Part shown: one piece after another, positions 1 to 64,000 of the stretch
Numbering within the stretch: the stretch's first letter is position 1
How the letters are laid out: each line of letters starts with the position of its first letter
Assembly (NCBI GenBank): GCA_958009085.1
Contig: OY253673.1
Location: forward strand, 868,001-932,000
Source of the DNA: Protoeuglena noctilucae
Taxonomy: Eukaryota
Direction of reading: 5' to 3'
Length of the DNA: 64,000 nucleotides
The notes under the pieces: generated by a model
What the model was told of the DNA's origin: nothing
Database searches by the model: none
What the model saw: only the letters and a program-made list of their open reading frames with translations
Translations under genes and position numbers: made by a program

Positions 1-2322
1 CCGCCACCCACCCCCACCACGCGAGATGGACCGCACCCGAACCCCCCTCCACGCGCGCCTCTGCTGGCCCCGCCTCGAGCGTCATTGCTTGCTGGAAGTC
101 GGCAGGTTCCCAGGCTGCGAGCGGGGATGCGCTGCGGAGACGACGCGCGACCTGCGCGCGAGAATGGGACTTGCTCAGATGTGCCGGGGCAGGGCGGCCA
201 CTCCTGAGCTCCGTCTGGGGCGCGCTCGCGAGCGAGGCACCTCTCGCAGGCACCGAGCCAGGATGAACGGTGCTGTGGACTCGGGACCATCCCCGCGCCC
301 ATCGGCCCTCGCGCGGCCCTCGAGGTGAGCCGCGAGGCAAAGCTCTGCGGCCCCGGCGCCCGGCACGACCCAGGGGTGTTCGACGGCCGTCCGTAGCACG
401 TGGTGGGCCGCGTCTGCCGATGCCTGCAGCGCCGCGCCTGCGTATGGGGATCCATTCGGGGCTGATTGCCTCCAAGAGCTGATGAGACCGCAAAGACGCT
501 TCTCAACGAAGGCCAAGGCACGAATGACGCAACGGTTGGACCGGGCTGTGGTGCATGGGGCCCACCCCGATGGAGACGCAGCGAAGCGAAAGCAAAGCAA
601 CACACCGGCGGCCTCCGTGGGGGCGCAGCAGAGGAGCGTCAGGACGGGGCACGAGTCATCGTCGTCGCTTTCGGGCTGCTCCGACACCCGGCCCCACGGC
701 ACGATCCCGAGGAAGTCCCTCCCCGCCACGCGCCGCAGATACACGTGTGACGCTGCGCCGAGGCTGTCGCGGAGGGCGGGGCCCAGGGCGTGCTCGATAG
801 ACGGGAGAGGCACGGCGCCCGTGGCGCGCCTAAACGCGCCCACGTGCATCGCCGAGAGACGCTCGACTGGCAAAACGCCTCTCTTGCGGAGCGACTCCTG
901 GACCAAGGGATGGACTGTGATGGAAGAACAAACTCGCCAGTCCAATCCCCCGCATGCTTAAGAGCAAATCTCTGCTCCTGTCAAGGTCCCCTGTGCCCAG
1001 GCTGCAGCACAGGCGCCGCCTGCTCGACAGTTCGTGACACGCAGAGGACTGCTAGTAAAATCGCGGACTCACTGGTGCGTTGGCTGGCCACCACCCTGGC
1101 CCCCGCGGCGCAGAGAGCCTCGACTGCCGCGTGCAATGCCGCCAACTGCGCTGCCTCCGGCTGCGTATCCCCCGAGAGCATGTCGATAGAGGCGGCAGGG
1201 CCGAGGTGCCGAGGAGCTTGGTCCTCCGTGGCGGCAAGCACGTCGAGCGGGCAGGTGAAGAGCGCCACAAGGTACGGTGCGTCGGCAGGGCCCATGGGCA
1301 GCAGACGCTCGTGCCCGGATTCGATCCTCAGGCGGGACGGCGCCAGGACTCCAGGCAGAAGCACGCTGGCAGCCACGGCCCCTCCCGGGGCGGCCTGTGT
1401 GGCAGTATGGTGGCAGGCAACCATCCACAGCACGTTCCCGACAGGCGACAGCACGCCCATGCTTGCGCATGCTCACCAAGGTTCGGAGCCCGGAGGCCAC
1501 GTGCCCCGTGGCGGCGGTGCGGACGAAGCCCTCGACGACGAGCCGGGCCATCCGCTCCACACCTTCCACCCCAGCCACAGGAAGGACCTTAGGGCTCAGG
1601 ACGCCCCTGGCCAAGCCGAGCAGCACGTGCGCATTGCCCCAGTCGAGCTCAACGCACATTCGTCCCACGCCCGCGTCTGGTGGGGCGTCGAAGGCAGGCG
1701 ACGCATCGTGTCCCATTGCGGGCGCTGGATGCGCGCACTTGCCACAGCGCAGGCGGGGCGGACCGTCGGAGCGGCAAGCGAGGTCCGGCGGGACGAGGAG
1801 AGCCTCCACGACGTCGGCGTGGTGTCGCAGCGCTGCCAGACACCGTACCCGGAGCGGGCCTGGAGGGAACGCCGCCGACACCTCCTGCGCGAGGAACGTC
1901 ACGACGGGGTTGGGCACAAGAGCGATTACCGACACCGTCCAAAAGAATGGGCTGTCTAATCAGGAACCGCATTGGTGTGACCGTCTCCGTCATAGCAAGG
2001 GGCGCCGCACCTGGACGAGCGCGCATGCCAGAGACAGGGAGAGGTGCCCGCCATCGCGGAAGGCGTTGTGCTGGCTGATCGCAGTGGCATCCACGAGGCC
2101 CCGCAAGAGGGCGTTCTCCAGGCGCACGTGCCCAAAGACGTCCCCCGATGTCTTGGATAGCACGCAGTCCGGGTCCCCCTCCCGCGCGAGGGCCACCAAG
2201 CCACCCTGGGGCCCGTAGCACCGTCCGCCGATGTCCCGGAGGACGCGCGTCCCGTCCAAGACCCCTCGCTCCAGGTCATCCCCCGCCAGCCACCGCGGCG
2301 CGCCCCGGTCGGGGGCGGGCAT
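1..2322 (-). CDS. MKKS: MKKS/BBS6-like group II chaperonin paralog, multi-exon; 3' end runs off the window
   Basis: Several segments match human MKKS as I recall it. 'RCYGPQG...QHNAFRDGG' corresponds to 'SCYGPSG...QNHVSSFSDCG'. 'VELDWGNAHVLLGLARGVLSPK' corresponds to '[22 protein letters not shown]'. 'VHPLVQESLRKRGVLPVERLS...TGAVP' corresponds to '[21 protein letters not shown]...TGTQP'. 'AHHVLRTAVEHPWVVPGAGAAELCLAAHL' corresponds to '[29 protein letters not shown]'. Confidence 0.8.
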
Positions 2323-2348
2323 GGCACTCGCCCATAGCCTGCGAGGGA

Positions 2349-2803
2349 CTAGCGCCCTCGCCCCGCCTCGTCCGCCGGCATGGTCTCGAGCACCTCACGC
2401 AGCGCCTTGGCCAGGAGCCGCGCCGGTCGCTTGTGCTGCAGACCCTCCAGTTTCCGCACGGGGCGACCGCCGACCAGGACAACGAACGTGGGGACGGTCC
2501 TGGGGGCCTGAGGGGTCGCCTCCTAGTCGCACGCCGCGTGCACTTACATAACCGAGTCACAGACAGCCAGGGCTCTCACCGGACGTCCCAGGCCTCGTCC
2601 AGTGCGTCGAACGCGGGCTGAGCGAGGTCCACCGTGGCGAAGACGACGTTTCCTGAGAAGTAGTCGGCGAGAGATGCGTATTTGTCGGCAAAGCGCTGGC
2701 AGGGGACGCACCACTCAGCGGAGAATTCCACGCAAAGGGCCGTCGTATCCGCGGCAAGGCGACGCAAGTGCTCCACGCTCTCCACGTGCACAACGGAGCT
2801 CAT
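2349..2803 (-). CDS. Thioredoxin-family protein with WCVPC active site, 2 exons (2803-2580, 2499-2349)
   Basis: 'VEFSAEWCVPCQRF...VVFATVD...WDVR|TVPTFVVLVGGRPVRKLEG'. GT-AG intron at 2579-2500, cis-Pro motif 'VPTF', TAG at 2351-2349. Confidence 0.9.
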
Positions 2804-2984
2804 CCGGGCCAAGTGTGAGTACGCAGCAAGAGATCGCGAGGAGACCGCTGTGGAAGCAAGCAATTTCACTTCTCAAGGGCTCTGGCGTTTCAGGGCCTCC
2901 CCGGTTCCGGGCCCTCGACCGTCTGCGTCGGCGGCCCGCGTCTCCCTTTTCCCTTACCTGGGCCGGAGCAGGGACCTGGCGAAG

Positions 2985-4151
2985 ATGGTGAGCTGCCGCG
3001 GGAGGGCCACGGTCGGGCGGCTGCCGGGCCCGCTGGAGGGCTGGAGCGCCTCCCCGCCCTCGGCTGGGACTTCCTTTGCGTGCACGTGTCTTTGCCACGC
3101 CATGCGGTCTTGCGAGCGCTCGCATCCGTTTGCCGGGCCACGACCGGCGACTCCCTGCGTCGCCTGCGGGGTCGCTGACCCGCGCATGAAGCCGTGGCCA
3201 CGAGCATTGGTTCGAGGCTTTGTCTGAGCCTCAAGCCGTTGCCGCACGGCCGGGGATGTCGACGGCTGGCTGCCCTGGGTCGCGCGCGGCCCCAGGCCCC
3301 GCGTTAGGGTCCGCCAGTTATGTGTTTCGACGTGTACTATCTCCTGGTCCCCTGCGGCGTGGAGGAACCCGCGGCTGGGTGGCGCCTGGGCCGGTCATGC
3401 ACGCGGCGGTGGTCGCGGCCCAGCTCCGGGCCAGCGGACACTCCGTTGCCAATTTCCGTGCCTGGACGTTTCGCTGGGCTTTCACCTGTTTGCGGGGCCT
3501 GTGGCCGCCGCGACCGCGCCGCGGGTCCGCTCGAGAGGGCCTTTGCGTTGTCTGTGCCCGCAGCCGCGCCAGATTACCGAGATCAAGGACTTCCTCCTAA
3601 CGGCACGCCGTAAGGACGCCAAGTCCGTCAAGGTGAGGGTCCCGCGCGTCGGGGCCGGGCCCCGCGGCGCCCGCACACGGAGGGGCACACCTGGGAGGTG
3701 GTGTCGCCCCCTCCCTGCCGCCGCCGGCGTTCACGAGCCGGCCGCGAGACGCTCGCAGATCAAGAAGACGGCGGGCGTGATCAAGTTCAAGGTCCGGTGC
3801 TCGCGCTACCTGTACACGCTGTGCGTGGCGGACGCCGACAAGGCCGACAAGCTGAAGCAGTCCCTCCCCCCGGGTGCGTGCCACGGCGAGGAGGCCGTTG
3901 CCTTATTGCCATGTCATGCATGCCACACGGCATGTGTTAGTTGTCCCGTGGTGGCTCATGCTTCTGCTCCCAATGTCCCGTGGTGGCTCATGCTTCTGCT
4001 CCCAATGCTTGCAAGCCTCCCCAGGGTCCCCAGTGGGTGACAGCCAGCACAGGAGCCGACTATGGCGTGGGTGGCCCGCTGACCACCGCAGACCGTCGCA
4101 CCCTCCGCGCACGCAGGCCTCATGGTCCAGGACATCGACGCCAAGAAGTAA
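2985..4151 (+). CDS. RPL38: 60S ribosomal protein L38, 4 exons (ATG-only first coding exon 2985-2987, ~3564-3632, ~3759-3873, 4117-4151)
   Basis: '[73 protein letters not shown]'. Pyrimidine tract at ~2941-2955 upstream of the ATG. Confidence 0.97.
3942..4005. repeat. Perfect 32-bp tandem duplication in RPL38 intron 3
   Basis: tgtcccgtggtggctcatgcttctgctcccaa occurs at 3942-3973 and 3974-4005. Confidence 0.95.
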
Positions 4152-4877
4152 GGGGTTTGGCTGTGTTGTTTGGCTTGTGATGGTGGGGTGCCGGGTGGGG
4201 ATGGAGGTGGAGTTGGGAGAAATGGGTGTGCGCCCTCTCAGTTGCCGACCTTGCTGAGACGCGCGGGGTAGCAGGGAGCTCGGGATATGGGCGCATGACG
4301 ATGCCCTGGGGTGCATCTTCTGTGGCTTGAAGGGTGGTCTGGTCAGCGCTCTGCGACCGTCGTGCACCTATGCGCGCTTCAATGGCTGCATCGTGGTAGC
4401 CGGAGGCCCAGAGAGCGGCCGCCATGCGCGAGCCCGGTGAGGATGCTCTTCGCAGCGTTGCTGCATGGGCGATTGGCGCCCGCGCAGGGCCGATGCTTAC
4501 ATGCGTACCCGTGAAATCGATGGCGGGGCGCGGATTTCAGCGCGGGGCCCACGACCCGCGGGTCCGACTTCCAGAAACTCGGACGACTGCCTCCGCCCAG
4601 CCGTCGCGCCATACCATCGCTCGATGCCGCCAGTTCTCTTGATTGACGAGCAAGACTGTCCTCGCTGGATCTCAGAAAGGCTTTTCTGCTCTACAGGGCA
4701 CACAGCTGCTGCCCTCGACCCGCGGCCAGCGACGCCCGCTACCCCCGCTACCTGGTCGGTGGGTTCGACTCCTGGATCCCTGGGGCACCGCTCCTGCCCG
4801 TTAGGGCGCTTCATGCGCCCCCAGCACCCCGGACTGGGAACTTCGCCTGACGAGGCAGCGTGGCGGGGGCCGGGACG

Positions 4878-7800
4878 ATGTCGGGCGTCAAGGTGGAGAC
4901 CGACTCCGACTCGGACGATGGCATGACGCTGGCCCAGAAGAAGAAGGAGCTGGCGGCGCGGAAGGAGGCTGCGTCCGCCGGTGAGCCTTTGCAGCAGCGC
5001 TGCAGCCCCGACCGGACCGTTCTTCCAGCTCCTGCGCGCCGCAGCAATCTATGGCTTTGTTTCCAACAGCCTGCGCTGGGTGGGTCGTCGTAGAACTGCC
5101 CACGCTGCTGGCACTTGGCTCACAGTTCGGGCTTCGTCTTGAGGGCGCGCCCGGCGCCGAGCCTTCGCAATGTCCCTGGCATCTTTGATAGTACTGCGTA
5201 TAGACGGGCATGCGATGGGCGGCAAACTCTCACGCGCGGGCTCGCATCTGCAGGTCCCAGCGGCGCTAAGCCCCAGCTGCCGGTCCAGAAGGCCGGGGCG
5301 CCCAAGGCAGCCGCGCCCGCCACCACCGCGTCCAAGGCTTCTAACGGCGCGTCCGCGGCCGGCGCATCGGCGACGAAGGTGCAGGATGCGCGCTGGGAGA
5401 GGCCCTCGTCCTTGCAAAAGTCAGTGTGGACAGAGCAGACCAGCAACCGCCGTTCCTTGCGCGCAGACTGTGCGGCTGGAGGTTGCGAAGCCACCGAGCG
5501 CAGCGCCAAGCGGAGGAGACGCTTTTGGGAAGCCCGCAGCCGAGGGGCGCGCCGACGCTGTGGCGCCCGGTGGGCCGGGCGAGCCATCCGCTGCAGCGGA
5601 GGCCCCGGCGGCCTCGGACGCCGCACCGGACGGGGAGGCGCAGGCGCCCGCGAAGGCCGCGGCCCCGGGAGGCGCTGGAGCGGGGAAGCCGGGGGCACCG
5701 CCGGCCAAGCCGGTCCCCAAGGGCGGCATCAAGCGCCCGGCGCAGCCTTCGTCCTCGGAGCCGGCGGCGAAGAAGTCTGCGGTCGCGGTGAAGCGGACGC
5801 GCCCGGCGAAGAAGCAGTCGAGCAGCGAGGAGAGCTCCAGCGACGACAGCTCCAGCGACGACTCTGGCTCGTCGTCATCCGGCAGCGGGTCGTCGAGCTC
5901 GTCGAGCGGGAGCGGGAGCGACAGCAGCGACAGCAGCAGCGGTGACAGCGACAGCAGCGACGACGACGTGCCGTTGGCGCGGCGCAAGGCCGCCGTCCAG
6001 GCCAAGGCGAAGTCGAAGGCGAAGTCGAAGGGCAAAGCGGAGGGCGAGGGGAGGAGGAGGGCCAGGGCAGCGGCGGAGCCGAGGGGTCGACGGCGGAGGA
6101 ACGAGGGCGGCGGGGACGACCAGAACAGGTGAGGCCTCACGAGCTCGGCCGGGGCTTTGGTGCGGTCTCTTGGTGGCAGTGCGACTGCTGGCTGCACGTC
6201 TGTTTGCGTCAGATATGCTAAACTGAGCTGCACCACCGCTGCGTCGCTGTGGTGGCAGCACGCCCAGTGCCACCCCGTCGCCCTTTCATGTGCACCCTGG
6301 CTCGGCCTTCCTGCAGGGAGGAGCCGAAGTGGGAGTTCCAGCTGGAGCACAACGGGGTGCTCTTCCCGCCCGAGTACGAGCCGCACGGCATTCCGATCCT
6401 CTACGACGGCGAGCCGGTCGAGCTGAGCCCGGAGGCCGAGGAGGTGGCGACCATGTTTGCGGCCATGAGAGAGTCGGACTACATGAACAAGCACACGTTC
6501 CGCAAGAACTTCTGGGAGGACTGGAAGGCCGTCCTGGGCCCGCGCCACGTCATTAAGGCGAGGGACGGACGCGCTGTAGTGGGGCTGCCGGCGGGGCGCA
6601 GTGATGCTGCAAGCCTCCCGTGCGACGCTGGGGCGACTGCTCGCCGTTCGAGGCAGCAGCGGCTGGTGCGCGATCACGATAGTCACCCTGGGTCACCAGC
6701 GCATGGGTGCCATCCAGCGCCGCTGACGGGCGCCCGCCACGCTTTGCCCAGGACCTCTCGAAGTGCGACTTCCTGCCCATCTACGAGTACCTCACGGGCC
6801 GGAGAGAAGCCAAGAAGACCATGCCCGCGGAGGAGAAGAAGCAGATTCAGCAGGAGAGGGAGCAGGCCGAGGCGCGGTTCAAGTTCGCCATCATCGACGG
6901 GAGGAAGGAGCGCATCGGGAACTTCAGGTGAGGGCCGCGGCAGGGCCGGTTGGGTACTGCAGGCGGCCGCAGGGGACCCTCAGGGCGCGCATCGCCTCAG
7001 GGCACGCATCGCACGGGTCGCGCCATCGGGCCATGAAGTCGTGCGCCTGAGTGGGCCGCTGACGCTCTGACACTCTGGCCCACGGGCCCCTCCCCCTCTC
7101 AGGGTCGAGCCCCCCGGTCTGTTCCGGGGCCGCGGGGAGCACCCGAAGATGGGCAAGTTGAAGAAGCGCATCTACCCCCGCGACGTGACGCTCAACCTCT
7201 CCGAGAACGCCCCGGTGCCGCCGTCGCCGTACCCCGACCAGACGTGGAAGGAGGTCGTGAGCAACAAGCACGTCACGTGGCTGGCGTACTGGAAGGACCC
7301 CATCCTCTCGCGAGGGTACAAGTATGTGCACCTCGCCGCTGACTCGGCGTGGAAGGGCAAGTCCGACCGGGAAAAGTACGAGAAGGCGCGGGAGCTCAAA
7401 AGCCGCATTGAGGAGATTCGCCGAATCTACACGGAGAGCTTCCGTTCGGAAGACCGCAAGGAGGCGCAGATCGCGGTTGCGATCTACTTTATCGACAAGC
7501 TGGCCCTGCGTGCGGGCCACGAGAAGGACGAGGACGAGGCCGACACGGTGAGAGCCGGGCGGGCGCGCGATCTCAGCTCCGCGGGCGGCTGTCCTGGCGG
7601 GGCTGCGCTGCGGTGCCTGGCCGCGACGGCGGGGCTTCGCTCGCCCCTCGCCGCAGGTGGGCTGCTGCACGCTGCGGTGCGAGCACGTGGACATCGAGCC
7701 CGGTAACAGCAACCGCATCAAGCTGCAGTTCCTGGGCAAGGACTCGATGATGTACGAGAACACGTTTGAGGTGGACCCGGTGGTGCACGACTTGGTCATG

Positions 7801-8579
7801 GGGTGGGTCAGCGGGGACGCCAAGGGCAAGTCGAAGCGGCCCAACGACCCGCTCTTCGACGCCTTCTCTGCCGGCGACCTCAACCAGTACCTGGGGAAGT
7901 GCATGGTCGGCCTCACGGCCAAGGTGTTCCGCACCTTCAACGCGTCGGCGACGCTGGACCGCCTGCTGGTCGAGTCCGAGCGTCGGATGGACGAGAACAC
8001 GAACCTGGAGGCCAAGCTGGCGGCGTACAACATGGCCAACAAGGAGGTGGCCATCCTGTGCAACCACCAGCGGTCGGTGCCCAAGGGCCACGCGCAGCAG
8101 ATGGCGAAGCTCGACGAGAGCATCCAAAAGGCGGAGGAGGAGCTGAAGAAGGCGGAAGACGAGCTGGAGGCGATGCAGGAGGACAAGGAGTACGTGAAGA
8201 AGGGGGGTAAGAACAACAAGGTCGAGGCGGCCCGGAAGCGCGTGAACCAGAAACGGGAGAAGCTGGGGATCCTCAAGAGCCGGCGGACGGTGCGGGAGAA
8301 CCTGAAGACGGTGGCCCTGGGCACTTCCAAGGTGAGGGTGGGGGACACTGGGCCGACCAATGTGGGCATGGGCAGTGGGAGGGGGCGGGGGCGGCCAGGG
8401 CTGGGCTTGGGCGAGCTTCAGCGCTCGGCCGCGCCCCGCTGCAGATCAACTACATGGACCCCCGCATCACGGTCGCGTGGTGCAAGCGGAACGAGGTCCC
8501 TCTGGAGAAGATCTTCAACCGGTCCCTGCTCGCCAAGTTCAATTGGTGCCTGGACGTGGAGCCCGAGTTTCGATTCTGA
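4878..8579 (+). CDS. TOP1: DNA topoisomerase I (type IB), multi-exon, with Ser/Asp/Lys-rich N-terminus
   Basis: '[15 protein letters not shown]', '[27 protein letters not shown]', '[13 protein letters not shown]', 'ADTVGCCTLR', '[12 protein letters not shown]', 'VAILCNHQR', catalytic '[13 protein letters not shown]', terminal 'FRF*'. Confidence 0.98.
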
Positions 8580-9287
8580 GTACCCGGGGCCTCCGCCGGG
8601 GCTAAGGGACGCGCTCGGGTGCAAAGCGCCGCTGCACATGTATCGAGGGCATGCGGGACGTGCGCTGGCCTGCTGTGCCGCGCACTTGAGGAGCCGTTCT
8701 GTCAGGCGGGGCGCCCTGGGCCGTGGGGCAGCGATCCAATCCACCGCGCCATCGCGCGCCCGGGACCTGCGCAGATGTGTCCGGTCGCTCGTGAACTCTG
8801 CTTTGCCGGGCTTCTGAGCGCGGCCAGCACGGTGCAGCACATCCCACCTGACACGCGAGTGGAAGAAGACGCACCGGTGAAGGGAGGAAGCCTTCACGCG
8901 GCCCTTGGCAGTTTCCGGTCGCAGAGTCTCAGGATTGGCGCACTTGAACCGCAAGGGCCGCACGAATCCGCTGCAGCTGGTGAGCGGGAAGGGCTCGCTG
9001 CCCTGCCGTCGCAGCAAAGAGTCGCATTCCACTGTTCCACACGAATTGACGATTCAAGCGGATGGAGACGTCGATCGGCCCCGGGCGCGCCGAGTCCGGG
9101 CCAAACGTCCGAAGTCACATGCATTCTGGCCTCCGTCGTGACCCTTCCACGCGACGGCATAATCCAGATTATCCATGCACACGTGGTTGATTTCGATCGC
9201 GTGCGCGCCGCAGGTGGTCTCAGTTCGCCAGCATCGGGATCATTGACCTCCCGCCTCCTCGCCTGCAGGCCCAGGCCCACACCAGAC

Positions 9288-11183
9288 ATGCTCTGGTACA
9301 CGAAGGTGCGCAACGCACATGCAGGATGCCGGCACGTGCGCTTGCATGCACTTGCAGCGACTCGCACGGTCGCGGGCATCCGTGCACGCAGAAAAACAGC
9401 GATGCGTCGACAACAGCGGGCGCCGACTCGTTCGCGACGCTCGGGGATGTGCTGAAGCACCAGACCCATGATTTTACGAAGATGCGCAAGCGGAGGGTCC
9501 TCGGTCAGGGCGCATTCGGGACGGTGCTGCTCATGGAGGAGAGCAACCCAGGCGGTGTGAAGTCGATCGCCGTCAAAGTCCTCAACCCAAACGCGCTGGA
9601 CGTCAACAATCTCCGCTTCTTTCTCTCTGAGGCCAAGTGCGGGTCACACTGCCGCGCACCGGCCAACGCGGCCACGCGTTAGTGCTGCGTATGCCCATGC
9701 TCTGCCCGGCACCCCTCCGCAGGCTCCTCCAGCAGCTCAACCACCCGTACATCGTCTCGTTCGAGGGCTTCGGTTCCATGAACAGCGCCGAGAGCATCGA
9801 CCCCAGCACGCCCCTGGAGGGGCTTCAGACAGAGGTGCACAGTTGCGCCCTTGGATGCCCGGCTTGCTGTCGTCTCGCTGCCTTCCCTGAGACCCCAGCT
9901 GCCCTTCTGCGCCGCAGTCCATCTTCCTGGCTCAGGAGTACATGGCCGGCGGCATCCTTCGGGAGGTCATTGCCAAGAAGATGTCCTCCCCGCGCTCACT
10001 TGTTTACACCTGGTGACCATCCATTGTGACTGGCGAGCACTGTCTGACCGTTAAGTTGACCCGTCGCCTTCACTGCGCCTCTCTTCCCCCGCGCAGGACG
10101 GACGTCTTCCGTTGGTTCCTCGGCCTCGCCCAGGGCATGGCGTACCTGCACGCCCAGAGCCCCGCCATCGTGCACCGGGACTTGAAGCCGGAGAACATCC
10201 TCTTCTCAAGCAAAGACCTCAAGACGGCCGACGCAAAGATCGCGGACTTTGGGCTGTCCAAGGGCATCAAGAGCCGCGCCGAGAGGGACAAGGAGGGATC
10301 GGTGAGCGGCTGGCGCGGCCGGAGGCGGGAAGACATCGCCGGGAGGGTGTGGCAGCGAGCAGCGGTGTTAGCAGCGCCCGGAAAGCTCGACCCATTCCTC
10401 AACGCAGCGAAGGGTCGCACCGTTTGGCGTGTCCACCTCCAACCTCAGCGGCAAGAACCTTTGGCCCAAGTCAGAGCGGTCCCAGCGGCTCCTCATGAAA
10501 ATCCAGGCGACGAGCCCTGCCCACCGTGCTTTGCAAGATCGAGTCATGACCAGCCTAGTTGCCTAACTTGCAGGCGTGCTGTGTTGCACCCGCAGACCTC
10601 CAAGTTCAGCTACACTGCGGTCGACGCCACGGGCAACACGGGCAGCAAGATGTACATGTGAGGGTGCGCAGTCGCAGTGTTGCTTGCTTCTACCTTGGCA
10701 CAGGCCCAGGTGTGCGCCGTATCTCACCCTCACCCCATGGAAGTGCCCCCAGGGCCCCGGAGGTGTACAACTCGCTGCCGTACAATGAGAAGGCCGACGT
10801 CTTTGCGTACGGGGTCATCCTGTTCGAGACCCTGAAGGGAGAGATCCGCTCGGCCCTGTTCTTGTCGGGCCAGCCGTGGGAGGCCGAGAAGTACGCGACA
10901 GACGTCGCAGGAGGCTACCGCCGCCCCATCCCGGACGAGTGGCCGGAGGAGGTCAAGGTGGGGTGCTGTTCAAGGCATGCAGGTGGGGCAACAGATGGTA
11001 GTCGCCGACGAAGTCGTGGCACGGCCCTCGCAGATGCTCATCGCACAGCTGTGGGCCCAAGAGCCGTCCGAACGACCCAGCATGCAGCGCGTCGTGTCCT
11101 TCCTCGAGTCTTTCATTGCCGAGCGCATCCCGCAGGAGTGGGACGACGCCCACGTCAGGAAGGGGTGCTTTGGCGCGCAATAG
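9288..11183 (+). CDS. TKL-type Ser/Thr protein kinase (tandem copy 1); start approximate
   Basis: 'LGQGAFGTV', 'IAVKVL', '[10 protein letters not shown]', 'KIADFGLSK', 'TGSKMYM|APEV', '[13 protein letters not shown]', 'PSERPSM'; ends KGCFGAQ*. Confidence 0.92.
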
Positions 11184-11565
11184 CGCGGAGATACCGCATT
11201 GGGTTGCCCCCGGTTTCCAGCGCCAGTGCATTTGTTCAATCGCCGACGGATTTCGGCCTTGCTGTTCCATCATCGTGCCATGTATTGAATTAATGGCAGA
11301 GATTTGGGGTAGGGGCTGACGTGCGGGCGCTCGAACAGGCCCACGCGGCCAACGACAGGTGCGTGGGGGAAGTGCCTCTGCGGCTCGAGCAGCCAATCAA
11401 TCGTACCGCGATCGACGCCCCTTGCTTTTTGTTACCTATGTTACGCAGGTTACGCTAACTTTTACGGCAGAGATGACCTCCTAGCTTCGACATAGACGTG
11501 CGTCTCAAATCAAGCCTCGGGCCGAGCATAGCGCCGGTGTCGCACCGCACCGCTGCACGCCTGTA

Positions 11566-13612
11566 ATGTTCGACATCACGAGCGAGGTGAGAGCCGCAGA
11601 CAGGGCTGGCGGGAGCTGAGATCCGCGTGGGCAGGGTCTGCAGCCCAAACCCCGACTGCCGCAGCGGCCAAGCCGGGTCGTGACTCTGGAAAATGACGAG
11701 GAAGAGAAAGCGGGGCCACGAGTGCAAACCGACGAAGTGCAGCCATTCCAGGCAAGGGTCGCGGCGACCAGCACCGGTTGCGAAGTGTGCGGTTGGGCTG
11801 GCAGAAGGGGATGGCATTGCGGTCAGCTGCGTGTGCCCCTGCAGCCAGGCAGGTGACGAATGAAGCCACGTTCCCGCACGACTCGCGCAGGTCATGAAAA
11901 GAAGGCGCGTTCTGGGGTACGGGACGTATGGCACGGTGTTTTTGGTGCTGGCGAAGAGTAAGAGCAAGGGGAGGGAGCTCGTAGCAGTGAAAGTGCTGAA
12001 CCCCAACAAGATGGACCACGGATGTCTTCGTCTATTCCTCGCTGAAATTAGGTGAGGAGCCTGGGTGTGAGCGGCAAGTGTTGGCACCATGGCGGCGCAT
12101 CAGGGCAAGGCACGAACCCCCGCCCCTCGCCGCAGGCTCTTGAGTCGCCTGCGGCACCCAGCGATCGTCACCTTCCGAGACTTCGTGAGCCTTTCGGCGC
12201 TGACGCACGTGGACCCGTTTGTGACGGTCGAGAGCTTGGCACACAAGGTGCTCTTCTAGCAAGGGCAGCCCGGCTGCAGATTCGCAGAGCGTGCCGCGCC
12301 AGCGCTTTTCGAGCCCACAGCGACACGCGGGCGTCGGCGGGCATGCACGCGAAGCACGGGTCGTTCATAAGCCCCATGTGCCCCGTCCCTCGTCCGCAGA
12401 GGGTGGCCCTGGTGCAGGAGTACATGCCAGGCGGGACGCTCCGCGACGCCATACATCGCAAGATGTCCCAGCCCTCCGCATACGGCTGGTGCGTTGCCGC
12501 GACAGCTCCTCACGCCGTCTTGTGCATGCTTTGTTGGAAGCCATATCTGTACGTTACAATGTCTGTGCATCGTTCTTAACCTGCAGGGCGGACGTGTTCC
12601 GTTGGTTCCTCGGCCTCGCCCAGGGCATGGCGTACCTGCACGCCCAGAGCCCCGCCATCGTGCACAGGGACTTCAAGCCTGAGAACATCCTGCTCACGAC
12701 CACGAACCTGCGGCGCGCGGAGGCCAAGATCGCGGACTTCGGCCTGGCCAAGGCCATCAAGCGCTGCGTCGTGGAGCCAGGACCCGAGGCCGTCTCTACG
12801 TTGCGCAGGGCGGGCCCGGACCGCCACCGTACGAGCACCCGCGCAGAGCACAGCATTCAGTCCTCCTCCCGATCCCAGTCGCCCTGCGCCCGCTCCCCGA
12901 GGATCCTCAAATCTCTCGAGGCGAGCGAGCAAGCGCTTGGCGCTTGTCGTGTTGCCCAACCCTGCCTGCACTAGAGCCCTGAGATGCACACCGGGTCGGT
13001 GCACACTCCATCTCACCTCGCCCCGCACGCAGATGCCCGACCAGTACATCGCCGTGGATGCCACGGGCCTAACAGGTGCGCTCCGCTTGCGTGTCTCTGG
13101 CAGGCGCCCTCTCCGGCGCGAGAGTGCCATGCTTAAGAGCGCGTCCCTGGGCCCACCACTCGCAGGCAGCCGGCTGTACATGGCCCCGGAAGTCTTCAAG
13201 CAGCAGCGCTACAACGAGTCCGTGGACGTCTTTGCATTTGGAGTCGTGCTTTTCGAGGCTCTGACGGGGCAGCTCAAGAGCCTGTCTTTTGTCACGGGGA
13301 TGCAGTGGGAGGCCGACATGTACGCCCGGGAGGTCGCGGATGGGTACCGAAACCCAATACCCTGGTCCTGGCCGGACGAAGTGAAGGCGAGAGGGTTGGC
13401 AGAGAGGTCAGCCAAGCGCCCCACATTGCTTCACAGCACGGGGTCGTGTCTGTGCGATACCGCACCTGCAGATGCTCCTAGTGGTGCTGTGGGCCCACGA
13501 CCCGTCCGTGCGGCCTCGGATGTCCTGCGTTGTCGATTGCTTGGCGGAGATCATCGCCAAGGGCATCCCGGAGCATTACGACGCCGAACAGCGGCACGCT
13601 TGCTCGTGCTGA
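11566..13612 (+). CDS. TKL-type Ser/Thr protein kinase (tandem copy 2); start approximate
   Basis: 'LGYGTYGTV', 'VAVKVL', 'QEYMPGGTL', 'HRDFKPENIL', 'IADFGLAK', 'GSRLYMAPEV', 'VDVFAFGVVLFE'. Intron positions largely match copy 1; ends HACSC*. Confidence 0.92.
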
Positions 13613-13904
13613 GCTTCTGCTGAAAGGTCCAGAGACTCGTATCGTTCTTTATGGATTCGGGATGATTTGGGTAGGGTACCCTCATAGCCTTGCATTTTTT
13701 GGTAGGACAGTCCCAGGATAGAGCTACGAGTGTCTGCCGCACGTAGCGCCAGAGATAAGCATGATGGAAGCCCTATTCGGCTTCCATCATGCCATGCACG
13801 CCATTGAAGCCTGCACATGGAATCCACAGTGACAACACACACTAGTATCTGCTCGGTGCAGTTCCTGTCTGGTCCCAGCGAGGTTGGTTGCGCTCAAGGC
13901 CGTG

Positions 13905-16900
13905 ATGGAGGAGGCGGGGGAGCTTGCTGGGGAGCTTGCCCGGGCGGTTGATGAGTACGGTGAGTTTTATCTATCAGTAGCGAGAGGTGGAACGGGTCTA
14001 CGCGGTGGGCCAAGCGAGGGCGTGCCTTTCCCTCGCAGAGCGCCAACTAGCCGACGTCCGCGGCGCCGCACAATACGATGGCAAAGACGACGATGTCGCG
14101 AATCTTGAGATGGCGCTGAAGGAGACCCGGGACGCTCTCGCGTCGCTGGAGGTGGGCAAACGGGGAGAGGCAGCACGCGTCGACTGCGCGATGCCCTACT
14201 TTCACCGCCTCGCCGCCCGCGCCGTCTCTGTGCCGCAGGAACAGGGAGTACAGGTTCAAAGGAAGGCTAAGCGACCGCGGACAGAGGAGACGCAGGGCCC
14301 GGAGACCGGTGCGTGGCTGGTGCACGAGACCGTCTTGTTACGCGCCGTTTCCTCTCTCGACGATGCCGGCCACGCTGTCCCCGCCGCAGTGCCGATCCCT
14401 AGCGACCCTGGCTTCGCCACCCTCGACGCCGTTTCGGAGGAGGTGCTCCTGCGCGTGAGGCCCGACCGCCCCGGCCGGGGCGCCCACCCTCGCAACAAGT
14501 ATGCCGTCCGAGAGCCTGACTTCCGGAAGCTCGGGTGCGCGGTTTGATCCACGCTCGATGCAGCCTCTCATCTGCAGACACCACCGAGGCTCAGAGCTCT
14601 AGGCGCTGCGCTGCTTGGAGGCGCTGCCACCTGACCCTCCTCAAACCCTCACCTGCACGCGCAGGGAGGCGTTCCCTTCCCTGGCTCCCTTCGTGGTGGA
14701 GTTCCCCGCGGCTCAGGGCCGCCCCGCCGCCGTCTCTCTCGACTTCCGGGACCCCGCCGCGATGCGGGAGTTGACGCGCGTGCTCCTCAAAGTGGACTTT
14801 GGCATCGACTGGTGGATCCCAGACGGACAGGTGACGAGCGGAGCTGGTTGTTTGTCTCGTGACGAGCGCGGGGAGCCATGCGCACCCTTCAGCCTTCCTC
14901 TGAGATGAACGTTAGGCGGCAGCCTTACACAGCTCGACACGGGGCCCCCGTGCCGCACCGCAGCTCATCCCGCCCCTCACCAACCGCGCCAACTACATCC
15001 ATTGGCTGGAGGACCTCGTGGGCCTGGCGGCGCCGGAGGGTCCCGCGGTGGGCCTGGACGTCGGCACGGGCGCCAACTTCATCTACCCTTTGCTGGGTGC
15101 CGCGCTGTGCGGGTGGCGCATGGTGGGGGCCGACGTGACCGACGAGGCGTGCACGTGGGCCTCGCGCAACGCAGCGGCCAACCCGCACCTGTCCCACCTC
15201 CTTGAGGTCCGTCGCGCCGCGCCCCCTGCGGGTGTCAGCCACGCCTCCGTCCGCTCCTCCGCCTCGGCGCCCCGATGCCCGAGGGAGGCCCTTCCGTCGC
15301 ACGTGACCGACGTCATCGACCTGCACTCCCGCGAGGGACAAGGCCAGGGCGACGCCCGGACCAAGGCGAGACACGGAGCTGTGCTCAGAGTGCGCAGCGG
15401 GACCGATAACCGATGCTGCAGCTGTGCGTGGGCCACAGTCATCAAACCTGCAATACATTGCATGCGGCACCGTGCGCACCGCGGAATGTCACCCGCCACC
15501 TCCGCCGCGTTTCTCTGCGCCTGCAGTGGCTGTCAGGCGGAGTGCTTTTGCCCTTCGTCCGCTCCGACGACCGTTTCGCCTTCAGCATGTGCAACCCGCC
15601 CTTCTTCGGGTCTGAGGCTGAGGCACGAGGGGGACCCAAGGTGCGGCTGACAGGACGGATAGGGTTGTTTTTGCATGGAGCTCTCGCACCACAGCCCGTG
15701 CAATGTGCGGCACCCTCGAGTGCTTGGCAATCTGTGGGTCACCCCTGGTGGCCCTGAGAGAGGCCCCTCTGCCGTGTGGCTGCTGCAGGCGGACTTTGGC
15801 GGCACGAACGTAGAGATGGTGTGCCCGGGGGGCGAGGCGCGCTTCTGCCGGAGAATGGTCGCAGACAGGTGCGGAGCAATGGGCGCTGAGACAGGCGTGG
15901 TAGCTTACCCTCTAAGTCTGTGCTACCATGGGTATGGCAGCATGACTGTGGACATGGCCTGCTTTGGGCTTACATCGAGCGCGCCAGGGCAATGCCTTCC
16001 CGCAGTTTCGTGCTGCGCGACCAGATTTACTGGTTCACGACGATGGTGGGCAAGAAGACGACGCTCCGGGACCTGCGCCAGCTGTTGCACGAGCTGAACG
16101 TGCCTGTGGTGCGGAGCATGGAGTTCACGCAGGGCAAGACACAGCGGTGGGGCATCGCGTGGTCGTTCGCCGCTCCCAAGAAAAGGGCCCTGGCGCCCAT
16201 CGGCCACGCCGCCTTCGCCAGCACGGGGGCAGGGGTCTTCGCGGCCCCAGACGCGGGGGCAGGGGAGGTGCGTCTATGTGTCACGTGCGGCTGTGATGGC
16301 CAGTATGCACTGTTGTGAGCTTGCACGAGTCTCTCTTTGGCAGACTGGTTGGCCTTGGCTCAAGGTTCATCCAACAGCGCTGCCTGGTCGGCTGTGACCA
16401 TGCGCTGGCTGCCCTCGCCACTAGGCCTCTCCCTCGCTGCGCCTGACGCCTCGTGGGCTGGACATGTCAACACCCCGCCGATGCCCGCAGGCCGACAGGG
16501 CGAGCGGGGCCGGCAGCGCGTCGCGGGTGGCTGCGGGTGCTGCCAAGGACGTGCCATCTCACCGGGCGTCGTGGACAATGAGCATAGAGGGCCGGGGAGA
16601 CCCCCAGGCGGTGGTGGACCGGCTAGAAAGGGTCCTTGTGGAGATGGGGTTCGAGGTCGTGTCTCGGGACAAGGCCATGTATGCCCTCAGCGCGGAGGGG
16701 ACGCGGCAGGGCGGGGCCAGGGAGCTCCGTTTTCGGGTGGCCGTGTTCGAGAGCCCAGGGACCAGGCAAGGGGCGTGCTGGGGTGGGACGCAGGGGTCTC
16801 TCTTATGCCGAGGGTAGACTTAAGGCAATGACGTCACGCTGATGTGCAGCGAACTCGTCGTGCGTGATTGCTGGCCCGCAGGCGAGGGACGCGAGACTGT

Positions 16901-17296
16901 AAGGAGTTCCTGGTGTCAGTGGAGTTGCGGAACGAGCTCAAGAGCGACCGCGCGGCGTGCGTCGAATTCACGGCGGCGATGCGCGCGGTCGAGTCGGTGT
17001 GCAAGCAGCCGAGCGAGCCGCCCGCGTACTGCGCCCGTCCGTTTGGGGCTTTCAAGCGTAATTGCAAATCGGAAACGCGCAGCAGTGCTCCAAGGCCCGG
17101 CAGAGCCGGTCCGTGGTCACCAAGCAAGGCGTCTCCTCAGCAACAGGCGGGGCACCCCGGACGCCACCGCATGAAAGGGCGCGGAGAGCGCCCCTCAGCG
17201 CCCCTCACACGCGGAGCGCAGGGGCGCGCGCGAAGGAAAGAAGCGGCGGCGCGCAACTCGTCAGAGGCGCTGCAACCCAGGAAAGGTCGGGGATAG
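13905..17296 (+). CDS. METTL16: METTL16/FIONA1-type U6 snRNA m6A methyltransferase, multi-exon; 3' end approximate
   Basis: 'HPRNKY', 'LDFRDPAAMRELTRVLLKVDFG', 'LIPPLTNRANYIHWLEDL', 'GLDVGTGANFIYPLLG', catalytic 'MCNPPFF', 'GGEARF', 'WFTTMVGKK', 'EFTQGKTQRWGIAWSF'. Confidence 0.93.
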
Positions 17297-17349
17297 GGGC
17301 ACATCTCCGTGCGCGTGTCGGTGCACCTCGGCGCACCTCCGCGCGCGTC

Positions 17350-20300
17350 TCAGTGCACCAGGCCGTCCAGGCCGTCGTCGAGGAGGCTCGCGAGGTCGAC
17401 GGAGAAGAGGCTCGCGCTGGCGGGCACGGGCGACGGGGCCGGGAGCGCACCGGCGCCGGCCGCGGAGGGGTGCACCTGGACGATGCGCTCCACGGCCGCG
17501 TCCATGTCGCCCTGGCAAGCCACCACGAACTCGTACACCTGCACGGGAACCGCAGGGTAACGTGGTTAAGCCGCGGAGCCAATGACAACACAGTGACGCT
17601 GCCCCTCGCCGCCTTTAACCTCGCCCGCTTGCACACCCGGCCCCCAGCCTCACCTCCTCCTCGGGGACCCCCGCGGCGACCAGCGCCTCGATCGCGGCCG
17701 TCTCCTTGGCCAGGTCGACGTCCTGCGGCGGGCGCTGGGCCGCGGCGAGCAGCAGGGCCGCCTCGTCGGCCGCCCCGCGCATCTTGGCGTCCAGCAGCCA
17801 CGTGACGGCGCCGAGGAGGTCGGAGCCGAAGAGGCGCACGGCCGCCACGGCCTGGGGGGCCGAGAAGGCCAGTCGCTGCAGGTCCCCCGCCAGCAGCGCC
17901 ACCTTGCGCGCCGCCAGGCATTGGAACGCCTCGCCCGCCACCCCCGGCAGCACCGCCGCCCAGGAGCCCCCGCCGCCCGCGTCCGGGAGCCGCGGGGACG
18001 CCACGGGGCCCGCCTGCTCCTCCGTGCTGGACGTGTGCCGCGAGCCGGGGCCCTGGGCCTGCGACGGAGGGGCCGAGGCGTCGCCCCACACCGACACCCC
18101 CTGAGACGCCGGCCGCGAGTGCCGGCCCGTGGCGAACGAGTCCCCGTCCGCGCCCTCGCCGCCCTCCGCGTCGCCCTCTACCTCGAAGAGCCGGCGGATC
18201 GTGGAGCCCGCGTCTGCAAGCGGAACAGGGGTGGGCGGCAACTCAGCGGACAAACCCGCGTGCCCGCCACATGTGACCTGACCCGACCCGGCCGGGCTGG
18301 TGTGCGCGAGGCAGCGTATCGAAACGCCCACTCGCCTCGCTTCTGCCTCTTCTTCTCGGCGCGCTTCATGTTCTTGCGCTGCGACTTGGTCAGCCGCGGG
18401 GCATCGCCGTCGCCGTCGCCGTCGGCCGAGTCGCCCTCGCGCCGCGCCGTGACGGGGAGCGTCGCGTCGCTCGCCTCCGCGGACACGCCCCAGCCGGAGT
18501 CCTCGCTCGACGCCTGGGCGCCGGGACCGCAGAGGAGGCCCCGCTCAATCAAGGCGTCCACGGCGCGAGACACCTCGACCTTGAGCGCTACAGCACCGCC
18601 GGGAGTGACCACGTACGCGGCGGCCTCCGCACCGAGCTCGGCGTCCAGCCATCCTGCGGGAAGAGAGAGCCGGGGAGATGGGGCGGGGTCGTGCGTCGGT
18701 CGGGCAGCCAACCGCGGGCATGGAGGTCTAGGAACGTCACTTACGTGCCACTGGCTCCACCCACGCGGCCTCCGGAACGACCCGCCGGACGGCCTCGACG
18801 AGAGCGGCGGGGGGCGGGGGCAGCTCCTGCCCGGAGCTCGACCTCCCCGCGCCAGCCGCTGCACGAGCGAGCCAGGCACCGCGGACGGGCACCGCAGGCA
18901 TCGGCGCGGGCGGAAGCTCCTCAGCGGACTCGCGGTCAGCCTGCGTACACGCGGCGGGGCGGCGAGGCGTCCGGGCCAAAGCCTCGCGAGGGCCCTCGCG
19001 CCGAGGTTGGGTCGCAGCATCCGTCACCTTGGCGGCCGCGGAGTCGGAGACGGAGGCGGCCATCGGAAACGGATTCCGCAGCCCCCATACGTTGGGGAGG
19101 ACCGCCGGCCTCGCGTCGCCCCTGCCACTGTCCTGCGAAGAGGGCGGGGCTCGGGCGCGGGGTTGGATTTCCGAGGGCGTTGCGTATCGGGGGCACATCC
19201 GCCCCGCTGTATGGCCTCACCTGGCTGCCCGCACCCCACGCCGTCCGGGCGGACGAGGCCGTCGACGCGGGGCGGGAGGTGGCCGGCGCATGCGCGCTGC
19301 TGCTCGCGCCCCCGCTGGGCGGGAGCCCCAGCTCCGCCCTCGCCGCCCTCGCCGCAGCCTTCGCGGCCTCCAGCTGCGCCCGCGCCAGCGCATCCTTGTC
19401 CTCCTTCGCGCTCCGAACGACCTTGGCCGCGGCCGGGGTGGGCGTCGCCGACAGCTTCTTGTTGCCCGGGATCTCCTTGACCTCCCCCGAGCCCGAGCGA
19501 ATCTGGAAGGTCGCGGGCTTCGGAGGCTGCGGCGGCTGCTTACTCGGCGCGGGGCTGGGCGCGCGCGCCGGGGCCGGCGCCGGGGTGGGGGCCGGCGCGG
19601 GGGCGGGAACGTCCTTCTTGGTCGGAATGATGGGGTGGGACTTCACGATCTTCCCGGGACAGGGCGTAGTGACCCGCGTCGCCTTGCCGCGACCGCGAGG
19701 ACAGGGGTATCCGCTTCGCCGGTTCCTGCAGGGAGCGCGGTGTCCGAGTTGCTTCACACGGGCCCCGTGCGCCGCGCCGAGGCCCGCCGCGCGCAGTATG
19801 GGGCGGGTCGATGCCCCCGTTCGTGTCCGCGAGCGCCTCTGACGGCCGTGCCCGTCCTCGCGCGCGGACGGCGCGCCGCGGCTGCCCGGACTCCGGCAGG
19901 CACGGAACTGGGTAGCAGCGGCGTCGCGCGCGCAGAGGCTTCGGCGCAGGCCGACGCGCGGCCGCCAAGACCCCTCTCCGCCCCTCGACCCACCTCTCAA
20001 TCTTGATCGACTTGAGGAACTTCTCCAGGCAGTCCTGGTGGTACACCGAGTCTGGGCATCCCTTGCAACTGCGGGGAAGGGGCCGCGACCCGATCTGACG
20101 TCACGTCGGTCACAGACAGGCGCGGAGGGACCGCGCGAGGCCCCCGGCTCCCCCTCCCTGCGCCCCCGGTTCAAAGCGTCGCCCAAAAAAAGCCCGGGCC
20201 CCGGGCGGCTCCCTCGGGGCTCCGGAGGCCCAGCGGCACGCCTGACCGACGTGCCGAGCGCGGGGGGGGGGCGCGGGCATCGCTGCTCGGCGCGGGAACG

Positions 20301-20447
20301 GCTCCCGCGAACGACTCCCGCCACTCCCGGCAACCACCTGCAATGCAGCGCGTTGATGAGCCCCGTCGTGACGTCCGCATGTTGCCCGCACAAATCGCAA
20401 TTTCCCTCGACGGCTTGAAGCCCTTCCTTCCCCGTGAGCGCGGCCAT
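17350..20447 (-). CDS. Protein with N-terminal C4HC3-like (RING-variant/PHD) zinc finger, Pro/Ala-rich linker and two C-terminal UBA-like domains
   Basis: Spliced N-terminus 'CDLC...LHCSCKGCPDSVYHQDCLEKFL...YPCPRG...PCP'. UBA-like segments 'LQRLAFSAPQAVAAVRLFGSDLLGAVTWLL' and 'LVAAGVPEEE|VYEFVVACQGDMDAAVERIV'. Confidence 0.7.
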
Positions 20448-20711
20448 GAATTTCGCCGAAGACCATGCGAAGGGGGGAAGGGGGGAGACGCCCGGGTGCT
20501 CGGCCGACCTTTTGCGCCGAAAATGGCAGCCCGGGAGGCCGGGGGGTGATCCCAGCGACGGTCGGGTCGCTACACTGCCAGTCTGGCAAGAGCCGCCGCC
20601 AGTCGCTCGGGCCCGGGGCCGAGGGACCTCGCGCCGGGGCCGCGACGTTCCTTTTCACGTGCGCTTGCGTGGCCGTCCCCGACGTGTGGAGGGGGTCCTG
20701 CGCCCGCGGTC

Positions 20712-22020
20712 ATGAAGGTCCGTCTCGCGCGCACCGCTGCCGCCGGGATGCCGTGTCGCGCCCGCCGCGGTCCTCGCGTTGTCTGGGATGCGGCGCGCTG
20801 GGCTGTGGGCCCGCCCTGTCCTCCGGGGGGCGGGGCGACGAGCTCCCCCTGCCCGTCCCCCCTCTCCGCGGCGTCCAGCGGCGGCCCGGCGCCCGCCCCA
20901 GCTCGCTATCGTTATTTCGGTCGCTCGCCGCACCCCGCGCGCCGCAGGCGACCCGGAGCCCGGCCAGGCGGCCCGACGCGCCCGCCCTCCCCGCCACCTG
21001 CAGATTAACATCGCGAACCCCGCGACCGGGGCGCAGAAGAAGATCGAGATCGAGGATGACTCGAAGCTGTGAGCGCGCGGTGGCCGGGGCGTCGCTGGCC
21101 TCCCCGCTGTCCTTCCCGAGCGCCGTGCCAGACGCTCACGGCGAGCTGAACCCCCCGTTGCGCGCAGGAGGGCTTTCTTCGACAAGAGGCTGTCGCAGGA
21201 GGTGGAGGGCGATGCGCTGGGGGAGGTGAGGCCTCGCGCCTTCACGTGGCGGCCATCGCGGCGGAAACCCGCCCGCGCGGGCCCGCGCCGACCGCGCGCC
21301 GGCCCGCCATCGACGCAGGAGTTCAAGGGGTACGTGTTCCGCATCACGGGCGGGCAGGACAAGGAGGGTTTCGCCATGAAGCAGGGTGTGCTGGTGCCCC
21401 ACCGCGTCCGGCTGCTCATGACGCCCGGGGACCAGGGCTTCCGGGGCTTCGGCCGCCGCAACGGGGAGCGCCGTCGCAAGTCGGTGCGGGGCTGCATCGT
21501 GTCCCAGGACCTGTCGCTCCTGAACCTGGTGGTGGTGAAGCAGGGGGAGAGCGACATCCCCGGCCTCACCGACCGCACCCTCCCGGCCATGCGCGGCCCC
21601 AAGCGCGCCTCCAACATCCGCAAGCTCTTCAACCTCTCCAAGGAGGACAACGTGCAGCTCCCCAAGTACGTCAACCTCTACCGCCGCACGTTTGAGGGCA
21701 AGGACGGCAAGAAGCACTCCAAGGCCCCCCGCATCCAGGTGCGCAGTCAGGCGGGCCGTTCGCGATGGGCCGTCGCGGTCGCGGGTCGTGATGGGTTGTG
21801 ACGGGTCGTCGTCGCCCCTTCCTGCCCGCAGCGCTGGGTGACCCCGCAGACCCTGCAGCGCAAGCGCCACCTGCGCTCGCTCAAGAAGCGCCAGTTCGAG
21901 CGCTCCATGAAGTCGGCCGCCGAGTACCACAAGCTTATGGTGCAGCGTGTCAAGGAGGCCCGCGAGCGCCGCTCCGCCTCCATCGCCAAGCGCCGGGCGT
22001 CCGCCGCTTCCAAGCAGTAG
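20712..22020 (+). CDS. RPS6: 40S ribosomal protein S6, 5 exons
   Basis: '[21 protein letters not shown]', '[25 protein letters not shown]', '[13 protein letters not shown]', '[14 protein letters not shown]', '[18 protein letters not shown]', phospho-tail '[12 protein letters not shown]'. Confidence 0.98.
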
Positions 22021-22240
22021 GCACCCTTATCCCCGGCCGGGAAGATGCAGCGCGCGGTTCGTGGCTCGCGTTGAACTCGGCGTTGAGATGAGCTATGCTA
22101 GGATCAGAGTCCGGTGCCCTCGCTACTACTCTGGGGCCCGACTGGCTAACTAGCGCACGCGGTGCTATATGGATCGGCACCGCTGCTTGCTGCTACATAT
22201 CTGCTTGGGGCTACATATCACATATCTAGAGGGTGCTATT

Positions 22241-25200
22241 TCACTTGGACGACACGAGGGGCGTGCGTGACCTGGCGCGGGTGGCGGCGGCTCCCGAGGG
22301 GCCGGAGCCCGCGATGCGCCGCAAACTCGACGGGCGCAGAGAAGAGGAGGAGGAAGAGGAGGGGTTTGGCTGCGGGCGGGGCGTGACCAAGGGAGAGTCG
22401 GGAGGTCATACACAGCGCACCTGTCCCCGCAGGTATGGCGCCAGGACCCAGCAGGGTACGCGTGTCGATGGAGCGCCTGCTGTGCGCGAATGTGGCTCAT
22501 GGCGCGTCTGCGACCCACCTTGTTGCCATCGATGCTGTTCCGCGGCGTCAGCCCCTTCCCGGCAGAGGGCGCCCGTCGCTCGTTGATGAGCGGGAGCCGG
22601 CCTGCGTCCAGACCCGTGGGACTCACGCCAGGGGACGAGTCGCGCGCGCGAGGCGGGGAGCCGTTCCGGACCGTCGCGAGCGTGCTCGCGCTCCGCTGCC
22701 GCGCCACGAGCGCCGACGCCTCCGCGAGACTGCTGGCGCTCAGTCGCATGGACAGGGTGGAGGGGTCCACGGCGCTGCTGTTGCCACGGCGAGCCCGCAG
22801 CCCCGAGGCGACCCCAGGGGCCGGACCCGCGCCGGCCGGGCGGAGGCTGGCGCTGCGCAGCGCCTCGTGCAGGACGGGCGACAGGTCCACCTCCGCGTCC
22901 CCGGCAGGCGCTGCGGCCATCGGTGCACACCAGGGCCGTCATCGGCAGCCAGGATGGGATGTGACAACGAAGTTATGTGACCGCAGCCACTCACCCGCTT
23001 CGGCGAGGAAGACCCGTTCCCCGTTGGATAGCACGATCGGCTCGTGGGGGTCGCGGCGGCGGTACTGGCCCTTGCCGCCTTGCTCCCGCTCGGCCATCAG
23101 GAGCACCTCGGCCGTCAGCGGGGAGGCGCCATGTGCCTCCGCCAGCGCCCGCGCCGTGAGCCCCTCGGAGGTCTGCTTGAGGGCGCTCGACCGCATGAAC
23201 AGCGCCAGCAGCGCACAGCATCGGTGGAAGTTACGCATGGCGGCGCAGTGCAGCGCGGTGAGGCCGTGCACGCCGTCCACCTCCGTCGTCATCTCCAGGT
23301 AGGCGTCGCGGATGTGGTCGGGGAGGGAATGGAAGATGTACACCAGCATGGCCTCCTGCCCCGCCAGGGCCGCGCTGCGTGCGAGTGCAACGCGCAACGG
23401 TCATTGGAGCGCACGAGAGCCAGTCGCGCCGGCAGGTTCTCATCCACGCTCACCTGTGCGCGGGCGTGAGACCCCGGGTGGACGCCGCCGTGAGCCCGCG
23501 CCGGGACCGCGCGACGAGCAGGCGCATGAGCGTCGTGTCCCCCGCGGCCGCGCACGCGTGGAAGGGCGTCATGCCGTCGTTGTCCACCACGTGCGCGGGG
23601 TCCCAGTCCTCCCCGGTCCGCTCGAGCAAGAACCGCAGCGCCAGGGCGTTCCCTCCCCGCGTTCCGTGGTGCAGTACCGACAGACCGTCCGCATCCCGAT
23701 CCTGCACCGTGGCGCCCCCCTGCAGGAGCGCCGCCAGCACCCCCACGCGGCCCTTGCTCGCGGCCAGGTGCACCGCTTGCAGGCCTTTCCGGGAGGGGCC
23801 CTGCAGCACGGCCGCCTTCACCCCCACCGCCTCGGCGCGCTGCAGCAGAGCCTCCACGCACCCGTGGCTCCCGAACGCCGCCGCCGTGTGCAGCGGGCCC
23901 AGGCCCTCGTTGTCCGGCACAAGCAGCAGGTCCTTGAGCCGCTGTGGTGCCGCCGTGGGCCGGGCGTCGGGGCGCGCGGTCGGGGCCGGGCGCCACTCTT
24001 GCGACCCCTCCACCACCGCGCGGCAGACCTCGTCCAGGCGCAGCAGGGCCGAGGTCGTCTGGGGAGCGCCGACCATGCACGCCAGGTGCAGGGGGGTGCG
24101 GCCCCCCAGGCCCTTGGCTGCCACGTCGAGGGCGTGCGCGAGGGGCACGGCACGGTCGGGGCACGTGGCAACAATGGCCGTGGACGGGACAGGCTGTTCA
24201 TCGGCCGCTCCCTCTGCTTTGTCCCCCTCGCCCTGCTCCCGTCGCAGCGGCGACCCCGGCGGGGGCAGTTCCGCCTCAAAGGCTTTCCTGAGAGCCGTCT
24301 CCTCGGCCATTATGGCCTCCAGCTCACTTGCCAGGCGGTCCACGACCCCCAACGCGCCATACATGGCCGCGCAGTGCAGCGGGGTGTTGCCCTCCGCGTC
24401 CCTGACACTGGCGTCGGCCCCGGCACGCACCAGCAGGCAGCACGCGGCCTCGTGGCCGTGCTTGGCCGCCACGTGCAGCGGCGTGGCCGCAGTCCCGCTC
24501 TCAGAGCACGACACGGGGGCGCCGCCACGGAGCAGGACATCGAGGGTTCTGCGGCAGGAAAAGGTGGTTTGTTAGGACGATGTTACGGAGAAGCAACTCA
24601 GCCCAGGTGTTTTCCAAAGAAAGTCCAGCCGCCCACGCTGCCACTCGCCTGATGTCCCCGCTGCGCGCCGCTTCCAGCACCGCCTCGGGCCCTGCCCTGG
24701 CGCCCACGGCCGCCACCACGCGAGCCGCCGCGTCCGCCCCCGACGCGTCCCCAGGCCCCGTCTCCTCCACCCGCGCCTGCCCGGCCCCGACTGCACCCGC
24801 GTCAGCTTCCCTGTCCCCATCCAGGCCCATCCGGCGGCGCCCCGCCACCTCTGCCGCCTCCACCGCCCGCGCTCGCGCCTCGTGCGCCTTCGCGATCAGC
24901 TCCTGGACCCTCTGTTCCACGGTGGCCTCGGCGTCCCGAACGCGCCGGTCCGCATTGCGCTCAATCTCATCCCAGCGGGACTCGAAGCGCCCCTCGCACT
25001 CCCTCACGTACGCCTCATGCTGGGCCTGCAGCGCAGTAGCGGGGCCAAGCGTTGCGCGCCGGGGCATGGGCGGCCCGCGTGCACATGAGAGCGAGCCCCG
25101 CCGTCGCGAGCATGGCTCGCACCTGCAGCTCTTGCAGTGCCTTCTCTGCCGCCTCCGCCCGAGCCACCGCCTCTGCCGCCCTGGCCTCTGCGTCGGCCGC

Positions 25201-27145
25201 TGCGTTCTTGGCCGCCTCCTCCACCGCAGCCAGGCGTGCCTGGGCGTCCATGGCGCGGGCCTTCTGCACGGCCGCCTCCAGCCGCGCCTCCTCCAGAGAC
25301 GCCTCGAGTGCCGCCGACCCGGAGGACACCGCCGCCAGTTGCTGCGCTGCCTCGCGCTCCCGCGACTCAAGGTCCTCGTGCCCCGCGCTCTGGCTGCGCA
25401 GGCGCTCCTCGGCCTCGTGCAGGCGCGCCACGGTCTCCCGGTGCTGCCGGGCCAGGTCCTGCGAGGGATGGGGCCGCAGCTGGGGTCAGGTGACACCTGA
25501 CGTCGCTCCTTCCGCTCCGTCCCCGAAGCGCATCAGCCCTGCCCCGCACGCCGCACGCAAGCAGTCACCTCCACGACCTGCCGCAGCTGAGAGCTCTCCT
25601 CCTGAGCCTTGGCCAGCAGACCCTGCGTCTCCTCCCTGCACGGTCACAGAGCCAGCCACGTTAGATTCGCATCCCGGAGTCCCAAGCTGACACACGCTTC
25701 TGTCAGCTACGGCGCTTGCCCCACCGCGCCGCTCACCGCGTCGCCTCGGCACGCTCTCTTTCGGCGTGGGCCGCGCTCGCCAGCTGCTGGATGCGGGCCT
25801 TCTCCTCCTCCATCCGCGCCACCGACCGCGACAGGGCGTCGAACTTGGTCCTCGACTCGTCCGCGCGCTGCTCCAGCGACTGCATCCTCTCCTTCAGTGT
25901 GTCGCTCAGCGTCGAGGCTGCCGACGCCGCTGCCTTGGCCTCGCGGGCCGCGTTCCGCGCATCCTTCGCCCGCCGCGCCTCGTCCGCGAGGGCGCCCTCC
26001 AGCTCCTTCACCCGCCGCTGCTCCTCCAGCAGCTTCCGCTCAAGCTCGAAATGCGCCTCCTTCTGCCTGCGTGCGCGTGGTAAGCCGCCGACCTCACCCA
26101 GGCGGCAGCGAGGGGCCGCATTCGAGCTCGGTGCCCTGAGTGGCAAAGCACTTCTCCTGCCCTGTGCTCACTTTGCCAGCGCCAGGAGCGTCTCGTCCCG
26201 TTCACCCTCGACCTTGAGCACGTGCCTCTGCGCGGCCTCCAAGCTCGCCAGCACGTTGCTGTCCTGCTCCCGCACGGCATCTCCTGCGGGCGAAGGAGGC
26301 GCGGCGTTGTTGTGGAAACCGCAGCTGGCTGGCACTTGATGGCAGCTCCCGGCGCAGCGGGGGTTGCGCCCTCGTGGGGACGACTCACCCAGGGCCTGGT
26401 CGGCGCGAAATACATCTCGCTCGTGCTTCACCTGCGACACAGGGGTACACGGGAGTCGCGCGAGCGCTTGCAAATGTCCACCAGAGTGCGTGGCCGGACC
26501 CGGCAAGGAATGCAACTCACCACCTCGAGCTCCAGCTCGAGCGTGCGCACGTGCGCGGACCGGTCTTTCACCAGCGCTTGCAAACTTTCCACTTTCTCGA
26601 GCAGCTCGCGCTTCTCCGCGTCCCGGCGAAAGAGCAGCGCCTGCGGAGGGCGAAAACAGGTGCGGCTCCATGTCTGGCGCCGTGGAGCGCCGCTGCGGTG
26701 GGCCCCGGGGCCCCTGTGCCCCCAACCAAGTCCTACATGCAGTTTACCTCAATGTCTGTCTTGAATCGCTCGAGATTCTCAATCGTGGCTGCGTCACCGG
26801 CCGCCCTCTCTTGCAGACGCTGCACGACGAGGAGCTGGAGCCGTTTCACGAAGCAAATGGCTCCATCGAGCACATTGCACCCGTAGCTACACCTTGAGCA
26901 GTCGTCTCGCCTGCAGCTTCCGCAGTTGATCAGCGACAGTCTCCTGCAACTCCTGTTGCCGTTTTAGGGCCGCCAGGAGACGCTCATGATGGTCCTCTCC
27001 CTGAGCACAAGCAAGCCGCGAATAGTGGGAGCAGGGGACAGCGTGCCGGAGAGTCCACGGCGAGAAAAGGCGGTGGAGATGCGGCAGCCCACTCCCAACT
27101 CGCCTTCCCTCCCCGCACGCCGTTCTCCGGTGCGCCGCTCATCAT
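22241..27145 (-). CDS. Large protein with long N-terminal coiled coil followed by ankyrin repeats and a Ser/Arg-rich tail; ends approximate
   Basis: Heptad-rich exons at 27000-24650 splice in frame ('AARSGDIR|TLDVLLRGGAPVS') into ankyrin motifs 'TPLHVAAKHGH', 'GNTPLHCAAMYG', 'GRTPLHLAC', 'GLGPLHTAAAFG', 'GMTPFHACAAAG', 'GLTALHCAAM'. Confidence 0.8.
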
Positions 27146-27451
27146 TCAGACGCTCAGGAGAGCCAGGGACATGCACGACGCATGTCTACCGGCGCCACAG
27201 TGGAGCTGCTGTGGAGTGAGGTGTGGGCAGGCTAGGCGGGAAGGTACTGGATGAGCACCGGGCCCGCCGGCGATTCAAGCCAACGCACGCGACGAAGATG
27301 CTTTAAAGTTTTGGATGCCAATGAGGATGACAGGCAGGCGCCACTGAGCGGGTGCCCTCCCCAACCCTACCCGGAGCGCCAAGCGGACGCTTCCGTCGTC
27401 CTGGCGCAATAAGAGCGCTATAGGCGAGCAGACCCGCACCCACGGAGACGC

Positions 27452-29193
27452 CTACTTGAGCAACGCGACGACCGCCTTTTGCTCGTTCAGCTCCGCCACC
27501 TCCTTGGCCGTCTTGCCCTCCTCGTTCTTGGCCGACACGTCCGCCTTGTGGTCGAGCAGCAGCTTGACGATGTCCGCCTGCCCGTACCCGGCAGCGTAGT
27601 GCAGCGCGGTATTATTGTTGTTGTCACCGACGTTGGGGCTCGCGCCCGCCTCCAACAGCACCTGGGAGCGGGGACGCAGCAGGGTCATGTCCCAGCCTGA
27701 GCTGCAGCTCCCCCTTTACGCGGGTCCCGGAGTCACAGCCACGCTAGCGCGCAGCATCCACGGCTGCAGGCGACGGCCTCCGCGCCCGGCCTCACCTTCG
27801 CGCACTCGAACTCCCCGTACCCGCACGCGAAGTGGATCGCCGTGCGGCCCTCCTCGTCCTTCTCCTCCAAGTCCGCGCCGCCCTTGATGAGCTCCGCGAG
27901 CTTCTTCGCATCGCCGTCCGCCGCCGCCCCAAGCAGCGTGTCCGGGGCGGGGCCCTCCTCCCCGTCCGCCGCCTCCTGCCCCTCCTCCGCCGGCGCCCCC
28001 ACGTTCGGCATCAGGTCCCCCATGGCCTCGCCGAACTGCGCGTGCAGGAGCAAAGACAACGCATTCTGCCCGCAGCAAACGCATTTCCTTGCTCCCCAGC
28101 TCGCATCCCCCTCGTGGCCTCGTGGCCCCGGCACTGCTTCGGCGACAGCTTCCGTCCCGACAAAACACACCTTGGCCAGGATTTCGGGGTTGTTCCAGTG
28201 CTTCATCATTCCCTCCATGCCCTGCTCCTGCATGTCCTTGATGACCGGCCCGAGGTCGGGGTCGTCCTTGAGCTGGTTCATGCGTTCCTGCATCTTGGTC
28301 TGCATGGAGGGGTCCTGCAGCACTCCCATGAAGGGCGCGACGGTGGGGTCCTTCATGATCTGCTGGCCGACCTGAGGGCAGGGGAGGGGCAGGGCCACGT
28401 CACTGCGGAAGTCGACGCCGCGAGGCTCTCCTGCCGGACACCGCGTGCTCGCGCGCGTTCGCCTCGCCTTCTCAGCCATCTGCATGAAGGACGGGTTCGC
28501 CAGGAGGTTCTGCATGGCGCTCATGTAGCCGCCCATCCCGGCCCCTCCCATGCCGAAATCCATCCCCCTCGGAGGGGCTCCCGCGCCGTCCGAGTCCCCA
28601 GAGCCCTGCGAGACGACGGAAGCATGTGATACACGCGGCGACGGACCGGCGGCGCGGACTCGAGCGCGCACGGGGCGGATTTACCTCCCCCGCGCCCATC
28701 GCAGCCTGCATCTGCCGGGCCAGGGCCTGGAACTGCGGGTCGTGAGAGATCTGCTCGGCCATGGCCTTGATGGACGGGTCCTGCGGGGAGGGGCGGGGAG
28801 GGCCGCCGCCCATTGCCGCGCCTGGCTCGGGCACTGCGAGAAGCCTCCCTCGGGGACGCGAGCGCGCGCCTATAGGGCAACGGCGCCGTGTGCGCGAACG
28901 TCACAAACGCTTCATGCGATTCTCTCGCGGCCTTTCTCGATCGCTAGGCTCGCAGGGGAGCGGAAGTGAGCGCGACCGCTTCGCGCGGCCGAGAACACCG
29001 GGGCAGGACGCACGAGCCGTGCCCGTCCCGCTGTCCAGGACCGAACGACAGCGGCGGAGCGGGGACGAGACGCGTTCCCCCGCTGCTGCGGCTCCTGCCC
29101 CTCCTCCTCCGTCCAGGAGGGGAAGGAACCCACGAGGAGACTCACGTTGAGGATCGAGCTCAACGAGCTCATGTCGAAGGGCATGCCAGCCAT
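27452..29193 (-). CDS. AKR2: Ankyrin repeat protein AKR2 (STI1 + ankyrin; chaperone for chloroplast outer-membrane proteins)
   Basis: 'FDMSSLSSILN|DPSIKAMAEQISHDPQF', 'YMSAMQNLLANPSFMQMAEK', 'KDDPDLGPV...MKHWNNPEILAK', 'DEEGRTAIHFACGYGE', 'NTALHYAAGYG'. Confidence 0.93.
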
Positions 29194-29320
29194 CGTGGGC
29201 CGGGCTGAATTGCTCGCCACAGGAAAATTGGCTGGGTCCTGGCCGTGCGGGCGTGGCCGGGCTCGCGACACCGTGCTGTTGATGCGACTGAGTCCGTGGA
29301 TGATCCACGACACAAGATAT

Positions 29321-29929
29321 TCAACGAATGAGGGGTGTCGGTACTAGGGGTGTCAGCCAAACGAGCTTAGGGAAAAGTGGGGGGGCCGTTCCGTGTGCCG
29401 TCCTCCTGAACGAACGGAAGCGACCGGAGGTCGGCCCAGCCGTCATTGGCCCCGGAGGTCCTTCATGCCCTTCCGCAGCTCTTCCCGGAACGCCGCGAAG
29501 GCCGAGCTGCCGCTGCGGGCGCGGGGAAGGCCTTTCCAGCCGTCAGGCCTGTCCAGTACACCCAAGCAAGTAGCGAGGTCTATATGGGGAGCAGAGCATT
29601 GACCCAGGTGCGGCTCCAGTCTGTCCCCCCCCTTGGTGCCCGCACCTGTCCCTCTCCGCGGACGACGCGGACGATGCCACCTCCGAGCCCTTCTGCCGGA
29701 GCGACCTCAGCGCATGGTCGGTGCGCACGGCGAACTTCTGGAACGTCACGCTGCGAAGCGGGGCAGGGGGCAAGGGTGCTGCCGCGCGTCCCGGGGCCTG
29801 TGCGCGCCACACCACACCGGGGGGTTCGCGAGACGAGACGCAGAGGCAGCTCGGGACCCACCTGTTGGCGAGCCTGTCGATCAGGACCTCGTTGGCGAGC
29901 CAGGACACGACCCTCTGCACAAACGACAT
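29321..29929 (-). CDS. Small conserved protein of unknown function (plant 'VANEL..LANSPAFQRFAVRT'-type family), 3 exons; 3' end approximate
   Basis: 'MSFVQRVVSWLANEVLIDRLANS|VTFQKFAVRT...AFREELRKGMKDL', canonical GT-AG introns. Confidence 0.7.
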
Positions 29930-30157
29930 CGGGGTCCGGCGAGGGAGCGAGCGCTGGTCCACGTGCGCGCGAGACCTGCGTGACTGCCGAGCCCGCGGGC
30001 CCTCTCGCCGCACCTGGCCCGAGGCTGAGTCGAGTCAGTCAGACGGAGAGGGAGTCAGGGGCCCGTCCCTTCACACCCAGCCCCCGCGCGCGCAATCACG
30101 CTCAGCTAGCACGCGTTTCTCCCAGGCACCGTCCCCGGTACCCGCGCCGGTGCACGG

Positions 30158-31479
30158 ATGTCGGCTCTCGTCGCTCGCGCTTCGCTCCTGGCCCGGCCGG
30201 CCGCGTCGCAGCCGGCCGGTCGGGGTGCGCAGGCCGCATGCGTCCGCGCGCTCCCCCCCTCGGCTCGGTGAGCGTTCGGGACGCGCTCGCCCAGCCCGCC
30301 CGAACTTATCGGGTTGCGCCCGCCGTGGGCGCGGCCCTCGTGGGCACGGCATGAGCAGCCGTCTCGCTCGGGGGCTCGCGGACGTGCTGGCGCGCCCGGA
30401 TGCGCGCGGGCGCTTCCCGGCGTCGCGTCCCGCCCCGTCGTCGCGGACCCAGCGCCGCCGCGAGGACGACCTTGCCCCCATTTGATTTTCTGCTTGTTGT
30501 AAACGCGATGGCGACGCGACATCGCCGCCAGCGTCGCCCTCGACCTTACATGCGGCTGGGGGGATCTGCAGTGTGGCCGGGCGCGAGAGGGCCTGCGTGG
30601 GCCTTCCTGCGACCGGGCACGGCACCGGTGGGGGAGCTCGACCGCACACGCATCGCCGCTGTCCGCAGGGAGGTTGCCAAGCCCGCTGCCGTCCTGCTCG
30701 TGTCCAACCTCATCGCGGCTTCCCCCGCGATGGCCGGCAACGTGTTCGACTTCAACCTCACGATGCCCATCATGATGGGTCAGTTCCTGCTGTTGATGGT
30801 GTTCCTGGACAAGGTGAGCCGCGCGGAGCAGGGGCCGCGGCGACTGCGCGGTTCGCTCGCGCCAGCAGGCGCCTCAACCTGCCCGATCCCCGCCGCAGAC
30901 GTGGTTCGGGCCCGTGGGGAAGGTTCTGGATGAGCGCGACGCCAAGCTCCGGAGTATGCTGGCGGCGGTGAAGGACAACTCGGCGGAGCTTTCCCGGCTC
31001 GCGGCCGAGGCGGAGGAGGAGCTCAAGGCCGCCCGCGCGGAGGCCCAGGCGCGCATCGCGGAGGTCAAGGTGCGGAACCGCTTCGGTGCCCCGCCGGGCC
31101 GCTGGGGACGGGGACGGCGCGGGCGGTCCTGGCTCAGCCGCGTTGCGTCATCCGCTCGCCTGCCCCCGCTCTGCGCAGGCCGCGACGCAGAAGGAGTGCG
31201 AGGCGAAGCTCGCGGCGGCCAAGTCCAAGGTGGACAGCGAAGTGAACATGGCGCTGGCCCAGGTGCGACGCGCAGCACTGGCGCTGGGGACGGCAGCACT
31301 GCAGGCATGGGGCTTGCATGGGACAGGCTGGTGGCAGGGCGGCGTGCGACGCCGCGGCCCCCTTGCGCTCGCAGCTGGAGTCGGAGAAGCAGGCCGCGAT
31401 GGCCAACCTGGACAAGCAGGTGTCGGTGATGGCGGACGAGATCCTCAAGCGCATCCTCCCCGAGGGTGTCCGCGCGTGA
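30158..31479 (+). CDS. ATPG: Chloroplast ATP synthase CF0 subunit b' (II), with transit peptide, 5 exons
   Basis: Exon 1 'MSALVARASLLARPAASQ...' is transit-peptide-like. Then 'ASPAMAGNVFDFNLTMPIMMGQFLLLMVFLDK|TWFGPVGKVLDERDAKLR' and 'LDKQVSVMADEILKRILPEGV'. Confidence 0.96.
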
Positions 31480-32431
31480 GTTGGCACACTGACCTCGACC
31501 TAGCTTCGCGGTTATTGAAACGAGCCGCAGCCGACGTCGCCCCAATGCTGGGCTGCAACTGAAATGCTAGGGAACATAGGGACGCAAGGCCAGGAATCGC
31601 AGGACGGGGGCGCATGGCCCCAAGCCAAGGGCGCGTATACGGCCCGAGTCTATGTATGAGCTGAGAACGCGGGACAGCCAAACGCCCGGTCTCGCCACGC
31701 TAGGACTAAGTTGATGCCCCGCTCAGGGGCGTGAGGTATTCCGATCGTGACACGAAGGAGGCTCAAAGAGGCTAAAATTGCAAGTCAATGGGGTCGCCCG
31801 GGATCAGCGTCATCGCTCGCGAACAGGGGCCGTTTCGGCAATCCTGCTCCACTGGGCTTGAACCATCAGCAAACAACATGCCGCTAGGGGGGGGGGTGGG
31901 GACCCGTGGAGTGCGGGGGGGGTATGGGTGCATACAACAGAAGGCAAGTGCCGCGGGATACGGATGGACGGGCGGGGCGCAACTGAGACGATGGGAGGCA
32001 ACAGGCAGCGAGCAGGCCGTGTCCGAAGGGTGCGCGGGGCGCTGCTCGAGATTGGGTGCAAGGGCCGCAAGGCTACGCGCTTCTTATTGTGGAATTCCCA
32101 GAATTCCCAGCCTTGTAGAGAGGCTGGGGGCCAGGTGGAGGAGTGCCAAGCACAGCACAACAGGGGGGGGGGAAGGGAGGGAGATAGGGAGGGGTGGGTG
32201 GGGGGAAGACAAACATAGGTGCCGAGGAACAAAAAAACCTCTAAATCCGTAGTCAGGCTAGGACAACTACGGAAATTATGCGGCGTCGGTCTCTCCGCGG
32301 TGAGAGCGTGAGGGTGCGGGGGGAATACGAGGGCCGGTGGTGCCAAAGCTGCAAGCTGGAAGGGCGGTGTGTGATCCCAGAGTCCCCGTGGGGCAATACA
32401 CGGAATCGACTGCCGTAGGATGGGGTGGGCG

Positions 32432-33905
32432 CTACCCGGAGGAGGCAAAGGAAGATCCTGAGAATGACGGAATGCTGCTGCGGGGTGAGGTGGCTGAGCT
32501 GTTGGGCCAAGTGAGCCCGCCCTGCATGAGGAGGGCGACGTGGGCGGCTAGGAGGTTGATGTCGAGTCCAGTGTGCGGAGTGGGAGTGGGGTGAGGGGTC
32601 TGCGTGGGGCCGCGAGCGGACCGAGGGTCACGAGCGCGCAGGCAGAGGCACCGACCGTGGGGAAAACCCAGTGTGCCACTCACTTGCAGCGTCGTGTGGG
32701 AGGGCGTCCGTGAAGCGGCCTGAGGGCAGGTGGGAGGGGGGGTTTCGTGAGACGATGTCCCAGAGAGCCTGGGGAGACGGGACTCGCCGGACGCCGCGTG
32801 CGCACCTGGCCTGGCGTGTGGGCCTGGCCCGCTTCCCTCCTGCTGGTCTTGGCGAAGCGGACGATCAGGGGGCGCTGGCCGCCGGGCAGGACGCGGTTGT
32901 GCAGGGTTGCGACGGCATGGGCCGCCTCGGGCACCGAGCCCATCTGGACCAGCGCGGCCACGGGCAGGCCGACGGCGTGTGCAGCCAGGACGCGGCAGGA
33001 GACGACGCGGCCGCTGGCGGAGAAGAGGTGCACGATGTCCCGGATGCCCCAGTGGGTCGGGAGACCCTTGGTGTAGACGTTGTCGTGCTGGGCGGGCGAG
33101 GACAGGTCCGGCACCCCACCCTCAGGATTGCTCAGGCTGAACTCGACGACGAGGGTCCGGCCGTCCACGGGGAATCTGGGCGCGGGGGTAAGGGGCGGCG
33201 TGGGGCTCAGAAATATGCGCAGGGATGCCATGCCCATGCGTATGGGTGGCAGCTCTCACCCGGTCACGTTCTGCTGGGCCACGCGCGCCTCCGCGGGCGT
33301 CGCGAATTTCACGAAGCCGTAGCCGCGGGAACGCCCCGTCCGTCGACACCTCGCGATGAAACACGACTCGACCGTGCCGCAGAGTCTGCGGTTAGGAAAA
33401 TCGCTCGCCTCCGAGGCGGCCAAAGGCACCTTGCCGGCCGCCCACGCCATCATATGCATCCCATGCGCGCAACGGGCCGGCGCTCACCCGAATAGGGCCA
33501 GCAGGTGCGGTTCGCCCCAGCCCTTGGGCAAATTGGCGACGAACAGGTTTGACTGGGCGCCAGGGTCCGTGGGCTGCATGAACGGGACCTGCGCCGCGTG
33601 GGAGACGGATGGCGCGGCGGTGACGGCGCCGTCCGGCCCGATCCCGCCCATGGCGGGAAGATGGGGGTAGGCATGCGAGTCCGTCCAAGCACCGGGCGCG
33701 GGCGCCTGCGCGTCCCAGAAGCCGGTACATGCGGATCCCAGACCTGCGGGAGTGGCAAGGCAGCTCCCAATCGCCTCGGCACGGCGACATGCGCGAGAGA
33801 AGCCCGAGGAGGTCGCTGCGCTCATGCATCACGTGGCCGCGCCCGCCCAGCTCCCCCCGACGACCCTCAGCGAGCACCTTGCGACATGGCGAAATTGGCG
33901 TTCAT
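32432..33905 (-). CDS. RNA-binding protein with two RRMs (ELAV/CELF-like spacing); ends approximate
   Basis: RNP2 'NLFVANLP', RNP1 'SRGYGFVKF', second RRM 'NVYTKGLP...ALVQM...PLIVRFAK'. Confidence 0.85.
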
Positions 33906-34319
33906 GTCGGCCGAACCAGCGTGGCGAAGGCACGCCTTGTCGCAGATCCTTTGAAAAAGACCTTTTCTCGTGAGCGAGCCTGCGCAGATGTACGGGCACA
34001 TACGCTCGTTCGACGTCATAATATCACCCATGGCGCTGTTTCCGAACCACGTCCAAGCTCCCTCGCGAGAATCCGCCTCACCGCCTTGTCGTTCGGAGGT
34101 GCCTTTGGGATCGGGGCCTCCCTCGCCCGTAATCTGTTCTCAATGACGCGGTTCTGGACGGTCGCAGGCCATTTCTGAGGCCGTGGCCCGCGAGCTGCTG
34201 CCAGTATATATCACAGGGTTTTAGTCCTCTCGCTCCCCCCGACCGTGTGCCAGCAGACAGACCCAAATGACGCCTGGCTCGCCACGTTGCGCATAGGCTT
34301 GCCGACTCCATCGACAACC

Positions 34320-36749
34320 ATGGAGGCCAGCAATCCTCGATCCGCATTTCGCTTTGATGTAGCTGCAGAGCCCGTCGTCCCACACCATCCCCTCCGAGCT
34401 GAAGCCCCTCCCTTCTACGTCAACGCCTCGCGAGCCCCCGAGCACACGGAGAGCTTTCGTGTCTCGATTGATAATGGCCGGGACGCTGCTTCCCTCTTCC
34501 CAGCCTCGCCTTTCGACTCTGAGGTCGGCCCGGTCCTCGACGAGACGCGAATGCTGGTCGGGCGCTGGTGCGATCGGCAGAACGTGATTTCGCTGTGGAA
34601 GCAGAAGACACGGCTTGATGCAATCTTTGACCAGGGGAAAGCGGGACTGGTGAGCCTGGGACTGGGCAATCACCCCGCCGTTGGCCAGCACATCGTCCAG
34701 TGCGACCGCAGGAGTCGGTGGTTGCGGGGCCCAGCTCGCTGCGCAGTCCTAACTCCCGTCCCTCCTCACGTGCATCCCCACCCTTTCGCTGCTGCCCGCA
34801 GTACTACGAGGTCCGCGATGCCACGTACCCCCAAGACCGTCGCGGTTCCGCGGAAGGCTTCCGCGGCCGCGCGGGGGACAAGCTTCTGGAGATCAATGGG
34901 GCGGTGCCCTTGTTTCCCGAGGACCCACATGCAAAGGGCACGGTGTTCCTGGACCTCTGGGGGGGCCCCGGGTCATTCTCACAGGTGCGGCGCCGTCCTT
35001 GCTCATATCCTTGTCGATTTGAGAGAGGGGGGACTTGTTTCAGCCGCCAAGCTCGGCGCCCTTGCAGATGCTGTTGGCGGAGGCGCCGCCCCCCGTCCGC
35101 GGGTACGGGGTGAGCCCAGCGCAGGACGGCTCCCTGAAGAGCGCGGTGTGGTACTCCGAGCTGCTTGAGTCAGGGCATTTCGATCCCCTGTGGGGCAGGG
35201 ACGGGACAGGTGCGTCAGGGTAGGCCCGCGTAGGGGTGCGGAGGGGAAGCCAACTGAGCTGAGCATCGAGCAAAGCCACCCGCGAGCCCCACCGCAGGCA
35301 ATCTCCTCGTCGCCGGCAACATGGCACACCTTGCGGAGGTGGTGCCTGCCGCAGCGCACATCGTGGTGGCAGATGGGGGCTTCCGGGTGCACCAGGACGC
35401 GCAGGGCCACCACCTGGAGAACATCCAGGAGCTCCTGAGCCACCAGGTGTGGCACGCGAACGGGGCGGTGTCCATTCACAGCTCACGCGCACGACGACGC
35501 GCTTTGCTCTCACTCCACCACCAGGTGGTGATAGCCGAGATGCTGGCCATGACGCTGACGCTCCAGGAGGGCGGCACATTCGTCGTCAAGTGCTTCGACA
35601 CCTTCAGCGACCTGTCGGCGAGCCTCATCTACACCCTCTGCCTCGTCTTCCGCCACGTGACTGTCGTGAAGCCGTTCCGGTCACGATCCGTCAACTCGGA
35701 GCGGTACCTGGTGGCCAAGGACCTCGTGTCCCGCGACTCGCCCGCCTTCCACGGCGTCGCCGCGGCCCTGCAGCGCGCCTACGACACATGCCTCGGGAAT
35801 CCCGACGTCAGCCCCCAATCCCTGCTGCCCGTCGAGGTGCGAAGGCAGGAAGTTGTTGCCGCCGGATGCCTTCTGCGTCGGCAGCGCGGTGTCACTGACA
35901 CCTCATGTGACTCACACACAGGCCCTGGTAGCGGACGAGACGTTTGTAAAGTGCCTGCGGGGCATCAACGAGCACATCGCCACGCACCAGACGGGGTCGC
36001 TGATGGTGCGTATGGGTGCACACTCACCTTGCTCAGCAGAGCACAATCGTTGCCACCCAGGATCTAACTGAATATCAGTGCACGCCTTGTGTTCAGAGAG
36101 TGATGGACGCCGTGGACCAGGAGCTCATCAAGCGCAGGCATGCGGGCGACGACGCTGCTAGCCGGCGGAGGAGTATGCAGGTGGGCCAGCGACGCGCGGC
36201 GGGCGTGCTGCGCCTCCGTGTGCGCCCTGGCGCTCAGCGCATCATGTGCCGTGGTCTGTGCTACCGCAGAGCAGCCGTGGGAGCGTGGCGGGGGACCCGG
36301 GCGCGTCCGAGGCGGGGCATGGGAGGAGCCCGTCGCGGCGAGCATCCAGTGAGGACGCTGTTGTCTCTATGACATGCGCCTCTGTGCGATTTGGGGTGTG
36401 TGTCACGGGCGTGCAGTACGCGACTGGTCAAACAAACGCCTCTCGTGGCCCGCAGTCGAGGTGCAGAACAGGAGGTCCGTGGACCGGAACCGGAGGTCGT
36501 CGTTGGGGGCAGCGCCGCAGGGGTCGCAAGGCGGGAAGAAGATGTGAGTCAGTGTGCTGGGCCTTCTGTGCTGCCACAGCGTGGTGTGACGTGGGTTCCA
36601 GCGATCCCTGCCGGATTGTCTCCCGACCTGTCTTTGCAACTCCGCACGCACGCAGTCACCCCCGCCACCAGGAGTTCAAGCACCGGATGCGCAAGCTGCT
36701 GCAAGACGACGCGCAGGGGGAGGCGGAGGAGGGGTGGACGAGGGTTTGA
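34320..36749 (+). CDS. FtsJ/RrmJ-fold 2'-O-ribose methyltransferase, cap1 (CMTR1/MTr1)-like
   Basis: K-D-K-E tetrad in 'RAGDKLLE', 'VVADGGF', 'GGTFVVKCFDTF' and 'KPFRSRSVNSERYLV'. SAM loop 'DLWGGPGSFSQ'; 'GRDGT|GNL'. Confidence 0.85.
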
Positions 36750-36956
36750 CAGCGCCGCCCCGCTCGGCATGGCATGGTCTGGGATCACATCATCGCGTGT
36801 ATGCAGATGGAACGGCTGTCTTTCTGGCATTGCACCGCCAGTGTGGCGACCACCTGCTACATTATCGGGTCCACATGCGCTCATCCGCTTTGGTTTGAAA
36901 GCGGCATGGCGTTGGCGGCATTGCCTCAGGCAGAGGAGCGTGGGCATGGCGCGCCC

Positions 36957-38593
36957 ATGACCTTGACCGGCGATATCGACAAGAGCTTTGAGCGCTGGCT
37001 GGAAGAGAGCAAGGTCAAAGCTCCCAAGTGCGTAGCGAGGTCTCGAGAACACGGCCGGAAGGTGGAAGCGCGCGTAGCGATTCGCGCGGGGGAGGTTGTC
37101 GTCCACGTCCCGGACAGTGCGGTCTTTACCGCGCAGGTGACGCGCGTCACGCCTCGCCGGCATCGCGTCCCGGTTCATCTCCATGCAACTGAAGCGCTAC
37201 AGACCGCATCGCTCGCCTGCGGTCTCAGGACTCCCGCATACACGGCCGCCTGGTCGCGGCGGGCCTCTCCGATGAGGCGGGGCCCCGCTGGGGAGCGGTG
37301 GGCCTCGCGGCCGCCCTGATGCTGGAGCGGGCGACGCGGAGTCCCTGGCGGCCGTACTTGGATTTCTTCCCCGCCAAACTCCCGCACCTGCCTCTCTTCT
37401 GGGCGGAGGCGGACCTGGCGCTCCTGCGGGGCACCACGGCGTGGGCCAAGTGCGAGGGTGCCGGGGGCGACGCGCTGCCCCCGTGCCGGCAGGCGGAGGT
37501 GTGGGAGACGCGCGTCAAGCCGCTGATGCGTGCGGTGGCGGAGGACTTGGGTGCCGGGCCGAGCAGTGTGCTCTGCAGGCGCGGACTCTTCCTGTGGGCC
37601 ACGGCTGTCGTGGCCTCCTACTCGTTCCAGCTAGGCGCCGGCAAGGTGCACGCGATCGTGCCCGTGTGGGACGCGCTCGACCACGTCACGGGCAGGGCCA
37701 ACGTGCGCCTCCGGCACGACGCAACGGCCGGGGCTCTGCAGATGGTCGCGACGAGGGACATCTGCGCTGGGTGAGATCTCGCGGGCTCCATCACGCTGAT
37801 GCTGACGCCCCCGTGTGCTGCGTGGCGGCCGCTACTGTGTCCAGTGTGGCTGAGCTTGCAGGGAGGAAGTCGTCAACAGCTACGGGGAGCTGTCCAACGC
37901 GGACCTGCTGCGGTGCTACGGCTTTGTGGAGGCCATGGCGGGCGACGACGGGGGACGGGATCACGCGCCAAGTGTCGTCGCGGTGGTGCCTGGGGTGCGT
38001 GTGGCGTCGCGGGATGTCGGAGTGCAGCTCCCGCTCGCCGAGGTCGCTTGCGCAGCGAAGACCGACGCTGCTGTTTCGGAAGTTGTGGACGCTCTGCGGC
38101 GTTTGGATGTCCTGCCAGGGGATGCGTGGGTGGACGTGCGGCATGATGGGTCCCTCCCCACGGCCTCGTGCGTGGCGCTGGTGGCGGCCACCAGCCCCAA
38201 GCACGGGTGGCGCGTCGTCAAGGCGGCCCGGCGACGGACGGGAGAGCTCGCTGACGCGGCCGTCGCCATGGCGGAGGACCGTGCGGCAGTTGAGGGGGCG
38301 TGCGAGGCGGCGCTGGTGGTTGCCGCTAGGCAACTGGCTGAGGCAAAGGGCGCGGATGCTGCCATCGGCTCCTCTTCCAGCCCCATGGCTCGGGCAGCGG
38401 CGCTGGTGCGCCAACAGGAGATCAGGTGAGGTGTCACCTGCTGTGTCTGGGTCGCCCGTGCGCCGGCATCCACAGCCGAACAGCAAAGCCACGCTTGGAT
38501 ACCCGCAGTGCATTGCAAAGTCTGTGCAAGACCCTTCAAGTGGATGCGATGGTGGGATGGCTGCTGGAACAGGGTGGTCCTATGTCGAGCTAA
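36957..38593 (+). CDS. SET-domain lysine methyltransferase (SETD6/Rubisco-LSMT-like)
   Basis: 'GRKVEARVAIRAGEVVVHVP', 'SPWRPYLDFFP...PLFW', 'VASYSF', 'IVPVWDALDH', 'MVATRDICAG|EEVVNSYGELSNADLLRCYGF'. Confidence 0.9.
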
Positions 38594-38722
38594 GTGGACT
38601 CCTGTTCCAAGGATAGCCTCAGCAAGACATCGTCCTGATAGTCCCATAGAGAGCCTCAGTGACACATCGTCCCGATCATCGCATAGTAAGCCTCAGAGAG
38701 GCGTCATTGTGCTGCAATTCGC

Positions 38723-39679
38723 TCAGGTCGCCTCCTCGGCCTTGCCCCCCTTGACCAGCCCTGGGGTCAAGAGGACCTTCATGTCCACCCGTGGTATCGC
38801 GAGTGAAATGCTCCCCCAGTCCTGTTCGTTCTGCGACACACGAGCAGTCCGGAACCATCGTCATCGGGAGACCTCGACACTACCCCGCATGAGCACTCAG
38901 CACCCACGCCCTCGCGGCTGCAACTGCGGCCCCTCCCGACTCGCCTCTACGTGCCCCTCCTCGTCCATGCCCCCCGACAGGGTCGGCGTGTCCCAGTCGG
39001 CTTTGATGGAGGTCTTGAAGTGGACGTGGCCCTTTGATGCCGGCGGGCTGTGCCGCAGCTTCAAGTCCACGTGACTGGCGCGCTTCCCCCGCAGGTCCCC
39101 CAGCAGTCTCAACTCGTACCCAAAGAAGGGCTTTCTGAGCCGCGCGTTGTAACCCCCAGTCAGCTGACAGCTCAGTGACTTGCCGATCCGAATCACACCT
39201 GCAGGGCGCAGCGTGTGGGGTGCATGAAGCCTGGGCGCGAGCAGGGGTGCAGAGGGAGCTCAAGCGCGAGCCGCACGTGCGCTCGCCTGTTTGAAGGGAG
39301 GCTGACTGGTGCGCGGGATTCACCGTCACACGCTCGATCCAAGACGCCCATGGTACATGCGTCGGCTTCAGTACGACCTCGGGGCGGGAGTACCCTGGCC
39401 GGCCGCCCAGCGCGGGCTTGTGTAGCCTGCGGCCGGAAACAGGGGCATCGTCGCGCCTGGGCGGCTCTCAGGGACTGCACTGCAGCATCGCTGCCGATGC
39501 GATCCACTGCGACCCCCTCACCAGTTAAACGAGGCACGCACGGGACCGGCGGCGGCCTGGACCTTGCATCTCAGCTCTGGGACAAGGTCGAGCTTGAAGT
39601 AGCGCGCGACCTCGTCGAGATACGAGTCGTGGTCCGACGCATCGCTGGAGGCAGGCTCCTCGCGGGGCGAGTCGGCCAT
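38723..39679 (-). CDS. Hypothetical protein, beta-strand rich, about 4 exons
   Basis: ATG at 39679 'MADSPREE...YFKLDLVPELRCKV'. Exon 'VIRIGKSLSCQLTGGYNARLRKPFFGYELRL...FKTSIKADW'. Final exon 'DWGSISLAIPRVDMKVLL...EEAT*'. No family recognised. Confidence 0.6.
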
Positions 39680-40179
39680 CGCAGGCGTCCCTCGGATCAC
39701 ACGATACAAATTCAGTGGACGGCGTGACCCAAGGGCTGCAAAACGGCGGGAACCGCCGGGAAGATGGGAAGGCGCAGGCCAGCGAAGGGACACGCGCGCT
39801 GCTGCAAGCGATGGCGCCTCTCAGCGGCGTCCACAAGTTGGCAAGTTTTTAATTATCCGCTAGCTGTCGACCACTTGGGTCAGGTGGTGCCAATAAGAGA
39901 GCGCGGCGGGCACCAGCACAGCGTGACACGGCCAGAGCGCGACCAACTCCGCGCGAGCCCACTCGCCGGCAGCCGATCGAGTGACATTGTGCTGTACTGC
40001 CTGGTCACCGCCATCGCGCTTGGATCCCTCGTGCTTGCACCGGGGCCCGTCTTTGCGTGAAGGCTCACGTGCAGCTCCATTGGTCGGCCTCGGGCTCCAC
40101 TGACTCGTCCTAGAGCCCCTTTAGCGTGTCATCCTTTCCCATACGGTGGCCAGCGGCGCGCGCGTAGCGCGTGAGGGGC

Positions 40180-41847
40180 ATGTCCCCTCTTGCCTCGTCT
40201 TCGGGGCGATGGAAAGTCCTCGTTGTCGCCGCTTCCGGCACCGCAGCAGGTGCGATCGCTGTATTTACTTCACGTCCTCTCATCCATCCTCTCATCCAGC
40301 CGAGGTCCCACTGCATCGCGCCCCCATTTCCATCCGCGCTCAGGGGGAGAGGCCGGCGGGCGGCCTGAGGGATGGTCCGCCAGCCTGACCTCGCTCCCGA
40401 CTGCGGAGTCACGAATGTTGCTGGACGCGGCACCAAAAGCCGTCGCGGACCTGTGCTCGTCGTGGAAACCGGACTTGTTGTTCGTGCGGGGCGGCGCGTC
40501 GCAGTCCACGAGCGGAGAGGGGCACGCTGTGCTGGCCCCGCACAAGGACATCGCCGCGCTCGCAAGGGCCCTCCCCGCGGGCTTGGGTGCTCAGGGCATT
40601 CTCTTCGAGTGCCCGCTCCCGAGCGCCGTGGGGGAGGATCTCAAGACCCGGGGCGTGGGGGATGTCGTAATTGGATGGCCCGCGGAGCCGGGGACGCCCG
40701 CGGCGGTGGCGGAGGTTTTCTCGCACGCCTTCTTCGCTTTCCTCCGCACGCCTGGCGTGACCGTGGTGGAGGCCTACGCGCTGGCCGTTGCCGCGACCTT
40801 CGTGCACTGCACGAGGGCGGGCCCCAGCCACGGCCCCCTCGTCGCTCCCCCGTACCCTCCCTTCGTGCACAGCGCCATCCCCATGCTGCCGGGCCCCATC
40901 TCGGTGCCCCTGCCGCCCTCGGGCTTCCGCGAGGCGGAGCTGGCGACCTGCCGCCTGCTGGCGCCCCGGACCGAGGCCAAACTCGTCGTCTGCGGGGGCA
41001 TGGGCATGGCCGAGGCCGGCCGCCTCGAGTGCCTGGCGCTGGCGCTGCGGTCGGTGCTGGTGGCCGAGGCCAGGAGTGCCCGGGTGCTGGCATGGCACGC
41101 CCAGCAGCTGCCGCCGGGCACCGTGCCTGCCGGCATTGGCGCCCTGCAGTGCCGCGTGCAGTCGGCGTCGGGGGCGCAGGTGACGGTGACGTTGTGTGGG
41201 GCTCCGGCGGCTCTCGAGGACGACGAGCTGCGGGAGCACGCCATCCGCCTGTGCCTGTGCACGGACGGCATGCAGACGCAGGTCAGGGTCCCGCCCAAGA
41301 ACAACCAGCTCGTGAGGTGAGGACTGGGCACTCGCACATCGAGCGCGGGTGAGGTGTGCGGCCCCGATTGCAGCTAAAACAAGGAGCTATCTCTTTGCTT
41401 CTGGCCCGCAGCGCCCGGCGGAGCTACGCCATCGGGGCGGCGTGCAAGACGATTGAGCTCTCGACCAATATGTCGGTCTGGGCGACGCACGTCCTGCTGC
41501 ACATGGCGGGCACTTGGGACAACTACACGCTGCCAGCCCTGGGCGTCGCGGCATTCATGGGAGTGGCGTCGCGCTTCTCGCTGGAGGACGCGCAGTGCAT
41601 GGGGCAGGCACTGCGCTTCGCCGAGTCTCCTGCACCGGCCGTGCCGGTCACCGGCGCCCACGGCCTCGTGTCTGCGGCAGGCACGCCGGTCATGCTGCCC
41701 CCGGCCTTGATGGTCGCGATTCCCGGCCTTGAGGGGAAGACGGGTGAGCGCAGACACGGCATGATTGACTGGCTACGGCATCATTTCACAGCAGATTGGG
41801 AGCAGTCGCGTTTGGCTGTGTCCGCAGTGCGCAAGCTTCAGTTGTGA
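40180..41847 (+). CDS. Homolog of the N-terminal region of plant ARID4, with no ARID/PHD domain visible; 3' end uncertain
   Basis: 'LRSVLVAEARSAR...LQCRVQSASGAQVTVTLCGAPAALEDDELREHAIR' and 'RRSYAIGAACKTIEL...VWATHVL...LGVAAF...FSLEDA' resemble remembered ARID4 segments ('LRALLNIEIRG...MRCDISTCSSAHISLLVSG', 'RRSASIACGASVFEV...TWASQVL'). Confidence 0.7.
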
Positions 41848-42131
41848 AAGAGGGACGATTGGCGATGAGGACGACTGCGTGAGGCCCAGAGCACTGCCAT
41901 TCCCAGCCACGGCATGGCGCTAGGTTCCGGCACAGCACGCCACTTGAATCTGACAACCCAGTGTGGCTTTCTGGTCTTGAAGATGCCATCACGAGACTTG
42001 AGATCCCATATCTGTTCTCACCGGAACTGAGACAAAGAGGCCACGAGTGTGCACGTCACCTGGACCTCTATCTGATCCTCTACTTGTCGTACACTCTCCT
42101 CGGCGTGCGTCGCTGCAGTACGCTGTGCATC

Positions 42132-44022
42132 ATGTCGACCGGCGACCCGGGGGGCAATGCGGAACGCTTGGCTCGCGCTATGCGCCAGCTGCGGTACCCA
42201 CGCGACATCGACGTGGAGAGGCGAGTTGCGCTATGGAAGTTCGGGTCCTGAACGCACGCATCCGCCTAAGTTCGCTTCAAAGAAAGCAAGGAGCGATGGG
42301 CGCGTGGCCGCAGGTTAAAGGTCGGGCAGCCGGAGGCGTTGCTTCCGCTGCTGCACCACTGTCTCCTCGGTTATTCAAAATCCCTGGCGGCCGCGATCTT
42401 CAGCAAGGGCTATGAGCTACAGGGGAAGACGGACCACCGATTCGTGGAGCTGGCGTTCAAAGTCCTGCGCGAGGTATTCGGCTACCGGCCGTCTCTCACC
42501 CCAACCCAGTTCCTGCAGGGCGGATACGCGGGTGAGGGACCGCGCAGACGAGGACGGGTGGCGATGTCGTTCCTTTGCATCGTTGCAAATGCTACTGATG
42601 CGTCGTGACGCAGTTTGCCTGCGCCGCTCGTCACGAATGTCCCGTTCCTGCCGGTTGCAGAGAGGAAGGTGCTGCTGGTGCATGACGTCGCGCAACTGTG
42701 TCAGCAGGCGCATCAAGATATGGTTCGGCAGGACAAGCGTGCGCGGCTGACGACGCAGCGGACCGCGGTGCTCTTCGAGCGGCAAAGGCCCCCCACCAGC
42801 ACCGGCCCTGCCCTCAACAAGGGCTGCCAGGCAGCCGTGGACAGCACTCGCGAGCCAGGTAGGCGACGCACAGACCGATGTTTGACGATGGCAACGAAGG
42901 GGCGAGCTCCTTTGCAAAGCCCCAACGCTTGCGCTGCGCTGCAGGGGGTCGTGTGTTTGACGTCCCTTACGAGGTCGCAGTCTCTGAGCCCGGGACGAGG
43001 ATGGGGGAGTCGGTTTCGAATGCTGCGATCGTGCAGCGTGCGCCACTTGCTGTCGCCAGGTGCGCGTCCATCATGATGGCTGTGGCGCAAAACTGGCACA
43101 GGTGCTGGCCTGCCAGGGTGCATGCCAAGTCATGACAACCCCGCCCCATGATCTGCAGGGCGGAGGCGTGGGAGGCGAGCCGCCGCGGGGCTGAAGCTCC
43201 TGAGACGCACCTCGACAGCCAGCGCTGGGACGGCGAGGACCGCTGGGATGGCAGCGACCTGCCGGCGGCCCAGCCCTCTGGCCCCTCTGACCCGCCTGCG
43301 GTAGCAGACAGGGCCCGGCCGGGGCGCGACGAAGGGCACCAGGAATCTCGCAGGGACCGTGCGCGGGCCGGGTCCCGTGACGAGTCGCAGGGCGGGTCAA
43401 GGGACGCGTTGGTCGACCATGTGGTGGCACTGACGCAGGCCCTGGCGTGGGTGCGGGACCAGCAGCGCAGGCAGGAGGAGCTGCACCGGCAGCAGATGGA
43501 AAGTATGGCAGGGTGGATTTGCGTCCTGGAGACCCGGCTGAGGGCCGTGGAGGCCGCCAACCGGGACGGCAGTGCTCCCTCGGCCGCTCCCCAGGTGTGG
43601 ATGCGGGGATCAATGGGTTTGCCGGACCTTGCTATCTAGCCGGGCAGCGAGCAATGCCCACGCTGTTGTCACGCCTGCAGGCTGCTGCTGTGGAGCCGGA
43701 CAGGGACTTCGCGGGGGCGGAGAGCCACGCTGCGTCGCGAGGCCCTGGTGGGGTCGGCAACGTGACCGCCAGCTCGCAGCAGAGGTGGACGGGAGCTGCT
43801 GGCTTCGCTCCTGCGGAGGGACCTGCGGTGGGTAGGGCAGCTGCCACAACACCCGACGCGGCATGGGGGGGCGTGGCGGTCGCCGCCGGTCAGGCTGTCC
43901 GCAAGGTGCAGGGTGACTGGGTGGACGAAATGGAGGAACGGTTCGCGTCGGCCAGGCGACTTCTGGCGTCCCTCGACCTTGGCGAATGTAACGGCTTGGG
44001 CTCGGACAGGGTCAGGACCTAG
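42132..44022 (+). CDS. CEP44: Centrosomal protein CEP44
   Basis: 'MSTGDPGGNAERLARAMRQLRYPRDID...GQPEALLPLLHHCLLGYS...ELQGKTDHRFVELAFKVLREVFGYRPSLTPTQFLQGGYA|ERKV' matches the CEP44 N-terminal domain. A coiled coil 'LETRLRAVE' follows. Confidence 0.92.
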
Positions 44023-44170
44023 CTGTGACCGAAGAGTAACAGTGGGTTTTCTGGCAGCCTGGCCAGCTGATTGAAATTCCAAGTGCCCTGACATTGCCCA
44101 TGGCGACTAACAGAAGTTTCGCTACGCCCCTGTCGTCCTGGGGACGGCATAGGAGCAGGCGCTCGCCTGA

Positions 44171-47100
44171 ATGGGCGACTTTGATATCAACTCGGCCCTT
44201 GTCGCTGCATCACGGAGTCGCGCCGCAGAGGTCTCTGCCAAATCTAGGGGCCGGGGGAGGAGGTGAAGGATAACAACCGCCGTCGCGAGCTGTGGAGGTT
44301 GTCATATGCTTGGAAGGGTGCAAATTCCATTCCTTCTGCAGAAACCGGCAGAAGCGGGATGCCGAGGATGAAGGAAACGGCCTAGAGAAAGATGTCGTGG
44401 CGGGGGACTGGCTCTTCGCGTCGTGCCGCGCCCAGCCAGGAGTCGCCAATGCCGACGGTACGTGCTGCTGCTCCTCCGAACCGCTGCCGTCGCTAAGCGC
44501 AGTGGCAGTGGCTGGAACGCATGAGATGTGTGCACGCAGTCCCGGACTCCTTCGACTCGGCGACGCAATACGCGGCCACCTTCCGGAGCCTCGTCGTGGA
44601 GGAGGCGCGGGCGGGGATGGTGTCGGCTGCCATGGCTGCGATCGATACGGGATCCGCGCAGCAAGCGGGCGTGTTTCTCGATCGGGAGCTACCCGGGGGC
44701 GGCGCGCGGCTGCTCGTCCTGGGCCTCCCTGACAGCTGGAGGTGGGGACGCTAGGCTGGGTGACATGCAAAGCTGCTTGTATGGCCCTTCCTGGAGCGCC
44801 CGCGCGCGCCTCTGCGCAGGGAAGGCAACCTCGTGGTGTTGACATCCGCGGAATCGCCCTCCCCGGCCGTCTTGGAGGACCCAGGGGACGCCCCCGTGGC
44901 TGCCGGGGGGGAGGGGCGAGCCGTCAAGCGGGCACGCACAGGGGATGGGTCCCACGCCCCGGGTGCACTGACGGTGGCGGGGATCCTCAGGGCTAGGCGG
45001 CGCGATGGTGGGCCGGGTCGGGAGGGACGCGTGTGCGAGGTGGATGCATTCCCCACCTGCCGCGCCGCCCCGGGCTGCGGGGGCCGGTGCAGCGCAGTGC
45101 TCTCGGGGCTGCTGGGCCTGCCGAGGGCCGAGCGCTCAGTGGCCCCCGCGCCGCCCCCCGCGCAGTGGTGGGCGCTGCCCGGCGGCAGCGTGGTGGTGCA
45201 GTCTCGTGAGCTGGGCGCCTTGTCTGCGCTGTCGTCAATGCCCCTGCGAGGTCCCCTCCTCCGCCCCCAGCTGCTCCGCCACTACAGCGCCGGCAGCTGG
45301 CCGCGGCACTTTCACTCCGCTGCCTTCCACGCGCACCTGCACGCGTCGTTCGACTCGTCCCAACTGGCTGCCCTGGAAGCGTGCATGGGCGTGTTGGGTG
45401 CCGAGGAGCGGGGGGAGCGGTCCCGGCCCATCGTGCTCGTCAAGGGCCCGCCGGGGACGGGCAAGACGCACACGGTGCGCGGCATCCTCAACGCATGGCA
45501 CCTCGTCGGGTACCAGCAGCACTACGCTTCCCTGGAGGCGGCCATTCTGGCGAGCCTTGACCGGGACGGCTGGGGAGCGGGCATGGACCCAGTGGAGCTG
45601 CTGTTGGACGTGGATCACATGCTAGAGACGGGGGAGGGCCTCGCACCGCTGCCCCGGATCCTCGTCTGCGCCCCCAGCAATGCCGCCATTGACGAGCTGC
45701 TGGGACGAGGTGAGCGCGGCACGCAGGTGTCGCTGCTGGTGGTCTGCTAACAGTGGGCAGCGTCTGTGTCTGTTGTCACAGAAGCGCCTTAGCCTCGCCA
45801 AGCTCGCTTTGTGGAGCGTCAAACACGCCTTCTCTGCTGCACACTCTCCACCCACGCCATCCGCCCCCGCACCCTGCAGTGCTGACGGACGGCTTCCGGG
45901 ACCTCACGGGCGCCCGGTATGACCCCAAGGTAGTCCGCGTGGGCCCATCAGACAGCCCCAAGATCTCCCCGGCTTCCCTACGTGTGTTTGTGGACACGCA
46001 CGTGGCGCGGCTGCTGGCGCACACCCCTGAGACATTCGAGGCTGAGGCTGCCAGCGAGGCGAGCTTCCTCAGCGACCTCTCCCGGGCCATCGCGGCCCTC
46101 AAAGTGCAGTTCCCGGCCGCGACGCCCACCCACCGCAAAGCCCTGGCGGAGCAGCTGGCCCGAGAGTACCACCGGAGAGAACGCCACGTGCTGCGGATGG
46201 AGATGCTCGAGTGCGTGCGGGGGAAGGTGTACGGGATGCCCGGAAGGCAGGAGAGGGCCGCGGTGGACGGCCTGGAGGCGCTGTGGATGCGCGACGCCCA
46301 GATCGTCTTCACCACGCTGTCCTCGGCAGCACGCGCCTCCTTCGCTAGGAGCAAGGCCGCCTTCCGGCGCGTGCTGATCGACGAGGCGTGCCAGGCATCC
46401 GAACCCGCGGCGCTGCAGGCGCTCATGTACGGATGCGAGCACTGGTGAGACGGGGCACGTTGCGCTGCTGTGAGCCATGCAAGTACTGAGGGCTGATCTT
46501 ACGATACAGCTGGCTAGTCAGGTACAATGATTGCTAACATCTATTTACGTGTGCTTTGCCACCCTCCCTTGCAGTGTCCTGGTGGGTGACCCCCAGCAGC
46601 TCCCCGCCACCCTCATTTCCCAGACAGGGCGTGCCTCGAACTTCCAGCGCTCTCTTTTCGAGCGGCTCACGGTGGCGGGTTGCCCCGTGTCCATGCTGGT
46701 GAATGCTGCTCCTTCGCACCTACCACCGGCACCCAGCTCGCGCTGACCTGCCTTGTCGGCTCTCTTGCGCCTGACTGAGCCGTGCCCGGCGTCTGACTCC
46801 AACACGCGTCCCTGTGCTTTCCACATCGCAGTCCGTGCAGTACCGCATGCACCCGGAGATCCGCAGCTTCCCCAGCCGCCACTTCTACGACGGGAAGCTC
46901 ACCGACGGTGCGTGCGTGGTGGCCGCTCCTGACGAGGTGTTCTACGGCTTGCCGCCCCTGGGACCATACGCCTTCTTCGATGTGCCGGGCGGGCGCGAGG
47001 ACCGGAGGGGCGGGGGATCTCTCATGAACGCCGCAGAGGGGCGGGTGGTGCTGTCCCTGCTGTCGCTTCTGTCCCAGGCCGTGCGCGCGCGGCTGGCCGC

Positions 47101-47503
47101 GGGAACCAGCCTGTCCCGACCCTACCAGGTGGCCGTCATCACTCCTTACCGGGAGCAGAAGGCCCACCTGTCGCGCCTGCTGGCATCCAGACGCGGAGAC
47201 GTGGGGCTGCCGGCGTTCGACCCCGCCCACATCGCCATCGACACGGTGGACTCGTTCCAGGGCAAGCAAGTCGACGTGGTAATCATGTCGTGCGTCCGCA
47301 CCGACCCCTCGGGCAGGATTGGCTTCGTGGCGGACGTGCGTAGGCTCAACGTCTCCATCACGCGTGCCAAAAGGGCTCTGTGGATTGTGGGGAGCTGCCA
47401 GGCACTCGAGGCGAGCAACGCGACGTGGAAGGCACTGATCGATGACGCCAGGGGACGCCAGTGCTTCCACAGCCCCCACACGTGCCCAGAGGTCTACGCC
47501 TGA
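44171..47503 (+). CDS. SEN1/senataxin-like SF1 (Upf1-like) helicase, compact
   Basis: 'PDSFDSATQY', Walker A 'GPPGTGKT', 'ILVCAPSNAAIDEL', 'VLIDEACQ', 'LVGDPQQLPAT', 'SLFERL', 'QYRMHPEI', 'ITPYREQ', 'TVDSFQG', 'RRLNVSITRAK'. Confidence 0.94.
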
Positions 47504-47717
47504 GGGCGCTCATGAGACACCCATCTCATGGCCCAGCCCTTTCCACGGTAACTGGCTTAAACATGTTCAATTAGAATGCGTAGCAGCTAATGGATTACGA
47601 ACGTGTCCAGCAAGTGAAGAGAGTTACACAGGAATGCCTCAGTGTGCAGTGGATAACGAGGAGAGGGAATGGGGGGTGGTTGGAATGAGCGCGAGAGGTG
47701 CAAGAGTCGTCGATCAT

Positions 47718-50700
47718 CTACGCCGCTCGATCTTCGGCCAACCCCTCTGCGGTCTGCCGTGCTGGTCCGCCCCTGCGTTGCCAGTACGCGTCCCACATAC
47801 CCTCGTACGCGTCCTCCAGACCACGCATGAACTCCACGGCCCGACAGAGCTTGGACGCCAACAGCCGCGGCCGCAGGGACGCTCGCAGGGATGCCAGGTG
47901 GTCGATGCTCCCCGCCATTTCCCTGGCACGCTGTACATACTCGTCCTGTGGATGCAACATGGTCAGTGGGATCACACCCAGTGACCACATTCACCCAGTG
48001 CTGTTCGTGCAAAGATACAGGCCACTGGCACCCGAGGTCACAGACACTCCCGCCTCCCTCATCATCGCCGTTGCCACTGGGTCCACGGCTGACACTGCCC
48101 GCCTGGGAAGCCACGGCCCACTTGGCGGGTAGATCCCCTCCCACGGCCTCCATCAGCGACGCCCCGACGTTCTGGGCGTGGCATTGGCCCCGGAGGGTGA
48201 GGACAGCCACGCCCATAAACATGGCCTCCACGGTGGTGGTCGTGCCTGCGTGGGAGAGACGCATGGCTTTACAGTCAGGGTGAGGGCCATGCCTGTTTGA
48301 GCGAGTATGAATAGGGATGCAGAGCGGGTGTAGGATTGGTGGGCTGTGAAGCAGCTGTTGCAGTAACGCTGCAGCCGCACACAGGTTTGATCATGTGATG
48401 GCTGCTGACCCGCACCCACGCGCACACGGACACCCACATCGCACGCACACCCGCACACCCCACCCAAGACACACCCGCGTAAGGGAAAGGGTCGAGGCCG
48501 ATGTCCACGAGGCCGTACGCAGCGAGGTGGTCCGCGTTGGACGCACGCATCGGGATCAAGTCCACGCGGCCGGGGTCCAGCCCCGCGTTTCTCAGAACCG
48601 CCTGGTACTCTCGCCGGGCCACGGCGCACACGAAGGGCTTGCCCTTGAGGAGCAGGCGGCTGCCGGGTACGGCTGCCAGAACGCGGCCCCAGAGGGCGAG
48701 GACCTCCTCGGTCACTTTCGCGAGGTTGTTGAAGCTCCCGAACGTCACGAAGCCGTTGGCGGCCGCCGGCAGGGGCGCGACGTCCGGGGCCTGGCGGGGC
48801 GGGGCGTAGCAGAGGAAGCACCCGGGCAGTCGCACGAGGGTCTCCACGAAGGACTGGGTGGTGTCTGGGGGGTCAGCCACCGCGTCTGTCAGTCGGTAGT
48901 CGACGGCCTGGAGGCCGGTCGAGTTGGGGTAGCCGATCCAGGTGACCTGCACTGGTGCCGGTCGCATGGCGAGCGTCCCCAGGCGGTTGTTGGCGGTGTG
49001 CCCTGTCAGGTCCACGAGGATGTCCAGTCGGTCCTCTCGAGCCATGACAGCCAGCTCTGCCTCGGTCAGGCTCGCCACGTCGCGCCAGACGTGCCCCGCT
49101 GCCGTCACGCGCTCCCTGCGCGAGAGGCAACGGGTGCCGAGTCGCTGGTCAGCCGCAGTCCTTGCTTTGGCCCCGTGTGCTGTGCAGCACCGAGTTGTAC
49201 CCCTCGTGCCCTCCCTGGCAGCCTCGCAACATGACCCTTACACCCGGCAGCATGAGCCTCGCCAAATGTCGGCGTCACCTCAGGTACTTAGTCTTGTCGT
49301 CCTCTCGTGGGGTGCAGTTGTACACTACTGCCAGGAACCGATCCTTGTCGTGCCCAGTCAGGGGCACCTCCGCGAAGTAGGACACCGAGTGGGTGAAGAG
49401 GTCGGGGCTGACGTAACCCACACGCAGGGCGCGGCCCTCCCGCGCCTCGGGAGAGGCCTTGGAAAGCACCTGGAAGCCAGCTTGGAACTTGACACCCCAC
49501 GCCTCGTGCTCGCGGCTCACCAGGGGATCCTCCCCAGGGTGCACGTAGTTGAGGCCCAGCAAGCGGTTCTGCGCCGCCTTCCTGCAACGACCCGCACGGA
49601 CAGAGAGCTAGCTGAGGGTGGGCCATACGCAAACGAATTAGAGCTTTCCAAAAGGCCTCAGTTCCAGCATGCGCGTTCATGACACATGGGCGCGCTGCGG
49701 AACCAGGCACAGACAGCCGCACGCTGCCCCAGGCGTGCCGCACCGGTTGGACGGCTCCAGCGCCAGACAGCGGTCGTAGGAATCGAGGGCATCCCGCGCC
49801 CTCCCAACGTCCTTTAGGAGAATGCCCATGTTGTTGTGGGCCTCCGCATAGCCCGCGTCCACCTGATTGAGAAAGAAACCCGGCAGCTTCGCTTTGACAG
49901 CGAGGCAGTGGGTGGGTCGGCATCAACACGAGGTCACAGATGCGCGGCCAGAGGGGCCAGCCATTCTCCCTGCTGTCACATACTGCTTGCCTGGAGTGCA
50001 GCCTGCAGGGCGTCCCTGCCCTTCTGCATTCCCCCTTGGGAAATGAGGACCACGCCGAGGTTGTTCAGGCTTTGCGGGAAGGACGGGTTGGCCGCGATGG
50101 CCCTCCGGTAGCATGCCACCGCACTCTCAGTCAGCCCCAGGTCCTGCGAAGGAGGCGGTGTGAGTGCAGCGGGACTCGCACACGCGCACGTATCGGCCAC
50201 AGGGCAAGCGCCGTGCCTGCAGGTGCATGTCGCATTGCTCGCCTTGAACACCACCCCTAGGTTGTTCCAGGCCTCGGCGTGCCCCTCGCTCAGCGCCACG
50301 GCGGCCTCGTAGCAGAAGACTGCACGGTGGAGGCGGCCCCTCGCGGCGTGCAGCACGCCAAGGTTGTACAGTGCAGGGACGTGCTTTGAGTGCACGGCGA
50401 GCGCATGGTCAAGATACGCCTCGGCGTCCGCGGGGCTCCCACTCGCCATCTCCTGCACGCGATAGAGACTCGACTCTCGCACGCTTGAGCCCTTGCCAGC
50501 ACGCAACGTGTGAAGGCGACGTGCAGGGCCCCACCTGTGCCCCAAGCGCAGTCAACAAGCTCGCCAGGTTCTCTCGAACCACGTCGTGGGAGGGTGCGAG
50601 GCGATATGCTCGGTCAAAGAGCTGCCGCGCCCGCGCCGTGTCTCCTTGGGCCCTGACAAGCACCCCCAGGTTGCTCAGCGCCTCCAAGTAGTCCGGCCGC

Positions 50701-51672
50701 AGCTCCAACGCCCTCTCGTAATGCCGCACCGCGGCTTCCGCGTCCCCACGTGAGCTTGAGACCACCCTGCAGCGGGTCACAAGTGCGCACTCACGCCTGC
50801 ACCTGCCACACCATGCGTGCCAATGGAGCTCTCGCAAGGCATACTCACCCGAGGTTGTATTCTGCCGCAGCGCAGGCGCCGTCCACCGTCAGCGCTTCTC
50901 GGTACATGGCCTCAGCCACCTCTACGCCCCCCGCCGTCAGCTTCGCAGTGGCGAGGTCGGTCAGCACCTCCGCCAGAGCCTTGCACCACTCTGGGCTGTG
51001 GCTCTCGCAGTCCTGCGAAGGTCGAGCGGCGCACGGCTCGTCGAGAACTGCCCCGGGCACCCTCACAGCGACGCTGCGATGCCATCGTGCAGCTCTGCCG
51101 GGCCATCACGCACCTTGGCTCGGAGGAGCCACTCCCGCGCTTGCTCGAGGTGGCCGGACGCCCTGCTGATCGCCGCGCACCGCAGCAACGCCGGCTCGTG
51201 GCGGCTGTCCATGGCCAAGGCAGCCGCGTAGCAGCCCATCGCTGCAGGTATGTCCTGTGAGAGAAAGCAACACCCATGTCGGCACAGCGCATGGCTGACG
51301 GCGAGGGACTGCGTGACCTGATGATCCATGTAGTTTGGCGCGCCTTGACTGTGTCTCACCTGCGCTCCCTCGCAGCACAGGCCCTCGAGGAAGGCGCAGT
51401 GAGGGTGATCGGGGTGGGCTGCTCTCAGCTGTCCGCTACGGGCATGCGCCGCATCCACGTGGCCTCTCTCAAGCAACACACGCACGAGGCGCAGGTCGGA
51501 TTCCGGCGCCGCCCCGCGCGTCCCTGCAAATGGGTGAGGAACAAAACTTGCCGTGCGCAGTTCGTCGCCTTGCGCGGGATTCAGCAGCATCCACCGCACC
51601 TGGCCCATCTACATTTTCTTCGCTTTCTGCCAACGCGTCCAAGCGCGCATCGCCCTCACGGCCGCCCCCCAT
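47718..51672 (-). CDS. SPY: SPINDLY protein O-fucosyltransferase (TPR repeats + GT41); start approximate
   Basis: TPR motifs 'AEAWNNLGVVFK' and 'QSLNNLGVV'. Catalytic-domain motifs 'VGYVSPDLFTHSVSYF', 'DILVDLTGHTANNRLG', 'PAPVQVTWIGYPNSTG', 'TFGSFNNLAK', 'DPFPYAG|TTTTVEAMFMGV'. Confidence 0.95.
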
Positions 51673-51969
51673 CAAGCACCATCCGCAAGATGCGAAGCAC
51701 CGAGCTGGAGACAGAGACCGATGACATGCCAAGTGGGACACAGAAGAGCAAGCAAGCGGAAATTGAGCACGAGATTTCTCTTCAGGGGCCCGACAGTGCG
51801 AGACGGGCCACGGCGTGCTTGCAGGGCAAACCTCTGCCGAGCTCCGCGCCTGCCGAGTTATCAGCTTCGGAGCTGCCATGTACGTCTCTGTCTTTCCTGC
51901 TGTTACACGTTCCAGGGCCGTGAGCCTCGATATAGCGTGGCGGGCGTAGCAAAACGCAGCCCTTGTGCC

Positions 51970-54437
51970 ATGGAGGGGGCCGGCCTCCGCCCAGCAGCGG
52001 CCTTCCGTGCCCATATCACGGGTGGGACTCGCAGAGCAGTCATTTCATTTGCTCGGCGCATCAATGACGTCGGGCACGACAACGGGTGGGCGCAGCGGGC
52101 CAGGGACCTCGCGCAAAGTGCGGGGGAGGCTGCTGACCGCCGCCCCGGGATGGCGAGGAAACGGACCCGACGTCCAAAAAAGGCCGGTACAGAAAGAAAC
52201 GAGGAAGCAGAGGAAGATGTCCACGCAGCGCGTCCCTCACCAGCTGCGTCAACATCCGCTCCCTCCCCTCCTTCCGACCCACCCCTGGCCCAGCAGCGGA
52301 CCCATACCCCGCCTGGCAGGGGCTCCGTGGCGCTGACGAAGGCGGACATCGACGGTGAGCCACTCCTTTCTCGTCTTGTGGCCCTTCTGTGTCTCAATGC
52401 TCTGCATGGTCGACAAAGGACACAGTGCTTTGCTCCGGTTCCGCAGCACTGGCGCAGCAGGACGTGGATGATGCCGAGCATTCCATCATGCGCCTGTGGC
52501 CGGAGTGGTTTGACAGCCTCGAGCCGAGCGGGGAGGCGCGGCCGACCCCGACGGAGGCCGTGGCGCTGATGCGGGCCCTGGGGGCATCCAGGTGCGTGGC
52601 CTGCCGCCAAGCGGTGCGTCGTTGAGGTTTAAATAGGTCCCTCTCAGGGTGGCCCTCACCTGTCGGGGAGGGTGGGAACTTTCAACATGCGGTTTCCTTT
52701 TCTTTCCTTTTGCGCAGCTTGAAGTCACCTGCGTTGCGACGGGATCGGCTGTCGAGAGATCGATGCGTCCAGCGGCTGCTGCTTGCCTGCCACGCAAGTG
52801 GCGACAGGTGTGCAGATGGCTGCGGCTGTGGGTGTTACCATGTAAACGAGCGCCGCCCTTGTTTTAAACCACCCTCGTTCCTCGTGCCTACTCTCAGGGA
52901 TGGCTCGTTGCAATCCCTGCAGCCCCACGACCTGGCCTCCCTTGTGTGGGCCATGGCTGCGATGGGCGGTGCCTCGGCGTTTGGCACAGAGACCGAGCGG
53001 GCCCTGGGTGCCATTCAGGAGCAAAGGTGCGTGTTGACAGCAAGCTGCCCCGTCTCAGTGCGCTATCTCACTGCCGTGCTTTTCCCCCATGGCTTGGATC
53101 GTTTCCACATCGCTTGCACTGGACAACACCCACACCGTGCTACCCCACCGACGCTTGCAGGGGCTGGCGAGGCCTCGGGACCCGGCAGCTCTGCGATGTT
53201 GTCTGGGCCCTCGCGCGAAGTCGGCATTGGTCGCCGCACTTGGGGGAGCTGGCCAGGTGAGGCGCGGTGTGCAAGCGTGTCTGGATGTCAGCCGCTGCAG
53301 CCGTCAGTTGCGGAATGAGATTCCGCAACTGAGAGGGAGACTCTGTGCGTGGCTGACCATCGCTGCAGGCTTTTGGGCGACAGGGCACGTGGTCTAACGC
53401 CAGGGCAAGTCACGTCCGCCATGTGGGGCTTCGCCAGCCTGGGCTACACGCCCAACGCCTTCTTGCGTGCCGTGGACTGGCCCGGCGTGTGCCAATCCGC
53501 GTCCTTCAAGCAAGTGGCTTCCCTTGCGTGGTCTGCGGCTGTGGTGGGCCAGGCAGGCGCCGCGATTGGTCACGCGGCACTGCGCCGACTGTGCGGCCTC
53601 TGGGACCCCGCGACTTCCCAAGGTGAGCGCATGCGGTGGAATCTAAATTTATATCTTCTCTCAAAGGTACAAGCCATTGTCAGAGTCCCTATTGCACAGC
53701 TGCGCCTGACAGTCGCCAAGCATGGCGCACCTTCCTGTTGCAGAGCCCTCGCCCATGCACCAGGCTCACATGGCCATGGAGGCAGCGCGAGCAGACGGCG
53801 GAGACCTGCCCAGTCACCCTTCCATCGAGCCCCTGTCTCGGGCGGCCAGGGCAGCTTGGGAGCAGCACCTGCAAACCCACGTGCCCCGCCCGTCTCGCTA
53901 CCAGGTGCGCAGTGTGGTGTCTAAGAGTCAAAGCTAACCCATGCCTGTGACATGCTCTCGATGCACGGTGCGCGAGCCGACTGTGTTCGCTGGGCTCATC
54001 TCCTTGCCTGCGTGGCGCCACGTGCGTGCAGGAGTACGTGAGGCGAGCGCTCATCTACCTGGGCGTGCGGGCGTTCACGGAGGAGGACACGAGCTCGGGC
54101 CTGTCGATTGATGTGGCCATTCCCGACATTCAGGTGGCCGTGGAAATCGACGGTCCTTCCCACTTTGCACGCACGACGGGTGAGTGGTGGCAAGCTGCGG
54201 GGTGCTCCGGCACAGTGGGCCTTCACAGATGGCATGCAAATCGGCTGTCACTATTCATGTACAGGCTCGCCCCTGGGCCATGCGATCCTCAAGCATCGTC
54301 TACTCCGGGCCAAAGGCTGGCGTGTCGTGAGTCTCTCCCACACCACGCTCGACCAGTGCGGCGGACACCAGGACATCGCAGCGGTCCTGCGCCCGTCGCT
54401 CGCGGCCGCCTTCCAAGAGAATGGCATCAGTTTCTGA
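51970..54437 (+). CDS. OPR-like repeat + RAP domain protein, probably organellar RNA maturation
   Basis: Repeats 'PHDLASLVWAMAAMG', 'TRQLCDVVWALAR', 'PGQVTSAMWGFASLGY'. RAP domain 'SIDVAI...VAVEIDGPSHF...LKHRLLRAKGWRVVSL'. Confidence 0.9.
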
Positions 54438-55300
54438 GCCCGCGGCGATAAGAATGTGCGTCGGCCCGCTTTGCTGCCGCACCAAAGCCCTTGGCAGGGA
54501 TGCCACGGTTGGACCGACGATGGCGGTCCTGGAGCCTGGCCTTGAGGTATCCTCGTGCCTTCTCCGACGCCTGTGATGCAACGAAGTCGTGAGTGGAGAT
54601 CGTAATGTTTTTTGCAGCGCAATCAACAGCCAGCAGCCTTGGATGGCCACAGGCCCAAGGTCGATGTAGCTCACCTCTGCGGACCCGACGCTCCCCTCCG
54701 TTAGCACCCGCACCACGACCGGACCCTTGCGCAGCTCCGACTGGACCTTGCTCCGTTTGCGCTGCGTGCGCAAAATGCCTTGCTTGAACACAACTAGCAC
54801 CTGCGTGCGCCCCACCCGCGCCCTGACTGCGCCCCTGCGCCCCAGCCACACCTTGGGCGGTGCTGCAAAGTCCTCGTCCGCCGGCGTCGGCTCCCCGTGT
54901 GACCGACGCGTCCAAGTTCCTGCCCTCATTTCGTCAATGTCCCCGTCCGACAAGCTCCACTCGTCGTCCTCTCGACCAACGCTCGGCTGTGCGTCCTGCG
55001 CCGCCGCCTTCCCCCCGTCATTCTCGGGCGCGGCAGAGGCCAGGCGCTCCACGTCACGACGCCGACGAACCCGCAGCTCTCGCCGGTGCTGGTCACAGGC
55101 GCGCCGCTCCCGCGTTTGTGCGTCCTTCGCCTGTGTGTAGCGCAGTTGCACAAAGCTTGCACACAGGTATAGCAATGACGAAATGTAAACGGACAAAATC
55201 CTTTTCCGCAGCGTGCGCGTCGTGTCCGCACCGCACGACTGGCGGCTGCGCCTGCAACTTCCTCCGGCGCGTCGTTGTCGCTCTCACGGTTGTCCGACAT
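54427..55300 (-). CDS. Hypothetical charged protein with N-terminal 'DNDAPEEV' motif (possibly nucleolar); exon structure uncertain
   Basis: ATG at 55300 'MSDNRESDNDAPEEV', Arg/Asp-rich exons, plausible GT-AG introns. Confidence 0.5.
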
Positions 55301-55632
55301 CCTGACAGCACTGCTAGCTCAATCAAGCTCAGTAGTCATGCGAAATGAGAGCCGACTGAAAGTATAGGCGCCCGCTTCGGACAACATTAGCCGTCTGGCA
55401 AAATGCGAAAACGCCAGGCCTTCCAGCACGTCGATGCGAGGGCGGTGGGCCACAGCAGCGCTTGTCCTGCACACTACGGAGTACGTCGAACGCTCTTGTC
55501 CAATCAACTAGTCGAGGGATGCGCTAGTAGTCCAGATCAGCTGACGTGAATCGCATGGTTGGGTGTGTAGCGCGCCCCACTTGGCGGCGGCTGACGGGAG
55601 GGAGTCCCCACATCCTTTTGAGGCGGGCGCAC

Positions 55633-56804
55633 ATGGTATCCTTCCAGCTGGCTGCGGGCGCCAGCCTGGAGGGCTTCATGAGCAGGATACGGTGAACGGG
55701 CGGCGCAGCCTGGGCCGCAAAGCTCGCATTTCTCGGCATTGCTTAGCTTCTGCAAGTCGCTGATGCGTGCAGGGAGGTGAACAATCTGTCGGAAGACCGG
55801 GAAACCAAGCTGAGTGACTACGCGCCGCTCGTCGTGGAGGGGAAGCACGTCGGCTTGGTCAACCCCGCCATCCGGGACCTGCTCTTAGCCCCAGAGCACG
55901 ACGGCGTCTTCACACGGGTCGGGGGAGCCGTGACTGTGCCTGGGAGCTACCTCACACAGTGAGGACACAACCCACAGCCCTTGCCCTTCCAGCCTGCCAG
56001 TGCCTGCTCCTGCATCATCCTGGGCGCACCGATTTGCGCAGGGAGGCCCGCACCGCGGCGGTGGCACGCGTCTTGCGGTCGCTTCACGAGACGGGCGCGA
56101 TCCCCGGCTGGCGCGACGAGCTCTACCCCGTCGTCGACCGCTTTGGGGGAGAGCCCCTGATGCTGGTGGAGCGGGCAACGGCGGCGTACCTGGGCATCAA
56201 GGCGTACGGGGTGCACGTGAACGGCTTTGTGGTGCACGGGGACGGCCGCAAGCAGCTCTGGGTGGCGCGGCGCAGCGCCTCCAAGCCCACGTGGCCTGGG
56301 ATGCTGGACCACATTGTTGCGGGGGGGCAGCCGCACGGTCTTAGCCCCCTGGAGAACGTGGTGAAGGAGTGCATGGAGGAAGCCTCAATTCCCGAGACCC
56401 TTGCTCGGCGAGCCGTCCCCGTGGGCGCTGTTTCCTACGAATGCCTCGGGCCCCGGGGCGTGGCCCGTGACTGCCTCTTCGTCTACGACCTGGAGCTCCC
56501 GGCGGACTTCGTGCCACAGGCGCAGGACGGGGAGGTGGAGGAGTTCTTTTTGATGGATTTGGAGGAGGTGAGTGGGGCGAGGACACAAGTGGCCACAGGC
56601 GGTGGGAGGGCGGTGCCAGCCGCGCAGATCCCGCGCGCCGTAGTGCCTCCGCAGGTGGCGGAGCTGGTGCGGACGACCACGCAGTACAAGCCCAATTGCA
56701 ACCTGGTCGTCATCGACTTCCTCGTGCGGCACGGCGTCATCACGCCTGAGAACCCAGGGTACCTGGACCTCGTGGGGGCTCTGCGGAGCGGGTCGTGCTG
56801 CTAG
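55633..56804 (+). CDS. Nudix hydrolase of the plant NUDX20/24 type
   Basis: 'GWRDELYPV', 'ERATAAYLGIKAYGVHVNGFV', 'LWVARRSASKPTWPGMLDHIVAGG', Nudix box 'VKECMEEASIP', 'DGEVEEF', 'YKPNCNLVVIDFLVRHG'. Confidence 0.93.
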
Positions 56805-56827
56805 CGGCAGATGATCGTGTTCAAGGG

Positions 56828-57887
56828 TCAGCCCCGTTTGGTCAAGATGTAGATGATGCAGAAGGCAACGCACACGGCCACCACGACCGACAGCACGATG
56901 GCGTCCTTGGACTTGCGCCTGCGTATTGCGTTCATGATTCCATTCATGAGCGGGAACCTCGCCCCTGCGTGCGTCGGCAAGGGATGTGGCGGGCTTACGC
57001 ACACGACAGCCCTCTTACGCACCTGGCTGACCACAGGGCTGCGCTGGCCCCACCTGCCGCCATGACCTTCTTCCCAATGCCCCCGATCAGCTTGCCCTGC
57101 TCCGCCAGGCCGTTGGCGACGGTCTGTGCTTGGCTCAGCACCCCGTCCAGCGCCAGCGACGTGCTCGCAACCATTCCCTTCTCACGCAGCAGCGCCTGCG
57201 TTGCCGAGCCGCTCTCAATGTCTCCGCCCGAGCTGGCGCCCGCGAGTAGCTCGGCAGTGTCCTTGGCCGCGCTCAAATTGGAACGCAGGCGCTGGAACTC
57301 CAGCTTGAGGTCCTGCACTCCACGTGGGTGTACACAGCATGGGCGCGGTGTTTGGCAAAAACTGCGTGACGACCATTGCCGGCGTCAGCCTCCTCGGCAA
57401 GCAACCAGTGCCAGTTTGCCGTCTCGCCTGCAGGATCGCCTTGTGCCGGGCCAGTTGGAACATGCGCGACCCGCCCCCCGTGTCCTCCGCCGCCACCCGC
57501 ATGCTCTCGTTCAGGGACTCGAGGCGCTGCGTTCAGAGGCCAGGATCGGGTGCACGACATGACACGATCGCACGACATCGAAGAGCGGGGATCGCCCCAC
57601 AAAGGCCCGCCTTGGCACCTTGAGAAGCGTGTCTGCCTCGTCTGCGACGCGCTGCGCGGACATCAGCGATTGCGGGTCCCTGCCCAGGATACCATGGCCA
57701 TGAGTGAATCTGCAGGCGCGAAGAGGCGCACGGTCGCAATCGCAGCGGGCCAGGGCACACTTGCCCGACCTGCGTGATTCTCCGCGCGCAAAGCCGTGCG
57801 TGCGCACCTTGCCAGCGACGCCAACGATGTCTCCAACTCCTCCTCGACCCTCCGGGCATCCCGGTTCAGCGTCTCCCACGGCACCAT
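56828..57887 (-). CDS. GOS1: Golgi Qb-SNARE GOS1/GS28
   Basis: 'WETLNRDARRVEEELE', 'LARHKAILQ|DLKLEF', 'LLREKG', 'RFPLMNGIMNAIRRRKSKDAIVLSVVVAVCVAFCIIY' (C-terminal transmembrane anchor). Confidence 0.9.
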
Positions 57888-58375
57888 GGGGAACGCCGCC
57901 CTTCCCTGCTCCCACCCCGTGCCTCGCTCAGCCACACCCCGATGGCGCGGTCAGGGTACCTGTGCCCCACGTCGTTGGATCAGCCAGGGCGACAAACGGC
58001 CTCAGGCGCTCTGCCAGGGTTAGTGAGACTCCGTCTCTGCGCACAGTTGGCAATTCCCTGGACGTTCTCCGGTGCGAGTGGCAGCCCGCGCTCTTCCTAG
58101 CGTAACTGGGTGGGGCAGAGCACAGATCACCGTGATTTTCATCTCAATTCGCCCACTGGCAAGACCGGGCGGTGCAACAGCCAGCTTATGATGGCACCCA
58201 TCGCGACGGCATTCGCAAACAGCCACTTCATGTGCAGTCCTTGCGGTCCAGAGCTGCATTGGATCGCATCTCGGTCCATCCACGACGCGGGCGCCACGCG
58301 CGGCGTGCGGTTGCCGATGGTGCACGATTCAAGACGTGCTTCGATGACTTGAGAGCCTGAAGCAGCTGGGATAGG

Positions 58376-61300
58376 ATGGGGTGGCTCAGGGGACTCCTCG
58401 GCAGGTGGGGAGGGGGGGTTCACTCCGCGCAAGGCCCGTGCGAGTCGATGGTGACCGCATCGCCGCGTCTGCGCATTCCATCGACGCCCTCACCCCACAT
58501 CGTGTCTGTTGCTCGCCAGGGCGGGGTCCTCCGGGTCCGGCGCGACGCGTGCGAGTCCAGCAGACGAAGACGACGCGCGGGTCCTCAAGAATGCCGGGGA
58601 AACGTTTCTGAAGGTACAGCGCGCCGCGCCGGATCGTCGACGGGATGCATAAGATTGCACGTACGTCGCTTTTGAGCGGGGAGACGTCGCTGCGTCGTCG
58701 TCAGGGCCCCGCTCACAGCCAGTGCTCCCGCCTGCGCGCGCAGAACAGAATTAGTCGCTTTCTCGAAATGACAGCCACCATGACGCCGAGTCAGAAGCGG
58801 CAGGTGCGGGGCTGCTAGCCACACGGCGTCGCGGCGTGCATTGGCTCGGCGTGCTCCCGCGACGGGGTCGTTCCCACCGCAAGAGGCGATGCTGGCCGTC
58901 CGCCCGTGCCTCCAGGTTGCCGAGAGGATCATCGCAGAGGCGGAGGGAGACGCGTGGTGCGTGGAGATCTTGGGAATTCTCGGCCACGACGTTGCCGAGC
59001 TCGATGCGGACATAATCAAGGCGCGGGGCTCCGCCGCGACACCGGGCTGCGCATTCGGGCGCAAATTCGTTGTTCTCATTATCCTCCGCTCCCGCGCGCG
59101 CAGGCGCCGCCAGAGGACCTCGGCGCCGCGCAGTCGTGGCACCCCGTGAGCACGTTCCTGATGAGCCAGGGGGAGGACTTGGCCGCGCGGCTGCTCCGGC
59201 GAGTCGTCGACCTCGTCCACCACTCCAGGCGAGTCTCGCGCGGCGGACGCGGCCGCAGAGCATACGACGCGGCGCATCCCAGGCCGCCCACCCGCGTCTC
59301 TGCACCGTCCGCAGCGATGCCAGCGTTTTCTTCCGGGCAGAGGGCGCCCTGGCCGCCATCACGGACTGCTGCAATGCCAAGGGACTCGGCAAGCCTCTGC
59401 AGGAGATGCTGCACCAGGTGCAGAGCACGTCGTGGGAGGCCACGCCCCGGGTCCAACCTGCCGCCCGCATCGCAACCCCGACTGGTGTACCCCCGCGCAT
59501 CCCCGCAGATTCTGGACATGGCGGCGCATCGCTTCCTCGACAAGCATGCCTTCAGCGCGGGGCGCCGGCCGTCGCTCCAGGCTGTGCCCAGTGCCGCCCC
59601 CAGCGCTGCGACCGGCCCAGAGGCGGGCTCAGAAGCGGGCGAGGGTTCGGGCGACTGGGTCGAGGCGGACAGCGAGGACGAGGCCGCGGGCGCGGGCGTG
59701 GGTGCGGGTGTCGCCGTGGACGCCGAGGGGACCGGCACCGCCCCAGCGAGCGAGGGTGCTGCGCCTGACGCAGCGCCTGACGCAGCACCTGACACAGCGC
59801 CTGACGCAGCGTCCGATGCGGCGTCCGATGCGTCCTGGTACGACGATGACGGCCCCCCGGCGCGGGACCCCTACCCGGTCATGGCACGCTTCCTCAAGTG
59901 AGCATCCAGAGCGGGCATCAAACGAGCGCGCCCGCGCACATGGTGGCTTGCAGCGTCTGTCGACCAGCAGCGGCATGACCGCGTGCGCGTCAATTGCCTG
60001 TTTCGCAGAATCATCTCGCCCCGCGTGGCCTCCATCGGCTTAGGGTACGCCTACTACCCTGGCTTCCCCCCTGGGACCGTGATTTTCAGCCTGGAGCGCG
60101 CCATCAACGTTTCGTTGGACACTGAGCTGACGCACCCTCGCATGGATGGCATCATCGGATTCCTCTTCCGGTGTCTCAGGTGCGGAGGGCCGTACTTCAG
60201 TCGTCGCCTCTGTGCTGTTGCCAGGCGAGCCTGGCTGTCGTGGCCTGTTGGCCTGGCAGGACCTTGGAACATCCGCCCCGCCCGCAGGTCCGAGCACAAC
60301 ATCCAGTCTCACGTGGCGAGCAATGCGGCATGCACGCTGACCCAGATCAGCCACACCCCCGGTGGCATGGGGCGCGTGGTGGGCCACCCTGACGCGCGCC
60401 GCCTGGGCCTGGCCCTCGCGGAGATCCTCAACCGGCCCGCGGACGACACGCGGAGCCTGTTTGTCGGCATCGTCTGCAAACTCGCCGCCACCATATCCGA
60501 GGCGAGTCGGCAGCTGTGACGGGTCGCACCTGCCGTGGCTGGCGCCAATTACGGACAACATCTCCGCCCTCCATCTCCGCAGACGGAGGAGGGCGCGGAG
60601 TGGCTGTTCCGCCTCCCGCGCAACATCCGCCGGGAATTCTTCCGCGGGATCTTCAAGCAGCTGCAGTCGGAGGACATGACGTGCCGCAGCGAAATCGCCC
60701 ACACCCTCTCCCAGCTGCTGCTCTTCACGGACCCAGACACGCCCGAGGTGCGCCTTGCAGATGCGATGCCGGGGAGTGGCCGGCGGTGCAGTGGTAGCGA
60801 TGGCGCAGTGGCGAAGGCAGGGTGCTGGGCTGGGTGCCCTGCACAGCGATGCGACCGCGGCTGCACGCAGGGCGAGCGACAGCGGGGCTTCATCTACGAT
60901 GCTGGCGAGGAGGCGAGGGCTGGGAGGATCTGCGCGGCGGTGCTGCGGGCCCCCAATGCCAACGCGGAGGGCCAGAGGGCGCGGAGCATCGCTCATTTGG
61001 ACAAGTACCACCGGGGGCTGTGCGCGAGCGAGGAGGTGGCTGTGTCCGTCACCGAGATGCTCCTGGACCGGCGGGGTGAGCGCGACTGCTCTTGGCCAGA
61101 TGTGATGTCTGCACCTGTCTTGCCCAATGGAGGGGAGGGCCAGGGAGGCGCGGTGGCACTGGGTGGAAGATGCGGCAGCGTTTCATCGCACCTCGTGCTG
61201 GCGTGGAGGACCTCTTTCTCGCCGCTTGCCTCCTTGCAGGGAGCACGATGCTGGCGCGTGAGGGCAACGCGGTGGTCGACGCGGCTTTCCTCATGATGGG

Positions 61301-64000
61301 TTCCGACTGCCTCGACAACTGCGCCGCGGGGTGCAACCTCGTCCTGCGTTTCTGCGAGAGCCGCGAGATATGGCCGCCCTTCCTGAGCCCCTCCACCGAG
61401 CGCATCCGCAAGATCCACGCGGCACTCTACTCCCAGTCCGCGCACCGCCACGCGCTCCCCGCGCTCAACCGGCTCCTGCAGAAGGGCTGGGTGGTGGCCT
61501 TCGTGGCCGATGACGAGTTCCCCGTCTTCGCTGCGATGCTCGCGTCGGAGCTGGAAGGGAGCCAGGCGCTGGGGCGGGAGGGCCGGGACGCCTCGCGGGG
61601 CGCGGGGCCCGCGGGTGTGGACAGCGGGGGCTCGGGCGGGGATGGCGAGGTCATCGCGAGCCCCAGCGGCGACGGGGAGGGCCTGGTGACGCGGCAGCCG
61701 TCGTTGGCGGGGCGCGACGGACTGTGGGGCTCGGCGGACCTGCAGCCCTTCCTCCGGCGGCCGACGCACGGCACGGACGGGGGGCCCGGGAGGGGCGGGA
61801 TTGCGGAGGTGACGCCGATGCGGCGGGTGTCGGGGGAGCGAGTGAGCGTGGAGGTCGGAGCGTCGGTCGGGGAGTCGAGCGGTGCGGCGTTGGGGGCGGG
61901 GGTGTCGGAAGGGCAGCCGGAGGGGGACTGGGCGAGCACGGGGGAGGGTGCGCTTATGACCGACGAAGGAGGCAGCGTGGGGAGCGCCGAGGTGACTTGG
62001 ACTACGGCTCGGTGGTTGTTAGTTACTTCATGTTGTCTCTCTATGGATCATGGGCCTATTGATTTGTGTGAAGCATAAGCAACTGCATTTGCCTCGTCCT
62101 CAGGACATGGACGAGTGGCTGTACGGTGCCAGCTGGGTGGCGGGCACGATCGCCACGCTGGCGGCGGGGAGCGAGGTGGCGGCGCGGACGTTCGTGGGCC
62201 TCCCGGACTTCTCATCCATGGCGCGGACCCTAGTGACGCTGATAAAGGTGCGGATAGAACAGTGACATGGTGTCGTGGGTGTTCCCGCTGGCATCTGTGT
62301 GCTTTCTGTGTAGAGGGTAGAGGTTGGCGCGAGCGTGTGAGAGCTGCGCGTGAGAGCGGTTCCGTCTGACCCGCGGCCGCCCCTGTGTTTGCGTCAGGTG
62401 GAGGAGGTGCAGAGTGCGGCGGCGGCCTGCCTGGGTATGCTGCACAAGTACGCCCCCGTCGTGGGGGAGCTGCTGCGGGAGGCGGTGGCGGAGAGGAGTG
62501 ACGGGGTGTCGCTGGGGCTGCTGGAGAGCGCAGGTGAAGAGAGTGGGGGCAGTGCGCTTGGTTTCTGTCCATTGCTCGTGCACGCGCCGTCTCTCGTGCC
62601 CTGAAGTGCTCTCACCCGTGTCAGGGCTTTCCCCTCCCGTGCTGCTCTGTCCTGGATATCTGAGCAACACTCACTGTCTCACCACCACCCGCGTGTCCCT
62701 GGGACCCTCGCAGGCATGGCCCTGGATGCTTTGGACGCCCAGCTGCGCTCACTGACCCTGGCGGAGAAGCGGACGTGGCTGTCCACACGCATCCAGCAGG
62801 AGCTCAAGCCATTCGCACCGGGGATCGCGCTGGAGGGCGTGATGGGTGAGGGCGCGGCACGCGTACATGTCAAAAGCCCATGAGCGGTGCTGGTGGTGGT
62901 GCGAGAGGGCGTCAGGTGGTGATCCAGATGTGGACCCTCAAAGGCTGCATGGTCCCTCACATATTGCAGGGCCTTGGACTCTCAAAACGCACACCCGCTC
63001 GCCCCGCGTGCAGGTCCCGCGAGCATCACGTGCGCCAGGGACCACGTGGCGGAGGGCCTGTGCCAGATGATGGTTGAGGGGCGCGGCCTGGCGCAGGACC
63101 TGAGGGGCGGCCTGGAGGTGGTCTTCGAGGGGGAGACGGGGCAGGGCGCCGCGGTGCTGCGGGAGTGGTTCGCCCTCATCGCCCAAGACCTGGCACGGCC
63201 GGAGCTGAACCTCCTCACCAGCCGCAACGGCGGGCAGAGCTTCCAGCCGGCCGGCTTTGCCTCGGACGCCGCCGACCCCGCTATCCTTGGTGAGAGAAGG
63301 GCGAGGTGCTTTGCACGGCGCTTTATGAGTGGGCAAGGGTGCACTGGTCATGCCTGCTTGCCTCACTCGCCTGTTGCGCATCCCCCCCACAACCGCTACC
63401 GAGCCCATTCGCCCTGGCTTTCTCAGCAATAGAGTACTCTGCCTGTACCGCAGACGTGTGGTATGAGATGCTGGGCCGTGCGGGGGGCGCAGCGCTTTTC
63501 CACGCCGTCCCCTTCAGCTGCACCCTCACGCACGGCACTCTGCGGTACCTCCTCGGTCGGGGCCCTTGTTTGGAGGATTTGAAGGAGGCCGACCCGGACA
63601 CTTACACCCACAAGGCGAGGGCACGAGGCTGCGTAGGGGAGGTGCTGGCCTGGCCTCCTGCAGAGCGCCACGGGTTGGCGGTGTAAAGGGCATTGGACTT
63701 GGGCATGCTGTCACGGCTTGGCCATGTAGGGGGCAGTTGCATGATGCATGGTTTCACGGCTGTATAGGGTTGTTGTCACCCGTACCCCCTTGTGTCATGT
63801 GCCCAGGTGCGCTATCTCCTGGACAACGCCATCGACGCCCTGTGCCTGGGGCTCACCTTCACGGACGTCGCTGACGATTCGGGGTTCTTCCGGGCACCGG
63901 GGGAGGAGGTGGAGCTGTGCGAGGGCGGGGCGAGCGTGGACGTCACAGGTGACACCGCAGCAAGTGCTTTGAGGCATTGCCATACGGGCTGTCAGTCGAT
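58376..64000 (+). CDS. Large HECT E3 ubiquitin ligase with long helical N-terminal region; 3' end runs off the window
   Basis: HECT N-lobe 'LEVVFEGETGQGAAVLREWFALI', 'LEDLKEADPDTYTHK|VRYLLDN', 'LGLTFT...VELCEGGASVDVT'. Upstream exons splice in frame from ATG 58376 (MGWLRGLLGR|AGSS...FLK|NRISRFLEMT...). Confidence 0.8.
59761..59833 (+). repeat. Coding 12-bp minisatellite (about 6 copies; APDA/ASDA)
   Basis: gcgcctgacgca gcgcctgacgca gcacctgacaca gcgcctgacgca gcgtccgatgcg gcgtccgatgcg. Confidence 0.85.

What the first reader, a model, noticed from the sequence alone, without database searches (positions are those of the whole stretch)
2320..2803. Thioredoxin and MKKS/BBS6 appear to share one transcription unit: bicistron or alternatively spliced Trx-chaperonin fusion
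Seen: on the minus strand the thioredoxin TAG (2351-2349) is only 26 nt upstream of the MKKS-like ATG (2322), leaving no room for a poly(A) site plus promoter. The gap contains 'tccctcgcag' (AG ending at 2339), which looks like acceptors used elsewhere in the window (ccctcgcag at ~11033 and 14038). Thioredoxin exon 1 ends in phase 2 (GTC CG|gtgaga, donor 2579). Splicing it to the acceptor ending at 2500 gives complete thioredoxin. Splicing it to 2339 gives CG|G CTA TGG GCG AGT GCC ATG, exactly in frame with MKKS. Established: bicistronic nuclear mRNAs occur in chlorophytes, and thioredoxin-fold phosducin-like proteins are CCT co-chaperones. Inference: one promoter, shared divergently with RPL38, may produce either free Trx or a WCVPC-bearing MKKS fusion, or a bicistronic mRNA, coupling a redox module to BBSome assembly. 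The in-frame match has a 1-in-3 chance probability.
Basis: partly seen in the sequence, partly recalled or inferred. Interest (0 to 1): 0.85.

Follow-up and report, generated by a model that had tools for sequence, protein, structure and literature searches.

The report
Thioredoxin and chaperonin-like genes co-transcribed
A small thioredoxin gene and a very divergent chaperonin-like gene sit 26 bases apart and appear on one spliced RNA, most likely a two-protein (bicistronic) messenger of the kind already known in green algae, not a spliced fusion protein.

Summary
Assembled RNA from one marine metatranscriptome study shows the normal thioredoxin splice (2580->2499) in two runs. One spliced 1780-nt contig runs unbroken from chaperonin exon 4, through exons 3-1, across the 26-nt gap and the thioredoxin stop codon, to 123 nt inside thioredoxin exon 2. 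No 2580->2338 junction was seen in any of 3 RNA runs, although a depth-2 isoform was detected. The best reading is therefore a bicistronic mRNA (about 0.65). Its anatomy fits published green-algal bicistrons: ORF1 of 375 nt, 26-nt spacer, weak ORF1 start context. Contigs cannot exclude two overlapping transcripts (about 0.2). The fusion reading is unsupported (about 0.04). The downstream gene belongs to the TCP-1/cpn60 family (Pfam 47.8 bits, cut-off 34.3). The label MKKS/BBS6 could not be tested, and no relative was found in 1.84 billion representative proteins. Conservation of the pair could not be tested either. A minor isoform splices an upstream exon into thioredoxin exon 1 and skips its start codon. 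Verdict: a new member of a known kind, of moderate interest.

The parts
2580..2823 (-). Thioredoxin exon 1: at least 20 nt of 5' leader (RNA contig reaches 2823), ATG at 2803, WCVPC active site, ends in phase 2 at 2580
   Evidence: PF00085 E 1.2e-10, 41.8 bits vs cut-off 23.5; X1 record 3 covers 2626-2823; X2 record 7 covers 2579-2801
2500..2579 (-). Thioredoxin intron, 80 nt, GT..AG; holds the only minus-strand TGTAA in 1-3100 (at 2548)
   Evidence: joint 2499/2580 in X1 (depth 12.8) and X2 (8.97), absent from DNA-like run X5
2349..2499 (-). Thioredoxin exon 2 with stop TAG at 2351-2349; contains an in-frame internal ATG at 2381
2323..2348 (-). 26-nt inter-ORF spacer; holds the acceptor-like motif ending in AG at 2340-2339 and an out-of-frame ATG at 2335-2333
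   Evidence: transcribed without a break in X1 record 1 (2010-2471)
2276..2335 (-). Short out-of-frame ORF (19 codons plus stop) that starts 13 nt before and overlaps the chaperonin-like ATG; start context G at -3, G at +4
2011..2322 (-). Chaperonin-like gene exon 1 (104 codons, phase 0); first in-frame ATG after the in-frame stop at 2397-2395
   Evidence: (residues 30-103 on PF00118 positions 3-74, E 0.15, weak)
1477..1884 (-). Chaperonin-like exon 2
   Evidence: joints 1884/2011 and 1394/1477 in X1 and X2
1073..1394 (-). Chaperonin-like exon 3
   Evidence: joints in X1 and X2
606..914 (-). Chaperonin-like exon 4
   Evidence: joint 914/1073, and loose end at 605 whose letters match the sequence from 437 downward; (PF00118 E 3.2e-4)
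1..437 (-). Chaperonin-like exon 5 (VPGAGAAE region) and the further 3' part of the gene, which runs off the window start; exon ends after 437 not determined
   Evidence: ORF 178-957: PF00118 47.8 bits vs cut-off 34.3, profile positions 351-413
2653..2957 (-). Intron of a minor minus-strand isoform: consensus donor after 2958, acceptor AG at 2654-2653 inside thioredoxin exon 1. It skips the thioredoxin ATG and the active site
   Evidence: joint 2652/2958 in X1 only, depth 2.07, shorter side 26 letters; sequence context
2985..4151 (+). RPL38 gene, head-to-head with thioredoxin (181 nt between the two ATGs); first intron 2988-3563
   Evidence: joint depth 308; PF01781 E 4.1e-29

Best explanation
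The two ORFs form one transcription unit that yields a bicistronic nuclear mRNA. ORF1 is a 124-aa CxxC thioredoxin whose 80-nt intron is removed. A 26-nt spacer follows. ORF2 is a multi-exon, very divergent group-II-type chaperonin-like protein. Shown here: the canonical thioredoxin splice, and unbroken RNA sequence from thioredoxin exon 2 across the stop codon and spacer into the spliced chaperonin exons. Inferred: both ORFs lie on the same molecules, and ORF2 is translated by ribosomes that scan past the weak-context thioredoxin ATG (leaky scanning, as shown experimentally for green-algal bicistrons). The internal ATG at 2381 and the overlapping short ORF at 2335 would probably keep ORF2 output low. 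The proposed Trx-chaperonin fusion by alternative splicing is at most a rare product.
For: - Bridging contig: X1 record 1 is 1780 nt at depth 16. It lies on 605-914, 1073-1393, 1476-1883 and 2010-2471 with 0 mismatches. It is therefore spliced (RNA-derived) and continuous across the gap, with 123 nt on the thioredoxin side.
- The thioredoxin joint 2499/2580 is present in X1 and X2 and absent from the DNA-like run X5. None of the 6 joints is in X5.
- Contig depths for the thioredoxin and chaperonin parts are alike: 12.8-15.7 vs 16 in X1, and 8.97 vs 7.93 in X2. The tool warns that contig depth is a poor measure.
- The anatomy matches published bicistrons (sections 6-8 of PMC11291117). ORF1 is 375 nt against medians of 357 and 291 nt. 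The spacer is 26 nt against medians of 183 and 40 nt. ORF1 has a weak context (C at -3, A at +4) and ORF2 has G at -3. The leader may be short; the contig reaches only 20 nt upstream of the ATG.
- Other same-strand neighbours in the window, judged from Pfam-positive ORFs, lie hundreds of nt apart or more.
- No TGTAA or AATAAA lies between the thioredoxin stop and the end of the window on this strand.
- The chaperonin-like N-terminus is complete without a fusion: residues 30-103 align to PF00118 positions 3-74 (weak).
Against: - Assembled contigs cannot show single molecules. The tool states that a contig across two genes shows no single transcript.
- Only 1 of 3 RNA runs has a contig with 31 or more letters on both sides of the gap. 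In X2 the two contigs break at 2361-2371, overlapping by 11 nt. X3 contigs run unspliced through introns and look like DNA or pre-mRNA, so X3 says nothing.
- All RNA runs come from one study.
- ATG depletion before ORF2 is not significant: 3 observed including ORF1's own start, against 3.7-5.0 expected.
- The ATG at 2335 has a strong context and overlaps the ORF2 start, which is unfavourable for simple leaky scanning.
- Nothing shows that either protein is made.
- Conservation could not be tested because no relatives were found.
- That the organism is a green alga is only hinted, by a nuclear ATP-synt_B gene.
Confidence: 0.65

Rival explanations
1. There are two independent but overlapping transcripts. 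The thioredoxin mRNA ends inside chaperonin exon 1, and the chaperonin-like mRNA starts inside the thioredoxin gene. The short-read assembler merged them into one contig.
For:: contigs cannot tell molecules apart. In X2 and X3 the chaperonin-side contig stops at 2371, only 23 nt into thioredoxin, and the X2 thioredoxin contig stops at 2361. Compact algal genomes often have overlapping UTRs (general knowledge).
Against: The X2 thioredoxin contig ends 10 nt before its own stop codon, so that break is technical and not a 3' end. X1 bridges the place at depth 16 and reaches 2471. Depths of the two parts are nearly equal in X1 and X2, whereas a housekeeping thioredoxin with its own mRNA would be expected to exceed a chaperonin paralogue. 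No TGTAA or AATAAA lies downstream of the thioredoxin stop. Neighbouring genes in the window are not packed this tightly.
Confidence: 0.2
2. Alternative splicing of thioredoxin exon 1 (donor after 2580) to the acceptor-like AG at 2339 makes an in-frame fusion of the WCVPC half-domain with the chaperonin-like protein.
For: The frame arithmetic is right. The acceptor-like motif is rarer than chance in a 26-nt gap, about 0.03-0.05 expected, and resembles two RNA-proven acceptors of the same gene (1885, 438).
Against: No 2580/2338 joint in 0 of 3 RNA runs, although a depth-2 joint was reported in X1. The RNA that carries the chaperonin exons retains thioredoxin exon 2 and the stop codon. The fusion would carry only the first 75 residues of the thioredoxin fold. 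The chaperonin N-terminus already has normal length before the Pfam domain. Contigs drop rare variants, so a product under roughly a tenth of transcripts is not excluded.
Confidence: 0.04
3. The chaperonin-like protein is made mainly from the minor isoform. Its upstream 5' exon (ending at 2958, antisense to the RPL38 start) is spliced to 2652 and removes the thioredoxin ATG. The full bicistronic RNA would then serve thioredoxin only.
For:: joint 2652/2958 in X1 with consensus donor and acceptor (sequence). The break between X1 records 2 and 3 at 2626-2655 (30 nt, as expected if the assembly word is 31, which is my assumption) fits a true branch there. No ATG lies on the minus strand between about 3100 and 2958 (read).
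Against: Seen in 1 of 3 RNA runs, at depth 2.07 with only 26 letters on the shorter side. The extent of the upstream exon is unknown. The ATGs at 2381 and 2335 remain in this isoform. It could be splicing noise from divergent transcription.
Confidence: 0.08

Closest known systems
Nuclear bicistronic/polycistronic loci of green algae (Gallaher et al. 2021, PMC7896298; Duenas et al. 2025, PMC11892635 / preprint PMC11291117)
   Same: A small ORF1 followed at very short distance by a larger ORF2 on one spliced transcript, with a weak ORF1 start context. Thioredoxin-domain ORFs occur in three listed loci (Cz01g08250, Cre14.g615250, UTEX250_A02.03185; supplements).
   Different: No full-length read exists here, only a short-read contig. 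A strong-context overlapping ATG sits just before ORF2. The organism's lineage is not established. A thioredoxin plus chaperonin pair is not in their supplementary tables: 0 occurrences of chaperonin, TCP-1 or Cpn60 in the 7 files searched for each paper, and 0 of MKKS in the Duenas files, the only ones searched for it.
Chaperonin-like BBS proteins MKKS/BBS6, BBS10, BBS12
   Same: A highly divergent paralogue of group II chaperonins. By eye, the loop where canonical members carry the nucleotide-binding motif (motif recalled, alignment by eye) is degenerate, as the review PMC5534436 describes for BBS6 and BBS12.
   Different: No sequence comparison with any BBS chaperonin could be made. PMC10074162 (passages) places their origin in Opimoda, with none reported from green algae. 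Whether this organism has cilia or a BBSome is unknown.
CCT/TRiC subunits and archaeal thermosomes
   Same: Best solved-structure matches are thermosome alpha (E 0.0038) and CCT alpha (E 0.4-0.9) on the VPG.GA.E region. NCBIfam gives weak thermosome models.
   Different: Far more divergent than any canonical CCT subunit. Exons 2 and 3 match no family, and nothing but the ORF itself was found in 1.84 billion representatives.
Phosducin-like thioredoxin-fold co-chaperones of CCT (PhLP family)
   Different: The window protein has an intact CxxC site and matches classical thioredoxin and PDI domains. There is no Phosducin-family hit at E up to 0.1.

Membership tests
Green-algal bicistronic nuclear locus | Both complete ORFs on one mature transcript (full-length read) | tested here: inconclusive
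   one spliced contig (X1 record 1) bridges from 123 nt inside thioredoxin exon 2 to chaperonin exon 4 and beyond. No single record holds both complete ORFs, and contigs cannot prove single molecules.
Green-algal bicistronic nuclear locus | Very short inter-ORF distance and a small ORF1 | tested here: met
   Spacer 26 nt and ORF1 375 nt, against published medians of 183/40 nt and 357/291 nt.
Green-algal bicistronic nuclear locus | Weak Kozak-like context at ORF1, stronger at ORF2 | tested here: inconclusive
   ORF1 has C at -3 and A at +4. ORF2 has G at -3 and C at +4. No species-specific consensus was built.
Green-algal bicistronic nuclear locus | Depletion of ATG before ORF2 | tested here: inconclusive
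   3 ATGs in 421 nt against 3.7-5.0 expected. One extra ATG (2335) has a strong context and overlaps the ORF2 start.
Green-algal bicistronic nuclear locus | Organism is a green alga | not tested
   No whole genome is held. The only hint is a nuclear ORF matching ATP-synt_B PF00430; that this points to the green lineage is my own knowledge.
Thioredoxin (PF00085) | Pfam score above the curated cut-off and a CxxC active site | tested here: met
   Exon 1 alone scores 41.8 bits against cut-off 23.5. WCVPC is present. PDB matches are thioredoxins and PDI domains.
TCP-1/cpn60 chaperonin family (PF00118) | Pfam score above the curated cut-off | tested here: met
   ORF 178-957 scores 47.8 bits against cut-off 34.3. 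That ORF reads through an in-frame intron, but the match lies in exon 5. Weaker matches on exon 4 and exon 1 fall at the expected profile positions.
MKKS/BBS6 | Groups with BBS6 rather than CCT1-8, BBS10 or BBS12 in a phylogeny or reciprocal search | not tested
   No reference BBS or CCT sequences could be obtained. Searches returned only the window's own ORFs.
MKKS/BBS6 | Diverged ATP-hydrolysis motif and two family-specific insertions (PMC5534436) | tested here: inconclusive
   By eye only, the loop near residues 89-93 of exon 1 is degenerate. The insertions were not mapped.
MKKS/BBS6 | Occurs in a ciliated organism that has a BBSome | not testable with these tools
   No genome is held.
Phosducin-like CCT co-chaperone | Match to the Phosducin family; redox-inactive thioredoxin fold | tested here: not met
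   No Phosducin hit at E up to 0.1. The CxxC site is intact.

The most novel reading that the evidence does not exclude
The locus is a splicing-controlled switch. The main RNA is a thioredoxin/chaperonin-like bicistron. An alternative upstream exon, transcribed antisense to the RPL38 start, is spliced into thioredoxin exon 1 and deletes ORF1's start codon and active site. That turns the same unit into an ORF2-dedicated mRNA for an orphan, ATPase-degenerate chaperonin-like protein, possibly a BBS6-like assembly factor outside Opimoda, that works together with the co-expressed thioredoxin.
Probability: 0.1. Interest if true: 0.7.

Novelty: new member of a known kind. Interest (0 to 1): 0.4.

Why it matters
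If confirmed by full-length reads, this would add a bicistronic nuclear mRNA from a marine, GC-rich alga whose proteins have no close relatives in public collections. That would extend a phenomenon documented mainly in Chlamydomonas, Chromochloris and Auxenochlorella. The pair is unusual: a redox enzyme with a chaperonin paralogue. It offers a natural test of how a strong-context overlapping upstream ATG and an ORF1-skipping splice isoform affect translation of ORF2. For annotation, the lesson is practical. Gene callers that expect one ORF per transcript would drop one gene or fuse the two.

Tried and rejected
- Whole-genome search: no genome is held for this window.
- Relatives of the chaperonin-like protein: exon 1 against longer proteins, 0 of 1116 candidates. 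Exon 4 against longer proteins, 1 of 606, the window's own ORF P0004. HMMER of P0004 against 1.84 billion representatives found only itself. These E-values are for huge libraries, so weak chaperonin similarity cannot pass.
- Relatives of the thioredoxin: 1 candidate, the window's own ORF.
- Metagenome scan with thioredoxin exon 1: 31 loci, with best-segment identity of 26-61% over short stretches. A local tblastn with the spliced chaperonin found none of the 31 carrying a chaperonin-like gene. Conservation of the adjacency therefore remains untested.
- Earlier findings of this scan: nothing by place, sequence or words.
- Rfam and tRNA scans of the whole window: 0 matches. No known snoRNA explains the RNA cover of the RPL38 intron (2958-3517 in X1), which is most simply unspliced RPL38 RNA. 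The contig start at 2958 is 30 nt before the RPL38 donor, as expected for an assembly overlap and not for a transcription start.
- X3 was dropped as transcript evidence because its contigs run through introns.
- Stop-codon read-through as a route to a fusion: rejected. TAG at 2351 and ATG at 2322 are 29 nt apart, hence in different frames.
- A frameshift fusion was considered. I saw no classical slippery heptamer by eye in 2394-2352, but this was not tested formally.
- An IRES in a 26-nt spacer was judged implausible and not tested.
- The TGTAA poly(A) signal is not enriched in the window: 21 on both strands against about 32 expected. Its absence downstream of thioredoxin is weak evidence.
- Complex prediction, structure prediction and fold search were not used.
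-, protein 4 was given in the wrong frame by my own slip and is not used.
Full report
**Observation.** On the minus strand a thioredoxin ORF starts at 2803. Its first exon ends at 2580 in phase 2 before GTGAGA. An 80-nt intron (2579-2500) follows, and exon 2 ends with TAG at 2351-2349. After 26 nt (2348-2323) an ATG at 2322 opens a 104-codon exon. The translations give a 124-aa protein with a WCVPC site and the N-terminus of a chaperonin-like protein. The AG at 2340-2339 sits in a pyrimidine-rich, acceptor-like motif. Motifs of that type occur 164 times on both strands of the window, so about 0.03-0.05 are expected in the gap. My definition caught only 2 of the 5 RNA-proven acceptors of these genes. 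The frame match is a 1-in-3 event. RPL38 lies head-to-head on the + strand, with ATG at 2985 and PF01781 at E 4.1e-29.

**What the genes are.** Thioredoxin exon 1 alone passes the Pfam threshold for PF00085 (41.8 bits, cut-off 23.5). It matches thioredoxins and PDI a-type domains among solved structures and NCBIfam thioredoxin models weakly. There is no Phosducin-family match.

The downstream gene has at least five exons, defined by RNA junctions: 2322-2011, 1884-1477, 1394-1073, 914-606 and 437 onward, running off the window start.
- The ORF 178-957, which reads through an in-frame intron, passes the Pfam threshold for TCP-1/cpn60 (47.8 bits, cut-off 34.3; profile positions 351-413).
- Exon 4 matches profile positions 262-343 at E 3.2e-4.
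- Exon 1 residues 30-103 match profile positions 3-74 at E 0.15. The domain order and the length of the N-terminus are therefore those of a complete chaperonin.
- The best solved-structure matches are thermosome alpha (E 0.0038) and CCT alpha (E 0.4-0.9).
- GC3 is 0.82 in both ORFs, against 0.58-0.65 GC in the introns.

It is thus a very divergent group-II-type chaperonin paralogue. The label MKKS/BBS6 could not be tested, because no BBS or CCT reference sequence could be brought in and every large search returned only the window's own ORFs. According to passages of PMC10074162, chaperonin-like BBS proteins arose in Opimoda and are mostly metazoan. A review (PMC5534436, passages) cites a 2013 study for earlier origins; I could not read that study.

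**RNA evidence.** One search found four RNA runs of one marine metatranscriptome study and four DNA-like runs that hold the stretch. I laid X1, X2 and X3 (RNA) and X5 (DNA-like) on 600-3700.
- X5 covers everything in one piece and shows none of the six joints.
- X1 and X2 carry spliced contigs.
- The thioredoxin joint 2499/2580 is present in both X1 and X2.
- X1 record 1 (1780 nt, depth 16, no mismatches) lies on 605-914, 1073-1393, 1476-1883 and 2010-2471. It goes from chaperonin exon 4 through exons 3-1, across the spacer and the thioredoxin stop codon, 123 nt into thioredoxin exon 2, without any splice at 2339.
- In X2 the chaperonin contig ends at 2371 and the spliced thioredoxin contig at 2361. 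Because 2361 lies before the thioredoxin stop codon, this break is technical.
- X3 contigs run through introns (888-1147, 1872-2086, 2558-2776), so X3 behaves like DNA or pre-mRNA. I do not use it.
- No 2580/2338 joint appears in any of the 3 RNA runs, although a joint at depth 2.07 was reported in X1. Contigs drop rare variants, so a rare fusion is not excluded.
- Contig depths of the thioredoxin and chaperonin parts are similar (X1 12.8-15.7 vs 16; X2 8.97 vs 7.93). This is only a hint, as the tool warns.

**A minor isoform.** X1 also holds a joint 2652/2958 (305 nt skipped, depth 2.07, 26 letters on the shorter side). On the minus strand it has a consensus donor after 2958 and a pyrimidine-rich acceptor with AG at 2654-2653. 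X1 records 2 and 3 overlap by exactly 30 nt at 2626-2655, as expected at a true branch if the assembly word is 31 (my assumption). This isoform would start upstream of the RPL38 start on the opposite strand and skip the thioredoxin ATG and active site. It is seen in one run only.

**Mechanism.** The best reading is a bicistronic mRNA. Published green-algal bicistrons share these features (PMC7896298, passages; PMC11291117, outline with abstract and sections 6-8):
- a small ORF1 (medians 357 and 291 nt);
- a short spacer (medians 183 and 40 nt);
- short leaders;
- a weak ORF1 Kozak-like context;
- ATG depletion before ORF2, with leaky scanning shown by mutation.

Here ORF1 is 375 nt and the spacer 26 nt. 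The ORF1 context is weak (C at -3, A at +4) and ORF2 has G at -3. Two features do not fit. ATG depletion is not significant (3 against 3.7-5.0 expected). An out-of-frame ATG at 2335 with a strong context opens a 19-codon ORF that overlaps the ORF2 start. Together with the in-frame ATG at 2381, this would lower ORF2 translation. The steps from co-transcription to translation are inferred, not shown.

**Rivals.**
- Overlapping independent transcripts cannot be excluded with contigs. They are less likely given the equal depths, the absence of TGTAA or AATAAA after the thioredoxin stop (weak, since TGTAA is not enriched in the window) and the wider spacing of other same-strand genes.
- The spliced fusion has no RNA support.
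- Read-through cannot fuse the ORFs, because they are in different frames.

**Comparison and novelty.** Thioredoxin-domain ORFs occur in three listed bicistronic loci (Cz01g08250, Cre14.g615250, UTEX250_A02.03185). No chaperonin, TCP-1 or Cpn60 entry occurs in the 7 supplementary files searched for each of the two papers, and MKKS, searched only in the Duenas files, occurs in none of them. A full-text search for bicistronic, thioredoxin, chaperonin and green alga gave one unrelated paper. The locus is therefore a new member of a known kind.

The organism's lineage is not established. The window is 62-75% G+C, has short GT-AG introns, and carries a nuclear ORF matching ATP-synt_B. From my own knowledge, that last feature hints at the green lineage. 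Conservation of the pair could not be tested: the metagenome scan gave 31 distant thioredoxin loci, none with a chaperonin-like gene.

**Verdict.** Interest is moderate.

Noticed in passing
window 2653-2957 (-): A minor spliced isoform joins an exon ending at 2958 (antisense to the RPL38 start) to 2652 inside thioredoxin exon 1, skipping the thioredoxin ATG and active site. Seen in X1 only, at depth 2.
   Followed up: partly
window 2958-3517: RNA contigs cover most of the RPL38 first intron unspliced (X1 depth 8.7, against 308 for the spliced joint). This is most simply RPL38 pre-mRNA, but the strand is unknown and it could belong to the minus-strand upstream exon. No Rfam family was found there.
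   Followed up: partly
run X3 on window 600-3700: This run is labelled RNA, but its contigs run through introns at depth about 4. It seems to contain DNA or unspliced RNA of this organism.
   Followed up: no
window 1-2322 (-) and protein P0004: The chaperonin-like protein and the thioredoxin have no detectable relatives in the large protein collections beyond the window's own ORF calls. The organism seems to be poorly represented in those collections.
   Followed up: partly
window 438-605 (-): The 168-nt intron between chaperonin exons 4 and 5 is in frame and free of stops. An ORF-based gene call (P0004) therefore reads straight through it.
   Followed up: yes
window 30818-31426 (+): A nuclear ORF matches ATP synthase B/B' CF(0) (PF00430, E 1.4e-7). 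From my own knowledge this hints at a green-lineage host.
   Followed up: no
window 5100-8580 (+), 10000-13620 (+), 14900-16320 (+), 21070-21800 (+), 44760-47500 (+), 48280-50550 (-), 55820-56800 (+): Other genes recognised by Pfam on ORF pieces: topoisomerase I, a protein kinase, a Methyltransf_10 RNA methyltransferase, RPS6, a UPF1-like helicase (AAA_11/AAA_12), a TPR plus GT41 O-GlcNAc-transferase-like gene, and a NUDIX/DUF4743 protein.
   Followed up: no
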